Source: Schmidtea nova (lineage: Eukaryota). From it: 64,000 nucleotides of DNA. This document shows, piece after piece, positions 1 to 64,000 of this stretch. How positions within the stretch are numbered: position 1 is the first letter of the stretch; every line of letters starts with the position of its first letter. The notes below the pieces were generated by a model, which was given only the letters and a program-made list of their open reading frames with translations, was not told the origin of the DNA and did not search any database. The position numbers and the translations under genes were made by a program. Location of the stretch: NCBI GenBank assembly GCA_044892505.1, contig CM097882.1, forward strand, positions 375,472,001 to 375,536,000, in the 5' to 3' direction.

Positions 1-3000
1 GTCAGCATCTCTTCATCTGTAATATCCGCATTACCCACTATTGCTGACATAGCTCTTTTCATCGATTTTATTAACGCTTCATAAACCCCTCCGAAATGTG
101 GCCCGGCTGGCGGATTAAACACCCATCTTATCTCCCGAGCTGTCAACTCCTTCGTTATCTTATAACCATCGAGTATCACATCTTTCAATTCCCCCGTTGC
201 TCCCACGAAATTATTACCGTTGTCTGATAACATCAACACTGGTTTTCCTCGTCGCGCAATGAATCTTATTAAAGCTTGTATGAATGAATCCGTTGTTAGT
301 CCGTACACTAATTCCAGATGCACTGCTCTAGTTTGTAAACATGTAAACAAACACACATATCTCTTTAGCCTCGCTTTTCCTCGGCCCTGGATTGTTAAGA
401 ATGGGCCCGCAAAATCAACCCCCACTTTTCCAAATGGTCTAAATGGTTCCGTCAATCGAAATGCAGGTAGTGGAGCCATCTTCTGGGACCGGCCAGAAGC
501 TCGTCTCTTTTTACAGATTAGGCATTCAAATTCCACCTTCTTGATTTCTCTTTTAGGTTGCGTTATCCAAAACCTTTCCTGCAGATCGCTTAATAAATGA
601 TTTGTTCCGGCGCAGTGATCTCTGTCTTGATGATATTTTCTTATTATCAGTCTAGTCACCCATCGTTTTGCACTTAATATTATCGGGTATCTTGCTTCTA
701 ATGTCATGAACTCTGCATTTATGATTCGACTGTTACTCCTGAGTAATCCTTCTTCATCGAGCATTGGATTCAAACTCAGTATTTTGCTCTTTTTATACAA
801 TGGTCTTCCGTCTTTTAACTCTCGTATCTCATCCTTAAAGATCTCATTTTGCTCCTCTCGAATTACTATCGTTTCAATCTTTTTGATTTCGTCGGTTGTT
901 AACTCCCCACTTCGGAGTTCCTTTTGGTTTCGACAATTATTTGCGAATCTATGCACCCATGCTCTTACTCTGAGCAATCTTTTCCACGATGAATAGGTTT
1001 CAGGTTGCCAACAGTTTACTTGATATTTTCCAGGTTGCTCTTCTTCTAAATTTATGACAAATGTCGCTTGCTTTCTTTCTCTATTTTCATTTACCTGTAT
1101 ATCTAATTTCGTTTTTGGCCAATTTCTTTCAAAGTGTTTTAAAAAAGGTGGTCCTTCCCACCACATATTATCTCCTATATGATCTGATGCCGACATTCCC
1201 CGAGTGGCTATATCTGCTGGGTTGCTCTTAGTAGGAACGTAACGCCATTGTTCAGCATCTGTCTCGTTCTGAATGGTTCTCACTCGGTTGGCAACAAATG
1301 TTTTCCATAGTCTTGAATGATGACGAATCCAGTGCAAGGTATCTTGACTATCAGTCCAAAACATGACATTTTTCAATTCATATTGTAACGCCTTTCCAAC
1401 TTTCTTAGCTAACTTTAGACCCAAACAGGCGCCCATCAATTCCAATCGTGGAATGCTAATTACCTTAACTGGAGCTACTTTTGCTCGTGCCGCAACAAAT
1501 TTCATTTTAACCTTGGCGCTCTCTTCTTCCCTAAGGTAACAAACCGCTGCATAGGCAGTACTAGACGCATCAACAAATACATGTAAGCGCCACGGGTTGC
1601 TTTGCTTCCCCAATAATCTCCTTGGAATCATTACTCGATTCAATAATTCACATTCTTCCATCCAACATCTCGCTCTTTTTTGTAATTCTGGGGGTAAAAC
1701 ATCATCCCACTTACTTCCCATCATCCACGCTTCTTGCATTAGGCATTTGCCAATAATTGTGAATGCACTAAGCATTCCCAAAGGATCAAAGATACGTGCT
1801 ATCCAACTTAATAACATTCTTTTCGTGATTTTCACATTGTCTGCCGTTCGTCCTTCAAATCTCAATAAATCGTCCGTTGCGAGCCAGTACATCCCCAATG
1901 TCTTCATCGTGACTGTTCTATTTTCTTCTATTGTTAACGACTTGGCTTGTTCTTCGATCGGAATTGTTTCCATTACTTTAATCGAGTTTGACATCCACTT
2001 TCTTGCCCTCATTCCTGCTTCTGCCCACAGTAACTTCAGATCCTCTTTAAGAATTAGCGCTTCTTCCTCCGTCTCTACTGAGTCAATGCTGTCATCCATG
2101 TATGTAGATTTTATTATGGTCTCAGCCGCTCTTGCGTAACTTTTTTCATATCTTCTCGCGTGTTGTTGGGTTACATATTGTGCAAGAAACGGGGACGTAT
2201 TCAACCCGAAAACTAGTCTTGAAAATTCAAATTGCACAATCTTCTCACCCTCTTTCCACAAAAATCGTAAGTAAGGTCTGTCTTCTTCCGCAACTCTTAT
2301 TTGTAGATACATTTCGGCGATATCGCTTACTATGGCCACCTTAAACCGTCTGAATCTTAACAAAATTTCGAAAAGATCATTTTGCAATTTCGGTCCCGTT
2401 TCCAAAACATCATTCAAACACTTTCCATTACATTTTGCTGCAGCATCAAATACAATCCGGACTTTCGACGTTTCTTTTTCCTTTCTTACAATGGGAAAAT
2501 GAGGTAACATCCACTTCGTTCCCACCTTTTCTTGTTCACTTAACCTCCTAATGTAATCCTTACTTTCATGATCCTTCAAAATTCTTTCATATTCCTTCTT
2601 CAACTCTTGATCTTTATCTAATTTTTGCTTTAAACTTTCTAGGCGTTTCATTGCCATTTGTGTATTATTTGATAACTCTTCTTTTCCAGATTTCCACGGT
2701 AAACTCACTTGATAAAACATTCCTCTGTTAACCATCTTTTCTTCCGTGATTTTAATAACTTCATGATCCCTTTTGGTCAAGAGCGCCGGGTTCTCCTTTA
2801 AGTTCTCGATTTCCCAGAACAACTTTACCTGTCCAACTAACTCCTCGTCCTTGGATAAATACGTTTGAACAAAGTTGGTTTGGTGGGTCAATGACACGCC
2901 CAACGTATTTCCACCTACACAGGTCCAACCAAGCGGAGTTAATCTAGCGATTGGTTCGTCCATCTTTCCATCCACTTCCTTCAGCGCTCTTTGCAAACCT

Positions 3001-6000
3001 AAATAATCAGCTCCAATAAGAACTTGCACCACTTGCCGTTCATCAAGCAATGGAAACCGTATATCCTTTAGATGTTCCCATTTCCATTTTTCCTTTGCCC
3101 AATTTATCACTCGCATTTCCCCGGTTACACTCTTCACCGCTGCAGCTGTAAACCTTTTCCTCATCTTCTGATCATAACTTATCAACGTCATCGTGACTAT
3201 TCTTGTTGTCATATTTTGAATATGACCTCCGATGACGCTGACAGGAACTATTTCCTCTTTCCCCTTCAGACCCAACTCGTCTGCAATGCTCTGACTTATG
3301 TAGCTAATGGAGCTTGCATCGTCTAACAGCGCATTTACTTTAATTTTCTTCGCTCCATGCTCAAGGTAGATCGGTATCGTCCTCAAGCTTAGGTATTTTC
3401 GCTCCCTTTTTAATAATTCATCTTTAGTAGCCGACATCAATGTGTTTTCCTTCCTTTTGGACTCTGACTGATCCACATGCAGTAGGTTACTGTGTTTCAG
3501 CTTACACCCCTCTCTAGTACAGAATGAAGCCTTTCGACATTCCGACGCTACATGATTAGACTTTAAACAATTAAAGCATAACTTCCAGTCTCCTACTGCT
3601 TTACGTCGCATTGCGGGGTTCATTTCTTTGAATTCTCTGCATTGATCCAAGTAATGATTTTCCTTGCATTTCCAACACTTCAACTTTGTGCTCAACAATC
3701 CGTCTCTTGGTATGTTTGTCTTGTCTTCCTTCCAATCTGCTACTTGCCCAACAAGTGTCCGGTTCCCTTGCCTTGGATTCCCAAGTTCTCTTGACGGTCC
3801 ATCCTGTCTCTTCCAATCGTTTCTTCTATTGCCATCCCCGACTCCATAAAGGGTTTCTCTTGTTGATCTTAACAGCTCGACTTCATCTTGTAACCAATTT
3901 CTCAAATCTTGGATACATTCGGTTACCTTTCTCTCCTTAAAGTCTTTCTTCCACTTGTATAGCAGCGAGCAGGGTAGCTTTTGCAGGCATCTCTTCAATA
4001 AGTAACTATTGTTCATTTCGCCCTCTCGTCTATTATTAATAATTCTAACTTCTAGCGTTTCCAATAGCCCAACAAACGCCTCGATTTCCAGCATTTCATT
4101 CTCACGCACGGGTCGGAACCTTTCGATATCTTCCAGAGCAGCTAAGTAATTTCGTTCTTCCCCGCCATATCTTTTATCAAGCTTTTCTTTTGCCATTTTA
4201 TAACCCGTTGCAGAAAATCCTAAATTTTCGATCAGCCTTAGCGGTTCACCTTTCAGATAGGATCGAAGGTGTAACATCTTTTCATCATCATCTCCATGGG
4301 CACTATCAACACACGTATGGAAAGCAGCTTTCCAACTTTCATATTCTTTTTGGTGTCCATCAAATATCTGGATCCGTATCTTCTGCATCTTTTCTAGTCT
4401 TTTCTTCGTTTCAGTTCCATTGATCTCTTTAATTGTATTGCTGTCATCCGACCTAACTGACTGATTGGCCTTTGACGAAATTAACTCTTCCACCTTCTCG
4501 TTCTTATTTTCTATCTCTTGTAAATCCGCTTCTAGCCCCGTTGTTGTATCTGACCTTCCTAATCTTTTACTAATATCCACCAATCTTTCAAAACTCTCTA
4601 TGGCACTTTCCATAGCTTCCTGATATTCATCAAGGACATGTGTTGCATCTTCTGCCAACATATCATTCATCCATCTGTTTCTTAATTTCGTCAATCTATA
4701 TTTGACACTCCTCTTCTTTCTCAATCCTTCCTCTAATTCCTCCTCTTCATCATTCCCTCCACACAGTCTCAGTGCCAGATGAATAGTAGACCCCTTTTGA
4801 ATGTGGTAATCTGACAGGATTCTTTCGCCTACCAATTGTTTACCTGCAAATATCAATCTCTGTTGATCAGGCGGGATTCCCTCTTTCTCTTGGATCCTTG
4901 CTTTTATTTTCTCAATAGAGTCCCCCGGTTCAACTTCCAGTGTTATGGTTTTACCTGTTAGAGTCTTAACAAAAATCTGTATTCCACGTCTCAATCGCAA
5001 AACAAAAGGTAAAGTTGACTCCATTTTCTTTTCTTTCACTCGCGAACTCTTATTCTTTAAACTTGTCCTTTCATCACCACTTGCTATTGAATAAAAACTC
5101 AATAATTCCCCTATTTTATTCATATTCGCCCTGTCTTCATGATTACCCAATTTAATATTTTTAACAATTTTATTATAGAACTTTTTATGATTACTTTTAT
5201 CTCCCCTTATTCCTACAAAAGGTTCTAAGCCTTTCAAAATTTTATCTTGTTGCAACATTTCCCGGCTGATATTCAAAGAAAATTCTTCGCTGTCATAACC
5301 AAGGCACCTACTAACATTTACACCTTTAAATACCGAATTATCTTTTACTATACATGTTGCTTCATAAGCAGGTGACACCATTTTTTCCCGGAATTTAAAA
5401 GAATGCTGGGGCCCATAGCAGCCGTCTTTCACAATATCCGGTAGCCAAAGCATTCCAACCTTCACTTCCCTTTTCAAACGCGCTTGGGAGGGAATGTTGG
5501 TCCATACCCCAATTACACATTTAAAACATTTATAAAAATTTACGCAAAACATATTAGGCTTTTTAATAAAAATATACACTAACAGGATTCCTCTCAGACT
5601 TCCAAAGTGTGCGTGGCCCCCCGGTGGGAACCACGCTCTGCTACCATTAATGTTTTTGATAAAATGTAACACTGTTTCGAGGATTTTATTATTAATCATT
5701 GTAAGAAGGTTCAGTTTGAAGAGTTCATTTGAATCATTGCGAAAGCGACATCTGTGGATTTTTGAACCAGGATTCGATATTGGAGACAATAGAGCGCTTT
5801 GACCAACATTGTGTGTCGACAGAACTGAAGGCCCCTCGTAATGAAATAACACAGTTTCGAAAATGGAAAGGTCATAATTAAAGTCATCCAATTTCACAAG
5901 TTTGGCACAATCATCAGGTTCGGCACCTGGTTTCGCAGACGAGAGTCCTTTATTTTCCGACTGAAGCATCGCACCATTTAAATTCTCCAGATCCTTCCAT

Positions 6001-6176
6001 CGGATTAGCCAGTCAAGAAATCTCTGCTCGCAATTTTCATAAGAAGCATAATCATTAATTGAATGAAATTGAGCCAAAATATCGAGTCTGGAACTCGTCA
6101 TTTGCAATTCATTCGAAGGCATCCAAAAGTTCCAATAAACTAAAAAATCCACTTTCCATACTTGCATTGACGACAT
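1..6176 (-). CDS. Extended polyprotein (>2050 aa): LTR-encoded N-terminus, unknown domain, ubiquitin, Gag, PR, RT, RNase H, IN
   Basis: Manual translation finds no stop from 6236 to the ubiquitin unit. ATG 6176, ATG 5024, protease Asp (3323), YMDD (2102) and integrase Met (50) share one frame. Absence from the ORF track is consistent with no stop before the window edge. True start codon uncertain (6176, 5552 or 5024). Confidence 0.85.
4755..4982 (-). other. Ubiquitin domain embedded in the BEL polyprotein
   Basis: [76 protein letters not shown]; 60/76 identical to canonical ubiquitin by manual count; preceded by [13 protein letters not shown] (tail of a preceding unit). Confidence 0.98.
5631..5646 (-). 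promoter_or_regulatory. Primer-binding site (initiator tRNA-Met)
   Basis: TGGTAGCAGAGCGTGG, 4 nt after the LTR-terminal CA; complementary to the 3' end of tRNA-iMet. Confidence 0.9.
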
Positions 6177-6433
6177 TTCCCGAACAAAATCCAAATTTAA
6201 AGCCTTCCGATTAAGTAAAATTTGAACGATTTCAAATCAAAACTTAAATTCCAATTATCACAATTTTAAATCTAAATTCCATCCAAACTGGAATAATAAA
6301 ACAAACGAATCTAACAATAAATTCATCTAAAAAATCAATAAAAACTCAATCAAAAATTCCAATCTAAAAATTACCCAGACTAATGCGCACACAGGCGCTG
6401 ATAAAGAAAATCAAATGCACACACAGACGAACA
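5651..6433 (-). repeat. 5' LTR of the BEL element (~780 bp; outer boundary +/- 20 bp)
   Basis: Starts TGTTCGTCTGTGTG, has AATAAA ~35 nt before the terminal CA and is followed by the PBS; partner LTR is outside the window. Confidence 0.75.
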
Positions 6434-6861
6434 ACTACATTGAATGTCACATCAATGACCCTAAATTTGCTCCAATAAAATGCTTTCAAATAGAAATCTT
6501 ACGGGCAAATCTTTGCAAAACCATTTTTCGAATGCCATACAGAGCAATATCTGCGCAAACTCTACTATGTCCAATAAATATTAATAAAACTCATTGGATT
6601 ATTTTTGTGTATTGTAAAACTTCTTTAACTTCATACTTTGTAGATCCTCTTTTCAACAACCGCCATTCGTTGACCAATAGAGCCTACGCTCTTCAAAATA
6701 CAATCGCTTTGAATCGTCTTTTTAACCTTAAAGCTGCACTATTTTTCCACCCACATAAAAACTTTGTCTACCAAAATAATAACTATGACTGTGGGCCCTA
6801 CATCTGTGCTTATGCTATGATAAAAGTGGTACATGGCAAAAATATCCTGATGATTTTATAG
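6434..6861 (+). pseudogene. Ulp1/SENP-like (C48) cysteine protease domain of the non-LTR element
   Basis: PININKTHWII (His), YFVDPL (Asp), QNNNYDCGPYICAYA (oxyanion Gln and catalytic Cys). Confidence 0.9.
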
Positions 6862-7778
6862 AACATATTAGAAAAGATGTCAATCAATTTAAACTTACTT
6901 TAAATAACATAGTCCCAAAATCATTTGGAGGTGGTGAATCTAAACTTACTAACTCTAAGAGAGTAAAAAAAGACACAACTCTAAATATTTTTAATAAACA
7001 CGACCACATCTTCCTTATGAAACGTAATGCCTGCCTCTCGTCTTTGATTACCGAATGGTTTAAAGACCATAAAGACATCTTGGTCCTGTCACAAGAACTG
7101 ACACTAAATATAATCTCTAGAAATAACTCATTTATTAGAGAAAATGTCACGTTTAAAAATTTTCTCGGGATTAACCAAGTCATCAGTGTTATCCAAAATG
7201 ATAATTACTGGTGTTTATATCTTTTTTCTATTACACATGGTGCAAGTTACTTATTTCTGACCGTTTACTTGGCATCGGAGAAAATATTACTGACTACTTG
7301 AATAAGTTCTTTCTATCAACAAACATTTCTTTTAAACCTAACCACGGCTTGGAACTGGTGCCCAATATCTCTGATGATACAATTCTCTTTGGGTCGGTTT
7401 TTATTGAGCTTCTTGAGAAATTTTGTTTAATAAAGTTATTCATTTTTTAAATATACACAATTCATTAAACTCAATAAAATTAAGGGAAACAAATGAAATC
7501 TCTCAGAATCTAAACTTACTTAATTCTAAAATTTCGGATAAAATAATTTCAATGTTTTTTGATAATTTAAATTTACCCAAGACTTTTTTATGTTGATTGC
7601 GACCATGTGCACGGCTATTCTTGACGATTGTATTCAACACATAAATGATTTTCTGAATTTTTAAAATGTATGCAAATCACAAATCATCTTTGCGATTGTT
7701 GATCCCCTTAAACATCGTGAAATTTTGCTCATTCTCGATTATAGTGTTGACACCTTTAATCTTTAAAACTCAACATCT

Positions 7779-10700
7779 TTGACTGTGAACGACAATTATC
7801 TGTCTACTTGCAAAATTCTGAAAAATAAAATAAATGGCATAAAAGATACACCTGGCCGCGTTTTGAATCTTTCTGAATGTCCCCATGACATCCGCAGCTC
7901 AGGTCTAGTTAGTAAAATTCTCTTGTGTGCGTTTATTAATAATTTTTCGAAAAATTTGCCCCTTGTAAGTTTAAACTTGCGCGAGATTGGAGACGTGGTT
8001 GGTTCTTTGCTTATCTTTGTCAGGCAGCACGATAATATAGAAAACCCAGGTAACACTAAAATTATTCATAAAACTATATTGAGCGTTCCGATAAAACAAA
8101 AGAGAAATAATGCTGAACTATTTTTAATTAAATGTGCAAATTATAGCACAAATGAAATTATTCACGCGATTATGGAGCAATTCCCTGACATAGTGAAACC
8201 AGCTAAAAAACCATACTTGGGAACCAGAATTAAAACTTATAAAATTAGCAAATATAAATTGATCGATTTATTCATGAAATATATGAAGTCAGTTGTCAAT
8301 AAGGTCATCAACAATTTCGATGTACCGGCTCGACCAACTTTTCAGAACATAGTTAAAAACTTTTCACATGAAACACCTGCACGTGGGCATTGGGAGAAAC
8401 TATTTGACTTTTGTAAACACTCTCAAAATGTACTTCCTCTGGAATGCTTCTCGAATAGGGAAGTGATGTATGAACTTAGGAGGGCTGACAACACTAGTCC
8501 TGGTATTGATGGATTACAATATCGTGACTTGTTGCGTCTAGATCCTGATGGTCAAATACTTACTTTCTTGTTCAACAAGATCATTATTTAAAAGTCCATA
8601 CCTGACAGTTGGAAGGTCTTCAAAACCGCTCTAATCCCGAAACCTAATAAAAATGATAAATATTCAAATATATCATCCTGGCGCCCGATTGCCTTGCTAT
8701 CCATCATCTACAAAGTTTTTGCGTCCTTTCTAGCCTCTCGTCTTGCACGCTGGATAAACTCTAATAAACTATTACATGTTGGACAAAAAAGTAGCTCTCA
8801 ACATGAAGGTTGCGTTGAACACAACTCGATTCTGTCTGCTGCTCTGAAACATTCCAAATATAGTAAAAACTGTCCTCTTTCCATTGCTTGGCTCGACATA
8901 AAGGATGCTTTTGGTAGTGTCTTACATGATTACATGTGGTCCTTACTCCGATACACTTGGGTAAGTGAAGACTTTACCTCCATCTTACAACTTTTATATT
9001 CTGACACGAGCTACTTCTATAATTGTGGTCCTATTCTGACACCAAACATCCCAATTAAAAAGGGTGTCAAGCAAAGATGTCCCATCTCCATGATTTTGTT
9101 TGCTTTGGCGATTAATCCTGTGTTGGAAGCTGTTTCCAGAACAGTATTGTTGGGTATTTTGTTGAAAGTCGGTTCTAATTTCTGACTCCTGGTGTTCTTT
9201 TAACAAATAATCAACCCAACACAATAACCTTTATTTCAATATCATACTTTATCACAATGATTGAACAATATAAGAACTGTCTTTTCACACGGAACTTAAC
9301 TGCTTTCAAGTCACTTGCTGCGAGGGATAAGTCTCCCAACGGAAGATCTCCCTTTCTGGTGCGCAAACAAATGAATTAAATTTTACTCTACAACACTACC
9401 TTTTCGGACTCTTCTTCTAATTTTAATCGGTTCATTTTGAAATCTTATCTCTTCGACCCCTGGCCCCACATTGCAATTTGCTTCTGCTTTTATAGTGCTT
9501 CCTCCTTGATGCTTGATTGTTCTGTCTCCCAATTTTGACATTTTCATCTACGACTCAAATTAAACTGTCATATTGTAATTTAGTAGCTCTCGCCGTTTCC
9601 ACATCCTTAGAGCAAATTGAACTGTCACTTCGCTTGAGCGGGTTTCTCTCCTCTCTCGGGCTCTCCATTGGCTCGGGTTTCCCATTGTCTCGGGCTTTCC
9701 ATTAGCCAATTAATTCTTAATTAATATTTTAAATTTTAAATTGTTTCTTTCTGGGGACCCCCCATCGATTTTATTTTTATTTATTTGAATTCGTCTCATA
9801 ATTTGGCACACACCCATACCAATTTCTCCCATGATATATTAATTTTAAATTTTATTAATTTTTTAATTAATGTTTTAATATTTGGTGATTTTTGCAATTT
9901 TACTAATTTTATTACTTTTAAATTTTGAGTCACTTTGACAAACCCCAACAGTATGTGATGCTTTTGCTATTGGAGAATCATCTGTCAAAATTCTCGCGTA
10001 TGCTGATGACATCGCAATTTTCGCTAAATCTCCTAATGACCTGCAAAACTCATTAATACTGCTGTCACAACTGCAACCAATATTAACTTTGAATATCGGC
10101 CAGAGAAATGTGCTTATCTGCAACTTCCTAGAATTCACATTGACAGTGAAATTTCAATCAATGGCGTTAAAATTAAAAAACTGCTGTCTAATGAATTTTA
10201 TCAATACTTAGGTGTGCCAGTTGGCGAAGGAACTGACCAAAGTCCTTATGACATTCTATTAGAGGCACTCAAAGACACCAAAACACTTGCTGATTCGGAT
10301 TGGCTTGGGTGGCAAAAACTTAAAGCTTACAAAATATTTATCCATTCTCGCTTGATCTTCCCTTTTAGAACCCGTGAAATTAAAACTAGCGCACTTTCAA
10401 AATCTTATAATAATAAACATCTTTCAATTAACATCACTAGCCAGTTAAGGAAACTCTTAAGAAAAATGCTGCTTTTGCCTAATCACTCGGAAGTGAGTTA
10501 TTTCTACAATTCAACTGAAAATGGGGGAGCAAACTGTGTTGATCTTCTCGACGAATATCACACACAGACTATCACACACTTTTTTTCGATTAATCACGTC
10601 ACAGTGTGACTTTGCAAGGAAAATTAATCTTGACTCTTTAGCTTTTGTAACCAGTCCACGTCTTGGGATAAAAAATCCAACTCTTCAGGAAAGTCTTGAT

Positions 10701-11650
10701 TGGCTCAATGGAAAAGAGTCTCTTTCCCCATTCTGGAAAGAAAACTCGATTTCAAAGAGCTAGGATTGCGATTGCTTTTTTTGAGAAGACGCACGACATC
10801 AACATCACCTTTACTATCACCAATAATGTACCATGGCTCTATATTAACACGAACGCACGTGGTACATGTATCGTAACTCCGGACGAACGAGAGACCATGG
10901 TAAAAGTGTTGCACTTAGCGCTCAATGATTCATACTTGGTTAAATGGGAAAAAAGCTGTGTCTCAAACATTATCGCTTCAGCTGTAAAGCTTTCACCGAT
11001 AGTAAACAAAGCTATCTATCGCAGTGATTTATCCGAGATTGCTTGGAACTTTGTCCATAGAGCACGCAGCAACACTCTTTCCACCCTTGCAAAGCCTTAT
11101 AATAGTGGAGAGAAAAGACTCTGTCATCGATGTCATGATGAGGATGAAACCTCATCACATGTACTTCAATCGGGCAAAGTTCATATGACTTTGGGCTCTG
11201 AACGACACGATGCTTGCCTTAAACTCATTTCTAATCATCTCCAACTTAATAAAAACCTAATTGTTGTTGTAAATCATGCCTGTTCACTTGTTCCGAGTTC
11301 TAAAGAGCAGGTGGATTTGCTGATAACTGATGTTCTTAGAAAAAGAATCTTCCTTGTTGACATTAAATGTCCGAGTGATTTCTCATGTAACCTTGAGCAT
11401 GTAAATTTATTGAATTTGGAAAAATACAACTCTCTGAAAATCGATATTCAAGCTGCCAAGCCAGACTTTAAAGTTGAACTCGATACTTGCATTATAGGCG
11501 CTCTTGGCTCTTTTCCTGTAGAAACTTCTCAGGTCCTTCAGAAAATTGGCATAACTAAAGGCCAAGTGGCTGGGTTATTAAAAAAGTGAGCAATTAGTAA
11601 TATTACACACTCGGCAAAACGATGGTACACTGCCCATTTTCGACAATGAG
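7779..11650 (+). pseudogene. RT / zinc finger / restriction-like endonuclease of the non-LTR element
   Basis: ORF fragments 7779-8591, 8694-9147, 9955-10070, 10214-10609, 10696-11589; RT rejoins as EAVSRT|VCDAFAIGESSVKILAYADD across the solo LTR. Confidence 0.9.
9148..9950 (-). mobile_element. Solo LTR (803 bp) inserted in the RT
   Basis: TGTTGGG...CCCAACA termini, 4-bp TSD GTAT; TATA-like and AATAAA on minus strand. Confidence 0.9.
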
Positions 11651-11680
11651 GAGCAATTCATTCGAAATAACAACAACTAA

Positions 11681-11787
11681 ACGAGTCTGAATTCAACCGA
11701 TGTCGTTCGATCTCGGAAGTTAAGCAGGTTAAGGCCTCGTTAGTATTTGGATGGATGACCGCTTGGGAATACGAGGTGCTGTGAAAC
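11681..11787 (+). rRNA. 5S rRNA: 5S rRNA gene lacking its first ~12 nt
   Basis: CGATCTCGGAAGTTAAGCAGG (box A), TTAGTATTTGGATGG..GACCGCTTGGGAATAC (box C), paired CCTCGT/ACGAGG helix; 107 nt present. Confidence 0.93.
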
Positions 11788-11804
11788 TTTTCAAACCTTT
11801 TTTT
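11788..11804 (+). terminator. Pol III terminator of the 5S gene
   Basis: T4 then T7 runs directly after the 5S sequence. Confidence 0.75.
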
Positions 11805-13893
11805 AAAAATTTATTTCCTTTTCCTTTTTTTATTTTTGATAACAATTACTTTACTTTGCTAAATATTTTTTTTAATTTAAATTAAAAGTTTGAAATATCA
11901 TAACTTTGTTTAAATAATCTCTTTTAATTTTTCTCGTTTCAAAAATGATTGCAACTCAAACTCAAATGCCTAATGGTGAATGTAAATTTGGAGATGAACA
12001 ATGTGTTCTCTCCTCTCGTGTGGATGAGCTTGTTATTTTTGGAGGGTTTATTTTTCTTGATTCACTTTTATTTACCTTTTTTTCTTTCCTTTCTTAATTA
12101 TTTCTTATTTACTACTTCATTTTGTTTATGAATTTCTATCTTTGACCTGAAAACATCTTAATTAAAAACTCTTTTGCCCCCTTTTTCTTGACGTTTTGCT
12201 TCGGTGAATAAAACTGTTTAGCTCAATCAAAAGGAAATTTTAGCCTTTAAAAAAAACAACCAGATAATTATTGTACATTTTCGAATACTTCACATAATCT
12301 GGATTTTGCTGATCAAAGAGAAACTTAACAAGAACAGAAAAGCCAGAATTAACAATAGAACACCTCACTGATTCCGATTGTTCTAAATCAAAGAAAAGTT
12401 TATCCAATATTGCAATGCCGGAATCCAAATCCGATGAAGAACACATTAACTGCCAGGGACAATACAGGCAAATTCGAGTGACAATCGAGTCGAGAATACC
12501 CAGAATATATCCAGATATTTCAGACTCTTCTGCCCTAGAATATTGTCAGTATGGAATGCTCCATGTTGAGCTATGTCCCATTAGAAAATTATCATATTTT
12601 ATTGTAATAAAATTTATTATGTTATAAATATATAATATAAATATTGTATTTATTTAAAAGGTCAAATCATTTACATATTAATTGTATGACCACAACAACA
12701 TCTTTCCCGGAGATTATATATTGATGTGTGTTTACCCTAGCAACATCTTCCTTTAAGATTATATAGATGTGTGTGTGTGTTTACCCTAGCGACCGGTGCT
12801 ATGTGAAAAAAGTGGTGCAGTGCGCTCACTATCACCTACTTAAGTGGTCACAGTCTTTTGTTATTTTTTATAATAACCGTCCAGACATGATTGTTTACGT
12901 TTGTTCATTTTTTAAATGATTGAATTATTAAAACACAATTGTCGTGCTATAATATTAAATTATTATGTTAGAAATTTAAAAAATCTTTATCCAGCCTGAT
13001 CAGAGTTTACTTGATTATTGCTCAAAATAAATAGAACTAAAGTCAGCCATAAACGTAGTAAATTCAGAATTAAATTTATTCTGAATTTACTACGTTTATA
13101 TCTGTCTTCAGTTTCATGTTTGAGTTCGCGATTTAGTATGTTAAAATAAGTAATATTCAAATAATTTAACCATTTTAAATAAAATAGTTAAAAAATTAAA
13201 ATTAAGTTTTTACTCTTTCATAGACCGATGCAGGTTCACGGACCACCACTTTAAGATCCACTGATTTATATGATAAATTTGTAAAATATAAAATGTTGAT
13301 ATTTATTTGATAATAATTTGGCAATTGTGATATTCAATGTGATCTAGGGTAGCAGAGATTAAGTTATTTGGTATAATTGACAAATGCTTTCCAATGAAGG
13401 CTGTGAGGATATTTAGACATGGTTATTAGCGAGCATTAAAATTAAAATTAAATCATTATTTGTAGATAGTTAAAATAAGTTTTAAATGTTTAATTAAAAA
13501 TATTTCCAAGTTGATCCGTCTATTAAAGATTATAGAGAAAGACTTCGGATAGCTTTTAAAAAAAGACCACGATAACGCAGGTTATTAAAGCCGCGTTTGA
13601 ATATTGGCAAACGAATGAAGAACCAGAGATTTATTTTGGAAAAATAAAGAGTCTTGTGGACAAACTTATGAGTCATGAATGAACAGCAGAAAATTAGAAG
13701 AACAGCTATTAGGTACATTGTTCCGCGGAAAAGAAGTTGAGAATGAAATTATGGTCAGATGAAATCGGAGGTACAGAAGAAATAAAAAAGAAGATCAAGA
13801 AATTACACGAAGTTAGGAAAATGAGCGAAGAGATTTACGCGGTAAAGGAACGAATACCAGAAGGAGATAAAAAGAAGCTATAAAGAGGTCACC

Positions 13894-14529
13894 ATGAAAA
13901 ATAATAGATATGATGAACCAGGAAATAGAACCAGACGATATAGAGAGAACGTAATTCAAGATAATAATATTATAAAATGCTTTTGTTTCGGGGGTCAAGG
14001 CCATGTAGAAAGGGAATGTCCAAACAGACAACGAAGAAATATCGAGTGTTATGGATGTGGACAACAGGGACATACCCAGAGAGAATGTCCAAATAGGCAG
14101 CGAAGAATTATTTCATGTTATTCATGTGGAAAACAAGGCCATATCCAGAAAGATTGCTTGAATAGACCAAAAAGAGTCGTTACATACTATACATTTGGAG
14201 TAGAAGGACACGTAAGTAGAGATTGTAAAAAAGTCAGATGTCAAAGATGTGGATTAGGAGGTCACTGGGCAGAAGAATGTTACACAAATCTGAATAGGTT
14301 GAAACAAAACATGACAAATAGAGATAACAGACAACAAAAAGGAAATTACGAAATGGAAACAACGAAAGGAAGAAGAAATTACAATGGAACAAGGACCTAT
14401 CAAGATACACACAATGGACAAGTTGCATATATAAGAAGTGAAAGTTATGAAGACGATGAAGAGAGGTTCTCTAGTGCCCCAAATGAGAGGGTCCCGACAA
14501 GAGAGGACGTTGTCGGGGCGGTTTTTTAA
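13894..14529 (+). pseudogene. Gag nucleocapsid region with five tandem CCHC knuckles
   Basis: CFCFGGQGHVEREC, CYGCGQQGHTQREC, CYSCGKQGHIQKDC, YYTFGVEGHVSRDC (degenerate), CQRCGLGGHWAEEC. Confidence 0.88.
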
Positions 14530-14761
14530 ATGATGTCGGAGACTCCCACAAGGACAAAACAAGAGAGGAAATAGACTTGTGAGAGAATAGAAAGGATAAG
14601 GAGAAGAAGCAGGAAGACGAGGACAAACGAGTTGTAGAAAAAGTTAATAAGTTTTTTAAGAAGAAATTTGAGGAAAATGAGATATCTGAAGATGAAGAGC
14701 ATATAAGTACAGAAATCTTGACAATAGACAAAAGAGACCAAGTATTATCAGGTATTACATA

Positions 14762-17350
14762 ATGAAAGGTAGACCTAGTGTGTTAATCAAAATCCCAAAT
14801 CAAGAAATGGATTGTTTACTTGATTCAGGGGCAACGGTTAACGTTATGAGTTGGAACCAGTATAAAAAATTTTATAATATTGAATTGATGAAAACGGCAA
14901 GTGTTCTAAGATGTGCAAATGATAAAGTATTGGAAACAAAAGGTAAAGAAATGATGAATGTTGAAATAATAGGAATATACAAAGTGGTAAGGTTCACGAT
15001 TGTGAACCACATAACACCAGAAGTGATTTGGGGGTATAGAGTTGTGGAAACAATTTGGATTTCAAATACAATGGCCTCAGAAAGAGATAAAAACAATGAA
15101 TTATGAACACATGTGTAATATCGAAGCAAAGTTTGGAAAACTGATAACAGGAACAGAAAGATAACAGAGCAAAAAGCATTAAAAGTAAACGATGCGGTAT
15201 TAATAGAAATTATAAGGAATAATCAGGATGTTTTTATGGTAAACAAATGGAACATCGGATGCACAACTTTGCTAAAACATAAAATAGATACTCAGGGGAA
15301 TCCAATAAATATCAAGCCACGAAGACAACCAGTTCATTTAGAACCAAAGATTGAGGAGGCAATACAGAATCTTTCTGAAAATGGAATTATTAAGAAATGC
15401 AATTCATCGTGGAATACGCCACTGGTTTGTGTCTGGAAAAAAGATAAACAAGACATCAGATTATGTCTAGATTTCAGACAGTTAAATTTAGTTACAAATA
15501 GACAAGCGTATCCAATGCCAAATATAGCGGAGATATTGGATAGATTGGAAGGAGCAAAACATTTTACGTCAAAAGACCTGGGAAATGCATATTATCAGGT
15601 TAAACTTAAAGAAAATTCAAAAGAAAAGACGGCATTTTCAACCACGACGGGGCCAGAAACATTTCAGGAGTTAATGGGAAAAGTACTAGGCAACATAAAA
15701 GGTACAACTGTTTATTTGGATGACATTTTAGTATTCACAGAGACAAAAGAGCAAAATTATATGGTTCTGAAAGAGGTATTAGGAAGAGTTAGACTAGCAG
15801 GGTTGAGAATAAACCCAGAAAAATGTCATATACTGGTTCGAGAACTAAAGTTCCTTGGGCACATTGTAAACAAGGATGGTATACAAACAGACCCATCAAA
15901 ATTAGAAGCAAAAAAATCATTCCAGAAGCCGAAATTTATAAAGAATCTAAGGAGTTTTTTAGGGATATGTAAGTATTATAGAAGGTTTATCAAAGACTAT
16001 GCCAAGAAAGCTAAAACGTTGGAGGAATTAAGTGGAAAAAACAATGTAAAGTTAATCTGGACAGAAAACTGCGAAAGGACCTTCGAAGAAATGAAGAAAG
16101 CACTAACAGAATCCCCTGTTTTAGGATACCCAGATTTTACAAGAGAGTTCATCCTAGATACAGACGTCAGTTTTGATACAATTGGGGCTGTACTATCACA
16201 AAGAGATGATAATGGTTACGAAAAGGTTATAGGATATGGGTCACACGCGATTAGTAGTCATGAAAAGGGTATTGTATTACGAGAAGAGCTGCTTGCAATT
16301 TACTACTTTTGTCATCATTTTAACCACTACCTGTACGGCAAAATTATTTCCAAAAAAAAGTACAAAGCAATCACGTTCATGCTATCCACAAAAAGCCAGT
16401 AACTGCGCAATTTCAAACATGGATCAACCATCTCAGTAGTCTAGACATTAAAATGGAATACAGAAAGGGAGTGAATCACGCAAATGCCGATGCATTGTCA
16501 ACAAGTACCTGTGGAACTTGTACACAATGTCTCTTGAATCACGAGAATGCAAAGACCGAGAAAATGAAAACACGGTGTATAAACATGATAAAGAAAACGG
16601 AACGTTGTAAATGGTAACAAGATGATGAAGAAATAAAACAAATAAAGGAAGATATAGCACAAGGGTTATGCTGGAAATACATATTGAAAGAAGGGGTAGT
16701 AACGACCAAGGAAGGAAAAATATGGATTCCGAAAAATAAGAAACGGGAAATGATAAAAGAAATGCACGGATTACTATCACACGCAGGAGCTGAAAAAGTG
16801 ACAAAATATATAGCTGATCATTATGATATGAAGGATATAAAAGAATAGGTGAAAGAAACAATTAGAGCTTGTGAACCATGTCAAAGGACAAAGGTTGTTA
16901 CGACATAAACGAAGGAAGAGACAATTAAACTTAAGGCAATTTAGGACAATAAGAGATTATGTAAACGCATCATTAAAAGAAGGTAATCGAACAAGTTGGT
17001 CAGGTATATTGTCAGAAATTGAATTTACATTAAACGCAACATTTCAAAAGACAATTGGGAAGAGTCCTGCTGAAGTGGTATTTTGTAGGAAAATATTCAG
17101 AGAACGATGGTACAGTAAGAAACCGGAAGAGCATGCCATAGAAAAACCACATGAGGAAATTGTCACTAGGAGAGAGTTTAAAATTGGAGATTCGGTACTA
17201 GTAAAAGTCGAAACTAGATCCAAAGACAAAGACAGATACGAAGGCCCATACGAAGTGATTCAGAAGATACATGACAGACGATATACGTTATGGGACGAAA
17301 ATGGAAGATTGATTCAAAAGAATGTAGAGAAGATGAAAGAATTTTTTAAA
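14762..17350 (+). pseudogene. Gypsy pol (protease, RT, RNase H, partial integrase)
   Basis: LLDSGAT, RLCLDFRQLN, YLDD, FILDTD, H..H..CEPC, YEGPY; deletions in RT (TTTG^PETFQ) and in the integrase core. Confidence 0.92.
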
Positions 17351-17359
17351 GAAGGGGAA

Positions 17360-17709
17360 TGTGAGGATATTTCGACATGGTTATTAGCCAGCATTAAAAT
17401 TAAATAATTATTTATAGATAGTTAAAATAAGTTTTAAATGTTTAATTAAAAATTTTATGTTTAATATAATAATATTTTAAGTAAATTTTATAAAATAATT
17501 TTATATTAAAATAGTTTAATTTAATTTAAAAAGTTTAATCTTAAAAAAAAATAATAAATATGAATAAAATTTATAAGTGTTTTAAATAAAAATGCTCGTT
17601 TTTAAATTTGTTTAAATGTTCTCAAATAGACATACATTTTTCTTGAAATAAATATTTTGGGTGACTTTAGAATTTGAACTAACCGAAGATGTTTTAACAA
17701 CATCTAACA
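17360..17709 (+). repeat. 3' LTR of the Gypsy element (350 bp)
   Basis: TG..CA, follows the PPT, followed by the TSD; first ~95 bp match 13402-13500. Confidence 0.92.
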
Positions 17710-18526
17710 AAGGCAATTTAACATTCAGTCTGGGCATTTGGGGTGGATTGGATCCAAGTCATTGTAATATGAGACTAAATAAGTTTTACACCAAATAAAT
17801 ATTCCAGGCAACTAGAATTGTATCAACTATGGTGTTACACGAGCATTAAAAAAGTATATCGAAAAAATATTATATTTGACGTATCTGCAATAGCTTAAAT
17901 CTATGGGGTAAGATTGACCCTTTGTAAAGACCTTGGAAGATTTACTATGCACAGACTGACGGTTAAAAAGACGTTTCCAGATGAATTAAAAAGGTAAAAA
18001 TTGTATGGCTTACTTAGCACACCATTATAATTATAAATTTTGATAAATTATCCTTTTCTAATTGTATAATATAATTAAAAATATTAAAAATTTGGACTAT
18101 AAGTTACTCTATAAATATTAGATCGAAAATTAACTTTTTCATGGACTTTTCATTGTTCAAAAACGGTAAATTAAAATAAATTAAAATGCTCTTAGATAAT
18201 GATCGATCATAACGATTTAACCCATTTCCCGAGTTTCCTTAAAAACCTGCTTACTTTGATATTATAATCTTTCTGTAATCTATTTTTCAAAAAAACGAAT
18301 TTTGTTTTTTTACTTTGTGAAGATAGATGTAAAAAAATTGAATTAATTAATTTTTACTATACTATTTATTTAGTTTTCACTTCATTTTTACAACCCTGAT
18401 AATTTGGTTGGGTTGTATCTGTAAAATTGGTAATGAAACCTGACTCCTAGTACTCTCTATGTAAATTAAACAAAGAAACCCAACTCAATAAATTTATTTA
18501 TAACTCAAAACATTTCTCAACAGTAT

Positions 18527-20915
18527 TGTTACAACACTTTTGGATTTAACCTAAACTTTTTCTTATTTTTATGACAAGGTAAGTGTTGAGGATATCTAAA
18601 TAACAAATAATATAATAGACAATTTGAATATCTTGGGGAAAACCGATATGATAATTGAGATAGCATCCTGGAGTTCGGAGAAGAAAAAAGAGAAGCAAAA
18701 AGTAAGAAATGAGGAAGGAATAAGAAAAAAAAGAAATTTAACAACAAAGCGGAGAAAGTTCACTTATAATTAATAAGTGCAAGAAAACAGAAAGGAATTC
18801 AGAAATTGGAAAACAAAACCGGTATCTTGTCAGTTGTCAAGATATTTCGGGAGCAATAAAAAGTATGAGAAGTGCCAGAAGCATAAATGGAAAAAAACAA
18901 ATTATCCCGAGTGCCGAACTGTCAGGGGCAACATGGGAATTTAAAAAAGAAAATGGAAAGGTGAAGTATCATGAGTAGATATTCAATGGAAAACTGAAAA
19001 AATAAGTAAAAATAACATAAAAGAAAAGAAAAACAAATTACTAATCCAACGTTAATATCCAGAGAAACAAGAGACCCCAGAATAGCGAAATCTAGAATAA
19101 ATTCACAAAAATAGCAAAAATTAATAAAATAATAGTACATTTATCATGAATTTTGACCTACAAGGCAGGATATTGAAAACTGTCGATCAACATATTAAAA
19201 TAAATAAAATAAAAAAACCGATCCATTTGACGGGATCGATCACGATAAATACTGAGCCGAAAATCAGTAGAATTATAAAATTTGGAACTTGTTTCCGATC
19301 AACTTAACTGATCGGAAACTTTCAATTTGAATCGTGAATTTCTCTACAAGCGAATTTTCGAGGATTTATATGTAATTTATTCTTTTGTGATTGTATACTT
19401 CCATGGTCTTATTGTTCATGATTTTGTTTTGTTAAATTTATTATTTTAAATATATTTGTTTATACTATGATTTTATAATTTTATTTATGATATTTTTAGG
19501 TTAAATGCAAATATGAGATGCTAATTAATATGAGCGCCCTCGGTAGCGCAAGCTTCGAGGGTGAGTTTCGTCCACGTGGGGCCAATGAGATCCACAAGAT
19601 GGTGAAGGTTTGTTTTTGTTTAAATTTAATTATTAATTGTGATAAGGATTTTATTTTTGGCATCAAAACTTTTCGAGTAACGATAGTTAGGGGAAATGAG
19701 CAAGCTAGATAGAAACATTAATTAGTTGAACCCACCCCATGTATAAGTGTTAAGATTGTTTTTAATTAGCAGTATTCCAGATATATTTCGCTGAGAAGGG
19801 GAACGAGAGTTTTGTTTTTTGCGATTCCCACTTTAAATGTAATAAATTAATATAGTTCTCACCCACTAGAACAGATTACACTAAGTATCTAGTTGAGGAG
19901 AATGAATAATGAATCTTTAAATTTAATTAAATAAATTCTAGAAAGATGAAAGGAATATGCGTCAGCAAGAAGTACAGTGAGAATGCACAAATATTGCGTG
20001 CTCAGGAAAGATATAAGGCCCAGCAGAGAAGGGTGTTGGGGCCACTCAAGAATCTACCGACATCTCTTTTGTGTACAATAGACGTATTGATGAGCAAGTG
20101 GCGCCAGGAGTTCAAAATGAGATGCCAATTTTCAATTTGGGAAAGTCTATATGACGAGATATGGTATCCTGGAGGAGTCTATTGGTCGATCTCGACAGAA
20201 GACAGCTATTCTGAAAAATATACAAGGTTGTTGATCATCACCAAAGATGATAAGCGGTGACCATAACTAGTAATCGACTGGGGATATATTCCGCAATATG
20301 AGTTTAAAGATCTTTGGATTATTTTAGCTAACTCTACTCGACCTTTCCGGAAAACACAAGAGGAAAAAATGAGAAGATTTTCAACGACACCATTAAGAAA
20401 AAATCGCGTTCGAGAAGGATTAAAATTAGACAAATCTTTTCATGGAACTCCGTGTTATGTTTTGATGAATGAGCTTAATCTAATAAAACATTATGTTACA
20501 ATTCATTTCCTTCATTTAGTAAACGAGCAACTAGGGCCAATATTTATTTTAGATAGTATAAATAATCAATTTATTGTAGCATGATGACCATATAAATGTT
20601 AAATAACTAATATAAAAGAATGTATTTTTCTCTTACAGTATGTCATCAAACCGATCAAACTAATACGCCGAGGTGAAATCTCGAAAGCATCAACACGAAT
20701 ATGAACGGGAAATTGAGAAACTGAAAACCCAAGTCCGAAGTCTCGTCACTGAAAATCAACGTCTGAATTAGAGTCTCTTTACCCCTGAGCAGATGAAGAT
20801 ACAGCTCATGCGTACGACAAGAGCCTAGCAAGCAACCATGGAAGTGCAACTCTAAGTCGAAGCAACAAAAGTGGAGCTATGAAAATGACTGAGCACGGTT
20901 ACCAGATCGTTCATT
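18527..20915 (+). mobile_element. Truncated large LTR-like unit with decayed two-ORF cassette (copy A)
   Basis: Starts TGTTACAAC, A-rich leader, splice-like sites; ORFs at 19946 and 20640 resemble ORFs at 37209 and 38032. Boundaries approximate. Confidence 0.5.
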
Positions 20916-22931
20916 GAGACCGACAAAATCAAAAGAAACATAAAAATCCACTGAAACAAAGACCTAGAAACTGCATTCGAAAAAGCAAAAACTAAATTGT
21001 CAAATACAAGTCTACTAAACTACGCCGACCCAAACCTAACCTACGCTATCAACACAGACTGTTCAGGAATAGTGATGAGAGACACAATATACCAGAAGAA
21101 AAATAACGAAAAACAACCCATTGCATTCTTTTCAAAAAATGTCAAGGTACACCAAATTCTATATTCTACTTTCGACAAGGAATTACTGGCAGTACACGAT
21201 AAAATAAAACACTTTCAATACCTTTTAGAAGGGAAAGAGTTCAAAGTGTATGCTAACCACAAACCACTAATAAACACAATCAACATGGAATTACCGTCAC
21301 CAAGACAAATACACAACTTAATTACATTTCACAATTCAATTGCAAAATAAAATACATATTAAGAGCAGAAAACATATGCGCAGATACACTTTCACAAATT
21401 GAAGCAGAAACAACGCAATCAGCATGATCCCAACAATAAAAAACAACCAAAAAACAACAAAAAACTTTACAAAACTCAACTCATTAGTTCTAAAAGAGAT
21501 TGATGGAATTTGGCACGATATCTCAAACTAAATCAACAAAAGACTAATAATACCTGATGAACACAGAATCCAACTCAACAAACAATTCCACAACATATAT
21601 CAATCAGGAACAAAAGCCACATACTAACTTATGCATACAAAAGTGGTATGGCCAAACATGAGGAAGGACATTAAAGAATTCGTCAACTCATGTATAAATT
21701 GTCAGAAAAACAAAATAATAACACAAATTCAAAACAACAAAAATCGAATTCCCTAAAACAGAACCTTTCCAAACTATCCATATAGACATAATTGACCCAT
21801 TACCCCCTAACAACAAATACTCACAATTATTGACAGAAACACAAACTGGTTTGAGTCTATCCCAACAAAAGAGATCTCAGCAGCAACAATTAATAGAAAA
21901 CTAGAACTAAACTAGTTTGCGAGATAAGGATACCAAAAATCAATCATCAGCGATTAAAGCAGACAATTTGAGTAAGACCCATTTAAAGGACTGTGCTCAA
22001 AATATAAAATTAAAAAAGTCAAAACAACAGAATACAACCCAAAATCAAACGGCAAAGTAGAAAGGCTACACAGATCTTTAAAACAAGCAATCACAGCCAA
22101 AGTCAGCGATAGGAACTGGTTAGAAAAACTCCCAGAAATTCTAATCAGTTTTCGAAACAACCCTTTGACGTTAAACAACAAAAGCCCCAGCCAACTAACT
22201 TTTAGACACTCAACAAACTTACCAAATCTGACAGAAATCATTGAGAAAACAAAAGAAAGTTCTGACATCAAAGAAAAAGCAAATCAAAACGAAACAAAAG
22301 AAGTACCCATAAAAAGACAATAAACCTAAACATTCAAAAGAAAATCTCATTGTCAAAACGGAACTAAAAAAACCTTTTACCGGCAGTTTCAAATCAAAAT
22401 ACGAAGGCCCTTACACACTACTTGAAATAAACGGAAACGTGGGTACATTACTAATAAACAACCAAAAAGTCAGAATTAACATTCGTAGATTAAAACCATA
22501 TCGATGCAACAACCAAACAACACACAACCCCTCTAACAACGAAAACCAAACCAGAAAATGACCTTTACAACCCCTCAACAAAAACACAGCTATATATAAC
22601 CAAAATAAAAAAAACGCTACAGTGATTGTCTCAAACAAAAACACCACACTTGCAAAAACAAATTTTATTTGTACAATTTTTATATTTTTATTGTGAGTTG
22701 AAGAATATAAACAGAAATATGTAAATAAAAATTATGCTTCTATTTGTAAATATTGTAGTCTCCGGTTTTAAAGGGGGAAGTAATGTAAATTTTTAGTTTC
22801 TAGTTTATTATATGACGTAGGTGCATATGGGTTTTTGACTTTTCTGTTAAGTATTTGTGTGCGACTTGTGTAGTATTTTCCTTTTATCTTTTTATATAAT
22901 GTGGAATAAAAATTTGAATTAAAAAAATTCA
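20915..22931 (+). mobile_element. 5'-truncated Gypsy relic (RNase H, integrase, PPT, start of 3' LTR)
   Basis: TAFEKAK, NTDCS, YSTFDKELLAV, YNPKSNGKVERLHRSLK, YEGPY; PPT AAAGGGGGAAG at 22770, TG at 22784; LTR end uncertain. Confidence 0.85.
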
Positions 22932-23585
22932 AAATTCAAAATTAAGAAAAATCAATAGTAATATTGAAGACATATCTAAAGAAATAAAACAAGAAATAAA
23001 ACTACTATAGAAACTAAAAGGAAAAAATAAATAACTAAGGAAATATTAGATTATATTGGCAAGATTAATTGCGGGAAAAGGAAAAACAAATTGTCAAAAG
23101 AATATAAGAAAGAAACCTAGAAACAAATTAAATACTAGAGAAGCTATTATAAAATCGGGAAAACTGCTAACACAGTTGGAATATTCGTTTCAATCGTTTC
23201 AAATTAAACTACTAATAAATTCATTCGTGAGTATAAATTTTTATATTTTGTTGTAGTCAATAAACTTATTTGTTCCAAAATTGTTATCTGTTATTACAAG
23301 CCTTCACTACATGCACAAGCACTCAGGCACACACATTCATACACATACACAACATACATACCAGCTGTCCCAAGACAGTTATTTTTTATAAAGGAGACTC
23401 TGCTGGACTCTGTAATCTTCTTTTACACAAACATTACTACATAAGTACATTTCACATCTGTCACATCTATTTCATAATATAATTGTACAACAACAGTACG
23501 TTAATATGTCTTATATAACCAGAAAATTCTTCCATTCAACATTACTTAAAAAATTATTTAATTTAAAAAAACATATTACTAAAAA

Positions 23586-24000
23586 TGGCAATGTCTCAAG
23601 TAGAGGAAAATGTTAGCGATGGAGAGGAAAGCTTAACAACAGCAACTAATACCATTCAAAAAAAGAGAGGTTGTCAGAAGAGCTGGGTAAAAGTAGAAAC
23701 ATTTGACAATGCATAAGAAGTAGAAAAATGGTTGGAGAATATATGCAAACATATTGTTGGAATAGCTTTTCGCTTGAAACTATGCAAAGTTCCATCTGCA
23801 GCGAAAACTGTTCCTATTGGTGAAAAAAGAAACCGAGTAGACCAGCAAAGGCTAACTTTACTGATAATAATTTTAAATTTACTGATCAAATAAATATTTA
23901 ACTGATCAATTATGTAAAAATTACTGTTTTTTATTCATTTATTGACTGACAATTTTAATTTACATTTACTGACCAATTAAACTTTTTTACAGATCATTAA
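23586..24000 (+). mobile_element. Internally deleted Mutator/MULE relic
   Basis: ICKHIVGIAFRLKLCKVPSAAKTVPIGEKR (SWIM-finger C-terminus) joined to an N-terminal fragment; followed by short TTTACTGA repeats. Confidence 0.65.
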
Positions 24001-24025
24001 CTTTTTAAGCCATTCTTCATATAGG

Positions 24026-24027
<2 letters not shown>

Positions 24028-24056
<29 letters not shown>
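24028..24056. repeat. (CT)n microsatellite
   Basis: Direct observation. Confidence 0.95.
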
Positions 24057-24058
<2 letters not shown>

Positions 24059-24059
24059 A

Positions 24060-24520
24060 TAATTTGCTAATATAAATTAACAAAAGTAATAGTCTATCAG
24101 GCTAAATCTCACAAAAACAAAACAATTAGCCTGGCGACATTTAACCTTTTACCCAAGGACTCTCCTTTAATAATTTATGTTAACTGGATATTGTCTGGCT
24201 TTAAGAAATAATTAAAATATTAATTTTGTTGTCAGGTCGGATTTTCCATTATCTTCGGCTTCCCGATAGCCACTTAAGTTTATTTGATATTTTTAATAAA
24301 TTTATAATTTCTTAATATATTTTTTCTAGGGAACCCCATTGACTTTTTATTATTACCTTCGCATTCGTCACACTATTTGCCCTCCGCTCAAAACCATTTC
24401 CTCTGCAAAATATTGAATTTTTATTTTTTATTAATTACATTTTAAATTGTGCCCATTTAAATGATTTGTTTTCACTTTATTTTTGCGTCAAATTAGATAT
24501 AAAATCAACAATTCTAAATT
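24060..24520 (-). repeat. Decayed LTR fragment related to the 9148-9950 solo LTR
   Basis: Shared blocks such as TTTCTAGGGAACCCCATTGACTTTTTAT vs TTTCTGGGGACCCCCCATCGATTTTAT. Confidence 0.5.
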
Positions 24521-25699
24521 AATTTCTAATAAAAGATTGATTTGGCAAATATTAATTTTGAAATCGATTAATTTATACAATGCATCAGACAATTAATTTG
24601 ACCATTATTAATTTCTGAAATAATTTAATATAGACAGCAATGTCAATTTTTCAAAAACTTTTTTGGAAAAAAGTGTTTTATAGTCCGAATTTTACAGTAT
24701 CTAATTACAAATAAATATTATTAACCTTTTATCATAAAAACCTTTCGACAGTTTATTCTCAAATTGATCAGTACTGTATAAATTGTAACTCGTTTCAAAT
24801 ATACAGGAATCCTCTATCAAATTATGCTCTTCTATTTTGTCATCAAAATCTGTGTCATTAAATGAACTTGAGTTCTTTGATTTTTCTGTGTTAAAAATCA
24901 AATCAATAAATATGACTTGGTAAAACTAGAAAAAGCATACGTGAAATAATAAGAAATAATTTAACCGTAAAAATATAGTTTATAAAACTCTATATTTCAC
25001 TCTCTTTATTTTTATCAAAACTGAAATTTCAATATGCGTTCTCAATGCTATGACATATTTATTCAAACTTATATAACATATTTTAGATATAATTACGTTA
25101 TCTCTTTAATCTGAAGTTAATGAATAGATAAGAATTTATATTGAAATAAGGAAATAACACTAGATTTGACATATCAATGCTTTTTAAATTAACCCACTTT
25201 CCGTGATCGGATCAATCTGAAATTTTGATAGCGTGTAGTGTTCTCAACATCAAATCTAATTGCCAAATGTCAGCTCGATACTATCATGCCGTGGCAAAGT
25301 TTGCGTGGCACAATCAGTCAAACGCGAAGTTAATATAGAAAGAGTAAAAACGTATGAATGATTTAGAATTTATAGAAATTTATCTGTTGAGTAAGTATTT
25401 TCCGCAAATTATTTGGTTAAACTTAAATTAAAACCATATGAAGTCTAAATAAGAAAGATCTATCTAAAAAATTTGTAATTTAAAGAATTTAAATGTCGAC
25501 ATACAAATTGACAGAAAGACTTCAAGTTTTTATACAAAATTAATGGGAAAATTCATTACAAAGATTAGCTTCCGAGACTTTTTACATAAAAAAATACAAA
25601 CCGTCCATCAACATTCAATTCGCACAAAAAAATTAAAATAAATTTTTTCATCCAATAAAATAATTATAAAATATTAAAAAAATAATTAAGGCTACTATT

Positions 25700-26270
25700 T
25701 AGGATTAAGTAAATATAACGATAGAAATACACACTTGATAAAGGCTGTGCCGAAATATTGTGTTATTGTTTATAAAAAAAAATTTGATCTATAGTCATNN
25801 NNNNNNNNNNNNNNNNNNNNNNNNNNNNNNNNNNNNNNNNNNNNNNNNNNNNNNNNNNNNNNNNNNNNNNNNNNNNNNNNNNNNNNNNNNNNNNNNNNNN
25901 NNNNNNNNNNNNNNNNNNNNNNNNNNNNNNNNNNNNNNNNNNNNNNNNNNNNNNNNNNNNNNNNNNNNNNNNNNNNNNNNNNNNNNNNNNNNNNNNNNNN
26001 NNNNNNNNNNNNNNNNNNNNNNNNNNNNNNNNNNNNNNNNNNNNNNNNNNNNNNNNNNNNNNNNNNNNNGACTATAGATCAAATTATTTTTTTATAAACA
26101 ATAACACAATATTTCGGCACAGCCATTATCAAGTGTGTATTTCTATCGTTATATTTATACACACTTGATAAAGGCTGTGCCGAAATATTGTAATATTGTT
26201 TATAAAAAAAAATTTGATCTATAGTCATTATGAGAATTATTGATAATAATAATAAAAAAAGATCAAAGGT
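25700..26270. repeat. Palindromic AAT-associated repeat, cluster 1
   Basis: Alternating copies of CACACTTGATAAAGGCTGTGCCGAAATATTG..GATCTATAGTCA and its reverse complement around N gaps. Confidence 0.9.
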
Positions 26271-28954
26271 NNNNNNNNNNNNNNNNNNNNNNNNNNNNNN
26301 NNNNNNNNNNNNNNNNNNNNNNNNNNNNNNNNNNNNNNNNNNNNNNNNNNNNNNNNNNNNNNNNNNNNNNNNNNNNNNNNNNNNNNNNNNNNNNNNNNNN
26401 NNNNNNNNNNNNNNNNNNNNNNNNNNNNNNNNNNNNNNNNNNNNNNNNNNNNNNNNNNNNNNNNNNNNTTCGTGTTAATCTATAAAAAAATAATGATTTA
26501 AATTTCTACTAAAAATAATGAAAATTATTATTAGATTCTTACGTAGATTCTTTTTATCGGGCTATTATAACATCAAATAACGTACGATTAATTCCTTAAT
26601 TGTGTCAAGAGATATTCGCTCAATTTATTCAATTGAGAATATTATTAACAAGAGTTTCCCCATCATCAACAATAGAAAAGTTAATGAATGTATTCATTCT
26701 AGTAGAATAGTACAATAACATAATTATGAAATGATAACCTTTATTAATGATGTTAAAGCTCGTAGCATCAAACCATTTAATTATTAATTATATAAATTTT
26801 TAATTAAAAAAACAATAATTTACTTGATAACTTATTCTGAATATCTTTGATTTCTTTCAAAATATTTGAATAATAAAGTTCTTCAGCTTCGAGGAAATTT
26901 AAAGATTTTTTAACTATAGTCGGATAATAATTTTGTTAAAATTAATATTTAAATACTCTTTCCTTTACTCCAGTAGAAATTTGCCAACTGTAAATATTAA
27001 TTATTTAAAAATATGCAAAATAAATAAATTATCAAATTTTTATGATGAAGAAATCTTTAGCTTAGGAAGAGTTGACAAAAGAACAAAAGAATACCTATGT
27101 GTTATGTAAACAGATAATTAAAAATACGTTTTAATTATTATTGTTGCTTAATTGAATTCTTAAGGAAACTTAGGAAACCGATTGCCTTAGTCGTACCAAT
27201 ATAAGTTTTGAAAGATTTATTTTATTTTACGTGAAAGCATTTAGATTTTCTAATTTCGTTATAATAATTAACAACAATGTTAACACAAGTTTTCGATAAC
27301 ACATTTAATTTTGATTTTTTTGATAAATTTTAAGCTTTACATGATTTTTTTTAAGGAGTACAACTTAAGCAACCTTGCCTTATATAAAGAAGGAGACTAT
27401 AACTAATATCGTATAATTTTCAAAGACTTAATGGCAATACCTGGTTAAAAGTATTTCTACAAGCTACATCTTGTCTTTTTATCATCGATATCATTAAAAT
27501 CCGTAGAAAGCACAGTTATCCTACAAAATATACCCGTGAACTCGTGACCGGACACTTACCAGTGAGCTCGCTTATCGAACTTTGTACACATACCTACCAA
27601 CACATTATCTATGTCGATAGAAGGCATCTTTGCGATTCACCTTACCTTAACAGGGATTGCTCATTCATTGATGTACAATACCAATTTGATCTTCAACATT
27701 TTTTATTGTTATATATTCCTTTCTCGATTTAACCTATTTGTGACCTAGCGTTAACACCCACTTTTGTTTTTGCACGCACCAATCTTTCAAAATATTGATC
27801 AGCGTTCCGCCCTTATTTTCAAGTTATGCTTTGAAATTTTCTAAGTTCCTTTTGAAAGATCGAAAAATTTGCAAAGGGATCCGTTATTATTTTCAGGTTT
27901 CGTTCGCAATTAGCCTGTTAATTTTGTCCTTCGAAAAATTTGCGGATGAATCTGCATGTATTTTCTGGCAATTTTCCCTGATAAAATAATTATACAATTT
28001 ATTTTGGTTCCATATCCTGAAAAGATCCCAGAATTTATAATTATTACTCTGTTTAGGGTAAGTGAGCTCGACAAGAATAAAAAGTCTTATCGGAGTTCTC
28101 CTTATTCCATCCCGCATGATTTTAGTCACAACTCTTTTACTTTACTAAGACCGTTCTGGAGACCTGTGGATAGCGCTAGAACGAACTAGAACAGAACGAA
28201 CTCGAGAAGAGAAGGTTTGATACTCTTTTGAGTCCATCCCTCTCGATTCCTTGTTCATACTTTTGAGAGTTATTCAAACTTTATGAAGATCGTGAGTCAA
28301 AACCTGACCAATAAAAAATAAAATAAAACTTCAAAATATTTATTATAAGAAAACTTTACTTCCAATTATCATTACACATTAAAAAATACAAATAACAATT
28401 GTGCAGAGTTCTGTAAATAAGTGAACTTTCAGATAAAAAAAATCTAACTGACGAGAGATAAACGAAGAATTAATTAACTCCTTCGTTGTGGCCATATAGA
28501 AATGCTGTGTGCAACAGGATAATTTGGTAATGTAATTTGGTTAAAACAAAGCACTTTTTATAATAAAACTTACAGGGTTCCAAAGACTATGCACAAAAAA
28601 TAACACCGTACATATAGATTGTCGAAGTGTAAAAAGAACAGTGTATGCCAAAGATATTCAAAATGTCACTAATTACACAGTGTACCAAAATCATAAAATG
28701 TTCTGTTCAAAGTTTTCTTTTAATTAATTAATTTATTCTAACGCCGCCTAGCGATTAAATTTGAAAAGAAATTGTTATTTTTGATGCTGTGTGCGATAGC
28801 AATTAAATGCAGTGTGTGGATTAATTTTATTAGTTACTTAATTGCAATACACAACATGACGAGACATACTCGTAAGTCACAGTGAAGGGGTTAATGATTA
28901 ATTTTAAAAACGTGACCAACAATATTAATAAATCTATTTCTTATTTTGTCTTTT

Positions 28955-29870
28955 CAATAATAATAAGAATAAAAATAAGAATAAGAATAATATTAATACG
29001 AATAAGAATATTAATATTAATAGCAATAATATTAATAATAATAACAATAATAATATTAATCAATAATTCCCATAATGATGACTATACATCAAAATTTGTT
29101 TTTATAAACAATAACACAATATTTCGGCACAGCCTTTATCAAGTGTGTATCCACACTTGATAAAGGCTGTACCGAAATATTGTGTTATTGTTTATAAAAA
29201 CAAATTTTGATCTATAGTCATCATTATGGGAATTATTGATAAAAAAAGATCAAAGGTGAAAAAAGATAATTATGATAATGATAATAATAATAAAATTAAT
29301 AATAATAACAATATTAATATGAATAATAATAACAATAATAATATTAATATTATTAATAATAATAATAAATTAATAAGTAAGAAAATAAGCCTTTGCTGCA
29401 AAATCAATTTTATTAAGTGAGAAAATTTTCGATTAAAAATAATCCTCGTCAATTGAAAATTTATAATCGAAAATTTTCTCACTTAATAAAATTGTTTTTG
29501 CAGTAATGGCTAATTTTCTTACTTATTAATTTATTTAATACTTAATGCTTCTACCAGAGAGTCACCATTTTATAATAATAATATTATTAATATTATTATC
29601 AATAATTCTCATAATGACTATAGATCAAATTTTTTTTTATAAACAATAACACAATATTTCGGCACAGCCTTTATCAAGTGAAATACACACTTGATAAAGG
29701 CTGTGCCGAAATATTGTGTTATTGTTTATAAAAAAAAATTTTGATCTATAGTCATTATGAGAATTATTGATAATAATAATAAAAAAAGATCAAAGGTGAA
29801 AAAAGATAATTATGATAATATTATTAATAATAATAATATTATTAATAATAATAATAATAATAATAAATTA
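28955..29870. repeat. Palindromic AAT-associated repeat, cluster 2, with a nested unrelated hairpin (29365-29535)
   Basis: Two hairpins centred at ~29150 and ~29683 separated by AAT tracts; nested inverted repeat TTATTAAGTGAGAAAATTTTCGATTA / TAATCGAAAATTTTCTCACTTAATAA. Confidence 0.9.
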
Positions 29871-31012
29871 TTTGGCATTCAATCTGTAAGATGTATTTAT
29901 ATAAATTATTCATATTTATAGCATTTCTATTTTATTATTTTAATGTTGTAGTATGTTGAAATTGTTCGAAATATTATTTAGATTTAAATTAATTCTCCAT
30001 ATATGAATTAGGAAAATACGTTGCTTTAATAATATAGAATTTTCCACGTCTTTGAATTTGTTGATGCATTAAACTAAAGCAAATCCTAACACAATCGAAG
30101 TGCAATGGCAATGCAATATAAATTGAAAACATGTCTTTGTTTCAACATAGAAAATTATTTGAAAAAGTTCTTTGTTTCAACATAGAAAAATTTTTGAAAA
30201 ATGATGAGTCATATTACAACAAAGAAATATGACAACAAAAAAATTTTTTATTCGATTTCTGGAAAAATATAAACATTTCATGGGGGGGGGGTACTAAAAA
30301 GTTAGTAAAAATTGTTGAAAAGCTCTATGTTATAAAAACGACGAGTCATCGATTTTTTTGACATGACCACTTTGGCGCTTTATAGAACAAAGACCTTTAT
30401 AGGACAAAATGTATGACGCATCATCTTGTAGCATGACTCATCCTTTATCAGATGCATAACTCGCCATGATGACTCATCGCTTCACCGATGAGTCATTCCG
30501 TCTTGAGCCATAGAGTACCCTTCTCACTACTGTAACCTTTAACCCAGCTAAACGCGTGATGGTGTAAATTCCTACCATAGCATAAAAGTCACGTGATCCT
30601 TCTTAATTTTAAATGTAACTTACTTTTAGTTTAAGAAAGTAAAATTAGTCTAAAAAATAATAATATCATAGCCCAGTTCCTTATCACCCTCAAAGGTTAA
30701 AATGCAAAGTTTTAAAATATTTTTTTTGCAATTTTGATACTTTCTTTCGCCACCTTCCAATTTAGAAGAGGCTAAAAGCAGATAGAAATAGGATTATAGA
30801 AATGTGGAAAATCACTCAATGGTGAAATGCATAGACGATTTTACTGATAAATAAAATATTTCAAAATAAAAAGCTATTGCTTTTTTAAGTTATTATTTCT
30901 GTACGAGTAGAAGGACTTATAAAGTATTTTTAATAATGATGTACTTTTTTAATTATTTTTATTATTATTGGGCGTATTATTATTTGATTATTATATTCTT
31001 ATACACATTTAA

Positions 31013-31948
31013 CCCTTTAAGGACGGGATTTTTTAAAAGAAAGTTTTAAAAAAATAAACATGTTTTTTATTCAAAAGTTTATTTTTGTATGATAAATTTC
31101 AAAACAATCAACAACACAACCCAACATCACAATAATTACATAATGTAATTTACATTCAAATCTTGGTCGCTTATTTGCAAATTTTTTTGATCCTGTTGTA
31201 CAAACTATACATTTTCTTTGGCCGGTAATGTTTTGATTGTTCTTTTCAATGTAAGAAGGAAAGTGTCTTGAAGATAAACGAAGAGGATTAGATATTCTTG
31301 ATCTACCAACACTTGTTTTACGCATTGAACCGTATTAGCAGGATTACACAGATAAACACATACATTTCACTCGAACTTGTATCATACTATTTGAATATTC
31401 TTGATGTGAACACTGCTGATGATAAGTATTTGTTTGAATAACAATATAATTTATAAATTCTTCATCTAAGAAATGTTCAAAATAATCAATTGAAAAAGAA
31501 ACAATCTAATTGAATTTCTGAATTTACACCTGGAATATATGTAAAATTCCATTATTTAGGTTGAAAATGACCATCGACCCAGTCTGAACTTGATAAATTT
31601 GATTCATTTTCACTATCTGAACCAGAATAATCTTCGATTTCAGTTTCAGAACCAGAATCTTCATCACAAAAAAATTCAGAAATAAGAGTTAGAATTATCC
31701 ATTTCAGATATAAATTTCAAAATAAAACTTTTTTTATAAAAACTTCTCAATTTATTGATTTTTTGAACAGAATGTGATTTTACAATGGGAAAAAATATCA
31801 AAATTTTTTAATTTTTTCAAAGTAGGTCATGCTATATATCAAAATGTGCATCTTTTAATTATCTTTCAAATGATTCCTAAATAAAAAATTGTTAACCCGG
31901 TCTCAAGATATTTGAGTTAGTATATATAGTACGCCCGTCCTGAAAGGG
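31013..31948 (-). mobile_element. Non-autonomous (internally deleted) piggyBac
   Basis: TTAA TSDs, TIRs CCCTTT.AGGACGGG, acidic N-terminal relic and C-terminal Cys-rich domain (RLSSRHFP..RKCIVC..RFECK). Confidence 0.93.
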
Positions 31949-34900
31949 TTAAACAATACTTATAGAATTATTGATCGTAAAATGTATTATCTGTACCCGA
32001 AGTAACCGGAATGAATTGAAATGAAGCACAGAAAAGATATCATTTCTATCAGTATAAATCACATTCGAAATGCAAAACCGCGAAGCTAATGATCCGCCCA
32101 ATCTAAATACGTGGCATTACATTCGGGTATTCCCGCAGATAGCTCATTTTATAATTGTTTTTAAAAATAATTTCAAAAAATCTAAAAACGACTTACCGAT
32201 CTGAGGCATCGAGGAATATTGGAAAATTTACTGTCTTCTTCAAGATCCTGTAAACATTTCCTGTAGTATAGGGCGCTTTTTTCTAGTAAACCAATTTTTT
32301 TATATTTCTGAATTTTTTATTTTTTTTGTAAGGTTAAAAACTTCTTTCTTACCTCAGCCTTTTGAAAGTTTTGCTCTCTTTCAGATATTTCCATGCTTCT
32401 TTTATAAGAAAATGATCAAAAATAAATACAAAATGTGCAAAGAATTGCCCTATTTCTATATAAATATGCTTTGTTTAATAATTGAATTCAGTTTTATTTA
32501 TTATTCATAATCAATTATAATTTTATAAGTTATTGAAATTGATATAATATTGTTAACATTATTATTCAAATATTCAAACAAACAAATGTTATGCAGAAAG
32601 AAAAAGTAAAAAATAATATTAAAATAAATAAAATAATCAAACAAATAAATATTGAATGGTTTGGACTGAATAAATTTTATTGTTCTAAATTTTTTAAAAA
32701 TTAATTTAAAATTTTGGTGCCCTAACCACACTATATAAATATTATGCAAAATACAGCACAGTAGAAATTTTAATATATATATATATCCGGTATACCGGTA
32801 TTTGAGCTAAAATAGTAAAATTATAATACCGACGAGGTCGCCCGCAGAAAATTTCTAAGGGGGCAAAATATTTTTAGTAATGTTTTAATGAATTTTTAAT
32901 TTACTGTAGCGTATTGGTATGGTGAACGAACGGGCAGAACACTGTATTAATGAAGGGCATACTGTAGCAACAAATTGTTTATTAACACAAAATATGTTTA
33001 GAACAAAAATATTACGACATAAATTTAAAATAAATTTATTCTTTAAACAAGAACTAGAATCGTCTGTCCATCTTGTCTCACATAGAAAAGGAATATTTGG
33101 GACAGGGGACCTCATTTTTGGGTTTTCACGAACGCTTGACGCTCACGTCACACCAGTGCGTCGCCAACCTGGCGATGATGTTGCTCCAGGCTGGCCAACG
33201 TTCTGTTTCTCCACACTTTCTTTATGCTAACACAAAGTGATTTAAAATAAAAGTAATATTATTTGACTATTTTCAATCAATCCCCCTTGCGATATTCATA
33301 TATACTGACATTAACGTTATTGAAATTTCTTTTATTCAAATAATTTCTATAATTTTTAAAAATTTTAGAAATATTTTTCAATGAAAAAATATTTCAAATG
33401 AATTTTGCCAAAAAAATTTCGTTAAATTTGAACACACCACGATAAATTTACTGAGTAACAATAGTCAGAAAAAATCAGAAAAATTGTCAATATTCAATTA
33501 TAATTTTAAAACGAATGCATCGTTAATCGGGATAGACACAGACAAAATTGTATATTTAGTAAGCACTTTTAAAAATAAAATATAAATTCTTTCATTAAGA
33601 AATGCAATCAAGAAATTGTTATCGTTAAGATTAAAAATGGAATTAAATATAAAAAATCAAAAAAAATATTTTTTTAATAATTTTCATGATATTTCAAAAA
33701 ATAAAGATTTTTGAAAAGCTCCTTGTTCTATAAATTCATAAGCAGTCCATTGAGTCCAATGGATAATGGGACCTGGTTTTAATGATGAAACAGAAGTAAA
33801 AACGTTGGTAGTTATATTATTATATAACAAATGATAATATTTTATCCTGATTTTATTAATTTATTTCTTAAATTTATAGCAATTTTTATTTTATAAATAT
33901 TTGAAATTAGACAAATAGAAGACAAACAACATTCTCGATATTTAATTTTCTTAAATGTTAAAGAGCTATGTAAGTTCATAAAGTTTTTCTGTTTATGGAG
34001 GTAATAATGTTGTTATAAGGGCAATATTAAAGTAGTTTCGTTAATTTAAATAAGGAAATTATTTTACCAAAAGCGCAGAATGCTATTATGGACCATATAA
34101 TGTTGACGGCTAATGAATATTTTGATGAAAAATATATTCATCCAATAAAATAATAAATTAATTTAGGGTTTCTCATCAAAACCCATTTAATAAGACTCTA
34201 TCCGTTTTTGTTTAAAGACCGATTAACCTTGAATTCAAAGACTTACTTTTAAAAGGCAACTGAGGTGAGCCATTTACTCATCAACGTGACCACATAGGTA
34301 AATCTTTTATATTTGAAGTTGACACATCTTTCACCACTTTCTCAAAGATTCCAGTCAAAATTCTCCAAACCCTCTTGATTCGTGTATTTTACCATCTTAT
34401 TACACAACCAAATACTTTTCAGAAACCACACCAAACAATACTCCAGGGTTTCTTTTATCTTTTACCTTTCCTTTTGTCTTATGTATATGTATGCATTTAT
34501 CAAGTACTGTAACATTTGCTTTTGTTTATAGCATATTGATTCTGGAAATGTTGTGTTATAATTTACAAATTTTTATTTGTTCATTGAAACACATCTTGGC
34601 ATTTGTTAAATACCACTTAGCATTTTCTTTGCCGAAAATGTGGGCACCCGAATTTATTGCGTAAGTCAAAAGCGTTCAGTGTAGACTTAAAGACTGTATT
34701 ATTTTCCAATGTATATATTTTTCACTTTGATTGATTAAAACTTTCCTGAAATTGACTCGACAGAAAATTCCACATGGCTATAAATGTGTTATGTGGAAAA
34801 TTCTATAGTTGCATTCTATCGAGGAACTATCGAGGAAATTCTACATTCAAAACTACCGACAGGTCAATTTGTCACATGATTAATACTGTCTTACAAATAG

Positions 34901-37208
34901 GTTCATTTAAAACTTTAGTCAAGAGTGTTGGAAAAAATCTTTTATTCTTTTATTGCAATTTCTTTTTTAATGGAATGAACTCATAAATGTTAACTGTCAA
35001 AATAAGGGATCTAATAGTTCTAGTATCAATCACGAGATCCATGTTGTTGGGTTGACAAACATAAATAAATGTGATAATCAACAATTAATTAAGAAATGAC
35101 AATAATCAAAGAAAAACATTAAGGTAACAATAAAACAAGCAAAGAATAATCAATAAGAAAAGATTACAATTAAAACAAATAAATAAAATTGGAAATCGAT
35201 CAAAAGTGACAAAATTACGAAATTGAGCAGAAATTAGAAAAACAGAGAATTAAGGAAAATAAATACAATGAATAAAAGAAATAAAAAAAAATAACAGAAT
35301 AATAACAGAATAATGGAATAAAATATGATAATATTATAAATCGGGTCATTGGACCAATAAAACAGCAGCTCAATTCTGATTGGCTGCCTGAGCGTTGATT
35401 TCACTATATAAGGAAGCGCTCAGGACAGCATAATTAATGTCATTTCCACACCAAAAACCAGTTAAATTCGCGTCCAGCACATACTTACATAATTATCAAC
35501 AACACTCGGAGGAAGAACCATTCGATTTGCAAATCTTGAGCGGAAAGCAGTTGTAAGTATTTGTGTTATGATCTAAATATAAATTTATACCAAAAATCAC
35601 ACTCGTTCTCACATGTTTTATTTTAATATATATAATGTGAGAGTTCGGCGATCCCGTTGATTATCGGCTCTCCGGGGTTATCTCTCTCTGCTTCGTGTCT
35701 CGACACGGGCGGAGATAGGTTGCTCCGTAAAGACCTTTTCATAGTACAGATAGTTAATGACGGGTGAATGTTGGAAAAGGCAGTAGTGTTCCCAAATCCC
35801 GGACCCAACATCAATTTTTAGGGAAAATTACGCTAGAATTGTGGCAATGACGAGCGTTGCAATTGTAGAAGCACGAATTTCAAATGATGACAGTGGCGAC
35901 CAAGACCCCACTGAGGTTTTTGATGAATAAAAGTATGAAGGTCTTAAAGCAGGCAGTGGGGTTCCAGAATCTTTTAATTGAACTACCAATTAACCAAAAA
36001 TTGCTTACGAGTTATAAAAATGACCAGTGTCCCAACGGGGGATTGTTTTTCCAGAATGTGAACAATGTCAATAATTTTCCGAACCCGATTAGGTAATTCC
36101 CAGTGAATAAAAGTTGCGAGCCCGTGAGCGAGAGCAATCCGATTTCCAGCATCGTGTAGTTAACATAACGGGGTTGTTTAGTCGATGTTTATACCACAAC
36201 CCACCCAATGAAATGAATTCCGAGTATTTTACCAGCTGATCTAAATTACCAAATGTAAATCGATTGCCCATTGAGATGTGAATTTTCCAGGGTTTCCGTA
36301 GCGCATCAAGCATGCCAAATTAGCCGAAATAATCTCGTTCGCATCTGTCGAAAATTTAACAAATTTCCCTCCACATGAATTACGTCACCAACTAGACACG
36401 ACAGTAAATGATATTCAAGTCAGCCTAAAAATATGTAGACGACATCGCCCAGTAAATAGAAATGAGTCCCACATTATCAGATAATTAACAAGCGGTAATG
36501 GCAACCGAGTATAGGGAAATGTTATCGTGAAATATTTGCAGTTAATCCAAAATACGTGCGAGCGAAATCAAATTTCCGGAAGGGTAATTATTGATCACTA
36601 CAACATCAATGATAATTTCACCATTACTGAGGAAGTGCGTCGCAATTAAACTGTCTCGCCTAGAAGGGGAACCCATGGCACTTTGACAATTATCCGAGTT
36701 TTTCAGACAGCAATTAAATTTAATCGTTGATATGCGACAATTAAATCGACAAATGGGCAAGTCCCCATGCGCAATTAAATGTTACTACATGCAATTCCGA
36801 CTGATAATGTGGAAAATCGTAAATAGGGAATATGCAGTCTAACGAATTGTGGGTGCTACGCATTAGAGTTTTAATAGTTAATGCACGATATCGGAAATTC
36901 AGCATGGCCCTAGAATACTTACGAACTCTATAAATGTCAATAACCACACCGCCCGGAACCCTAAATAAATGTCAAACGTACGCGANNNNNNNNNNNNNNN
37001 NNNNNNNNNNNNNNNNNNNNNNNNNNNNNNNNNNNNNNNNNNNNNNNNNNNNNNNNNNNNNNNNNNNNNNNNNNNNNNNNNNNNNNNNNNNNNNNNNNNN
37101 NNNNNNNNNNNNNCATAACATGTTCTACACTGGCATACAAATTCAAGGAACGAGTCGTCGACGAATCAGGCAACTACAATCCATCGCGGCGTTTATAACA
37201 ATCATTTA

Positions 37209-37487
37209 GTGCTATCAATGCCCCTCAAGGAAATACCAACCGAACTCGCCAGAGAAATTTTCGCTGAGCATAGAACGGAATTTGGACTAACGGGGGCCAC
37301 TCCTCCGTTCAGTTTATTTAGAGATAGCCCATCGGAAGTCATCTGGCGTGGCAGTAAGGAGTGGCCGATCGATGTGGATCGCCCTTACTGGCCCAATCAA
37401 GCAAGCTATTTCGTGGAGACTTTCACTGAGATTCCCGGGAGATTTATGTGTACTTCAAAGAGGAGATACCACAAGCCGAATTTTTAA
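37209..37487 (+). pseudogene. Cassette ORF1, unknown family (disrupted)
   Basis: PLKEIPTEL..HRTEF..FSLF..EVIWRG..WPI aligns with PLKNLPTSL..WRQEF..FSIW..EIWYPG..WSI in 19946-20260. Confidence 0.6.
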
Positions 37488-38031
37488 GTACGGGACGCTT
37501 TGTGTTTGCTCCTGCTCCAACGCCAAGCCCTACCGACTCGCCGTTCAGCCCCTCGACGCTCAGTGAATCCGAAGGAAATAGTAGTGATGTCGAAATCCTC
37601 GGGGAAGACTATATATTTTAAAAATGCGTGATCAATGTAGTTATTATATGTTCCGTCGTTGTTCTTCAATTATCTTGGGAAATTAAAAAATTTAGTGTAG
37701 ATACATAAAGTAATAATCGTGAATAAGAAATGCGGGTAAATATGAATGAATAAATTGGTAAAAGCATAGACAACAAAGTGGTATTTTACAATTAATAGAA
37801 ATCGACCTAGTTAAGTGAAAGAAAGTCAAGGAAAGCGTCGTATATAATAAATGGGGACAAGTTATATAAATGCCCAGGGTTAGGCAACCGAGAGTAGTCA
37901 CAGAAAGAGATTGATGACAGGTAGAATAAAATTTTATGGGAACCGAGTAAGAGCTGCTTCGAAATCACTCGTATTGTTATTAAATATAATCTGACGGTTA
38001 CGAATTTGTTTTCTATCTCCAAACAGGAACT

Positions 38032-38448
38032 ATGGCTATCAATGAAAAGATCATAGGACAGCTAAAGAGAAGAATCATCGACGTTGAGAGCAGTTATTTC
38101 TCGCCGACGGAAATGAAGAGAGTAAACGAAAAGTTGATAAGAGCAACGCAAGTAATACAAGACCAGAGGATAGAGATAGATGCGTTAAAAATTGAACTGA
38201 AAAAACTGCCAATCGTTTATCACGGAAAAGTTCATTTTAAGGGTTTGATTCGCCCGATAATCTTGGAGAAGTGGTTTCTCACGCCGGATCAGTCAACGAG
38301 TACAGCAATCGAGACGACTACAATTCAGCCGACAAAGCGAAAACGACGTAAATCACATGCGCAACGCCGACAACAGATGAAGCTGAAGTTGAAGATCGAA
38401 GCCAACAAAGTGATCATTGAAGCTAACATTTCCCGAGCGAGGGACTAA
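38032..38448 (+). CDS. Cassette ORF2, 138-aa coiled-coil protein with basic tail
   Basis: Acceptor AAACAG just upstream of ATG; heptad pattern; KRKRRK; AATAAA downstream; aligns with decayed frame at 20640-20890. Confidence 0.6.
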   Translation: MAINEKIIGQLKRRIIDVESSYFSPTEMKRVNEKLIRATQVIQDQRIEIDALKIELKKLPIVYHGKVHFKGLIRPIILEKWFLTPDQSTSTAIETTTIQPTKRKRRKSHAQRRQQMKLKLKIEANKVIIEANISRARD

Positions 38449-40530
38449 AAACACAAAAAATTAAATGCATTTCTAACTGTAATGTTATATGAATAAATAT
38501 ATGTATATAAATAAAAATGTGTTGTTGCTTATCGGATAAGGTTCAAGTTAGAGTAAATGCTAAAGAGAATAATAGTGAATCGTAAACTTAAGTCGAGTTG
38601 TCTTGTAAAGCGGTAAGGAATAAGGTAGCTAGTAAGAATGATTAAAGAAGTAGGCTGAAGTGCAAGTTAGGAAACAGGAAGCGTACACCCGAAAGAGAGA
38701 CCAACGCAGGGTGAGGAGAAATAGAGTAAGACCTTCTATCGGTCAAGCGAGAACCCGAAAGATGCGACAAGTCAGAAGTAGTTCTTGTAAAGGATCTCAC
38801 CTGCTGACTTGCGATTGGCTATTATACACACTACCAACGTGAATGATTAGGGTAATTCACGGGTGTTTGAACAGTAAAGCTTTTATGTGTGTGTTGGACC
38901 CTAGAGAGCATGGAAGTACAATTCAGAAAGAGAAAATCCGAAAGTCAGAAAGTCAGAAAGCCAATTCAAGTTTAAATTTTTACCACAACACACCAACACT
39001 GTGATATAAACATTTATGCAACTATCTTCACTATAGCACAATTAGCATGATGCTTCTTCCTTAGACGTTAGAGTTTGTGACAAAAAATAGAAGAACATCA
39101 TTTAGCGGAAGATTCTACTGATGACGTAAATGTTTGTATTCATGCCAGCTTGCGTTTAAGTCTCAGTTTTATTGCAAAAGTTGCATTTGCTTTTGATGAG
39201 CTGATAGAAACAAGCCATCAACAATTTTACAAATCAATGACAACATAAAAACCGAAAAGAAACCATTGATAAAGTTTGAAATTTCTTAACAGTTTATTTA
39301 ACAGCTCAGAATAATAGTTTACATTTGTTAGATACAGGGAAAATTGGAGAAGTATTTGAGTTGGATGAAGATTATAGCATAGGAATGAATAGGTACAAAC
39401 TATACATACACATTGAGCCAACCCCAAACAAGTCATAAAATACGATTATTCCTTACCGATTACAAAACTAATTTATCTTTGGGATCCTGACAGTTCATTT
39501 TGTGATTGATATCGGCAATTTATCTGTATTATGTTGACAATTAATCTATCATCATGACAATTTATCAATTTAAAATTCATGATCTTGCGAACATTTATTG
39601 ACTTTGTTTATGGTGATGGACAAAATATTATGTAATTTTGAAAGAATATTTTGTTTTAAAAATATTTTATGTAAATTAATATCTGAAAATATTTGAAAAT
39701 GGTATATATTTTGATTTATTTTTTTATTTATATTTTAATATTTTAATTCAATAAAATAAATTATAATAATAAAATAAATAAATAATACTGATTGTTTAAA
39801 TAAATTAAAATAAATAAATTACTGTTTGTTTAAATAAATTATATTTATGACCTACAAAGATCAGCAAAATAAAAAAATATTCCAATGTTAAAAAATGATT
39901 CTGTTTTGAAAACAATTTCAATCAACTAAAGTACCAAAATAACAATCATTATTGGCAGATTAAGTGCCTTAAAATTTAGTATAGAAACTGACTGATTTTT
40001 CAGACAAATCACCCCTAAAATCTTGTATTCTAAGATTAATTACAATTTTGGTAGACGACATTCTTTGATCATGCTTTTCGTTATTTTTATACAGCGATGA
40101 TCTTCCCCATTCAATTCTCGTGCAGTCCTTCGTGTGTAAATGCGACCTGCACTCAAACTGTGGGCTCTCTCTTGCGATGCCTCATTTCTATCATTTAAGA
40201 GCTATCTCCACCGACTTATCGAATACAGTTAGTATTATTACTGTAAATGTATATATTCACTGTTCAATATTAGTTTTAGTTGTTTGTATATGTGAATGTG
40301 AAGAAGAATTGTAGGTCCCGAGAGAGTCTGACGTTAGCAATGTGCCGACACTCGGGGTGTATGTTGTGTCGTGCGGGTACAGAGATAATAAACCAAATAA
40401 GAAAATAAACCGATAAAATGTATTAATAACCAACAAATAATTTAAAGTCTAACTATAAAAGTCTAACTTCGGTAATCTTCACGTCGTCTTTATCCAATTC
40501 TTTATTTTGTTGACTCACTATTAACGCTTG

Positions 40531-40940
40531 GATTTGAGATTGGATCGGGCCAAATCGAGATTGAGGCAAAATTTGGATTGGATTGGGCCAAATTGAGATT
40601 GAGGAAAAATTGAGATTGGATTGGGCCAAATGAGATTGGGGAAAAATTGAGATTGGATTGGGCCAAATTGAGATTGAGGAAAAATTGTTGTAATTATAAT
40701 TTGAGATTGGGTTGAGCTAATTAATAATTAATTAAGTTGAGTTAATAAGGTTGAGCCAAATTGAGCCAAATGGAGATAGAGGCAAACTTGAGAGTAGATT
40801 GAGCCAAATTGAGATAGAGGTAAAATTGAGAGTAGATTGAGCCAAATTGAGATAGAGGCAAAATTGAGAGTAGATTTAGCCAAATTGAGATAGAGGTAAA
40901 ATTGAGAGTAGATTGAGCCAAATTGAGATAGAGGCAAAAT
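40531..40940. repeat. ~38-bp minisatellite, two diverged sub-arrays
   Basis: AAATTGAGATTGGATTGGGCCAAATTGAGATTGAGGAA (~4 copies) and AAATTGAGAGTAGATTGAGCCAAATTGAGATAGAGGYA (~5 copies). Confidence 0.92.
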
Positions 40941-41729
40941 AGTTGTATTTCTTTTTATCAAGTTTTTTAATTTTTTTTGAGTTCCTATAGTAATTCTGAT
41001 TATTACTATAGGAATTGATTTAATTTTTATTTGAATTAATTTTTTAATTCTCATAAATCTAAATTATAATAATAATAATAAAAAATTGCACACACCAACA
41101 AAAAGGGGGGGGGTCCCCGGTGACCGCAAAGGCACCGTCCATAACAATGACGGCGCTTACCACCAAGTACTCGAATACCACTAATCTTAAAATAAATTAG
41201 GCAATAAAATATGTCATTCACAATTACTATTGTACTTTACTGTTTTATTTTATTTTGCGTTATTTTACTGCGTAATGCTTTATCGTGTGTTTTTTAACTT
41301 GTTCCTTTATGTATATATTTAATTTTTGATAAATTCAACCGAAATTTATTTTCGATTTCGCCAGCCCAACAGAATAATATTTTTCGAAGTTTTCACATGT
41401 AATTTATATGTACCTCGAATTACATAACAATAAAAATTGCACGGAAATTATTAGCAAGATACAATATGATAGAGTAAGAAATTTCATTTCTAAAATCTGC
41501 AGGGCCAAATTTTAAATCTTTGCTATAAGCCAGTGGATTACAGAAGAATGTTCAAGACCATTGATATGATGAAGAATCGTATGATAAAACGGACTTCGAT
41601 TTCAACGTAGAACTATCATATACGTATGAAACTATGACTTAAATTTATGTACAATAAATATTGTGACTAAATAAAGAATTTTATGTGTTTTGTAATTTTC
41701 CTTATAATATCGAAAGTAGGATAGTCGCG

Positions 41730-41730
<1 letters not shown>

Positions 41731-41770
<40 letters not shown>
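41731..41770. repeat. (TA)n microsatellite
   Basis: Direct observation. Confidence 0.95.
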
Positions 41771-41773
<3 letters not shown>

Positions 41774-41782
41774 CTATCGGGT

Positions 41783-42898
41783 TGTTGGTGAAATTTAAAA
41801 TTTATTTAACCCACAAAATAACAATTTTGAGACAATATAAACTTTTATTGATTATCACAGTTGACTACACAAATTACAATGACAGGTTCAATTCAATACT
41901 ACACCAGTTAATTATATAGCGCTTATTGCAACACTTCATGGGGAATAGCACTAATGTATAATACCTAAAATTTAACAATCACTGACCAGAGTTGGATTCA
42001 ACAATTGTCAAATTGATTTTGGTTGTTCTCTTGCTCTGACTTGGTAATTTATTCAATAGGTTTCGACTCTTTTCTTATTCGATTAAATTTTGTTTTGCTA
42101 CGTTCAATTTAATCTTCTCAAATTAACATTTTCCAATAATATAATTCTAATAGACTCAATAAGTTTCTTTTCAATCTCCTCTAACAACTTCAATTTCTCC
42201 AACCTAATATCCTCTTTTCTAATTATTAATTTCTTTAATTCTAACTTCTAGCTTCTCTAATTTTTAACTTCTCCAATTTCACTTCTCCAATCTGAATCTT
42301 TTCTTTTAACTTCTATAATCTGAATTCTAATTAATCTACTGTGGTTTCTCCCTTTTTAAGCTCGTCATTCTCTCATACTTGAGATTATTTTTATTTTCCC
42401 ATTTCTTTGATTCCAGCATATTCCATACTTTCTTCATGGCTCTTGCTTTATCTCTGACAGCTATCAAGATATGCCATTCCTTCCTTTTTGTTGTTCCGAC
42501 TTTTTCCACAGCACTCTTGATATCTCTGAAAAATGTCAAGATATGAATTTTCTTATTGTTTTTGTTTTCCAATTTTGGAATTTCTTTTCCTTTTTTTGCA
42601 GTTATTAATTATCAATGACCTTATCTTGCTTTATTGTTCGATTTCTTTTATTTTGCTAATATTTTTTGGCCTGCCTTCTTCTTTTCCAAGTTCCAGAACA
42701 TCGTCTCGTTTAGCATGTCAATTTTCCTTCCAATTATTTTATTTACTTATGATATTATTTAATTTTATTATTTAGGTATATTTAACATATATAATTCCTG
42801 TATTGGTAATATTGAGAACCATTTGGTCATACATCGAAATAGATAATAAAGTTGGTGTGTTGGTGTGTTGGTAGATGTTGTTCAACTTGGGGTTTACA
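41783..42898 (-). mobile_element. Solo LTR (1116 bp) containing a decayed ORF
   Basis: TG..CA termini with perfect 4-bp TSD GGGT; minus-strand AATAAA near the end; K/E-rich ORF relic ~42570-42100. Confidence 0.85.
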
Positions 42899-43012
42899 GG
42901 GTATTGATAAAAATTAAAATGAATATTTTTATTGATAAAAATTAAAATTCTTAAATTCCAGAATTTAAATAAAATTTATATATTTGCTTCAATCGATGAG
43001 CTTATTGATAAA

Positions 43013-44881
43013 ATGCCTTCGTTGTTTAAAAGACTTACGGATTCATTAAAACGGACTAAACCAAAACCTAGTTCTCCTATAATATTAAATGTAACTACCC
43101 CAAACAGTGATCACGGTGAAGCCATATCACCATCTTCCTCTAACATCACATCAATAACGTCCTTGGGAAATCCGACAATAAAAGTTAAATCAAAGTTTTT
43201 AAGCAATAAAAGTTTCATGAACAATAATTCTGATTCCGAGAGATATTACGAAACTTGGAAAATGGGGGACAATAATCCTAATGAAATAAGCGTAGTAAAC
43301 TGTTTGTCTGGTTACAGTAAAGAGATCTACTCTAACGATACAATCAAATCCTATTTAAAACAGGAATCAGAATTCGAAAATCAGAATTCATCAACGCCAG
43401 CTCAAAATGACATCAATTCAAATATAAAATTGAAATTATTGGCTGACCATGAAAATTTACTTCAGAAAAACAAGAAAATACGAAAACGGTATGAAAAGGC
43501 AAAAAGTCTGAATGATTTATTGAAAGCCGAAATTGCGGAATTGGAAGCTGTAAACAAAAGACTTACTTCTGACAACGCAGAAACCCTTCATGAGGCCATA
43601 AAGCATCGGTTTTTGAAATTAGAATCGGAAGACCTTTCGAAAAAAACAGACCAATACAAACAAAAACTCGAAGAAAAAGAAAATCTAATTGTGAAATTTC
43701 AAAAACAATTCGAAAACATTCGAATGAAAAGTACTGAGGCCTACAAATTAAAAGAAGAGGCTCAACTGGAAGCCTCGCATTCCTGTGTGAAATTGAAAGA
43801 ACTGACGAATGATTGCGCAGAATTAGATATCTACAAAAATGAGAACGCTCAGAAACGGTTCTTTTTCAATGAATTGCAAAATATCCTGGGAAATGTGAGA
43901 GTTTATTTGAAAATCAAACCAACGGTCGGAGAATCGTGCATTTCATTTATGGGTGACGATAAAGTTTTATTGAAAACAACAAATAATAAAGAAAAACAAA
44001 TAATTTGCCAGTTTACTCAAGTTTTTCAGCCTCAAGTAAGTCTTAAAGAAATATTCGAAGACTACGAACCTTTATTAATGACCGTTGTCGATGGATACAA
44101 TTGCAGTTTTATCAATTATGGACAAATAGGAAGTGGGAAATCTTTAACTTTATTCGGTGAAGATAACAATCCGGGAATTTTGAGTAATTCTTTGCGCTAC
44201 TTGTTATCGACAACCGAAGAAAGCACGAATTGTAAATATAGCATTTCATTGTCGGCAGTTCAAATAAACAAAAATAACATTTTCGATATCTTTCGAAGGA
44301 AGCAAGTAAACATAGTTGACGATGGTCATAACTTGATTTTACGGAACAATGATGAACGAGTTTTGAATAATATCACTCAATGCAATGAAATTGTTCGGCT
44401 AATCGAGTTGAATAAGGATTCTTTAAAACCAGTCCCTAATAGTTACAGGACATTTACGCACTTGGTAATTATTGTAAGAGTTATTGGTACTTGTAAATTA
44501 AGTCATAAGAAAACATGCGGAATTGCAATGTTTTGTGAATTAGCTGGATTTGAAAACGAAAATAATTTAAAGTTCTCCGAAAGAGATTACTTAAAAGAGG
44601 AAAAACTCGTTCAAGAGAGTCTCATTGATCTTGGGAAAAAACTCGTAACTTTAAAAGGAAAAGTGAGAAAAACGACTCGACCTTTGTCAATTCTAACGAA
44701 AGTTTTACAACCATGCTTAACAAAGAATTCGAAATGTGTTTTATTTATCCATTGCTTGAGTGACTCTGAAGAGCGGTATGCTATAACGAAATCAATTCAG
44801 TACGGTTTAGCAGTTATGCCAAAATTGAAAACACATCAGCCGAAACATTTAATTCAGTGGGATTTTGGTGATGATAAATAA
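43013..44881 (+). CDS. Intronless C-terminal-motor kinesin (kinesin-14-like), 622 aa, divergent catalytic motifs
   Basis: Low-complexity N-terminus, coiled coil, neck FNELQNILGNVRV, VDGYN, P-loop YGQIGSGKS, ELAGFE, LTKVLQPCL; first ATG at 43013. Confidence 0.92.
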   Translation: MPSLFKRLTDSLKRTKPKPSSPIILNVTTPNSDHGEAISPSSSNITSITSLGNPTIKVKSKFLSNKSFMNNNSDSERYYETWKMGDNNPNEISVVNCLSGYSKEIYSNDTIKSYLKQESEFENQNSSTPAQNDINSNIKLKLLADHENLLQKNKKIRKRYEKAKSLNDLLKAEIAELEAVNKRLTSDNAETLHEAIKHRFLKLESEDLSKKTDQYKQKLEEKENLIVKFQKQFENIRMKSTEAYKLKEEAQLEASHSCVKLKELTNDCAELDIYKNENAQKRFFFNELQNILGNVRVYLKIKPTVGESCISFMGDDKVLLKTTNNKEKQIICQFTQVFQPQVSLKEIFEDYEPLLMTVVDGYNCSFINYGQIGSGKSLTLFGEDNNPGILSNSLRYLLSTTEESTNCKYSISLSAVQINKNNIFDIFRRKQVNIVDDGHNLILRNNDERVLNNITQCNEIVRLIELNKDSLKPVPNSYRTFTHLVIIVRVIGTCKLSHKKTCGIAMFCELAGFENENNLKFSERDYLKEEKLVQESLIDLGKKLVTLKGKVRKTTRPLSILTKVLQPCLTKNSKCVLFIHCLSDSEERYAITKSIQYGLAVMPKLKTHQPKHLIQWDFGDDK

Positions 44882-44959
44882 TAACTACATTGCATTTAAC
44901 AGTTTTAATAATTAAACTTAACATAAAGTGTTCAAATATTTTTATTATAGATTCAGCTT

Positions 44960-47900
44960 TCAGTTTTCTTCTTGCCAATAAATGTCTTTTTTGATTTCCG
45001 GGATTTCTCGATGCATGTCATCAACAATTAAGTAAGCGATCTGAGAACAAAAATAGTTATAAAACAGGTTAAATTTAATTGGTTAATTAAAAACGCCATT
45101 TTAGTCATTTGTCAAAAGTTATTAAAGTATCAGATATTATTGATTAGTTAATTTACTTATTTTCTTATATGCAAATTCCGATTGATTTTGTTAAATTAAA
45201 AATTAAATTTCAGTAATAAAATCGATTTCATTCCATGATATTTTCTTTTATAACAATAATTTCGAAATCAATTATTGGTACTTTCCGACATTTAGCACTT
45301 ACGACACCCAATTTGAAGATAAAATCTGCTTACGGGGAGAGGCGTTACTAGGGTATGGCAGGCATGGCACATGACATGGGCGCGAAAAAGCGCCTAACGT
45401 ATAAATACCCTATTGAAAATAAAAATATTTTTATAGATATAATTATGTGTATTAAAAAACTGCGTAGGAAAAGGCACGCATTCGTTTTTTGTTTGTTTGT
45501 CCATGTTCTCTATGCCTCTAGCTCTATTTCTCTCTACAAATGTGATTTTGTATTTGAAAAAAAGAAATGCAGAACAGTAGCGTCTGTTGTGTTCTGTGCT
45601 AACGCCGTTCGGAATGCGGGGAATCCCCGTCGCGTAGCACGTGCATCGGTATTCTAACGTAGGTACGATAAACGAGAATCAATCTCTTTGCAGTCTGTTG
45701 CTCAATTCAAAATTCGTTCGCGTTTGATTTTCGTTTAATACATAGTTGATAGTTTTTCGATCCTGAATAATATCTAAATTACGTTTTAAACGACAAATTT
45801 GTTGAGTGTTAAAGTGGCCAGTGTTTCTTTATAAATCTAAGAGATATTAAGGTAAATATATATTTTTATATTTTTTTAAGTAGTCAAAGTTGGTTTTAAA
45901 TTTAAATTCTATTCTACTAAGAGGGAACAATAATAAAAATGTTAATTTCTTTCCTATGAGGATATTGAAGTGAAATTTGTAAATGATGTACTTCTTGAAG
46001 AATATCATATATTTATTCATGTTTATAAAATTTTATTTCTTGATTTTTTAAAAATGGCTGTTAATCAGTGTCCATATTAAAACAATAAATAAAGTGTTAA
46101 TAGAGTGTAATAAAGTGTTAATAGATTTAACTTGTATGTGGTCATTAAAACCAACATAGCATTTTAACTCTAAAGTAGTTTTTTAGAAANNNNNNNNNNN
46201 NNNNNNNNNNNNNNNNNNNNNNNNNNNNNNNNNNNNNNNNNNNNNNNNNNNNNNNNNNNNNNNNNNNNNNNNNNNNNNNNNNNNNNNNNNNNNNNNNNNN
46301 NNNNNNNNNNNNNNNNNNNNNNNNNNNNNNNNNNNNNNNNNNNNNNNNNNNNNNNNNNNNNNNNNNNNNNNNNNNNNNNTTAATCGGTTCTAGAATTTAG
46401 CCGTACTATTTGAAACCGGACTATTCGAGGCATTCTGACGCTAACAAATTTACGGCTTAGTACCCCTATTAAGAAATATAAAAGTCAACATACTCTACGA
46501 TTAAAAATATAAAACCAACAACTTTGATCTATTATTGATCTATTGATTTTATAATAACGAATAAATTGTAAAAATTTAATTTTAAAAAACTTTTTTAAAT
46601 TTCGAAAATTTTATTTAATCATTTTAAAAACAATCATATTTTGAAAATTTCAAAACCATACTATAGAGAAACCGTACTGATCGAAACCGTACTATGCNNN
46701 NNNNNNNNNNNNNNNNNNNNNNNNNNNNNNNNNNNNNNNNNNNNNNNNNNNNNNNNNNNNNNNNNNNNNNNNNNNNNNNNNNNNNNNNNNNNNNNNNNNN
46801 NNNNNNNNNNNNNNNNNNNNNNNNNNNNNNNNNNNNNNNNNNNNNNNNNNNNNNNNNNNNNNNNNNNNTGGTAACAGTAATTATTAGTTTTATAATAACT
46901 ATAGGTCAATTAAAATATTTTATTTAAATGATGCTAAAATTTCGTTATTAAATCACTAATAAACGAATACACACAAAACAGTTCTTAACAATATACATCA
47001 GTATACAGATTACTAAAATATTAACAGTTTCATTTAAAGTTAATAAATAACTAAGACGTTTTTGTAATGAGATTTATTAAGCAAACCATAATTTCATCAC
47101 AAACTATCTTCATATCTTCTTTTCATTTCTCATCGCGATAATGACCACATACATGACTTTTATTCTTTTCAATCCAATTTCTTTTATCATCATCATTTGT
47201 AAAAGCAATTTTCGACTGCTGGAAACTAAATAATTGAAGATCTTGTGTACCAAGTTGACATTTTGGTACTATACTATTATAACAATCCAGATACGACAGA
47301 TGTTTGATGTCAGTACCCTTCAATGTTATTCTTTTAGCTTTAATTGATTAGTCTTCTTTTTCCCTTAAGAAAATCTAACATTTTTGTCTTAAAAAACTCA
47401 TTCTTTATATCCATCGCATTTACTTTCATCCTTGAACTTTTTGATAACTGAATCCAATTTCTGGGGAAAAGATTAAGTTCAGAAGGATAATTAGACATAT
47501 CCAAGAGCTTATCATTAACTATTGCCAGTAATAATGTATCTAAATTAACATTATAACATTCCAAGAAAAAACTATCGGTATCTCCAGCAACAAAATGTTT
47601 TTCCAAACTAAATTGTGATCAACATTTAGCTAACTTCAAATATTGTTTTATGTTTTTCTCCTTTTGTAAGTTGCTTCACATTTTAGGCAAGTGAATTATT
47701 TTGGGAAAAGCAAAGGCATTTAGTAGTAACACAACAAAGACAGACACATTTAAAAACATAAGATATTTGCGACTTTCGGAGTTAGTGTTTTAAAAGTGCA
47801 TAAGTAATAAAAGTAGGAAGGATGTAGACAGACAAGTCTATGTTATTGATGTTGGGTTAAAGTGTTAAAATATGAAATTACCATTTATTAGCCTGACTTT

Positions 47901-50004
47901 AAATGTGTTTTATTTGAAAACAACAATAACGAATTCAAGGCAATATAGGTTTTTATTGATAAGCACAAGTGATTACAAAATTTCGACGCAAATGAATCAA
48001 TATTGCAACCAAGTGTAATTGAGAGCTTACTATGACATTTCGTGACAAATAGCATTATGGTATAACAATTTGAATTCACAACCACCTAACTGCTGCTTCT
48101 AATTTGATAATTCATCGAATCGATCTAGTTTATTTCTTGCTTTAATTTGAATACTTCAATATGCTTTGTTATTAATTTGATTCACGCTGCTTGTGTAAAT
48201 TTAATAGACAAGCCTACTTTATTCGTTGCTTAATTTGTTTCCATTATCTCTGGATGTGTCTTATTCTGCCTGATTCTGTTCTGTCTCGTTTCGCCTGATT
48301 GTTTGTGCTTTTCCTTTCACTAACACTTTTAAATAATTTTTTTTAATTTTATCTTCCAACACATTTTTTACTTTCTCCCTAAGTCGTCTATTATCTAAGG
48401 CAGCAGTCGAGATATAAAATTTCAATTGATTGCCTTATTTCCTTCTTTCTATTTCCTCTGTGATTCATCTGTGATCTCGGACAAACTGTCGAGATCTAAA
48501 AATTTGATTTCAATTTCGTTTTAGGAATTTCTTTTGTCCCATGTGTACTAATAAACTTCTCTTTTTGAATTGTTTGATTTCGTTGATTTTTGATATTTTC
48601 TTGTCATTTTTGAATTTCTTCATTTTTATGCTTTTTAGAATTCTAGAACAACATACCCTTTATTTTATACATTTTCTCCCGATTATTTTACTCCTTTTAA
48701 TAATTTTTTAATTTTATTATTTATTTATTTTATTATTTATTGGATGTAGTATTATTTAAGAAAGGGAATTGTAAATATATTATGTGTCTCTCACTGTGTC
48801 TCTTATTGTTGTGTCTATTGCTGCAGTGTTCGTTACAAACTTTCCCTGTTAAACATTCTGATGAATGAGTTTTTTTAAAGTTTTCTTGTGATTTCTAATC
48901 TTCAATGAGAGATCAAATTTGTATTAAACTAAAAACTTAGTGTGAACGAATTAACAAAAACGAAATCATGAATTGCAGACCAAAGGCGAAGAAGATTGAA
49001 GAATTAAATGATAATTTAATATTATCAATTAAATATCTAACCGGAAGCTTGCTTAAAGTATTTTTCGGTCATTGAATAGCATTTTTAAGGAAGATAATTA
49101 CCTGTACATTTCTTTCAATTAAAAATGTCATATCAAAATCATCATCCTTTTCTCCAAATGGATCTAAAAGATTCTCAGCAACCTAATAATATACTATCCA
49201 AATTTGATAAGAGTTTTCATTATTATTTTACTTTCAACCACCCGACATAAAATAGAAATTGAAGCATCCCGAAAAACGGAAATATGTAATCTTCCTTTCC
49301 GGAAATAAATTGCCAAGCCATCAAGGCCGCAAAGAAGTAACAATAAACAGTTATGGAGGCCACCTGTTTTGGAAAAATAGTGGAATTTGTTTTATTTGTA
49401 TACTATTTTCCACTAACTTGAGTATAAACCAACGGCGGGCTGATCCATTGATGGACAAATAAGTCACAGAGAATACCTCGAAAGGAAGTTAATGTTTCAA
49501 CTAAAACGTCAAGTTGTCTGTCATCTTTTATCAAATTCTTTCTTCTTGCATCTCTTATTAAATTAGCTGCCCACACAAGAGGAACATAATATTTATTATA
49601 CGATCTATCAATAGACTGTAGGGCTTTTAATTCACTCATATTCATTAAACCTTCGGAAATTTAATATAAACTAAACTTTAATTGACATTGGTTAACGAAA
49701 ACCTGCTTTTTTCATTGACTCTAGAGTTGAAAATAATTTCAGAGTGCTTTTAGAAATTCCTCGGAAAGCAATAATCATTCCCATATTTACATATCGAACA
49801 ATCGTTCTTCTTAAAAGAACAATTTCATCTGATTCGCCTTGTAAGAATGCTGACAATTGCAGAGCGATGTCATCCGGCCACGGCAAGGATTTGAATTGCT
49901 CAGACCACCAATTAATTACTATACTCACATAAAATCCTAGGACAAAAGCAACTGGAATTCTGTTCATAATTTCAATACAATATTGGCACACGAATGAAAA
50001 TACA
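44960..50004 (-). CDS. Bestrophin-family anion channel; five exons found (50004-49703, 49650-49418, 49363-49232, 49182-49102, 45040-44960), 5' exon(s) not located
   Basis: IPVAFVLGFYV, PWPD, RRTIVRY, VPLVW, PLVYTQV, FYVGWLKVAE, PFGEKDDDF, IVDDMH..DIYW; all introns GT-AG and phase-compatible. Confidence 0.93.
47123..47606 (-). pseudogene. Fragment of protein-primed family B DNA polymerase (Polinton/Maverick-type)
   Basis: GDTDSFF, LDMSNYP, KIAF..DDKR..GHY; frameshifted; lies in a bestrophin intron. Confidence 0.8.
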
Positions 50005-50574
50005 CTACAATTGAAATATGATAAATAATTATTCTAAAATATAATTTATTAGGTACCCTAAAAAAATAACCTTGTAATTATATAAAGCTTCAGAAATTAT
50101 AACGTTTTTTTTTATAATTTAATTGGTATTAGATCAAAAAAATTTTTTATAAACAATCTATAGTCATNNNNNNNNNNNNNNNNNNNNNNNNNNNNNNNNN
50201 NNNNNNNNNNNNNNNNNNNNNNNNNNNNNNNNNNNNNNNNNNNNNNNNNNNNNNNNNNNNNNNNNNNNNNNNNNNNNNNNNNNNNNNNNNNNNNNNNNNN
50301 NNNNNNNNNNNNNNNNNNNNNNNNNNNNNNNNNNNNNNNNNNNNNNNNNNNNNNNNNNTTCTCTTTGAAATCATATTCCAATTATCTTTTATAAAAAGAT
50401 TTAATAATGTAATCAAATGTAAGGGTTAGGGTTAGGGTGATAATATATACCAAAAGATTAATAGAAATGATAATAAATAATCAAATAAACATGAGAAAGA
50501 TATAATCATTATAATAATAATAGTTGCAATAATATTATCACAAATATTTGATGCATCGATTAAAACAGAAATAC

Positions 50575-51064
50575 CAGGGCCGGTTTTACCAATAGGCGTA
50601 CCTAGGCGACTGCTTAGGGGCACCAGAACAATGGGGAGCTTGACCAATTAATGCCATTCGTTAATCGGACTTCCGCCCCTGAGCCGTCAAGGCGTTAAAG
50701 TAACTAAAAATTTAAAATTCGCTTTTTGAACAGTCAAAAAAGAGCAAAATCAAGAACGATTAATTTCTCATAATAAATATTGGATTGCAATATGTATTTA
50801 ACTTTAATTTGAATGTATTATTAAGTATGTTAATGAATTATTGATGCTTAAAAAAAGAGTTGATGAAAATTATTCTAAAAACTTTCCTTTATCGTGCCAT
50901 TTAAATACCTTTTTGATAACTCAATTTTTTTCTTGAATTAAATTTGTTTATATTTGTCTATGATATCTTTGGCTATGCATGTGGATATGTAAGTACACTT
51001 ATCGATAAGGGACGCATGAATTTTTCTTTGCCTAGGAGCGCCAGGTACCATTGTACCGGCCCCG
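50575..51064. mobile_element. hAT-like MITE
   Basis: Termini CAGGGCCGG...CCGGCCCCG; 8-bp TSD not preserved. Confidence 0.5.
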
Positions 51065-51811
51065 CATAAAACATTAATAAATAATATTATTAAAGACAGA
51101 TAGAGATAATTTGTAAGAAAGTTAATATAGTTAATGGTGTATATGTATCAACCTGCTAAAGGCTATTATAATTTTAAGCTCAAGGATTCTGGAAAATGGG
51201 ATGACACTGAAAATAGTAATTGTTATTTTGAACTTTTAAAAATAGAAAAGTTGTTAATTAAAAACAGAAATTGTTGACAGATGATGAGTGTTACCACTTA
51301 AAATGGAGAGCAATAAAAATTTAATAAATAAGCTGAGCAAATTTTCAGTTTAAACACACCATAAAATCATTGCGATTGTAAAAACACGACGTCTGAAAAA
51401 GCAAAAGCAGTTCATTATACCAAAGTTTAGTATAAAACTTTAGTGATCAACCAATAACTTGTTGTGCTGTCATTAGAGCAATAATAAACATTCAGTATAA
51501 TTCGTTAATAAAATTATGTTGAAATTACAGTTGAATTTAATTACATAATTTAAACTGTGATAACGATAATAAACTAATGCAGACGTCCCNNNNNNNNNNN
51601 NNNNNNNNNNNNNNNNNNNNNNNNNNNNNNNNNNNNNNNNNNNNNNNNNNNNNNNNNNNNNNNNNNNNNNNNNNNNNNNNNNNNNNNNNNNNNNNNNNNN
51701 NNNNNNNNNNNNNNNNNNNNNNNNNNNNNNNNNNNNNNNNNNNNNNNNNNNNNNNNNNNNNNNNNNNCACTAATATAATTAACAACAAACCCCAATCCAA
51801 ATATATATTTT

Positions 51812-51852
51812 GCACAATATATTTCGAGAACTTAATTCTCTTCATCAGGTGC
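51812..51852 (-). ncRNA. Minimal type I hammerhead ribozyme
   Basis: Reverse complement of the 52884-52924 motif. Confidence 0.85.
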
Positions 51853-52883
51853 TACCCAATCTTACATCCAAATACAAATCAAATAAATCGATTTATTCGA
51901 ACAAATTAGTATTAATTTTTAAAATAAAATATATATTTTAAATTCTATTATAGTCAAAAAATTTAAATCGATTAAAAATTTTTAAATTTAAATAAATTAA
52001 TCTTAAAAACATAATATTCTTTTATTTTTATACAAAAAAATATTTTTTTTAAGAATATATTATAAATATTTCCATATTTATAAACAACAGAATGATTGAA
52101 AACAAAATCCATAATCCCCAATTGAAAATGCTCTAAAACTCGAGTACAGAAAAGACGGTCAGTCTTGTCGAAAGTATGTGGCATTACGCCCATGACATTT
52201 GAAAAATTAAACGAGTATAGAACACAAATCAAAAGAAGAAAATAAACACCATCAACAACCACATCAGTTAATTTACTTAAACCGCAAAAAATGAGGCAAA
52301 CACACGGACTAAAAACTCTCACACTCACATATTCACATACATCGACATGACTGAAAACAACGCTAAATCCTAATAATTGACTCCGCTCTGAAACTCGAAT
52401 ACAGAGAAGACGGGCAGTCTTTTCCAATGTATGTGGCATTTCACCCATGACATTTGAAAATATAAACGAGAACAGAGCAAAGAACAATACAGAAAACTTA
52501 GAATCGCCAACAATCACGTCAATTAATTCATAAACAATAGAATAAGAGAAGAAATCGGGTGTAATGCCACATACTTTGGACAAGACTGTACTCGAGTTTT
52601 AGAACATTTTCAATTGGGGATTATGGATTTTGTTTTCAATCATTCTGTTGTTTATAAATATGAAAATATTTATAATATATTCTTAAAAAAAAAAATTTTT
52701 TTTGTATAAAAATAAAAGAATATTATGTTTTTAAGATTAATTTATTTAAATTTAAAAATTTTTAATCGATTTAAATTTTTTGACTATAATAGAATTTAAA
52801 ATATATATTTTATTTTAAAAATTAATACTAATTTGTTCGAATAAATCGATTTATTTGATTTGTATTTGGATGTAAGATTGGTA

Positions 52884-52924
52884 GCACCTGATGAAGAGAA
52901 TTAAGTTCTCGAAATATATTGTGC
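52884..52924 (+). ncRNA. Minimal type I hammerhead ribozyme
   Basis: GCAC-CUGAUGA-A-GAGAA-uuaag-UUCUC-GAAA-UAUA-UU-GUGC: stem I, core, stem II, palindromic loop III, AUU cleavage triplet. Confidence 0.85.
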
Positions 52925-53412
52925 AAAATATATATTTGGATTAGCGTTTGTTTTTAATAATAATAATAACAATATTTTGCATAATAAGTTTTTCTGTGCC
53001 GATCATATTCATATTCGTTGTAAAGGTTTCTAGTACAAGTTTATGTGTGTGAGAACCTATTTATCTCCTGTATAAATATCAATGAGTCCGGTGTTGGCTG
53101 GCTAATCTGAGTGGTAGGCAATAAACTCAATAGACCCAAAATAATTATCGGTTTATAGAAACAAGCGACGAAAAAGGTCATTAGTTGAGAATTAAGGAAA
53201 TTATTTTTAGTAATTATCTTTTCGGTCTCATCTTCTATTTATTTTTTAATTCAATAATGTTGATATTGAATTTTGTAAGACTATAGATCAAAAATTTATT
53301 TTTGATTGGTAGGTACTGTTGAATTATTTTTGTTTGCTTAAGATCGGTTCAAATATCTAACTCTTCATGTCCGTTTAAATAATCGAAAATCAATAAAACC
53401 CTACACAGAATA

Positions 53413-54260
53413 TGTTATTGAATTGTCACAACAAATGCAATTCGTCTTTGAAATGATCTCGCTTTAATCAATATAATTTACAATCTCAATAATTTGTACT
53501 TTCTTACTTTCTTAGGTCAAGGCGGTAAAATCCTTTTTCGGTACATTTTTTTTTGAAAAGGTTTATTAAAATATTTTCTCATCTCATTTCATTATCTTTT
53601 CAGGCTCCTCAAATTAATCTTTTCAATTTTATTCTTTTCGACTGCTGATTGTGATATTTTAAGTTTCTCTCTCTGGCAATAATATTTTTAAACTTTTCGA
53701 TTTGAACAACTGGCACTAATAATTTAAATTTTATAATATTTCAAATTTTACCTTTAGACCACTGGTCACCTTTTTCTTTTCCACTGCCGTTTTTTATACA
53801 TTTCTAGAACGGTAATTATCAAACTCAACCAACAGAAAATTACCAAATCTCCGGCCTAATTGGTCCATCAACAAATTATAATGTTGCTCTCCCATTAGCG
53901 CCCGAGTGGATTTTTCGTTAATTTCTTTGCGCAATCACCCGCCTTTTATATATCTGGTTTCTAATGTGCTCGGGTTTTCCATTGTCTCGGGTTTTCCAAT
54001 GTCTCATGCTTTCCATTGAGCGATTAATTAATTTTTATTTATTTATTTTTACGATAACTTTCTCTGGGGGCCCCTCACTAAATTTTTATTATCATTGGAC
54101 TTGTCTCTTGATTTGGCGTCCATTTCCCCGGATGACTATTAATTTTAATTTTTTGAAAACTTTTAACTAATTTTTGCACTTATTTATTTCGATATTTTTT
54201 TGCTTTTACTCTTATTTGTTTCAATTTTTACACAGTCTTCATCAAATGTACATAAAAACA
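53413..54260 (-). mobile_element. Solo LTR related to 9148-9950 (boundaries approximate)
   Basis: Shares GCTCGGGTTT.CCATTGTCTCGGG.TTTCCA and CTGGGG.CCCC blocks; TG..CA ends but no clean TSD. Confidence 0.6.
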
Positions 54261-54853
54261 ATAAATGCACACTTGATACAGACTGCGTCGAAATATCGTG
54301 TAATTAACAACCAAAAAATGATTTTTGATCTAGTCTTATAATTATTAATATGAAAATAACTGAATTAAAAAAATTATTTTTAGGATTAATTTTTCAAAAA
54401 ATATTTACCTACTGTTTTGCTACCATATTCTACTTTACTAACAGGTACCCCATCTTAAAAAGATTTGGAATCTCTGAATAAATATATTGTTTAGAATTAT
54501 CATTTGAATAAACTTGACATGTGTATCAGGGGTAAGATAAAAAGCAGTAACAGTTATTTATTCGACTTTTCATTTAATCCTAAGAGATTTTAAATTTCTT
54601 CATTGAGATTTTAAATTTCTATCAGCTATATTCAAGATAACACTTCAGAATTATATGTTACCCAGTTTCCTTGGAACGGTTAAAATATTAAACATCTTAT
54701 TTCAAGTCAATTTCAAGTTTTTTAGACATATTTTAGTGTTAAACTTATTTCATTGTTAGAAATTTATCTCACAATTAAATCATTTGAACCATTAACTTAA
54801 TTTATTAAAATACTTTCAATATTTCTTTGATTTTCAATTTGAAGGAATATTAA

Positions 54854-54925
54854 CACTTAAATGGTTGCACATCTGCTATCATGCCCGTTTATCACACACA
54901 TTTTGCGTGATCGGCCATTAAAGTG
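54854..54925. mobile_element. 72-bp TTAA-flanked MITE (piggyBac-like)
   Basis: TTAA-CACTTAAATGG...CCATTAAAGTG-TTAA. Confidence 0.55.
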
Positions 54926-55690
54926 TTAACAATGATACAAAATGAACTAATTTCTTAAATTACATTAGAAAGCAAGTCAAAAATTGTTAAAATAAAATAT
55001 TGATCGATAGTTTATAAAAAGAAATGAAGACTATCAACAATTCTAGATTCAGTATATAGTACACCTGTTTTCTTAGCTTAAAAGTATCTATGATACAAGT
55101 AGGTGTGTCCACCTACGTGTTACTCATAATTACTTTGTTTTATTTTATAATTATTCTGTTAGCCATTTTTAAAAATGTATATCAGGTAAGTTTATTTATC
55201 AAGATATCTTTTAAGGCTTCAATTTTGATCTTACAATGATATAAGATCATTATAGGAGCTTTGAAAGTTTATCTATATTCTACAATAATATTTTGATTTT
55301 ATATTTATTTACTTTGTAGGAAAAAATAATTGTTATGATTGGTCGCGCCCGCTCTTAAAATATTTTTAAAAATTAATTAAGTAATAATTATTTGGGTGCT
55401 TGATCGCTGTGAGAGATTGTGGAGCGAGCCTGGAAGCCGTAAAAACGGACTTATTGAAATCTATATAAATCTTATATGTTCGATAACGTCAATGTACGCA
55501 AATATTTTGTTGCTCGCAAAAACCGGTATTGTAGAGGAATGACTAAACATTCAAATGAATTCTGTCCTGAGCATTCAATTGATCATCAATCAATATCAAT
55601 ATCAATCCAAACTCGATGAGATCTGTCGATTTGAATGCTGTAACAAGTTTCAGTTACCAGGTACCAAAGCGCAACCAGCAATCAAATAGT

Positions 55691-56646
55691 TAAAGGAAAT
55701 TTAGGAGATGAGACGGTCTGTGTGCGCAGTGGTGGTGTTTCATGGGTGTGCGCACACAGAGACGAGTTACTGAAGTCGCTTAAAGGAATTGGATTTTTGA
55801 CTTTTTAAAAGTTTATTAAAAAACATTTTGGACATTAATTGATTGGTTTTTTAATTGTGTGATTTCGGGGACTTTAAATTGGATTTTGTTTTTTGGTATG
55901 AATGGTTTTATATTGAGCGAACTTTAAATTGGAATTACTTTTAATTATGAATTTATGTGTTTTGTTTATCTGAATTTATTGTCAGTTTTTAATTGGTGAA
56001 TTTTTTGAAATGAATGTTTTTGGAAATGTTTTGAAAGGAATTTAATTATGAATAAAATTCAGGAATATATGTTTAGATTTGTTTAATCTGCTTTGCTTAT
56101 GAATTTCTTATATTTGTTAAATTATTGAAATGCCATATCGCTCCCGATTTAAAATTGTTGCCGATACTATAGAAGAAGAAGCTCGCAAATTACAATCAAA
56201 TGAAGAAACTGCAATCGTTTATCAGCAGTTTATCGAAACTTATGAAGAGCCACCGAAAGTTAATAAGACATGGGTTAAAGGTGGCACAGTAAATCCAGGA
56301 AGTTCAACTCATAGTTCTGAAGGTGCTGGTAAACCCTATCAGCCGTTAATGAAAACGGTGGATTTGGAATCGATTAAGCATTCGATTGGTGAGGTAATGG
56401 TTTGGTGCTTGGGATATGCCGATTCAGCTGAGGATGTGTTGGATATCATTGTCACACAGATTGATAAAACTGTTGGATATGCTACCGATAAATCTGATGA
56501 GAATTTCAATTTGTCTATGATTAAATCTCGCGATCTCAGTCCAAAAAACAAGAAGAATAAAGAAAGCAATAGGAGCTGGATGCGCTGATCCAATGATGTC
56601 TTTTGGAAATTTTACATTAAATTTAAATAAAAATATTTTTTTAACA
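55691..56646 (+). mobile_element. Solo-LTR-like insertion (956 bp) resembling the BEL LTR
   Basis: 5-bp flanking repeat ATAGT, AATAAA then ..AACA end; shares TGTGTGCGCA and CTTTAAATT(T)GGATTTTGTT with 5651-6433; starts TA rather than TG. Confidence 0.55.
56130..56588 (+). CDS. 152-aa chimeric ORF built from U2SURP/SR140-like fragments
   Basis: EETAIVYQQFIETY..KTWVKGGTVN..GKPYQP (N-terminal segment) fused to IGEVMVWCLGYADSAEDVLDII (CID-domain segment); no introns, RRM or SURP. Confidence 0.75.
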   Translation: MPYRSRFKIVADTIEEEARKLQSNEETAIVYQQFIETYEEPPKVNKTWVKGGTVNPGSSTHSSEGAGKPYQPLMKTVDLESIKHSIGEVMVWCLGYADSAEDVLDIIVTQIDKTVGYATDKSDENFNLSMIKSRDLSPKNKKNKESNRSWMR

Positions 56647-57597
56647 ATAGTTTATTAATGAAATAAATAAGTCTCCGAATATTTCCATTATCTTTGTTCT
56701 ACAATTTTTTTTATTTAATTTTTAAATACTTTCTAGGAAATCATGATTTTTTAATGTTTTAGGAATTATTTACATTTAAACGTAAGTTAAAAAATCCTTT
56801 TTGACCAAGATTTATTATAATAATTATTATTAAATAAAAATTTTCTATTTATTTCTGTTAAATTTTTATGTATATTCCAAAAAATAATTTAATTAAGTGA
56901 AATTTTTATTTCAAGCATTGCCAAATTTTGTTGTCATGCATTATCTGAGACTTAAAAATGATCAAAATTGCGGTGTAAATATGTTTAATTGTCTATAATT
57001 TGAAAATAATTAGACGGGATTATTTGTTGACTACTGGAAACGGAAAAGTTTCGCAAAATAATTTTCGGAAATATATGAAATTTTATATTAAAATTCATTA
57101 AAATAAAACATATTTATCTATTTTCTCAACAACTCCTTTAAGAAATATTCCAAATTTTTACTTAAAATCCCTATTTTGAAAATAAATAAATTTATTATAG
57201 GCCTTTTAACCGCGTAAAACAATGTACCCTTAAAATTTTACATGCAATTTTCATTGTGTGTTGTGTTTGTGTGTATAATTCAATTTTTCTTACACATTGT
57301 CTATAACATAATAAATCTCTTAACTATGTAAAATCCAAATTTAACATCAACGTAAGTTTAAATTTGCTATTGGTAATTTTTAACTTATATTATAGAAACT
57401 TTTAATGTACTAAAACAGGTGTATATTCTATTTTTTCCGATAATTATCTTTCCTCGGCGAGAAAATGTTGGAGAATACTGTATTAAAGTATGGAATAATC
57501 TTTGTCAATATTATTATTGATCATTTAAATTGCAATTAATTTGTGAAAGATTTCTATATATAATTATATTTCTACATATTTGACAAAATAAACTATT

Positions 57598-58449
57598 ATG
57601 GACTGCACGTGGTTAGAAAAGAATCTGGTTCAGAGAAAAAATAGAATTCGCAATTTAATCAACGAAGAATACCAAGTCATAAATATGGATCGAAAGAACA
57701 TAATTGAACCCCTTAATTCAAGAAAGAAATGGCTCGAAGCCTACACCAAACGCAATTCTAATTCACATAAAATTGAGTGCGCAGCATGTTTAGAAGAACT
57801 TTATCATAAAAATTGCAATACCGACATTGGTAGCTTTCGGTTATACCAGGAAACTTTCAGAGGGCCTGAAATGATTAAATATCTAAATAACCAAAAAGTT
57901 TATAGAAAACGCATTAAACGACTGCGTACGTACAATTTCAACTATTTAACCAATTATTACAAAATCAGTGTCAACATTTTCGAGAATCAACTGCAAAAAT
58001 CTACGACCAGCCAAATTTTATTATTAAAAAGTCTCAGCATGAATCCAAATAAAACAAGATTAAAAAAGATAAAAGACAGTAAAATTCAAAATAATTTAAA
58101 AAATAAAAAGATTTTCTATAAAAGAATAACACAAATTGAAACGAGAAAATTTCAGCTTAATGAAAATTATGACGGAAATGTTCCAACGGAAATGGCGAAT
58201 GAAAACGAAGAAATGAACAGACTAACGCCAAAAATTGATGAATTCGAAATTATGGAAAAGAATAAAACAATTTTTCTCAATAATAATAACTGTGCTGATG
58301 AAAAAGAATATTTTCTTTTCTTTCGCAATGTATTTAATTGTTTTCAGTTGCAATTTTGGAAAATGATTGTCAATGGACAAATGGTTATACAAAGATTTTT
58401 TAAAAAACCTATGTTTTTCTTTGCGATGATTAATTTATATTGTGTATAA
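57598..58449 (+). CDS. Hypothetical 283-aa protein
   Basis: Long ATG-initiated ORF in very AT-rich DNA; no recognisable domain. Confidence 0.45.
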   Translation: MDCTWLEKNLVQRKNRIRNLINEEYQVINMDRKNIIEPLNSRKKWLEAYTKRNSNSHKIECAACLEELYHKNCNTDIGSFRLYQETFRGPEMIKYLNNQKVYRKRIKRLRTYNFNYLTNYYKISVNIFENQLQKSTTSQILLLKSLSMNPNKTRLKKIKDSKIQNNLKNKKIFYKRITQIETRKFQLNENYDGNVPTEMANENEEMNRLTPKIDEFEIMEKNKTIFLNNNNCADEKEYFLFFRNVFNCFQLQFWKMIVNGQMVIQRFFKKPMFFFAMINLYCV

Positions 58450-59219
58450 AGCATAAATTTATTTCACACTTTTCTCCTGGTATTATTTTATTCCTACCAC
58501 CAGGGCATAGCATCAACCGGAACGGCGTCCTGGTTCTTTTTTTAACATCACAAAAATAATTTTACATCAATTTCCTCTTAGTAAGTTTTGTTTACAATTT
58601 TCTTTACTTAGCGGTGCAAAAAGTAAAAAAGAATTTTATCTTTTCGACATAGTATGTGGTGCGTTAAAAATTTATTTGAGATTTATGATGATTTCTAGTT
58701 AAAAAGAAAGCCCGTCAAAATAAAGGTCGCGTTTTTTTAATATACTATGATATATATTAATATACATGAAAACACGTTTTCCCCTCAATATAACATATGA
58801 TGGATAAATAACGTATACTTTACACTCTCTTTTCTATACTTTACAGCAATGATATACAATAATTTCATGATTATTGTAATAATTTTTTTAATAAAATTTA
58901 TCAGATTTTATCTACTAATAAAACATCAATAGTGATAATTATCAGTATTAGATTTAGAAAACGGTGGATGGATTGACAGTAACATAAGGATACTAAAGNN
59001 NNNNNNNNNNNNNNNNNNNNNNNNNNNNNNNNNNNNNNNNNNNNNNNNNNNNNNNNNNNNNNNNNNNNNNNNNNNNNNNNNNNNNNNNNNNNNNNNNNNN
59101 NNNNNNNNNNNNNNNNNNNNNNNNNNNNNNNNNNNNNNNNNNNNNNNNNNNNNNNNNNNNNNNNNNNNNNNNNNNNNNNNNNNNNNNNNNNNNNNNNNNN
59201 NNNNNNNNNNNNNNNNNNN

Positions 59220-59774
59220 ATGACTATAGATCAAATTTTTTTTATAAACAATAACACAATATTTCGGCACAGCCTTTATCAAGTGTGTATACACTTGATA
59301 AAGGCTGTGCCGAAATATTGTGTTATTGTTTATAAAAAAAATTTGATCTATAGTCATTATGAGAATTATTGATAATAATAATAAAAAAAGATCAAAGGTG
59401 AAAAAAGATAATTATGATAATAAAAATAATAGTAATAATAATAATAATAATAATAATATTAATAATAATAACAAATTATAAAAATTATAATAAATTATAA
59501 AAAAATAATTATTATCAATAATTCTCATAATGACTATAGATCAAAAATTTTTTTTTTATAAACAATAACACAATATTTCGACACAGCCTTTATCAAGTGT
59601 GTATTTCTATCGTTATATTAACTTAATCCTATTAGGATTAAGTTAATATAACGATAGAAATACACACTTGATAAAGGCTGTGCCGAAATATTGTGTTATT
59701 GTTTATAAAAAAAAATTTTGATCTATAGTCATTATGAGAATTATTGATAATAATAATAAAAAAAGATCAAAGGT
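59220..59774. repeat. Palindromic AAT-associated repeat, cluster 3
   Basis: Hairpins centred at ~59288 and ~59631; N gaps on both sides. A partial arm also occurs at 50120-50167 and a diverged arm at 54267-54340. Confidence 0.9.
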
Positions 59775-60051
59775 NNNNNNNNNNNNNNNNNNNNNNNNNN
59801 NNNNNNNNNNNNNNNNNNNNNNNNNNNNNNNNNNNNNNNNNNNNNNNNNNNNNNNNNNNNNNNNNNNNNNNNNNNNNNNNNNNNNNNNNNNNNNNNNNNN
59901 NNNNNNNNNNNNNNNNNNNNNNNNNCTAAAATAATTGAAAACAAATGCCAACTCCAAATTATATTCCGCAAAATATATTTTGAGAAACTCCTTCTTATGT
60001 TCTTTTCCGTCAAACATTCCAATATAAATTAAGTAAATCAATTTTAAATTA

Positions 60052-61631
60052 ACGGATAACTCCAAATAGTATGAGTCATATTATTTAATAATATGACCAA
60101 AAAACAAAAATTCCTTACGTGGTTAAGTAAATTAGTCATACTATTTGAATTTAAAGAAATATAAAAAACATAATTGTATTTTTAATCATTCGTCAGCAAG
60201 ATCAAATACATTTGGTTCAAAATCATACTCGTTCCGAGTTGGTGTTGAATCTTCAAATATCGAATTAATAAATTCGTTTCGGAATCTCTCACCATAAATA
60301 TCATGTTTAGATATATGCCAATCCTCGAAATTCTCCGAAAACCCAGCTGATTGAATAGAGATTTTTAAGTTTTGGATAGACATAGAGCTCCAAGCATTAC
60401 TAATCCAAAGATTCACAAGCCCTTGGCTGGGAGCCTTGGGATTTCCACATCTTGTGTATTATATTTCCTCGGAGTTTTTCCAAATATTAATAAAACTGGA
60501 AATTCTGTCTTTAAATTCTTTAAAAATTCCAATATCTCCTGCTTGTAAATAGGGGGTTAATGTGCCGGGTATTACCACAAGTTTTATATTTCTTTTTCTG
60601 CAGTGCTCTTTTACACGTTCTGAAATATGAGCACGAAAAGAATCCCATACAATACATTTTCCTTGACTAGCGTCAAACATTGGAAACATTAAATTTATCC
60701 ATGCCATTATTAAATCTTGATTTATCCATGCTTTTTCTTGTGTAACGCTATAAATATTGTTGAGCGAATTAATATTTGCAAAAGAATTTTTTCCTTTGTG
60801 AATAGCAAGAGGTACAGCTTTTTTTCCATTAGCCCAAACTGACACAATTACTGTTATTCACATGGAAGAAAACCCTGTTGATTTCATTATTACATGTCTC
60901 CGTCCTTTTAAACCAACTGTATGGGTCTTATTATCTTTGAAATAAACAGCTGTTTTATCCATTAACAATGTTTTCGACAAGTCAACATTAGGGATCGTAG
61001 GTCTTAAAAAACCCATATAATTAATGGCACGGGAAATTAACGTATCATCAGATAAATTCGTAAAGTTGGTTGTTCTTCTAAACGACAGTCCATTTCTTTT
61101 CATGAAACCGTCAATCCAGCGGCCTGAAGCTTTGATGTCAATATTATTTTGTTCTCCTAATGTAATAGCTCGATTGGATATGAAAGTTCGAGTAACTTTT
61201 ATTTTCATTATTCTTAATCCAATAATTTCATCAAAAATTAATTCTTCAAGAGATCCTAGCAAAGGCTTTCTTCCGCCTCCAGACGCTCTTTTCATCGATG
61301 CAGATTGTGCTTCTTTGTTCTTATACCACTGCTGAAACATAGATTGACTATACGAGCAACTATCTCTGTCGCCGAAAAGGTTGTTTGCCTTATAACATGA
61401 ATTTTCGAGCTCCATATATGAAATCACTTCTTTCTTAAAAGCAATTGTAAATGTTCTTTTTTTCATTGGGGTGATTTAAAGAAAAATTTATTATAGAAAT
61501 TGTATTATTGATATAAAAGAATTTTAAAAAATCATTAAATATTAATGGTCATACTATTTATTAGTATGACTTTTTATAAAAAAGAAATGATCATATTATT
61601 AGGAATAGTAATATTATATGGAGTTATCCGT
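60052..61631 (-). mobile_element. pogo/Tigger-like Tc1-mariner DNA transposon, full length
   Basis: TIR ACGGATAACTCCA, TA TSDs, subterminal GTCATA repeats. Confidence 0.92.
60186..61466 (-). pseudogene. pogo transposase (CENP-B HTH plus DDE) with two in-frame stops
   Basis: GGGRKP, ASGRWIDGFMKR, MDKT, VWDSFRAH, TPYLQAGD; three ORF pieces share a frame. Confidence 0.92.
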
Positions 61632-61834
61632 TAGTTAATCATAATTTAAAAATTATATATAATATATAATTTTTTTTTAAATATTCAAAACTTTTAAAAC
61701 GATGTAATTATTTTAGAATTTAAATAAATTAAACTTAAAAAATAATTTTAAAAAAAATAATTTTCTTAAGAATATTCTCATATTTATAAACGACAGTATG
61801 ATTAGAGACCAAACCTTTCATCATCAGTTGACAA

Positions 61835-63925
61835 TAGGGCTTGCAATACCGGATCAAATTTTCAAAACCGGTATTTCGGTATTTCATTATATTAATACCG
61901 GGATCCCGGTATTAATACCGGTATTTAAGAAAAAACAAAAAAAAAGCAAAACTACATTGCAAAAAATAGAAAAAAATATATTTATAAAGAAAATAAAATA
62001 TTTAATTCAATAACGAATAATTCGAAAGAATAAACTTTTTTTTAAAGTGCCACAACAAGATTTGCCTTTAAAATATGCCCTCAAAAATGTTAAACTATCA
62101 AGAGTTTTGTCGCTTAAGCTGGATCGAATTTTTGTGCACAACAGCCCTGCTGCTGAAAAGGCTCTTTCGGACTCGACGCTAATTGGTGGTATGGACATAA
62201 GGCAGTCATATACTAGTTGAAGATATTTTCCTCTAATATGTTCTACTTCGAAGTATGCTAGTTCCTGTTTTATAACTTTATAAAGTACTTTAGAATTCAT
62301 CATTTTTGAAATTCCACTCGCAGTCTTCATCACATTAACTTTCTTGGAAATTGCCATTTCTAGTTTTTCTTTCATTGTCATCGAACTTAGAATTTCTGGC
62401 TCAGAATCAGCAGATAACTCAGAAACGTCGATGGAAGAGGCTCCTATGTTTTCAATATCGATGACATCGATAGCATATAAGCGTTCCAATAAATTTATAA
62501 TTATTTTTATAATTGTTGCGTTGTTAATTCAATTAAAAATTTCATTTTGGTCGTCATCTGCTGATTCAGTAGGATTGTGCAGGTATTGTAGTAGACTCGA
62601 TAAATCAGTACGCCTTTGTTTTATACGAATAATTAGCTCTTCTTTGAATTCATTACTTAAAGCAGCATTCTGTTCTGTCAATTGATTAAACATAAATAGT
62701 AAAGCTGCATCTGCGCTAAGAAGAGTAGCATCTTGACGACAACAAGCTTCAACAGTTAATTTGATTGGAAGAAGAACTGAAATAACTGATGATGCTAAAG
62801 AAAAATCAATTTCTGAAAATGATATTTCGCCATTTAAATTTAAATCAATCAAAGCCTTTTGTATGCAGTTCTTTAACTGGACAAAGCGTTCTAGCATGGC
62901 AAGTAAGCTATTCCAACGTGTTTTAGAATCTAGAATTAAATTCAGTTCCTTTCCAAATTGTTCTTTAACATGTTTCTGTAAAGCTTTATCATTTTTCATT
63001 GGCGAACGTCTGAATAGCTTCACAACTTTTCTTATTTTTTTAATCAATGGACCTATCTGTTCATGAATAATTAAACAGTCAATTGCATTGTTTTCTTGAA
63101 GTATGGCTAAACTATTATCATCAAGATCACTATCATTTTCATCACTTGTATACTGGTTATCATCTTCGTTACAATTAGAATGTTCATTTTCTAAATTTTG
63201 GTGTATCATATTTATATATAAAACCTTAATGACAACCAATTGAATTCCGTGAACTAAGCAAAGTTGTTTCCTTGCACAAATCAACTTTCCAACTTTGGTC
63301 ATGACAGATGCACCATCGGTTGTAATGCACACAATGTGTTTATTTAAAGAAACTTGGAATAATTTAAGCTTTTCTTCAACGAGGGCAACACACTTTTCTG
63401 CAGGCAATGATCCTTGCACGCGAACTAATCCTAGGTTCCAGAATTTCTTGATGCCAGCATGAACATTTATATTTAAATAACGTCGGTTTTTTACCGATGT
63501 CCATTCATCAAATGTAAGACTAAATCGTTGTCCTGAAAGAATTTGAGATTCTAACTCTTTAATCATATTTGCACGAATTTTTTCACTGTACTGCACAACT
63601 AAATTTTTTATAGAGTTTATAGATTTTGGTATATTTTCATACCCTCTGGCAGTTAAACCTTTTCTGATATCCACGGAAGTGCAAAATATGTTAAACGACA
63701 AACCGTCACATGCCGTCATACGAGCTAAAACTGCAGACAAAGAATTGTCCGTTTCCGAAACGAAAAATGTTGTTATTTTCCCGCTAGAAACTTTGTTCAC
63801 TTTAGAAGTTGATGGTTCTGGCTCAATTTCAATCAAGAGGTTGGAGCTCGGAGCATTCCTTTTTTAAAAATTAATTTGGTGGAGTGTCTTTAGGTGGGTA
63901 TGCAAACCACTTGTACTACCTCTTT
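61835..63925 (-). mobile_element. hAT (hobo-like) transposon; one end seen
   Basis: Terminus TAGGGCTTGC with ACCGGTAT subterminal repeats; transposase upstream. Confidence 0.88.
62007..63836 (-). pseudogene. hAT transposase, one in-frame stop and frameshifted BED-finger remnant
   Basis: SLTFDEWTS, TTDGA, CLVH, TRWNS, SVESERAFS; STSGLHTHL remnant at ~63900. Confidence 0.92.
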
Positions 63926-64000
63926 CTTAATGTAAAAAAAACAAATTACTTCAGTAGGGCCACCTGTACGTAAATTTCAAAATTAGATTTAATCTTTAAA

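Follow-up and report, generated by a model that had tools for sequence, protein, structure and literature searches.

A ubiquitin unit directly before Gag in a lineage of BEL/Pao retrotransposons, and its possible use for the release of Gag by host deubiquitinases

The 64,000-nucleotide stretch of Schmidtea nova DNA analyzed here (the window) carries on its minus strand a BEL/Pao retrotransposon in which a complete ubiquitin unit stands in frame directly before Gag. Ubiquitin occurs at the same place in ten further Gag lineages, and the window element is best explained as a member of a previously undescribed BEL/Pao lineage. Judging from the sequence comparisons, it is rather probable that the ubiquitin allows host deubiquitinases to cut Gag free of a leader translated upstream of it, and that it has been kept for this since an old capture.

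The element is read in a single stop-free frame of 2078 codons, which runs from position 6236 to position 3 and encodes, in this order, a fragment of the HSP90 middle domain, a 13-residue ubiquitin tail, a 76-residue ubiquitin and Gag-PR-RT-RNaseH-IN. At 4700-5024, the positions given in the first-pass annotation, the plus-strand reading is full of stops, and the feature belongs to the minus strand. The following parts of the polyprotein were assigned:

3..6236, minus strand: stop-free polyprotein frame, Pfam domains in BEL/Pao order, visible part without breaks
3537..4754, minus strand: Gag, acidic start directly after the ubiquitin GG, three long predicted helices
3930-4364, minus strand: DUF1759 of Gag (Pfam)
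3639-3677 and 3537-3578, minus strand: two CCHC knuckles of Gag (motif reading)
3132..3374, minus strand: aspartic protease region, weak Pfam match to Asp_protease_2 and LLDD[AG]S motif
1347..2354, minus strand: region of reverse transcriptase and Peptidase_A17 (Pfam and YMDD motif)
2007-2354, minus strand: reverse transcriptase RVT_1 (Pfam), YMDD at 2091-2102
1347-1826, minus strand: Pao signature domain Peptidase_A17 (Pfam, E = 2e-46)
498..653, minus strand: integrase zinc-binding (HHCC) domain, Integrase_H2C2 (Pfam); the frame goes on to base 3

The presence of DUF1759, RVT_1, Peptidase_A17 and Integrase_H2C2 in the order Gag-PR-RT-RH-IN, together with the CCHC knuckles, a primer-binding site (PBS) and a putative LTR, corresponds to the organization of BEL/Pao elements (Belpaoviridae), so that the class proposed in the first-pass annotation was correct. 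The frame leaves the window inside the integrase, hence the 3' part of the element and its 3' LTR lie outside; a second copy or a solo LTR was not found within the window. The idea that the protease of this copy has an unusual active site was dropped, because the LLDD[AG]S motif is common to the window element and ten relatives and represents the family norm. In its visible part the element is apparently intact.

The ubiquitin portion consists of two pieces:

4983..5024, minus strand: M405 and the 13-residue tail of a preceding ubiquitin unit, in which GG has become RG
4755..4982, minus strand: complete ubiquitin unit, residues 419-494 of the frame, with I at position 1 and the C-terminus LRLCGG

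The complete unit matches Pfam ubiquitin (PF00240) with E = 7e-27 and 93 bits against a cut-off of 25.4, it is identical to host-type ubiquitin at 60 of 76 positions (79%), and its AF2 model has the beta-grasp fold of ubiquitin (beta-beta-alpha-beta-beta-beta) followed by a tail of the L-R-L-R-G-G type. At the GG this tail is modelled with low confidence between the beta-grasp domain and a long helix, and is predicted to be flexible and exposed. The sequence continues directly after GG with N-D-E-E-E-E and then Gag. In the PDB sequence search residues 2-90 of the stretch align across the unit boundary of polyubiquitin chains, which confirms that the tail of one unit is joined head-to-tail to the next and agrees with the earlier proposal of a capture from a polyubiquitin message. 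The alignment and the frame reading also bore out that a decayed tail plus full unit precedes Gag (but on the minus strand), that L8, I44, K48, K63 and the terminal GG are kept, and that the upstream GG changed to RG and M1 to I. The strand, the HSP90 fragment, the LTR and PBS within the leader, and the ubiquitin of the relatives had been missed.

One condition under which the first-pass annotation would have been wrong, namely ubiquitin being private to this copy, does not apply. The relatives are metagenome contigs with one copy each, L001-L004 among them, and a small search profile was built from three ubiquitin-like segments. Ubiquitin stands at the same place before Gag in 11 lineages whose Gag proteins are only 27-57% identical. 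The distance between the unit and DUF1759 is about 130 residues in the window element, P0001/L003, P0002/L001, P0003/L002, P0058, P0059, P0064, P0068, P0085/L004 and P0126, while P0061 retains a ubiquitin remnant before Gag. Its occurrence at one place in at least ten distant relatives indicates an old, selected feature. In the Gag tree the 11 ubiquitin-bearing sequences are split from eight ubiquitin-less ones with 100/100 bootstrap, and the latter have a Met and about 15-20 residues exactly where the ubiquitin clade has its GG. Derived residues shared between the ubiquitins point to one old capture: the units of the window and P0126 have I1, G20, K25, I26, G64, I67 and A70 in common, those of the window and P0085 I1, G64 and I67. 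P0085 has also kept a shorter tail-like remnant of the preceding unit. A homologue search with residues 405-640, i.e. including the ubiquitin, was dominated by polyubiquitins and gave no retroelement among the 120 matches listed, and the stand-alone Gag-PR query matched no named ubiquitin-Gag protein.

As judged from the codon comparison of the window with L004, the ubiquitin is under purifying selection and does not evolve neutrally, since pN is 0.20 and pS 0.91 (saturated). Across the family the units are between 80% and 24% identical to host ubiquitin, and in the 8-sequence alignment L73 and G76 are the sole invariant columns. G75 is kept in nine of ten lineages; the closest relative of the window element, P0058 (57% Gag identity), reads EG in place of GG. 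The residue after GG in the ten lineages is N, S, S, S, N, M, G, G, M and Q, hence never Pro. This pattern of L73, G75 and G76 followed by a non-proline residue fits cutting after GG by host deubiquitinases. Position 74 (C, Y, R, R, K, R, Q, R, K, K) varies freely, therefore the suggestion that R74C slows cleavage in the window element carries little weight. The GG in front of the ubiquitin unit is kept in no lineage, so that the N-terminus of the ubiquitin always bears an extension.

The region upstream of the ubiquitin had been described as a leader protein of about 470 residues. Its first 196-200 codons or so are 5' LTR, however, and they are followed by the PBS, an RNA hairpin and the HSP90 fragment:

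5651..6262, minus strand: putative 5' LTR, its 3' end (...ACA) fixed by the PBS four bases downstream
5629..5646, minus strand: 18-nt PBS, common to L001 and L002, its first 12 nt also to L004
5401..5426, minus strand: leader RNA hairpin with 8-bp stem, motif found in four elements
5025..5297, minus strand: fragment of the cytosolic HSP90 middle domain, residues 314-404 of the frame (Pfam, PDB phmmer)

The outer end of the 5' LTR (TGT at 6262) is a guess, the window being without a second LTR copy; both LTRs are present in the relative L001. The putative LTR contains AATAAA at about 5686-5691 and 5952-5957 and forms part of the open polyprotein frame from 6236 on. The PBS, which we take to resemble the complement of the 3' end of initiator tRNA-Met, lies within the polyprotein frame in all four elements compared (window, L001, L002 and L004); tRNA genes with which to test its assignment are absent from the window. 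The hairpin has a conserved 10-nt loop (5409-5418) that contains the palindrome GGGCCC and translates in frame to C-Y-G-P-Q. All eight stem pairs change on both sides among the elements compared, with a covariation of 0.84 vs. 0.29 in shuffles (0/500) and 0.11-0.29 in slid controls, which makes it a candidate dimerisation or packaging signal. C-Y-G-P-Q is the only peptide common to the leaders and is explained as the hairpin loop, hence homology of the leaders between lineages was rejected. Likewise, the conserved ATG in the loop was dismissed as true start, because it opens only a 22-codon out-of-frame ORF in the window.

The HSP90 fragment (Pfam E = 2e-17, profile positions 184-282 of 518; PDB phmmer E = 1e-20) is the counterpart of residues 389-487 in human HSP90-alpha, apart from a single gap of nine residues. 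The N-terminal ATPase domain, a complete middle domain and the C-terminal dimerisation domain are absent; with only about 90 middle-domain residues it represents a gene fragment and no chaperone. HSP90 is also found in the leader of P0085. The P0085 piece does not overlap with that of the window, yet the two meet at one and the same HSP90 residue, which the model proposed below does not explain. HSP90 was undetectable in L001-L003, and no hidden HSP90 halves were found in other frames of L001-L004 or of the window. Otherwise the leaders cannot be aligned between lineages. Pfam gave no match for the LTR-coded part, the part from PBS to HSP90 or the leaders of L001 and L002, a PDB search with residues 1-313 of the window frame gave none either, and the L002 leader contains tandem repeats with periods of 30 and 54 nt. 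The host fragments are all in sense orientation and in frame (HSP90 in the window and P0085, kinesin and Sec23 in P0002), which makes translation of the leader probable. In all relatives that could be read the frame is already open ahead of the PBS; in four elements this open part comprises 197, 32, at least 136 and 75 codons, while the other frames have stops. Three elements have in-frame ATGs ahead of the PBS, at distances of 18, 28 and 10 codons, candidate starts of the window leader range from M180 to M405, and position 1 of the ubiquitin is not Met in most lineages. Several observations do not fit this picture. The PBS-proximal open stretch and the main ORF of L001 share the same frame but are separated by in-frame stops, hence either a continuous leader is not universal or this copy is defective. 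In P0003 and P0068 position 1 of the ubiquitin is Met, and translation could begin at this residue without any leader. Moreover, the frame of the window element stays open across the entire presumed LTR, the part that should be U3 included, which translation of the element's own transcript leaves unexplained.

These findings can be combined in the following model. An ancestral element would have copied a tail-plus-one-unit piece of a polyubiquitin mRNA, and likewise a piece of a host HSP90 mRNA, between PBS and gag, and the ubiquitin would have been retained since then as the last module before Gag. Translation might start ahead of the ubiquitin, with an LTR-borne ATG shortly before the PBS as its probable site, and the leader sequence may be dictated by RNA signals (the PBS and the hairpin with its loop palindrome) and by hitch-hiking host fragments. 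Host deubiquitinases would cut after the ubiquitin GG during chain synthesis, so that Gag-Pol is freed with its own N-terminus and the leader stays on the ubiquitin. More tentatively, and with the odds somewhat against it, the whole lineage may translate through its own RNA leader and use the captured ubiquitin as a host-cleaved insulator, such that Gag is always released clean.

Alternatively, the ubiquitin could remain uncleaved as an N-terminal domain of Gag that docks to ubiquitin-binding host machinery such as sorting and budding factors or the proteasome. In agreement with this, the hydrophobic patch is kept in most lineages (L8 as L, I or M, I44 as I, L or V), and the fold persists even in the P0002 and P0003 units, which are only 24-29% identical to host ubiquitin and still score 36-37 bits with Pfam. 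However, these two units have drifted at K48, K63 and over much of the surface, and the best conserved residues, L73, G75 and G76, are not needed by a permanent docking domain; stable ubiquitin-like domains usually lack them. As the tail at GG is also predicted to be flexible and exposed, a docking role is regarded as unlikely. It could also be the released product that matters, i.e. an extra or leader-tagged ubiquitin with a free GG that becomes conjugated to Gag or host proteins. The GG would indeed be exposed after the cut, and three units (window, P0068 and P0085) share 72-80% of their residues with host ubiquitin, K48 included. However, R72 is important for the way in which the activating enzyme recognizes ubiquitin, and position 72 varies in the ten lineages (R, N, R, R, R, K, G, K, R, S). 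The strong divergence of the P0002 and P0003 units and the permanent N-terminal extension also argue against this reading, to which we give only a small chance.

The first-pass annotation had further suggested that the cut exposes an Asn N-degron, which could set the half-life of Gag-Pol. N follows the GG position in the window and P0058 and Q in P0001, but S, G or M is found in seven of the ten lineages; a residue that is not conserved cannot be the reason why the module was kept, making this highly improbable as a general purpose, although the Asn could matter in the window lineage alone. Finally, ubiquitin and HSP90 might both be functionless passengers of template switching, maintained because a stop or frameshift in them would kill the downstream polyprotein. 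The unalignable leaders, the unrelated host fragments in P0002 and the window and the lack of detectable HSP90 in L001-L003 are in line with such an origin, and for the pieces of HSP90, kinesin and Sec23 this explanation may well apply. For the ubiquitin it is already contradicted by the selection and conservation data and hence very unlikely, since the avoidance of stops would by itself account neither for a pN of 0.20 at saturated pS nor for the persistence of the fold, L73 and GG through 11 lineages with such divergent Gag proteins. Cleavage by host deubiquitinases stays the preferred reading.

Host deubiquitinases cut natural ubiquitin fusions during or just after translation. Such fusions (polyubiquitin, eL40 and eS31), which occur among the PDB matches of the window ubiquitin, have a GG-ended ubiquitin fused in frame as in the window element. 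In the window clade, by contrast, the ubiquitin is not N-terminal, it mostly lacks Met1 and is preceded by a variable leader, and its partner is a retroelement polyprotein. Cytopathic pestiviruses acquire host ubiquitin inserts by RNA recombination, and host enzymes thereby create a new protein N-terminus. By description, these are likewise captured ubiquitins within a polyprotein, but they are recent, strain-level events in an RNA virus, whereas the insert before Gag in the window clade is old, clade-wide and part of a retrotransposon. Translation of the yeast element Ty1 starts in the LTR, its PBS, which matches initiator tRNA-Met, and RNA packaging/dimerisation signals are located inside the gag frame, and its N-terminal residues stay on Gag. 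In this analogy the window ubiquitin would let an element discard the residues that Ty1, a Ty1/copia element, keeps. Host-executed separation near the N-terminus of a retroelement ORF, as proposed for the ubiquitin, has a parallel in non-LTR retrotransposons, where short 2A-like peptides in the N-terminal part of ORFs disconnect the working protein from the portion translated before it (Odon et al. 2013, PMC3708506; Luke et al. 2013, PMC3894237). These peptides, however, act by ribosome skipping in the non-LTR class, while proteolysis is proposed for the BEL/Pao clade; such a peptide was excluded for the window element, since NPGP occurs nowhere in the 2078-codon frame. In ordinary BEL/Pao relatives Gag starts with Met and about 15-20 residues, where the ubiquitin clade has leader, ubiquitin and GG. 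The main BEL/Pao survey nowhere mentions ubiquitin (de la Chaux and Wagner 2011, PMC3118150), and no earlier description of a ubiquitin-Gag fusion in BEL/Pao was found there or in the literature searched, as the first-pass annotation had supposed. A dimerisation or packaging signal of the kind suggested by the hairpin was also not found described for BEL/Pao in the literature searched.

In the current view, LTR retroelements rely on a protease of their own for polyprotein processing. If the proposed cleavage is true, a whole lineage in which a host deubiquitinase makes the first cut would show a processing strategy new to these elements; it would also be an old and natural parallel to the ubiquitin inserts of RNA viruses. 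Moreover, the family separates selection for cleavage (L73, G75, G76 and the fold) from the signalling features of ubiquitin, which drift. For genome annotation, ubiquitin, DUF1759 and Peptidase_A17 in a single frame can serve as a flag for such elements. If the ubiquitin really acts as an insulator, the 5' leader would be free to acquire host coding fragments, which would explain the sense, in-frame pieces of HSP90, kinesin and Sec23. The lineage offers a concrete model of how retroelements may acquire host coding fragments.

The plus strand of window positions 4700-5024 has stops throughout. On the minus strand, one stop-free frame of 2078 codons runs from 6236 to 3 and exits the window within the integrase of a BEL/Pao element. 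Inside the 64-kb window this ORF matched only itself.

Domains of the BEL/Pao ORF (minus strand; residues counted from codon 1 at 6236; Pfam)
Residues 315-404, minus strand: HSP90
Residues 421-491, minus strand: ubiquitin (E = 7e-27)
Residues 625-769, minus strand: DUF1759
Residues 966-1018, minus strand: aspartic protease (weak match)
Residues 1295-1410, minus strand: reverse transcriptase (RVT_1)
Residues 1471-1630, minus strand: Peptidase_A17, the Pao signature (E = 2e-46)
Residues 1862-1913, minus strand: integrase H2C2

The ORF also includes two CCHC knuckles, YMDD and HHCC, and its protease motif is the same as in the relatives. After M405 come 13 residues of a ubiquitin tail that end in RG, a full ubiquitin unit (aa 419-494, first residue I, C-terminus LRLCGG), an acidic stretch and then Gag. 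Identity of the unit to host-type ubiquitin is 79%, and in a structure-database sequence search polyubiquitin chains from solved structures aligned to this stretch across the unit boundary. Hence, the tail and full unit described in the first-pass annotation are present as quoted, on the minus strand, while the HSP90 fragment, LTR, primer-binding site (PBS) and hairpin of the leader preceding them had been missed.

The Gag-PR search identified ubiquitin domains in two full-length relatives, P0002 (39% identity) and P0003 (33%); in a further relative, P0001, the called ORF begins inside a ubiquitin. On its metagenome contig (L003) the polyprotein is broken over three called ORFs, and the upstream ORF, read separately, carries the N-terminal part of the unit; the two frames were treated as separate rows and not joined. 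An exhaustive Gag-only search of 1.84 billion cluster representatives added P0058, P0059, P0064, P0068, P0085 and P0126 as ubiquitin-bearing, and P0061, the called start of which is a remnant of a ubiquitin C-terminus. The unit ends about 130-150 residues ahead of DUF1759 in all ubiquitin-bearing relatives; in ubiquitin-less relatives a Met plus about 15-20 residues starts where the clade has GG. In a neighbour-joining Gag tree (19 sequences, 293 columns) the 11 ubiquitin-bearing sequences were split from the 8 ubiquitin-less ones in 100/100 bootstraps. Ubiquitin is not private to one copy; occurrence in this copy alone would have refuted the initial proposal. The contigs have 35-43% GC and come from four different samples, hence they likely stem from several hosts.

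Host ubiquitin is nearly invariant. The units of the window and P0126 have the derived states I1, G20, K25, I26, G64, I67 and A70 in common, those of the window and P0085 I1, G64 and I67, and G64 and/or I67 also occur in several further lineages. Because host ubiquitin changes so little, these common states favour inheritance from a single capture over several independent ones. Over the 76 ubiquitin codons of the window and L004, the P0085 contig, pN was 0.20 compared with a saturated pS of 0.91, which indicates purifying selection and speaks against the neutral evolution that the first-pass annotation had named as a possible refutation. The view of ubiquitin as a pure passenger without function fails. 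Although the units range from 80% (P0068) down to 24% (P0003) identity with host ubiquitin, their fold is still recognised by Pfam.

The 18-nt stretch at window 5629-5646 (minus strand) is invariant in the contigs of two relatives, and a third shares its first 12 nt. Since it adjoins the 5' LTR in L001, the P0002 contig, it is assigned as the PBS, which we take to be complementary to the 3' end of initiator tRNA-Met; no tRNA genes were found in the 64-kb window. ORF residues 1-196 therefore correspond to the 5' LTR read in frame, which probably spans 6262 to 5651 with a putative outer end. Tandem repeats were noted in L002, the P0003 contig, of 30 nt at 3-318 (LTR) and 54 nt at 574-735 (leader). 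Downstream of the PBS, an 11-nt motif read as C-Y-G-P-Q recurs in four elements. It forms a hairpin loop, closed by an 8-bp stem that differs from element to element.

Leader hairpin (conserved 10-nt loop, covarying stem)
Window 5401-5426, minus strand
L001, about 4229-4262
L002, about 807-840
L003, about 111-144
L004, about 441-474

All 8/8 stem pairs are changed on both sides across elements, with a covariation of 0.84 versus 0.29 in shuffles (0/500) and 0.11-0.29 with partners slid. The hairpin sits inside the open polyprotein frame and its loop contains the palindrome GGGCCC, which suggests a candidate kissing-loop dimerisation or packaging signal.

The leader has also taken up host coding fragments. 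ORF residues 314-403 (window 5025-5297, minus strand) are an in-frame cytosolic HSP90 middle-domain fragment resembling human HSP90-alpha 389-487 (PDB phmmer E = 1e-20). In P0085 an HSP90 fragment (L004 about 505-705, human residues 487-555) is followed directly by a tail-like remnant of 8 residues and then the unit; it abuts the window piece without overlap, and both elements fall in different clade subgroups of the Gag tree. The simplest reading would be a longer ancestral piece trimmed differently per lineage, although this does not account for the coincident boundary at human 487. No HSP90 trace was found in L001-L003 in any frame, and no sign of function was seen for the fragment. The P0002 leader carries kinesin as well as Sec23 trunk and beta-sandwich pieces, and all of these captures are sense and in frame; they may well be passengers. 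The 1016-aa polyprotein of P0061, with a ubiquitin-clade Gag, also has a piece of CFAP58 coiled coil and a pair of CCCH zinc fingers, a further sign of host fragments gathered by the lineage.

The window as a whole is transposon-rich; its GC content is 31% and it contains nine N runs. Another retroelement (6331-11586, plus strand) is directly adjacent to the BEL/Pao LTR but encoded on the other strand.

Neighbouring features
6331-6858, plus strand: Ulp1/C48-like peptidase ORF (domain match)
8592-9182, plus strand: RVT_1 ORF (domain match)
13846-14526 and 15119-16399, plus strand: Gypsy-type Gag with two CCHC knuckles; reverse transcriptase and RNase H ORF
42923-44878, plus strand: intronless 652-residue ORF with kinesin motor and microtubule-binding domain (C-terminal motor type)
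60861-61475 and 62532-63863, minus strand: ORFs with Tc5 transposase HTH match and weak DUF659 (hAT-like) match

The SUMO/ubiquitin-like protease gene beside a ubiquitin-fronted element is probably a coincidence. The kinesin ORF is of the same kind as the P0002 fragment, but at only 38% identity there is no direct connection between them.

Whether the leader is translated can be judged from several indirect but consistent features. Unit position 1 is not Met in most lineages, hence translation must begin upstream. In each of the four elements with a visible PBS, the polyprotein frame runs through it; on the upstream side this frame stays open for 197, 32, at least 136 and 75 codons, while the other two frames have stops. 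In-frame ATGs lie 18, 28 and 10 codons ahead of the PBS in three elements, the window ATG being M180 with A at position -3. The in-frame captures and the L002 repeat periods, which are multiples of three and stop-free in the polyprotein frame, also argue for leader translation. On the other side, L001 has in-frame stops between the PBS-proximal and main ORFs, P0003 and P0068 could begin at the unit's own Met, and the frame is open through the whole window LTR, beyond what translating the element's own transcript would explain.

Deubiquitinases need L73 and GG, and proline is the sole following residue they are known not to accept. In an eight-sequence alignment L73 and G76 are the sole ubiquitin columns without variation, and G75 is present in 9/10 lineages (exception P0058); positions 72 and 74 are variable, and drift affects K63 and even K48. 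Directly after GG, the ten lineages have N, S, S, S, N, M, G, G, M and Q, never proline. Given this variation among lineages, the earlier suggestion that cleavage serves to expose an Asn N-degron fails. In an AF2 model of residues 405-800, a tail of low confidence at GG lies between the beta-grasp domain and a long helix, consistent with an exposed ubiquitin-Gag junction. Less probably, ubiquitin might instead be an uncleaved docking domain or a supply of conjugatable ubiquitin. GG ahead of the unit is kept in no lineage, hence the unit would remain joined to the preceding sequence. The best reading, which we hold to be rather probable, is that the leader, shaped by RNA signals and hitch-hiking fragments, would be translated, that ubiquitin would allow host deubiquitinases to release Gag-Pol by cutting, and that the leader would remain on ubiquitin afterwards; here, we infer both cleavage and start codon.

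The closest analogues include Ty1, in which the PBS lies inside gag, natural ubiquitin fusion genes and, by description, the ubiquitin inserts of pestiviruses. The 2A-like peptides of non-LTR elements (PMC3708506, PMC3894237) also belong here. Full-text literature searches, a scope outside which Repbase, Dfam and GyDB lie, turned up no account of ubiquitin fused to Gag for BEL/Pao or any LTR retrotransposon, and the annotated precedent considered at the outset did not emerge from them; the main BEL/Pao survey (PMC3118150) has zero occurrences of "ubiquitin", and targeted reading of PMC6431247 and PMC13534243 gave no such fusion. Architecture, descent and selection are established here. Collectively, the ubiquitin-fronted BEL/Pao is real and conserved, and it is apparently a previously undescribed variant of this family.

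Follow-up and report, generated by a model that had tools for sequence, protein, structure and literature searches.

A dispersed RLE retrotransposon family of Schmidtea nova carries a piece of 5S rRNA in a subterminal repeat that is probably recopied at insertion

Analysis of a 64,000-nucleotide stretch of the Schmidtea nova genome (assembly GCA_044892505.1, contig CM097882.1, positions 375,472,001 to 375,536,000; hereafter the window) revealed a dead copy of a non-LTR retrotransposon family, termed here family B, with nt 13-119 of 5S rRNA placed in a subterminal repeat; the family probably rebuilds its upstream region by a jump of the reverse transcriptase (RT). The window copy (Table 1) is a degenerate Ulp1 + RT + CCHC/RLE element on the plus strand (Pfam PF02902, E 2.7e-5; PF00078, E 1.3e-11), and the Rfam model of 5S rRNA (RF00001) matches at 11669-11787 in the sense orientation (64.9 bits). 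The original prediction had been made for an Ulp1-encoding RLE element of the NeSL clade whose ORF end is joined in sense to 5S from nt 13. The element is present, the junction is real, with nt 13 at 11681, and the NeSL-clade reading fits the families found here.

Table 1. Parts of the family B copy and of the insertions that interrupt it (positions relative to the window)
Feature	Position	Strand	Remarks
5' half of the copy (R repeat, ORF1, ORF2 start)	-10880..-8319, upstream of the window		begins with the element's own repeat
BEL/Pao LTR inserted into the copy	5648..6433	-	three-LTR tandem, 5-bp duplication
ORF2 5' part: remnant of the Ulp1-like protease and beginning of the RT	6433..9145	+	interrupted by stops and frameshifts
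~800-bp insertion splitting the RT	9146..9946	.	TGTTGGG...CCCAACA ends, short duplication; likely a solo LTR
ORF2 3' part: remaining RT, CCHC knuckle, restriction-like endonuclease	9947..11680	+	
Carried 5S rRNA piece, nt 13-119	11681..11788	+	opens the subterminal repeat
U, T/A-rich repeat segment	11789..11925	+	once copied to the front, precedes the inferred start of the RNA
R, copy of the element 5' end	11926..12030	+	includes ORF1 ATG (11945) and ~30 ORF1 codons
Unique 3' tail up to the true element 3' end	12031..12620	+	homology to the A and C 3' ends in the last ~200 nt

The joining of ORF2 to 5S is far beyond chance: the ORF-end motif continues exactly into the 5S piece in 179 of 189 cases genome-wide, and reversed-pattern controls gave 0. 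Such a fixed junction, together with a sister family that does target 5S genes, speaks for insertion of the window family into 5S genes at nt 12/13, as originally predicted; the remaining evidence makes this reading highly improbable. The 5S piece stands directly after the stop codon, the supposed short tail AATAACAACAACTAA being the codons N-N-N and the TAA stop (11678-11680) of family B ORF2 (in the window copy, a stop codon occurs earlier and 13 nt are deleted), and it is followed by ~830 nt of element sequence shared within the family. The element does not end inside a 5S gene; its 3' end lies at ~12620, in sequence with homology to the last ~200 nt of family A, a sister family. Nor is the flank native, although a native T-run terminator had been described: at the 3' border host 5S reads GTTGTGGACTTTTTTG and the window copy GCTGTGAAACTTTTCA, the 199-nt host 5S spacer is absent after the window 5S piece, and segment U shares with that spacer only short AT-rich matches. 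The missing 5S nt 1-12, expected beyond the BEL element, are absent; the 5' half of the copy starts with its own repeat, and 30 kb of upstream sequence contain no 5S match. Within 200 kb around the main 5S array no family B copy was found, all long matches there being family A copies (75-84%).

Family B lacks target specificity, and its insertion sites are dispersed and AT-rich. Among 77 distinct 3' flanks, none lies in 5S and none in Polinton-like or tRNA-Ala sequence; TA/TAA runs make up 22, and duplications of at least 10 nt were found in 2 of 31 cases. Family B carries 5S as part of its 3' UTR; this location and the unrelated flanks are the two observations that the prediction itself had named as contrary to a 5S target. 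A separate candidate, that the LINE is a passenger in a larger transposon, was ruled out, as the sequence that copies share does not reach past the two ends of the LINE.

Comparison with two sister families showed that a 5S-targeting RLE family does exist, as family A with a fixed site in real 5S arrays and not as the family of the window. Family A (79% ORF2 identity to B; 75-79% nucleotide identity to the window copy) inserts at 5S nt 21/22, as seen in 13 junctions at four loci (control 0). Its flank follows the local 5S variant of each array, GGTT or GATT, and four different 5' junctions occur; both features indicate independent insertions. Family A is thus a 5S-targeting element with a fixed 3' junction in resident genes. 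Its specificity for 5S is not strict: a look-alike motif in Polinton-like ends serves as a second target (49 exact junctions), and 2 of 22 fetched junctions lie elsewhere. Family C targets tRNA genes. All three families are intact, with 79-92% protein identity.

The class assignment is based on the following features: (i) family A ORF2 matches RVT_1 (E 2e-26) and PF02902 (E 4.5e-6), with no APE match in the same profile search, (ii) the motifs C-x2-C-x8-H-x4-C and RVDL...DLKCP are present in A, B, and C, which gives the RT-CCHC-RLE order without APE of RLE non-LTR elements, (iii) R2 proteins give the best PDB matches (E 7e-46), and (iv) an N-terminal Ulp1-like protease, as in NeSL and Utopia-1_TSP, is found in family A ORF2 and in the window, with the protease residues H, D, and Q/C present. 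In a midpoint-rooted RT tree of 40 rows, built without named NeSL, R5, or Utopia references, A, B, and C group (100/100) among Ulp1+RT proteins, apart from a nematode, turtle, and arthropod clade. No R5 or LIN protein was among the matches listed (120 of 289), and a metagenome scan gave no relative among 106 pattern matches. The nearest counterpart in 3' ends and targets is planarian LIN25_SM, from the R5/LIN lineage within the NeSL clade, an RLE element found in tRNA genes and in Polinton-2/-4_SM with flanks mostly starting from nGAT (Kojima and Jurka 2015, PMC4640811, in the parts covered here). Its AT-rich 3' end without poly(A) resembles, by eye, the last ~40 nt of A, B, and C, the nGAT flanks recall family A (C|GATT), and the tRNA genes recall family C; however, the same parts of that paper do not name 5S among its targets and describe no carried 5S or subterminal repeat. 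Family B is not a SINE3- or Cassandra-type Pol III element, being 8 kb long with an open 1543-aa ORF2 and with T-runs after the 5S.

The layout of family B is (variable extension)-R-ORF1-TGA-ORF2-(5S-U-R)-tail, in which the 5S piece forms the start of a direct repeat that duplicates the 5' end of the element in subterminal position. In an intact copy, the 5' end and the 3' UTR share a 373-nt repeat with 100% identity; families A and C have no such repeat. Of 56 genome-wide R-ORF1 junctions, 46 were examined and 44 mapped: 24 of the 5' ends cluster near the ORF1 ATG (reference 7162-7225), and 20 are extended upstream, by 2263 nt in the longest case, with the whole 5S control region included in 13. 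In 16 extended copies having both repeats at intact spacing, the extensions show 33 differences from their own 3' segment versus a mean of 100.7 from 30 others (mean rank 0.084; nominal p 4e-9 in the rank test, which overstates independence, as the copies are related); two of the 16 have 5-6 others closer than their own 3' repeat, and one has 4. For U, the 5' haplotype equals the copy's own 3' haplotype in at least four groups. One sublineage has two variants in the 5' R only, in three unextended copies and in four extended to different lengths, and in these four U matches the own 3' copy, so that the switch can be placed close to the 5' end of the RNA. Some extensions begin at almost the same position (5691/5693, 7045/7045, 6850/6856), either because they could have been inherited from masters that were already extended or because of stall sites. 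Many family B copies retain the open 1543-aa ORF2 with intact CCHC and RLE motifs, and the family appears to be alive, judging from these reading frames. An Rfam search of 901 nt of the intact copy, with E up to 1, found no ribozyme at the 5' end.

We propose that this pattern arises by an RT jump, as follows. Family B RNA would start near the ORF1 ATG, a position suggested by DNA ends alone, and sequence upstream of this start would be lost on copying. On reaching the 5' R of the RNA, the RT would switch to the identical 3' R of the same or a sibling RNA and continue through U, 5S, and, at times, kilobases of ORF2. An unlikely alternative is that 5'/3' R recombination between sister copies forms tail-less tandem dimers, and 5'-truncated read-through RNAs of these give the extensions with no RT jump. 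It would yield an equally seamless junction and the same own-copy identity, it agrees with the pairs of near-identical extension starts, and the three-LTR BEL tandem beside the window copy demonstrates that such recombination occurs in this genome. However, a complete dimer is absent from the 46 junctions and two further loci, the longest extension covers 2.26 kb of a 7.3-kb unit, each of the at least four haplotype groups would need its own dimer, and upstream flanks differ between the extended copies shown. Under the RT jump, the restored U/5S region might, more speculatively, be the promoter or its chromatin context. For the sister families, such context would come from landing immediately behind Pol III genes (5S for A, tRNA genes for C), and carrying it would allow family B to give up target specificity.

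It is plausible, if somewhat doubtful, that the carried 5S part itself acts through TFIIIA/TFIIIC binding. A case of about equal strength for and against can be made for a passenger, i.e., a piece left over from an ancestral 5S target site or picked up when the RT switched onto 5S rRNA, with the A/T-rich U as the active promoter; this concerns the role of 5S only and is compatible with the RT jump. T-runs directly follow the carried piece. Pol III stops at T-runs and thus cannot make a long family B RNA. The internal promoter, described earlier as intact, is substituted in the window copy at 5S nt 78, 87, and 95 compared with both host and young B copies. Within family B (80 copies, 10 duplicates removed), the control region has 0.10 shared variants per site, compared with 0.08 for U and 0.07-0.14 for the tail, and this absence of variant depletion in the control region is in line with a passenger; an older lineage has five fixed changes in its 5S part. 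Compared with host 5S, family B shows no difference at the 75 positions of nt 35-109 versus 5 at the 22 positions of nt 13-34 (Fisher p 4e-4), with ~3 further differences in nt 110-120, and the first ~430 nt of the B tail are no longer alignable to A, yet the 5S core is kept, which argues against a passenger. Of the five nt 13-34 changes, however, three (T15G, A17G, G22A) fall in the motif recognized by family A; divergence may thus be uneven because these changes prevented re-insertion and the capture is young. 5S/LINE-1 chimeras are also known to arise without function (PMC13174262, in the part covered). The youngest 46 copies keep a host-identical core, but the 0 lineage changes at 108 sites versus ~1.8 expected are not significant. 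Only tentatively can family B be viewed as a site-specific RLE element freed from its Pol III-gene target, in which a 5S control region captured in a proto-LTR would let a TFIIIA/TFIIIC-bound promoter context be rebuilt at each insertion.

Mutsu of zebrafish is an APE element. Like family A, it inserts ~20 nt into 5S genes of tandem arrays; it is of L1/Tx1 type (Repbase L1-n_DR; PMC5340908, in part), whereas family A has an RLE, an Ulp1 domain, and a second, Polinton-like target. The TRIMs Cassandra and Ajax hold 5S-derived sequence with the control region inside a repeated end, as family B does, but these elements and SINE3 are short, non-autonomous, and transcribed by Pol III, as described in the covered parts of PMC10886601 and PMC10946416, whereas family B is an 8-kb autonomous LINE. 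Neither a 5S-targeting RLE element nor an autonomous LINE carrying 5S was found in the searched literature, including the covered parts of PMC5786205 and PMC8869645; Repbase entries and subscription papers, among them the work on R5 (Kojima and Fujiwara 2004), may already include a relative. The family B repeat duplicates the 5' UTR and the beginning of ORF1 subterminally in the 3' UTR and co-evolves within copies, in a TART-like manner. TART is a telomere-targeted element of APE/jockey type. In Drosophila melanogaster (PMC1636488, PMC5537684, in the parts covered), it has the same layout as family B, and the same jump has been proposed for it (PMC1636488). Family B, in contrast, is an RLE element, is dispersed, and holds a 5S piece in its repeat; the two are convergent, not related.

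A LINE with a promoter upstream of its RNA start loses this promoter at each jump, and R2-type elements land behind a host promoter. Family B, with dozens of young dispersed copies, would represent a second solution, a subterminal repeat recopied at insertion, which is a functional equivalent of LTR strand transfer argued so far mainly from TART; its intact RLE protein makes the RT jump directly testable. With family A, 5S rDNA joins the RLE targets, as far as the searched literature shows. Three intact sisters with 79-92% identity and different targets (the 5S/Polinton motif, tRNA genes, and AT-rich DNA) permit swaps for mapping target recognition, which is useful for R2-like gene-insertion tools. 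Family B also spreads at least 179 5S-like copies that will be annotated as genes. If the tentative reading of a captured promoter context were true, the element would carry its niche with it, and a living LINE-to-LTR-like intermediate would be found in the same genome as a natural series of RLE target change.

The copy in the window is a decayed two-ORF non-LTR element encoding Ulp1, RT, CCHC and restriction-like endonuclease domains, which is split by the upstream BEL element and interrupted by a likely solo LTR. The BEL/Pao element, a three-LTR tandem with 99.99% identity, has one frame (2238 aa in full) in which gag-pol is preceded by part of HSP90 (E 2e-17) and by a ubiquitin domain (E 7e-27); the genome has at least 150 copies of this HSP90/ubiquitin block (84-100%), and in many of them the frame is open over more than 2200 aa. 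The sole Rfam RNA in the window is 5S rRNA. The ORF end is joined to it from 5S nt 13, where the true match begins, much as originally described; the stretch taken for a short tail consists of the last codons of ORF2 (intact copies read ...IRINNN-stop), and 5S nt 1-12, expected beyond the BEL insertion, are absent at the 5' half of the copy located there.

Positions of the features in the window and in the genome
Feature	Location	Strand
BEL/Pao element	window 3-6236	-
Decayed non-LTR element (family B)	window 6433-11680	
Likely solo LTR	window 9146-9946	
5S rRNA (Rfam)	window 11669-11787	
Start of true 5S match	window 11681	
Gypsy-type gag/RT pieces	window 13846-17407	+
Kinesin motor frame, 652 aa without interruption	window 42923-44881	+
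DUF659 (hAT-like) frame	window 62007-63863	-
Host 5S array	G000:C2 8.12-8.22 Mb	
Nine array copies of A with 5S stub	G000:C2:8126427-8197373	
Long 5' duplications of A	L108, L111, L112, L116, L118, L117, L120; G000:C2:8162566	
36-kb Polinton-like element	L108+L244+L245+L118	
TGA between ORF1 and ORF2	L069 5009-5011	-
TGA between ORF1 and ORF2	L163, L160	
B cluster(s), 10 and 3 decayed 5' junctions	G000:C2:109.13-109.36 Mb and C2:162.6 Mb	

Comparison of copies across the genome revealed that the 5S piece is a carried part of the element's family, B: (i) the ORF end and 5S are both spanned in 40/40 scored matches (of 573 candidates) on three chromosomes, and the junction and post-5S sequence are common to the 30 loci listed, (ii) 179 of 189 exact ORF-end motifs genome-wide continue exactly into the 5S piece, and (iii) the copies are alike for ~830 nt past 5S, up to an end homologous to the 3' end of a sister family, beyond which the flanks are unrelated. 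No 5S lies downstream of the 3' terminus at 30 loci picked by this terminus alone. Over all loci retrieved, none of 77 distinct 3' flanks is 5S, Polinton-like or tRNA-Ala, so the predicted 5S-targeting RLE family is not that of the window copy; 22 of these flanks are TA/TAA runs. A whole-genome 5S search gave ~23,577 rough candidates (47 scored), far beyond what the arrays and B account for, and further 5S-derived repeats may exist.

Full-length B elements start with a copy of their own 3' UTR segment, which ends ~30 codons into the ORF1 copy; no such repeat was found in the sister families A and C. The 3' UTR thus holds a copy of the 5' end (R). Among 56 R-ORF1 junctions in the genome, 46 were examined (10 in two local clusters were omitted) and 44 were mapped. 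The two clusters of decayed 5' junctions in the table probably reflect local amplification. Twenty-four of the 44 5' ends fall within ~60 nt around the ORF1 ATG and 20 extend further upstream, 13 of them through the whole 5S control region and the longest by 2263 nt, into ORF2; this extended fraction is perhaps somewhat high, as 15 of the loci were initially selected because ORF2 was open over a long stretch or the ORF ends were paired. In the 16 extended copies that have both repeats, 33 differences separate the extension from the copy's own 3' segment, versus 100.7 for the average other copy, and the match holds separately in at least four haplotype groups. One sublineage has two variants in the 5' R only, whereas its extensions, of four different lengths, match the 3' copy; a template switch, as proposed below, would thus lie close to the 5' end of the RNA.

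The layout, the distribution of 5' ends and the within-copy tracking are read directly from the B copies. In the proposed mechanism, B RNA would start near the ORF1 ATG, the reverse transcriptase would switch from the 5' R to the 3' R, and this switch would restore the promoter region. Template jumping is a known ability of R2-type reverse transcriptases. The main alternative, tandem B masters made by recombination, is less likely, no full dimer being present among the copies examined. TART of Drosophila resembles B in layout and in the jump proposed for it (PMC1636488). B contains a 5S-bearing repeat like that of TART, and its copies across the genome show signs that this repeat is recopied.

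Family A targets resident 5S genes, yet not strictly, and for this family the prediction of 5S targeting holds. The host array (318-bp unit) contains ten copies of the 7.57-kb A element, all ending at 5S nt 21/22; with three further junctions at three other loci, 13 are in 5S (control, 0). Two of these other loci were read completely, and in each the flank has the 5S variant of its own locus and is therefore the resident gene. Four different forms of 5' junction indicate at least four independent insertions, and nine array copies with a single variant 5' junction in common may have spread by array turnover. Another 49 exact A junctions lie ~480 bp within a repeat whose ends are AGTAGTAG; it is Polinton-like by these ends and by a 6-bp duplication at the only element read over its whole length; some junctions are mirrored in both ends, and thus not all are independent. 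The motif ATACTAATnTr|GATT is common to the two targets.

Very long, variable duplications of the downstream target are frequent at the 5' end of A; in Polinton-like ends they measure ~227-403 nt, in 5S arrays 66, 91 and ~270 nt. The 5S stub ahead of nine array copies carries C14A, G21T and G22T, which destroy the recognition motif of A, and the same motif is altered in the 5S carried by B; these changes represent a possible escape from re-insertion. Three A copies lie in a 36-kb Polinton-like element that has no long ORFs itself; two of them are mirrored in its ends with an identical truncation point, and A likely hitchhikes on this element.

The carried 5S may have originated from a long 5' target duplication, as in A, where 5S directly abuts the element's 5' end, or from a reverse transcriptase switch onto 5S rRNA; in either case it would then have moved to its place after the stop codon. 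Between nt 35 and 109 it is identical to the 5S of the host, and the differences lie at its two ends, a pattern that would fit promoter conservation. The carried 5S is just as likely a passenger, since comparison within B gave no sign of selection on it and three of its changes destroy the motif recognized by A.

Family C, with 92% ORF2 identity to A, occupies one site of tRNA-Ala(AGC) in all five copies in the 90 kb read; one C copy lies in a tRNA-Leu-like gene. B is sister to A+C (support 99/95; midpoint-rooted tree of 40 rows from the 120 matches listed). ORF1 and ORF2 share one frame with a TGA between them. GTG CCT GCA follows six nt after the TGA, within a 25-nt stretch identical between A and B, and six of nine relatives compared have proteins starting with MPA or MPV at this point, which suggests that ORF2 may be expressed via GUG re-initiation or readthrough.

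The 3' ends and target types found here match those of LIN25_SM, a planarian NeSL-clade element of the R5/LIN lineage (PMC4640811 S6 Fig). The targets listed there for the lineage comprise 28S, tRNAs and other transposons, Polintons among them; the 5S target of A is absent from that list (PMC4640811). The 5S-targeting LINE described in the literature consulted is Mutsu, and a 2024 review lists SINEs and TRIMs as 5S-bearing elements. Outside Repbase, literature searches turned up no RLE element that targets 5S or carries it. Within that scope, A and B add 5S-targeting and 5S-carrying RLE families to the known kinds, which already include LIN25-like relatives and the TART-like layout; the claim of 5S targeting, wrong for the window copy and right for a sister family, led to the TART-like, 5S-bearing repeat of B.

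Follow-up and report, generated by a model that had tools for sequence, protein, structure and literature searches.

Two open reading frames under purifying selection within the giant long terminal repeats of Burro-like Gypsy elements in Schmidtea nova

Long terminal repeats (LTRs) are regarded as regulatory DNA that does not code for protein, with MMTV as the textbook exception, and to our knowledge regulatory genes placed inside an LTR are a layout otherwise found only in complex vertebrate retroviruses. The Rev, Rex, Rec and Rem proteins are small, spliced, early export regulators characterized by an Arg-rich motif, an NES and a response element, and the retroviral layout places the packaging signal just downstream of the first splice donor. 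We know of no LTR elements larger than those of the Burro type. Burro, or GYPSM1, comprises giant Gypsy elements of dugesiid planarians, about 30 kb in length and with multi-kb LTRs (PMC6431247). In MMTV the Sag/Naf ORF lies wholly in the LTR together with an LTR-internal promoter, P2, and the same virus encodes the Rev-like Rem (PMC9412291, in the portion available). The plant elements Ogre and Retrosat2 have LTRs of >3 kb and extra ORFs of unknown function, and LTRs are treated as regulatory only in the accessible part of the second of these sources (PMC6431247; PMC3485330, both in part).

The window analysed here is a 64,000-nt stretch of the S. nova genome (GCA_044892505.1, contig CM097882.1, positions 375,472,001 to 375,536,000, forward strand). 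A preliminary description had reported the same pair of ORFs in two large LTR-like elements, here copies A and B, and both ORF pairs and their shared motifs are present where it had placed them. Copy B is a whole solo LTR; copy A proved to be an LTR fragment only. Copy B matches both LTRs of 25-30-kb elements at 70-76% DNA identity in three blocks, and its flanks, ATGT and CTGT, form a 4-bp target-site duplication (TSD) with one mismatch (3/4 bases agree). The TGTTGG..CCAACA unit, the CCAAT/TATA boxes and the donor at 35553 previously described for it are all real. The features of copy B are as follows:

35045..38998, + strand: solo LTR of lineage B, 3954 bp, with TGTTGG..CCAACA ends
35354..35412, + strand: CCAAT / ATTGG boxes and TATATAAG, the LTR promoter predicted from sequence
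35553..35558, + strand: predicted first splice donor, GTAAGT
35638..35730, + strand: GC-rich twin hairpin directly 3' of the first donor, in a psi-like position
37120..37621, + strand: ORF1-B, ~167 codons with two frameshifts, Ser/Pro-rich with an acidic tail
37840..37952, + strand: TATA-like boxes of lineage B with the second donor, GTAAGA (37947), both predicted
38010..38026, + strand: pyrimidine tract and CAG acceptor before ORF2-B, predicted
38032..38448, + strand: ORF2-B, 138 codons, open, with a locally frame-shifted middle stretch
38492..38516, + strand: two AATAAA past ORF2-B and then a GT-rich tract, the predicted poly(A) site
38730..38870, + strand: RNA structure close to the 3' end of the LTR, conserved and covarying

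Two positions in copy B had to be revised. ORF1-B, formerly begun at 37209, starts at the ATG at 37120 and runs to 37621 through its two frameshifts, and the donor proposed at 37921 was rejected in favour of 37947, the site conserved in lineage B. ORF2-B carries an Arg/Lys-rich motif at residue 102. Comparison of copy B with a young LTR gave values of 0.65-0.84 in the promoter, hairpin, ORF and 3' bins and 0.40-0.48 in the putative intron.

The parent elements were found in lineages B and C, where related units of 3.6 kb flank gag-env-pol as pairs of direct repeats ended by TG..CA. The pairs are 99.2-99.9% identical at the three of five B loci with clean pairs (those at the remaining two being interrupted or tandem) and at 4/4 C loci. 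The elements measure 29.7 kb in lineage C and 25 and 30 kb in lineage B, and 4-bp TSDs are present at B, C and A loci. An 18-nt primer site matching host tRNA-Pro(TGG), common to the loci, follows the 5' LTR at a distance of 5-6 nt. No polypurine tract was found before the 3' LTR in B or C; in its place a GC hairpin is conserved, with a short run of G at its end. The internal ORFs encode gag, an in-frame fusion glycoprotein, protease, (RT-RH-IN), ankyrin and TRAF/MATH, and the elements also carry a RING module. According to Pfam, env lies in frame between gag and protease in a single giant polyprotein, with matches to CCHC/Retrotrans_gag, RVP, RVT_1, RNase H and rve as well as the fusion protein PF24664 (E 1e-50 to 1e-77). 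Pfam reported no BIR, BCL2-like or dUTPase-like motifs at E 0.05; the published calls of these rest partly on HHpred. The designation "Burro-like" was judged by size, LTR length and domain layout against the description in section 7 of PMC6431247. With paired LTRs and Burro-type internal domains, the earlier suggestion of giant LTRs from a Burro-type Gypsy element is borne out. The other suggestion, a LARD with a non-coding internal region, is not supported, as the units flank full elements with internal gag-env-(pol) ORFs. The 44-kb LTR pairs considered as a bigger element were dismissed as nested insertions.

Copy A is, judged by its sequence, a truncated LTR of a lineage sister to that of copy B:

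18975..20923, + strand: copy A, an interior piece of a lineage-A LTR of ~2.85 kb
19244..19608, + strand: promoter-like box at 19244, donor-like GTAATT at 19372 and twin hairpin at 19527-19608
19946..20450, + strand: ORF1-A, after acceptor TAG 19941, with in-frame stops at 20258 and 20264
20640..20923, + strand: 5' part of ORF2-A, after acceptor CAG 20638, with 6 in-frame stops and truncated at 20923
20923..22800, + strand: remnant of an unrelated, ordinary Gypsy element (RNase H-integrase, PPT and LTR start) that interrupts copy A (Pfam RT_RNaseH, rve_3)

Other copies match at 65-76% DNA identity over precisely the span of copy A, which lacks about the first 85 and last 900 bases of the lineage-A LTR. 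Its relatives start with TGTTG and end with CCAACA, one of them with a 4-bp TSD, and these termini and TSD fit a solo LTR; in lineage A the primer site was seen in 0/23 copies and no full-length element was found. ORF1-A extends past its two stops to about 20450. Both window copies are decayed and neither can make both proteins. The possibility that copy A belongs to the downstream pol was rejected: separate DNA matches meet at 20923, where a 72% match of the remnant to another locus begins, and the remnant RNase H is 33% identical to the Burro-like RNase H.

The preliminary description had let its claim of common descent depend on the pairwise alignments, and these are significant: ORF1 of copies A and B match with a BLASTP E of 5e-4, and the A-versus-B score was reached by 0/1000 shuffles for ORF1 and for ORF2 alike. 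An A/C-lineage profile recovered ORF1-B (E 7.9e-8) and ORF2-B (E 3.7e-11) from the window, as well as ORF2-A with its stops read as X (E 1.6e-29), while a B-only profile recovered ORF1-A (E 3e-4) and ORF2-A (E 2e-4). Profile-profile comparison gave E 1e-12 and 1.4e-13, the ORFs being homologous across three lineages. As had also been proposed, copies A and B share no DNA similarity beyond low-complexity sequence (best E 0.017) and the ORF order is the same, with ORF2 downstream of ORF1 in 30/30, 17/20, 16/25 and 17/20 loci. Genome-wide, at least 150 copies were scored per query, 2,553-6,318 further candidates remaining unscored, and ORF1 is stop-free in 139/150 scored lineage-C copies.

Values of dN/dS are mostly 0.1-0.3 for both ORFs, indicating purifying selection, and are significantly below 1 in 18/19 ORF1 pairs and 16/16 ORF2 pairs, which are not independent of each other; shifted-frame controls lie mostly at or above 1. 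Both window copies are broken and no homologue was found outside the S. nova genome, which would suit ORFs with no function for the element, whether chance frames, pseudogenes that were captured or members of a host gene family. Against this stand the presence of the ORFs inside both LTRs of young elements, where they are intact, and a between-subfamily dN/dS of about 0.1-0.3 (dS being saturated), similar to that of the internal TRAF ORF (0.14). We consider an origin of this kind extremely improbable.

No outside homologue of the ORFs was detected in a set of 5.8 billion sequences, nor of ORF1 in a set of 1.84 billion, and there was no significant match among PDB sequences or Pfam, in PHROGs (one weak match, E 0.002) or in the ESM Atlas (best 0.85-0.86); the searched sets may contain few flatworm repeat proteins. 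Fold searches with ORF1 models were empty, with pLDDT values of 40 and 50 that are too poor to exclude a known fold. With no significant match, ORF1 and ORF2 appear to belong to no known family.

Each LTR retains CCAAT/TATA boxes, a donor and the twin hairpin, with an acceptor ahead of either ATG; AATAAA follows ORF2, and the 3' RNA structure is likewise kept. The TATA box is at the same place in 9/11 B copies, the other two ending too early. GTAAGT lies 49-74 nt upstream of the hairpins in 8/11 B copies; the A/C-lineage donors are weak and variably placed, and AT-rich DNA often contains such motifs. The acceptors reported at 19941, 20638 and 38026 are real, and both ORF2s start right after one. 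Just before the ORF1 ATG, YAG was found in 24/24 old B rows excluding that of the window (13 CAG, 11 TAG), 13/13 C and 11/13 A; for ORF2 the counts are 15/15 C and 6/8 A, and in lineage B a YAG lies ≤12 nt from the ATG in 24/28 listed rows, out of 39 in all. The second donor (37947 in copy B) occurs at 20/23 B loci with an identified acceptor motif, which predicts a ~80-nt intron ahead of ORF2; given the second TATA and donor at this point, ORF2 of lineage B may be driven by a separate promoter. Across 88 rows, AATAAA is concentrated directly behind ORF2, at 200-250 nt ahead of the 3' element, and three LTRs have none from the TATA box to position 880 or later. Four contig sets of unspecified kind gave no GT..AG joint among 15 joints listed of 24; as they span every one of the 30 bins, the putative intron among them, they resemble DNA and are uninformative about splicing. 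From the conserved motifs we infer that the LTR ORFs are spliced and expressed.

Both RNA structures covary. RNAalifold analysis of the twin hairpin in 11 B copies showed double changes in 5/37 pairs, and the element at the homologous position in the A/C lineages also covaries. In the 3' structure (22 copies, three lineages) 91% of cells are paired, with double changes in 13/20 pairs and a covariation score reached by 0/500 shuffles. The LTRs have no Rfam match, and hence no known ribozyme or IRES. In combination, we regard as virtually certain the identity of the LTRs, their pairing round gag-env-pol, the homology and selection of the ORFs, the conserved splice and poly(A) motifs and the two covarying structures. 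In line with the accessory-gene units that had been proposed, the giant LTRs hold two selected ORFs with promoter, splice and poly(A) signals of their own, and persist as solo LTRs.

A complete model, in which the Burro-like LTRs express their two genes from likely spliced early mRNAs and ORF2 acts as a Rev/Rex-like switch to full-length RNA, has in our view an even chance of being correct. Transcription would start about 390 nt into the LTR and end after ORF2, giving an R of about 3 kb. Exon 1 would join either ORF1 or ORF2 as alternative last exons, while unspliced RNA would retain the twin hairpin, in the packaging-signal position, and read through to the primer site. Jointly, this start site, R, set of last exons and hairpin-retaining RNA are somewhat favoured. 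Known R regions measure 11-150 bp (PMC3601003); a ~3-kb R is far beyond these sizes and would need read-through of the 5' LTR poly(A) signals. In an arrangement that keeps strong-stop cDNA short, both genes would instead occupy a giant, MMTV/HTLV-like U3 of 3.2 kb and have an upstream promoter of their own, and genomic RNA would start near the 3' structure, a short folded R bringing the upstream AATAAA to the cleavage site. The strong covariation of that structure, the T/GT-rich tract following it and the lack of a conserved AATAAA downstream are in line with this, as is the precedent of Sag/Naf with the U3 promoter P2 (PMC9412291, available portion). However, no conserved TATA precedes the 3' structure, the sole conserved CCAAT/TATA is found about 360-380 nt from the LTR start, as in a U3 of normal length, and the twin hairpin sits right past the first donor, where a packaging signal is expected. 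We find a giant U3 unlikely.

Under the switch model, ORF2 would bind one of the RNA structures via its Arg-rich motif and export or extend unspliced RNA, and ORF1, whose tail is acidic in lineage B, would serve as another regulator; these two roles are together the weakest part of the model and are put forward tentatively. The motif, defined by composition only, has 8-10 K/R in 16 residues in 10/12 aligned ORF2s and is present in all frames that reach it, the other two ending or decaying before it. Tails scored by NES-like leucine spacing were positive in 9/27 A/C and 1/31 B cases, with none in the young C lineage. An ORF2 coiled coil is unsupported (1/12 in a crude heptad test). With the same anatomy, the proteins could target the host (piRNA/RNAi silencing, apoptosis, innate signalling), the basic motif being a nuclear localisation signal only. 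The elements bear the host-manipulating modules TRAF/MATH, RING and ankyrin, the NES-like motif is not conserved, and Burro, targeted by piRNAs, is de-repressed when smedwi-2 is knocked down (PMC8532177, in the part available). Still, an LTR that combines two conserved RNA structures with a splice layout of early/late type calls for a regulator acting on RNA, and no similarity to known suppressors was found; host targeting seems to us improbable.

A solo LTR would remain a full expression unit until decay sets in, as it has in both window copies. With the promoter, both alternatively spliced genes, the pair of RNA structures and the poly(A) site all in R, the hundreds to thousands of solo LTRs would stay self-contained genes and, if so, provide in trans a Rev/Rex-like protein along with a second, new one. 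That an invertebrate env-bearing Gypsy element independently evolved the early/late switch of complex retroviruses, its regulatory unit packed in a ~3-kb R, is a rather doubtful extension. Two selected genes without a match to any known family in giant LTRs offer a testable handle on the control of element expression; as solo LTRs, such coding cassettes can spread across the genome in a group used as stem-cell models, and LTR ORFs may be mis-annotated as host genes.

Compared with known systems, the elements resemble Burro / GYPSM1 in the giant polyprotein, with gag, an in-frame fusion glycoprotein before protease, RT-RH-IN and ankyrin, and in the MATH/TRAF and RING accessory modules (PMC6431247). 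They differ in that MATH/TRAF is a separate downstream ORF and that the lineage-C frame has 5,685 codons versus the published 4,873 and 5,140 aa, and section 7 of that paper makes no mention of LTR ORFs (PMC6431247). Burro elements were already known; no description of LTR-borne genes was found in the literature searched; Grohme et al. 2018 with its supplements and the Repbase GYPSM1 entry, beyond the reach of that search, could already mention them. In Ogre and Retrosat2 the extra ORFs lie in the internal region, not the LTR (PMC6431247; PMC3485330, both in part). MMTV shares an ORF entirely within the LTR and an LTR-internal promoter, but is a vertebrate retrovirus with one ORF upstream of the main promoter (PMC9412291, available portion), whereas here two ORFs, without detected sequence similarity to it, lie downstream of a conserved TATA, each with a predicted acceptor, in a Metaviridae-type element. 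ORF2 differs from Rev/Rex in that no homology was detected, the NES-like motif is not universal and binding and export are predicted only; by analogy, it may be likened to them in being small and Arg-rich, with an NES-like tail in some lineages and structured RNA in the LTR. Taken together, the LTR genes suggest convergence with complex retroviruses.

The preliminary description had placed one two-ORF cassette in two diverged LTR-like elements, and the four ORFs and quoted motifs were all found in the window sequence. The features concerned and their neighbours are as follows.

Features of the window (strand in brackets where assigned)
3-6236 (-): BEL/Pao polyprotein; its frame of 2078 codons is still open at the window edge and carries an HSP90 fragment at the N terminus plus a ubiquitin domain
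13441-17456: separate decayed Gypsy element with gag zinc knuckles, RT and integrase; its repeat D18 lies 3952 bp apart
18584-18818: different dispersed repeat adjoining the 5' break of copy A, recurring inverted at 42560-42653
18975-20923: copy A, lineage-A LTR fragment (ORF1-A from 19946, ORF2-A from 20640)
35045-38998: copy B, lineage-B LTR
35638-35730: twin hairpin of copy B
37120-37621: ORF1-B
38032-38448: ORF2-B
38730-38870: 3' structure of copy B
42923-44881 (+): host gene, single-frame kinesin with C-terminal motor
49692-50033 (-): host gene, bestrophin exon

As had been claimed, the two copies share no DNA similarity except low-complexity matches (best E 0.017), and their proteins match significantly (ORF1 BLASTP E 5e-4); the A-versus-B score was reached by 0/1000 shuffles for ORF1 and ORF2 alike. 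When the window's 1348 frames were searched with profiles across lineages, E was 7.9e-8 and 3e-4 for ORF1 and 3.7e-11 and 2e-4 for ORF2, and profile-profile comparison across lineages gave E 1e-12 and 1.4e-13. Together these results show that the ORF proteins of copies A and B are homologous. The four ORFs are themselves decayed, ORF1-B by two frameshifts, ORF2-B by a shifted middle stretch, ORF1-A by two stops and ORF2-A by six stops and truncation.

A genome-wide search with both ORFs revealed a multicopy cassette, with at least 150 scored copies per query (the best 150 scored of 2,553-6,318 candidates, depending on the query). Many of these scored matches form same-strand pairs 21-27 kb apart; of five lineage-B loci taken from such pairs, three have direct repeats of 3.6-3.7 kb that are clean and share 99.2-99.9% identity, a fourth is interrupted and the fifth is tandem. 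Searching with copy A revealed a third lineage, C, whose repeats measure 3.1 kb and are 99.2-99.9% identical in 4/4 loci. The stretch between the repeats encodes gag (CCHC, Retrotrans_gag), an in-frame Monjiviricetes-type fusion glycoprotein, protease, RT, RNase H, integrase and ankyrins, with TRAF/MATH and RING as separate ORFs, a domain content fitted by the description of Burro, the giant Gypsy-type planarian elements (PMC6431247 section 7); judged by that content, the host would be of planarian type. Target-site duplications (TSDs) are 4 bp long, and the primer site has 18 nt matching host tRNA-Pro(TGG). The proposal that 35045-38998 recurs as paired LTRs held, since it aligns end to end with both lineage-B repeats in three blocks of 70-76%. 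Given paired repeats around gag and other element ORFs, TSDs and a primer site, copy B is a solo LTR. For copy A, matches to other copies cover 18975-20923 only; its relatives start with TGTTG about 85 nt further upstream, end in CCAACA and are 2.85 kb long. One relative has a TSD, and a primer site was found in 0/23. The pol remnant after 20923 is ordinary Gypsy, not part of copy A's element.

The lineage-B element occurs in a 30-kb form with RT-RH-IN (1/5 loci) and a 25-kb form (4/5) in which gag and fusion protein are kept and protease runs directly into the ankyrins; the latter is a spreading non-autonomous derivative. In lineages B and C (loci L054 and L099) a conserved GC hairpin replaces the polypurine tract absent just before the 3' LTR, which raises the question of how plus-strand synthesis is primed. 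The primer tRNA-Pro(TGG), with 899 pattern matches genome-wide, lies within a 308-bp tandem array at locus L185 (G000:C1:4596xxxxx). Three LTR pairs 44.5-44.7 kb apart (L166-L184) are lineage-C elements holding nested ~17.7-kb insertions with long inverted repeats and ORFs of 1350-1430 and 407 codons, Polinton-like by layout; Pfam gave no confirmation.

In young lineage-B and lineage-C elements, each LTR carries intact versions of both ORFs (stop-to-stop, 188/157 codons in B and 159/202 in C), and lineage-C ORF1 lacks a stop in 139 of the best 150 scored copies. Within lineages, Nei-Gojobori dN/dS was significantly below 1 in 18/19 ORF1 and 16/16 ORF2 pairs, which share ancestry and are not independent; the exception was a near-identical pair. 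Values were typically 0.1-0.3, or dS was saturated; internal control ORFs gave 0.14 and 0.24, and shifted frames mostly 1 or more. The constant order noted earlier also recurred, ORF2 following ORF1 in 30/30, 17/20, 16/25 and 17/20 loci, the remainder including broken frames such as copy A. This evidence indicates that ORF1 and ORF2 are genes. Protein-family and fold searches returned no homologue, family or fold for either; the ORF1 model reached only pLDDT 50, low enough for a known fold to have been missed. The ORF1 product is small and of alpha/beta type, built around an aromatic/glycine core; the acidic, Ser/Pro-rich C-terminal tail of lineage-B versions would suit a transactivator or adaptor. 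ORF2 has a conserved motif with 8-10 K/R in 16 residues, and its tails show NES-like spacing in 9/27 A/C but only 1/31 B cases. A coiled coil in ORF2 was not supported when tested.

All lineages share one LTR order. An A-rich 5' part comes first, then CCAAT and TATA (at about 360-380), a donor, the GC-rich twin hairpin and a variable spacer (where copy B falls to 0.40-0.48 identity with a young LTR), followed by acceptor-ATG ORF1, A(A/T)TAAA, acceptor-ATG ORF2, AATAAA, 3' RNA structure and CA. TATA is retained in 9/11 B and about 14/21 A/C copies. The predicted donor is GTAAGT in 8/11 B copies, and weaker and variable in A/C; a second predicted B donor (37947) recurs in 20/23 loci. YAG, alternating between CAG and TAG in the manner of acceptors, stands just 5' of the ORF1 ATG in 24/24 old-B (the window's own row left out), 13/13 C and 11/13 A rows, and of the ORF2 ATG in 24/28 B, 15/15 C and 6/8 A rows. 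Across 88 rows, many of them close copies of one another and a few of them false matches, AATAAA clusters directly 3' of ORF2 and none is conserved further 3'. From these signals we infer that the LTR ORFs are transcribed and spliced.

The twin hairpin is 92% paired in 21 A/C copies and its covariation score was reached by 0/500 shuffles; the number of pairs with double changes was no higher than in the shuffles. The 3' structure is 91% paired in 22 copies, with double changes in 13/20 pairs. Both structures, derived from the alignments used to test them, are supported; neither matched Rfam. The 3' structure (38730-38870 and relatives) contains a CTCACCTG bulge that is invariant and, read antisense, is a perfect donor site; the segment holding it also had the greatest contig depth.

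In the simplest reading, the RNA start would lie some 390 nt inside the LTR, with a poly(A) site past ORF2. Splicing would join a short first exon to either ORF1 or ORF2, each an alternative last exon, yielding LTR-only early mRNAs, and unspliced RNA would retain the twin hairpin and read through into gag-env-pol. Retroviral packaging signals sit after the major donor, the place that the twin hairpin occupies here. The K/R motif and NES-like spacing in some A/C tails make a Rev/Rex-like role the favoured proposal for ORF2, if one somewhat less likely than not. Alternatively, its protein and that of ORF1 might target host defence, a rival favoured by Burro being a piRNA target (PMC8532177). In the main rival, both genes would instead belong to a giant U3 that has its own internal promoter, as in MMTV (PMC9412291).

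With the RNA start and poly(A) site of the simplest reading, R would be about 3 kb, whereas 11-150 bp is quoted for retroviruses (PMC3601003). Burro-like elements are already known, and the observation of two-gene LTRs is real. PMC6431247 section 7 gives polyprotein domains and accessory ORFs for Burro, none in LTRs, and the available portions of PMC11410931 and PMC13238120 contribute nothing further. The literature covered gave no account of two genes within a Gypsy LTR; a mention is possible in the primary Burro paper, supplements or Repbase. In plant long-LTR elements (PMC3485330) the extra ORFs are internal, whereas here they lie inside the LTR.
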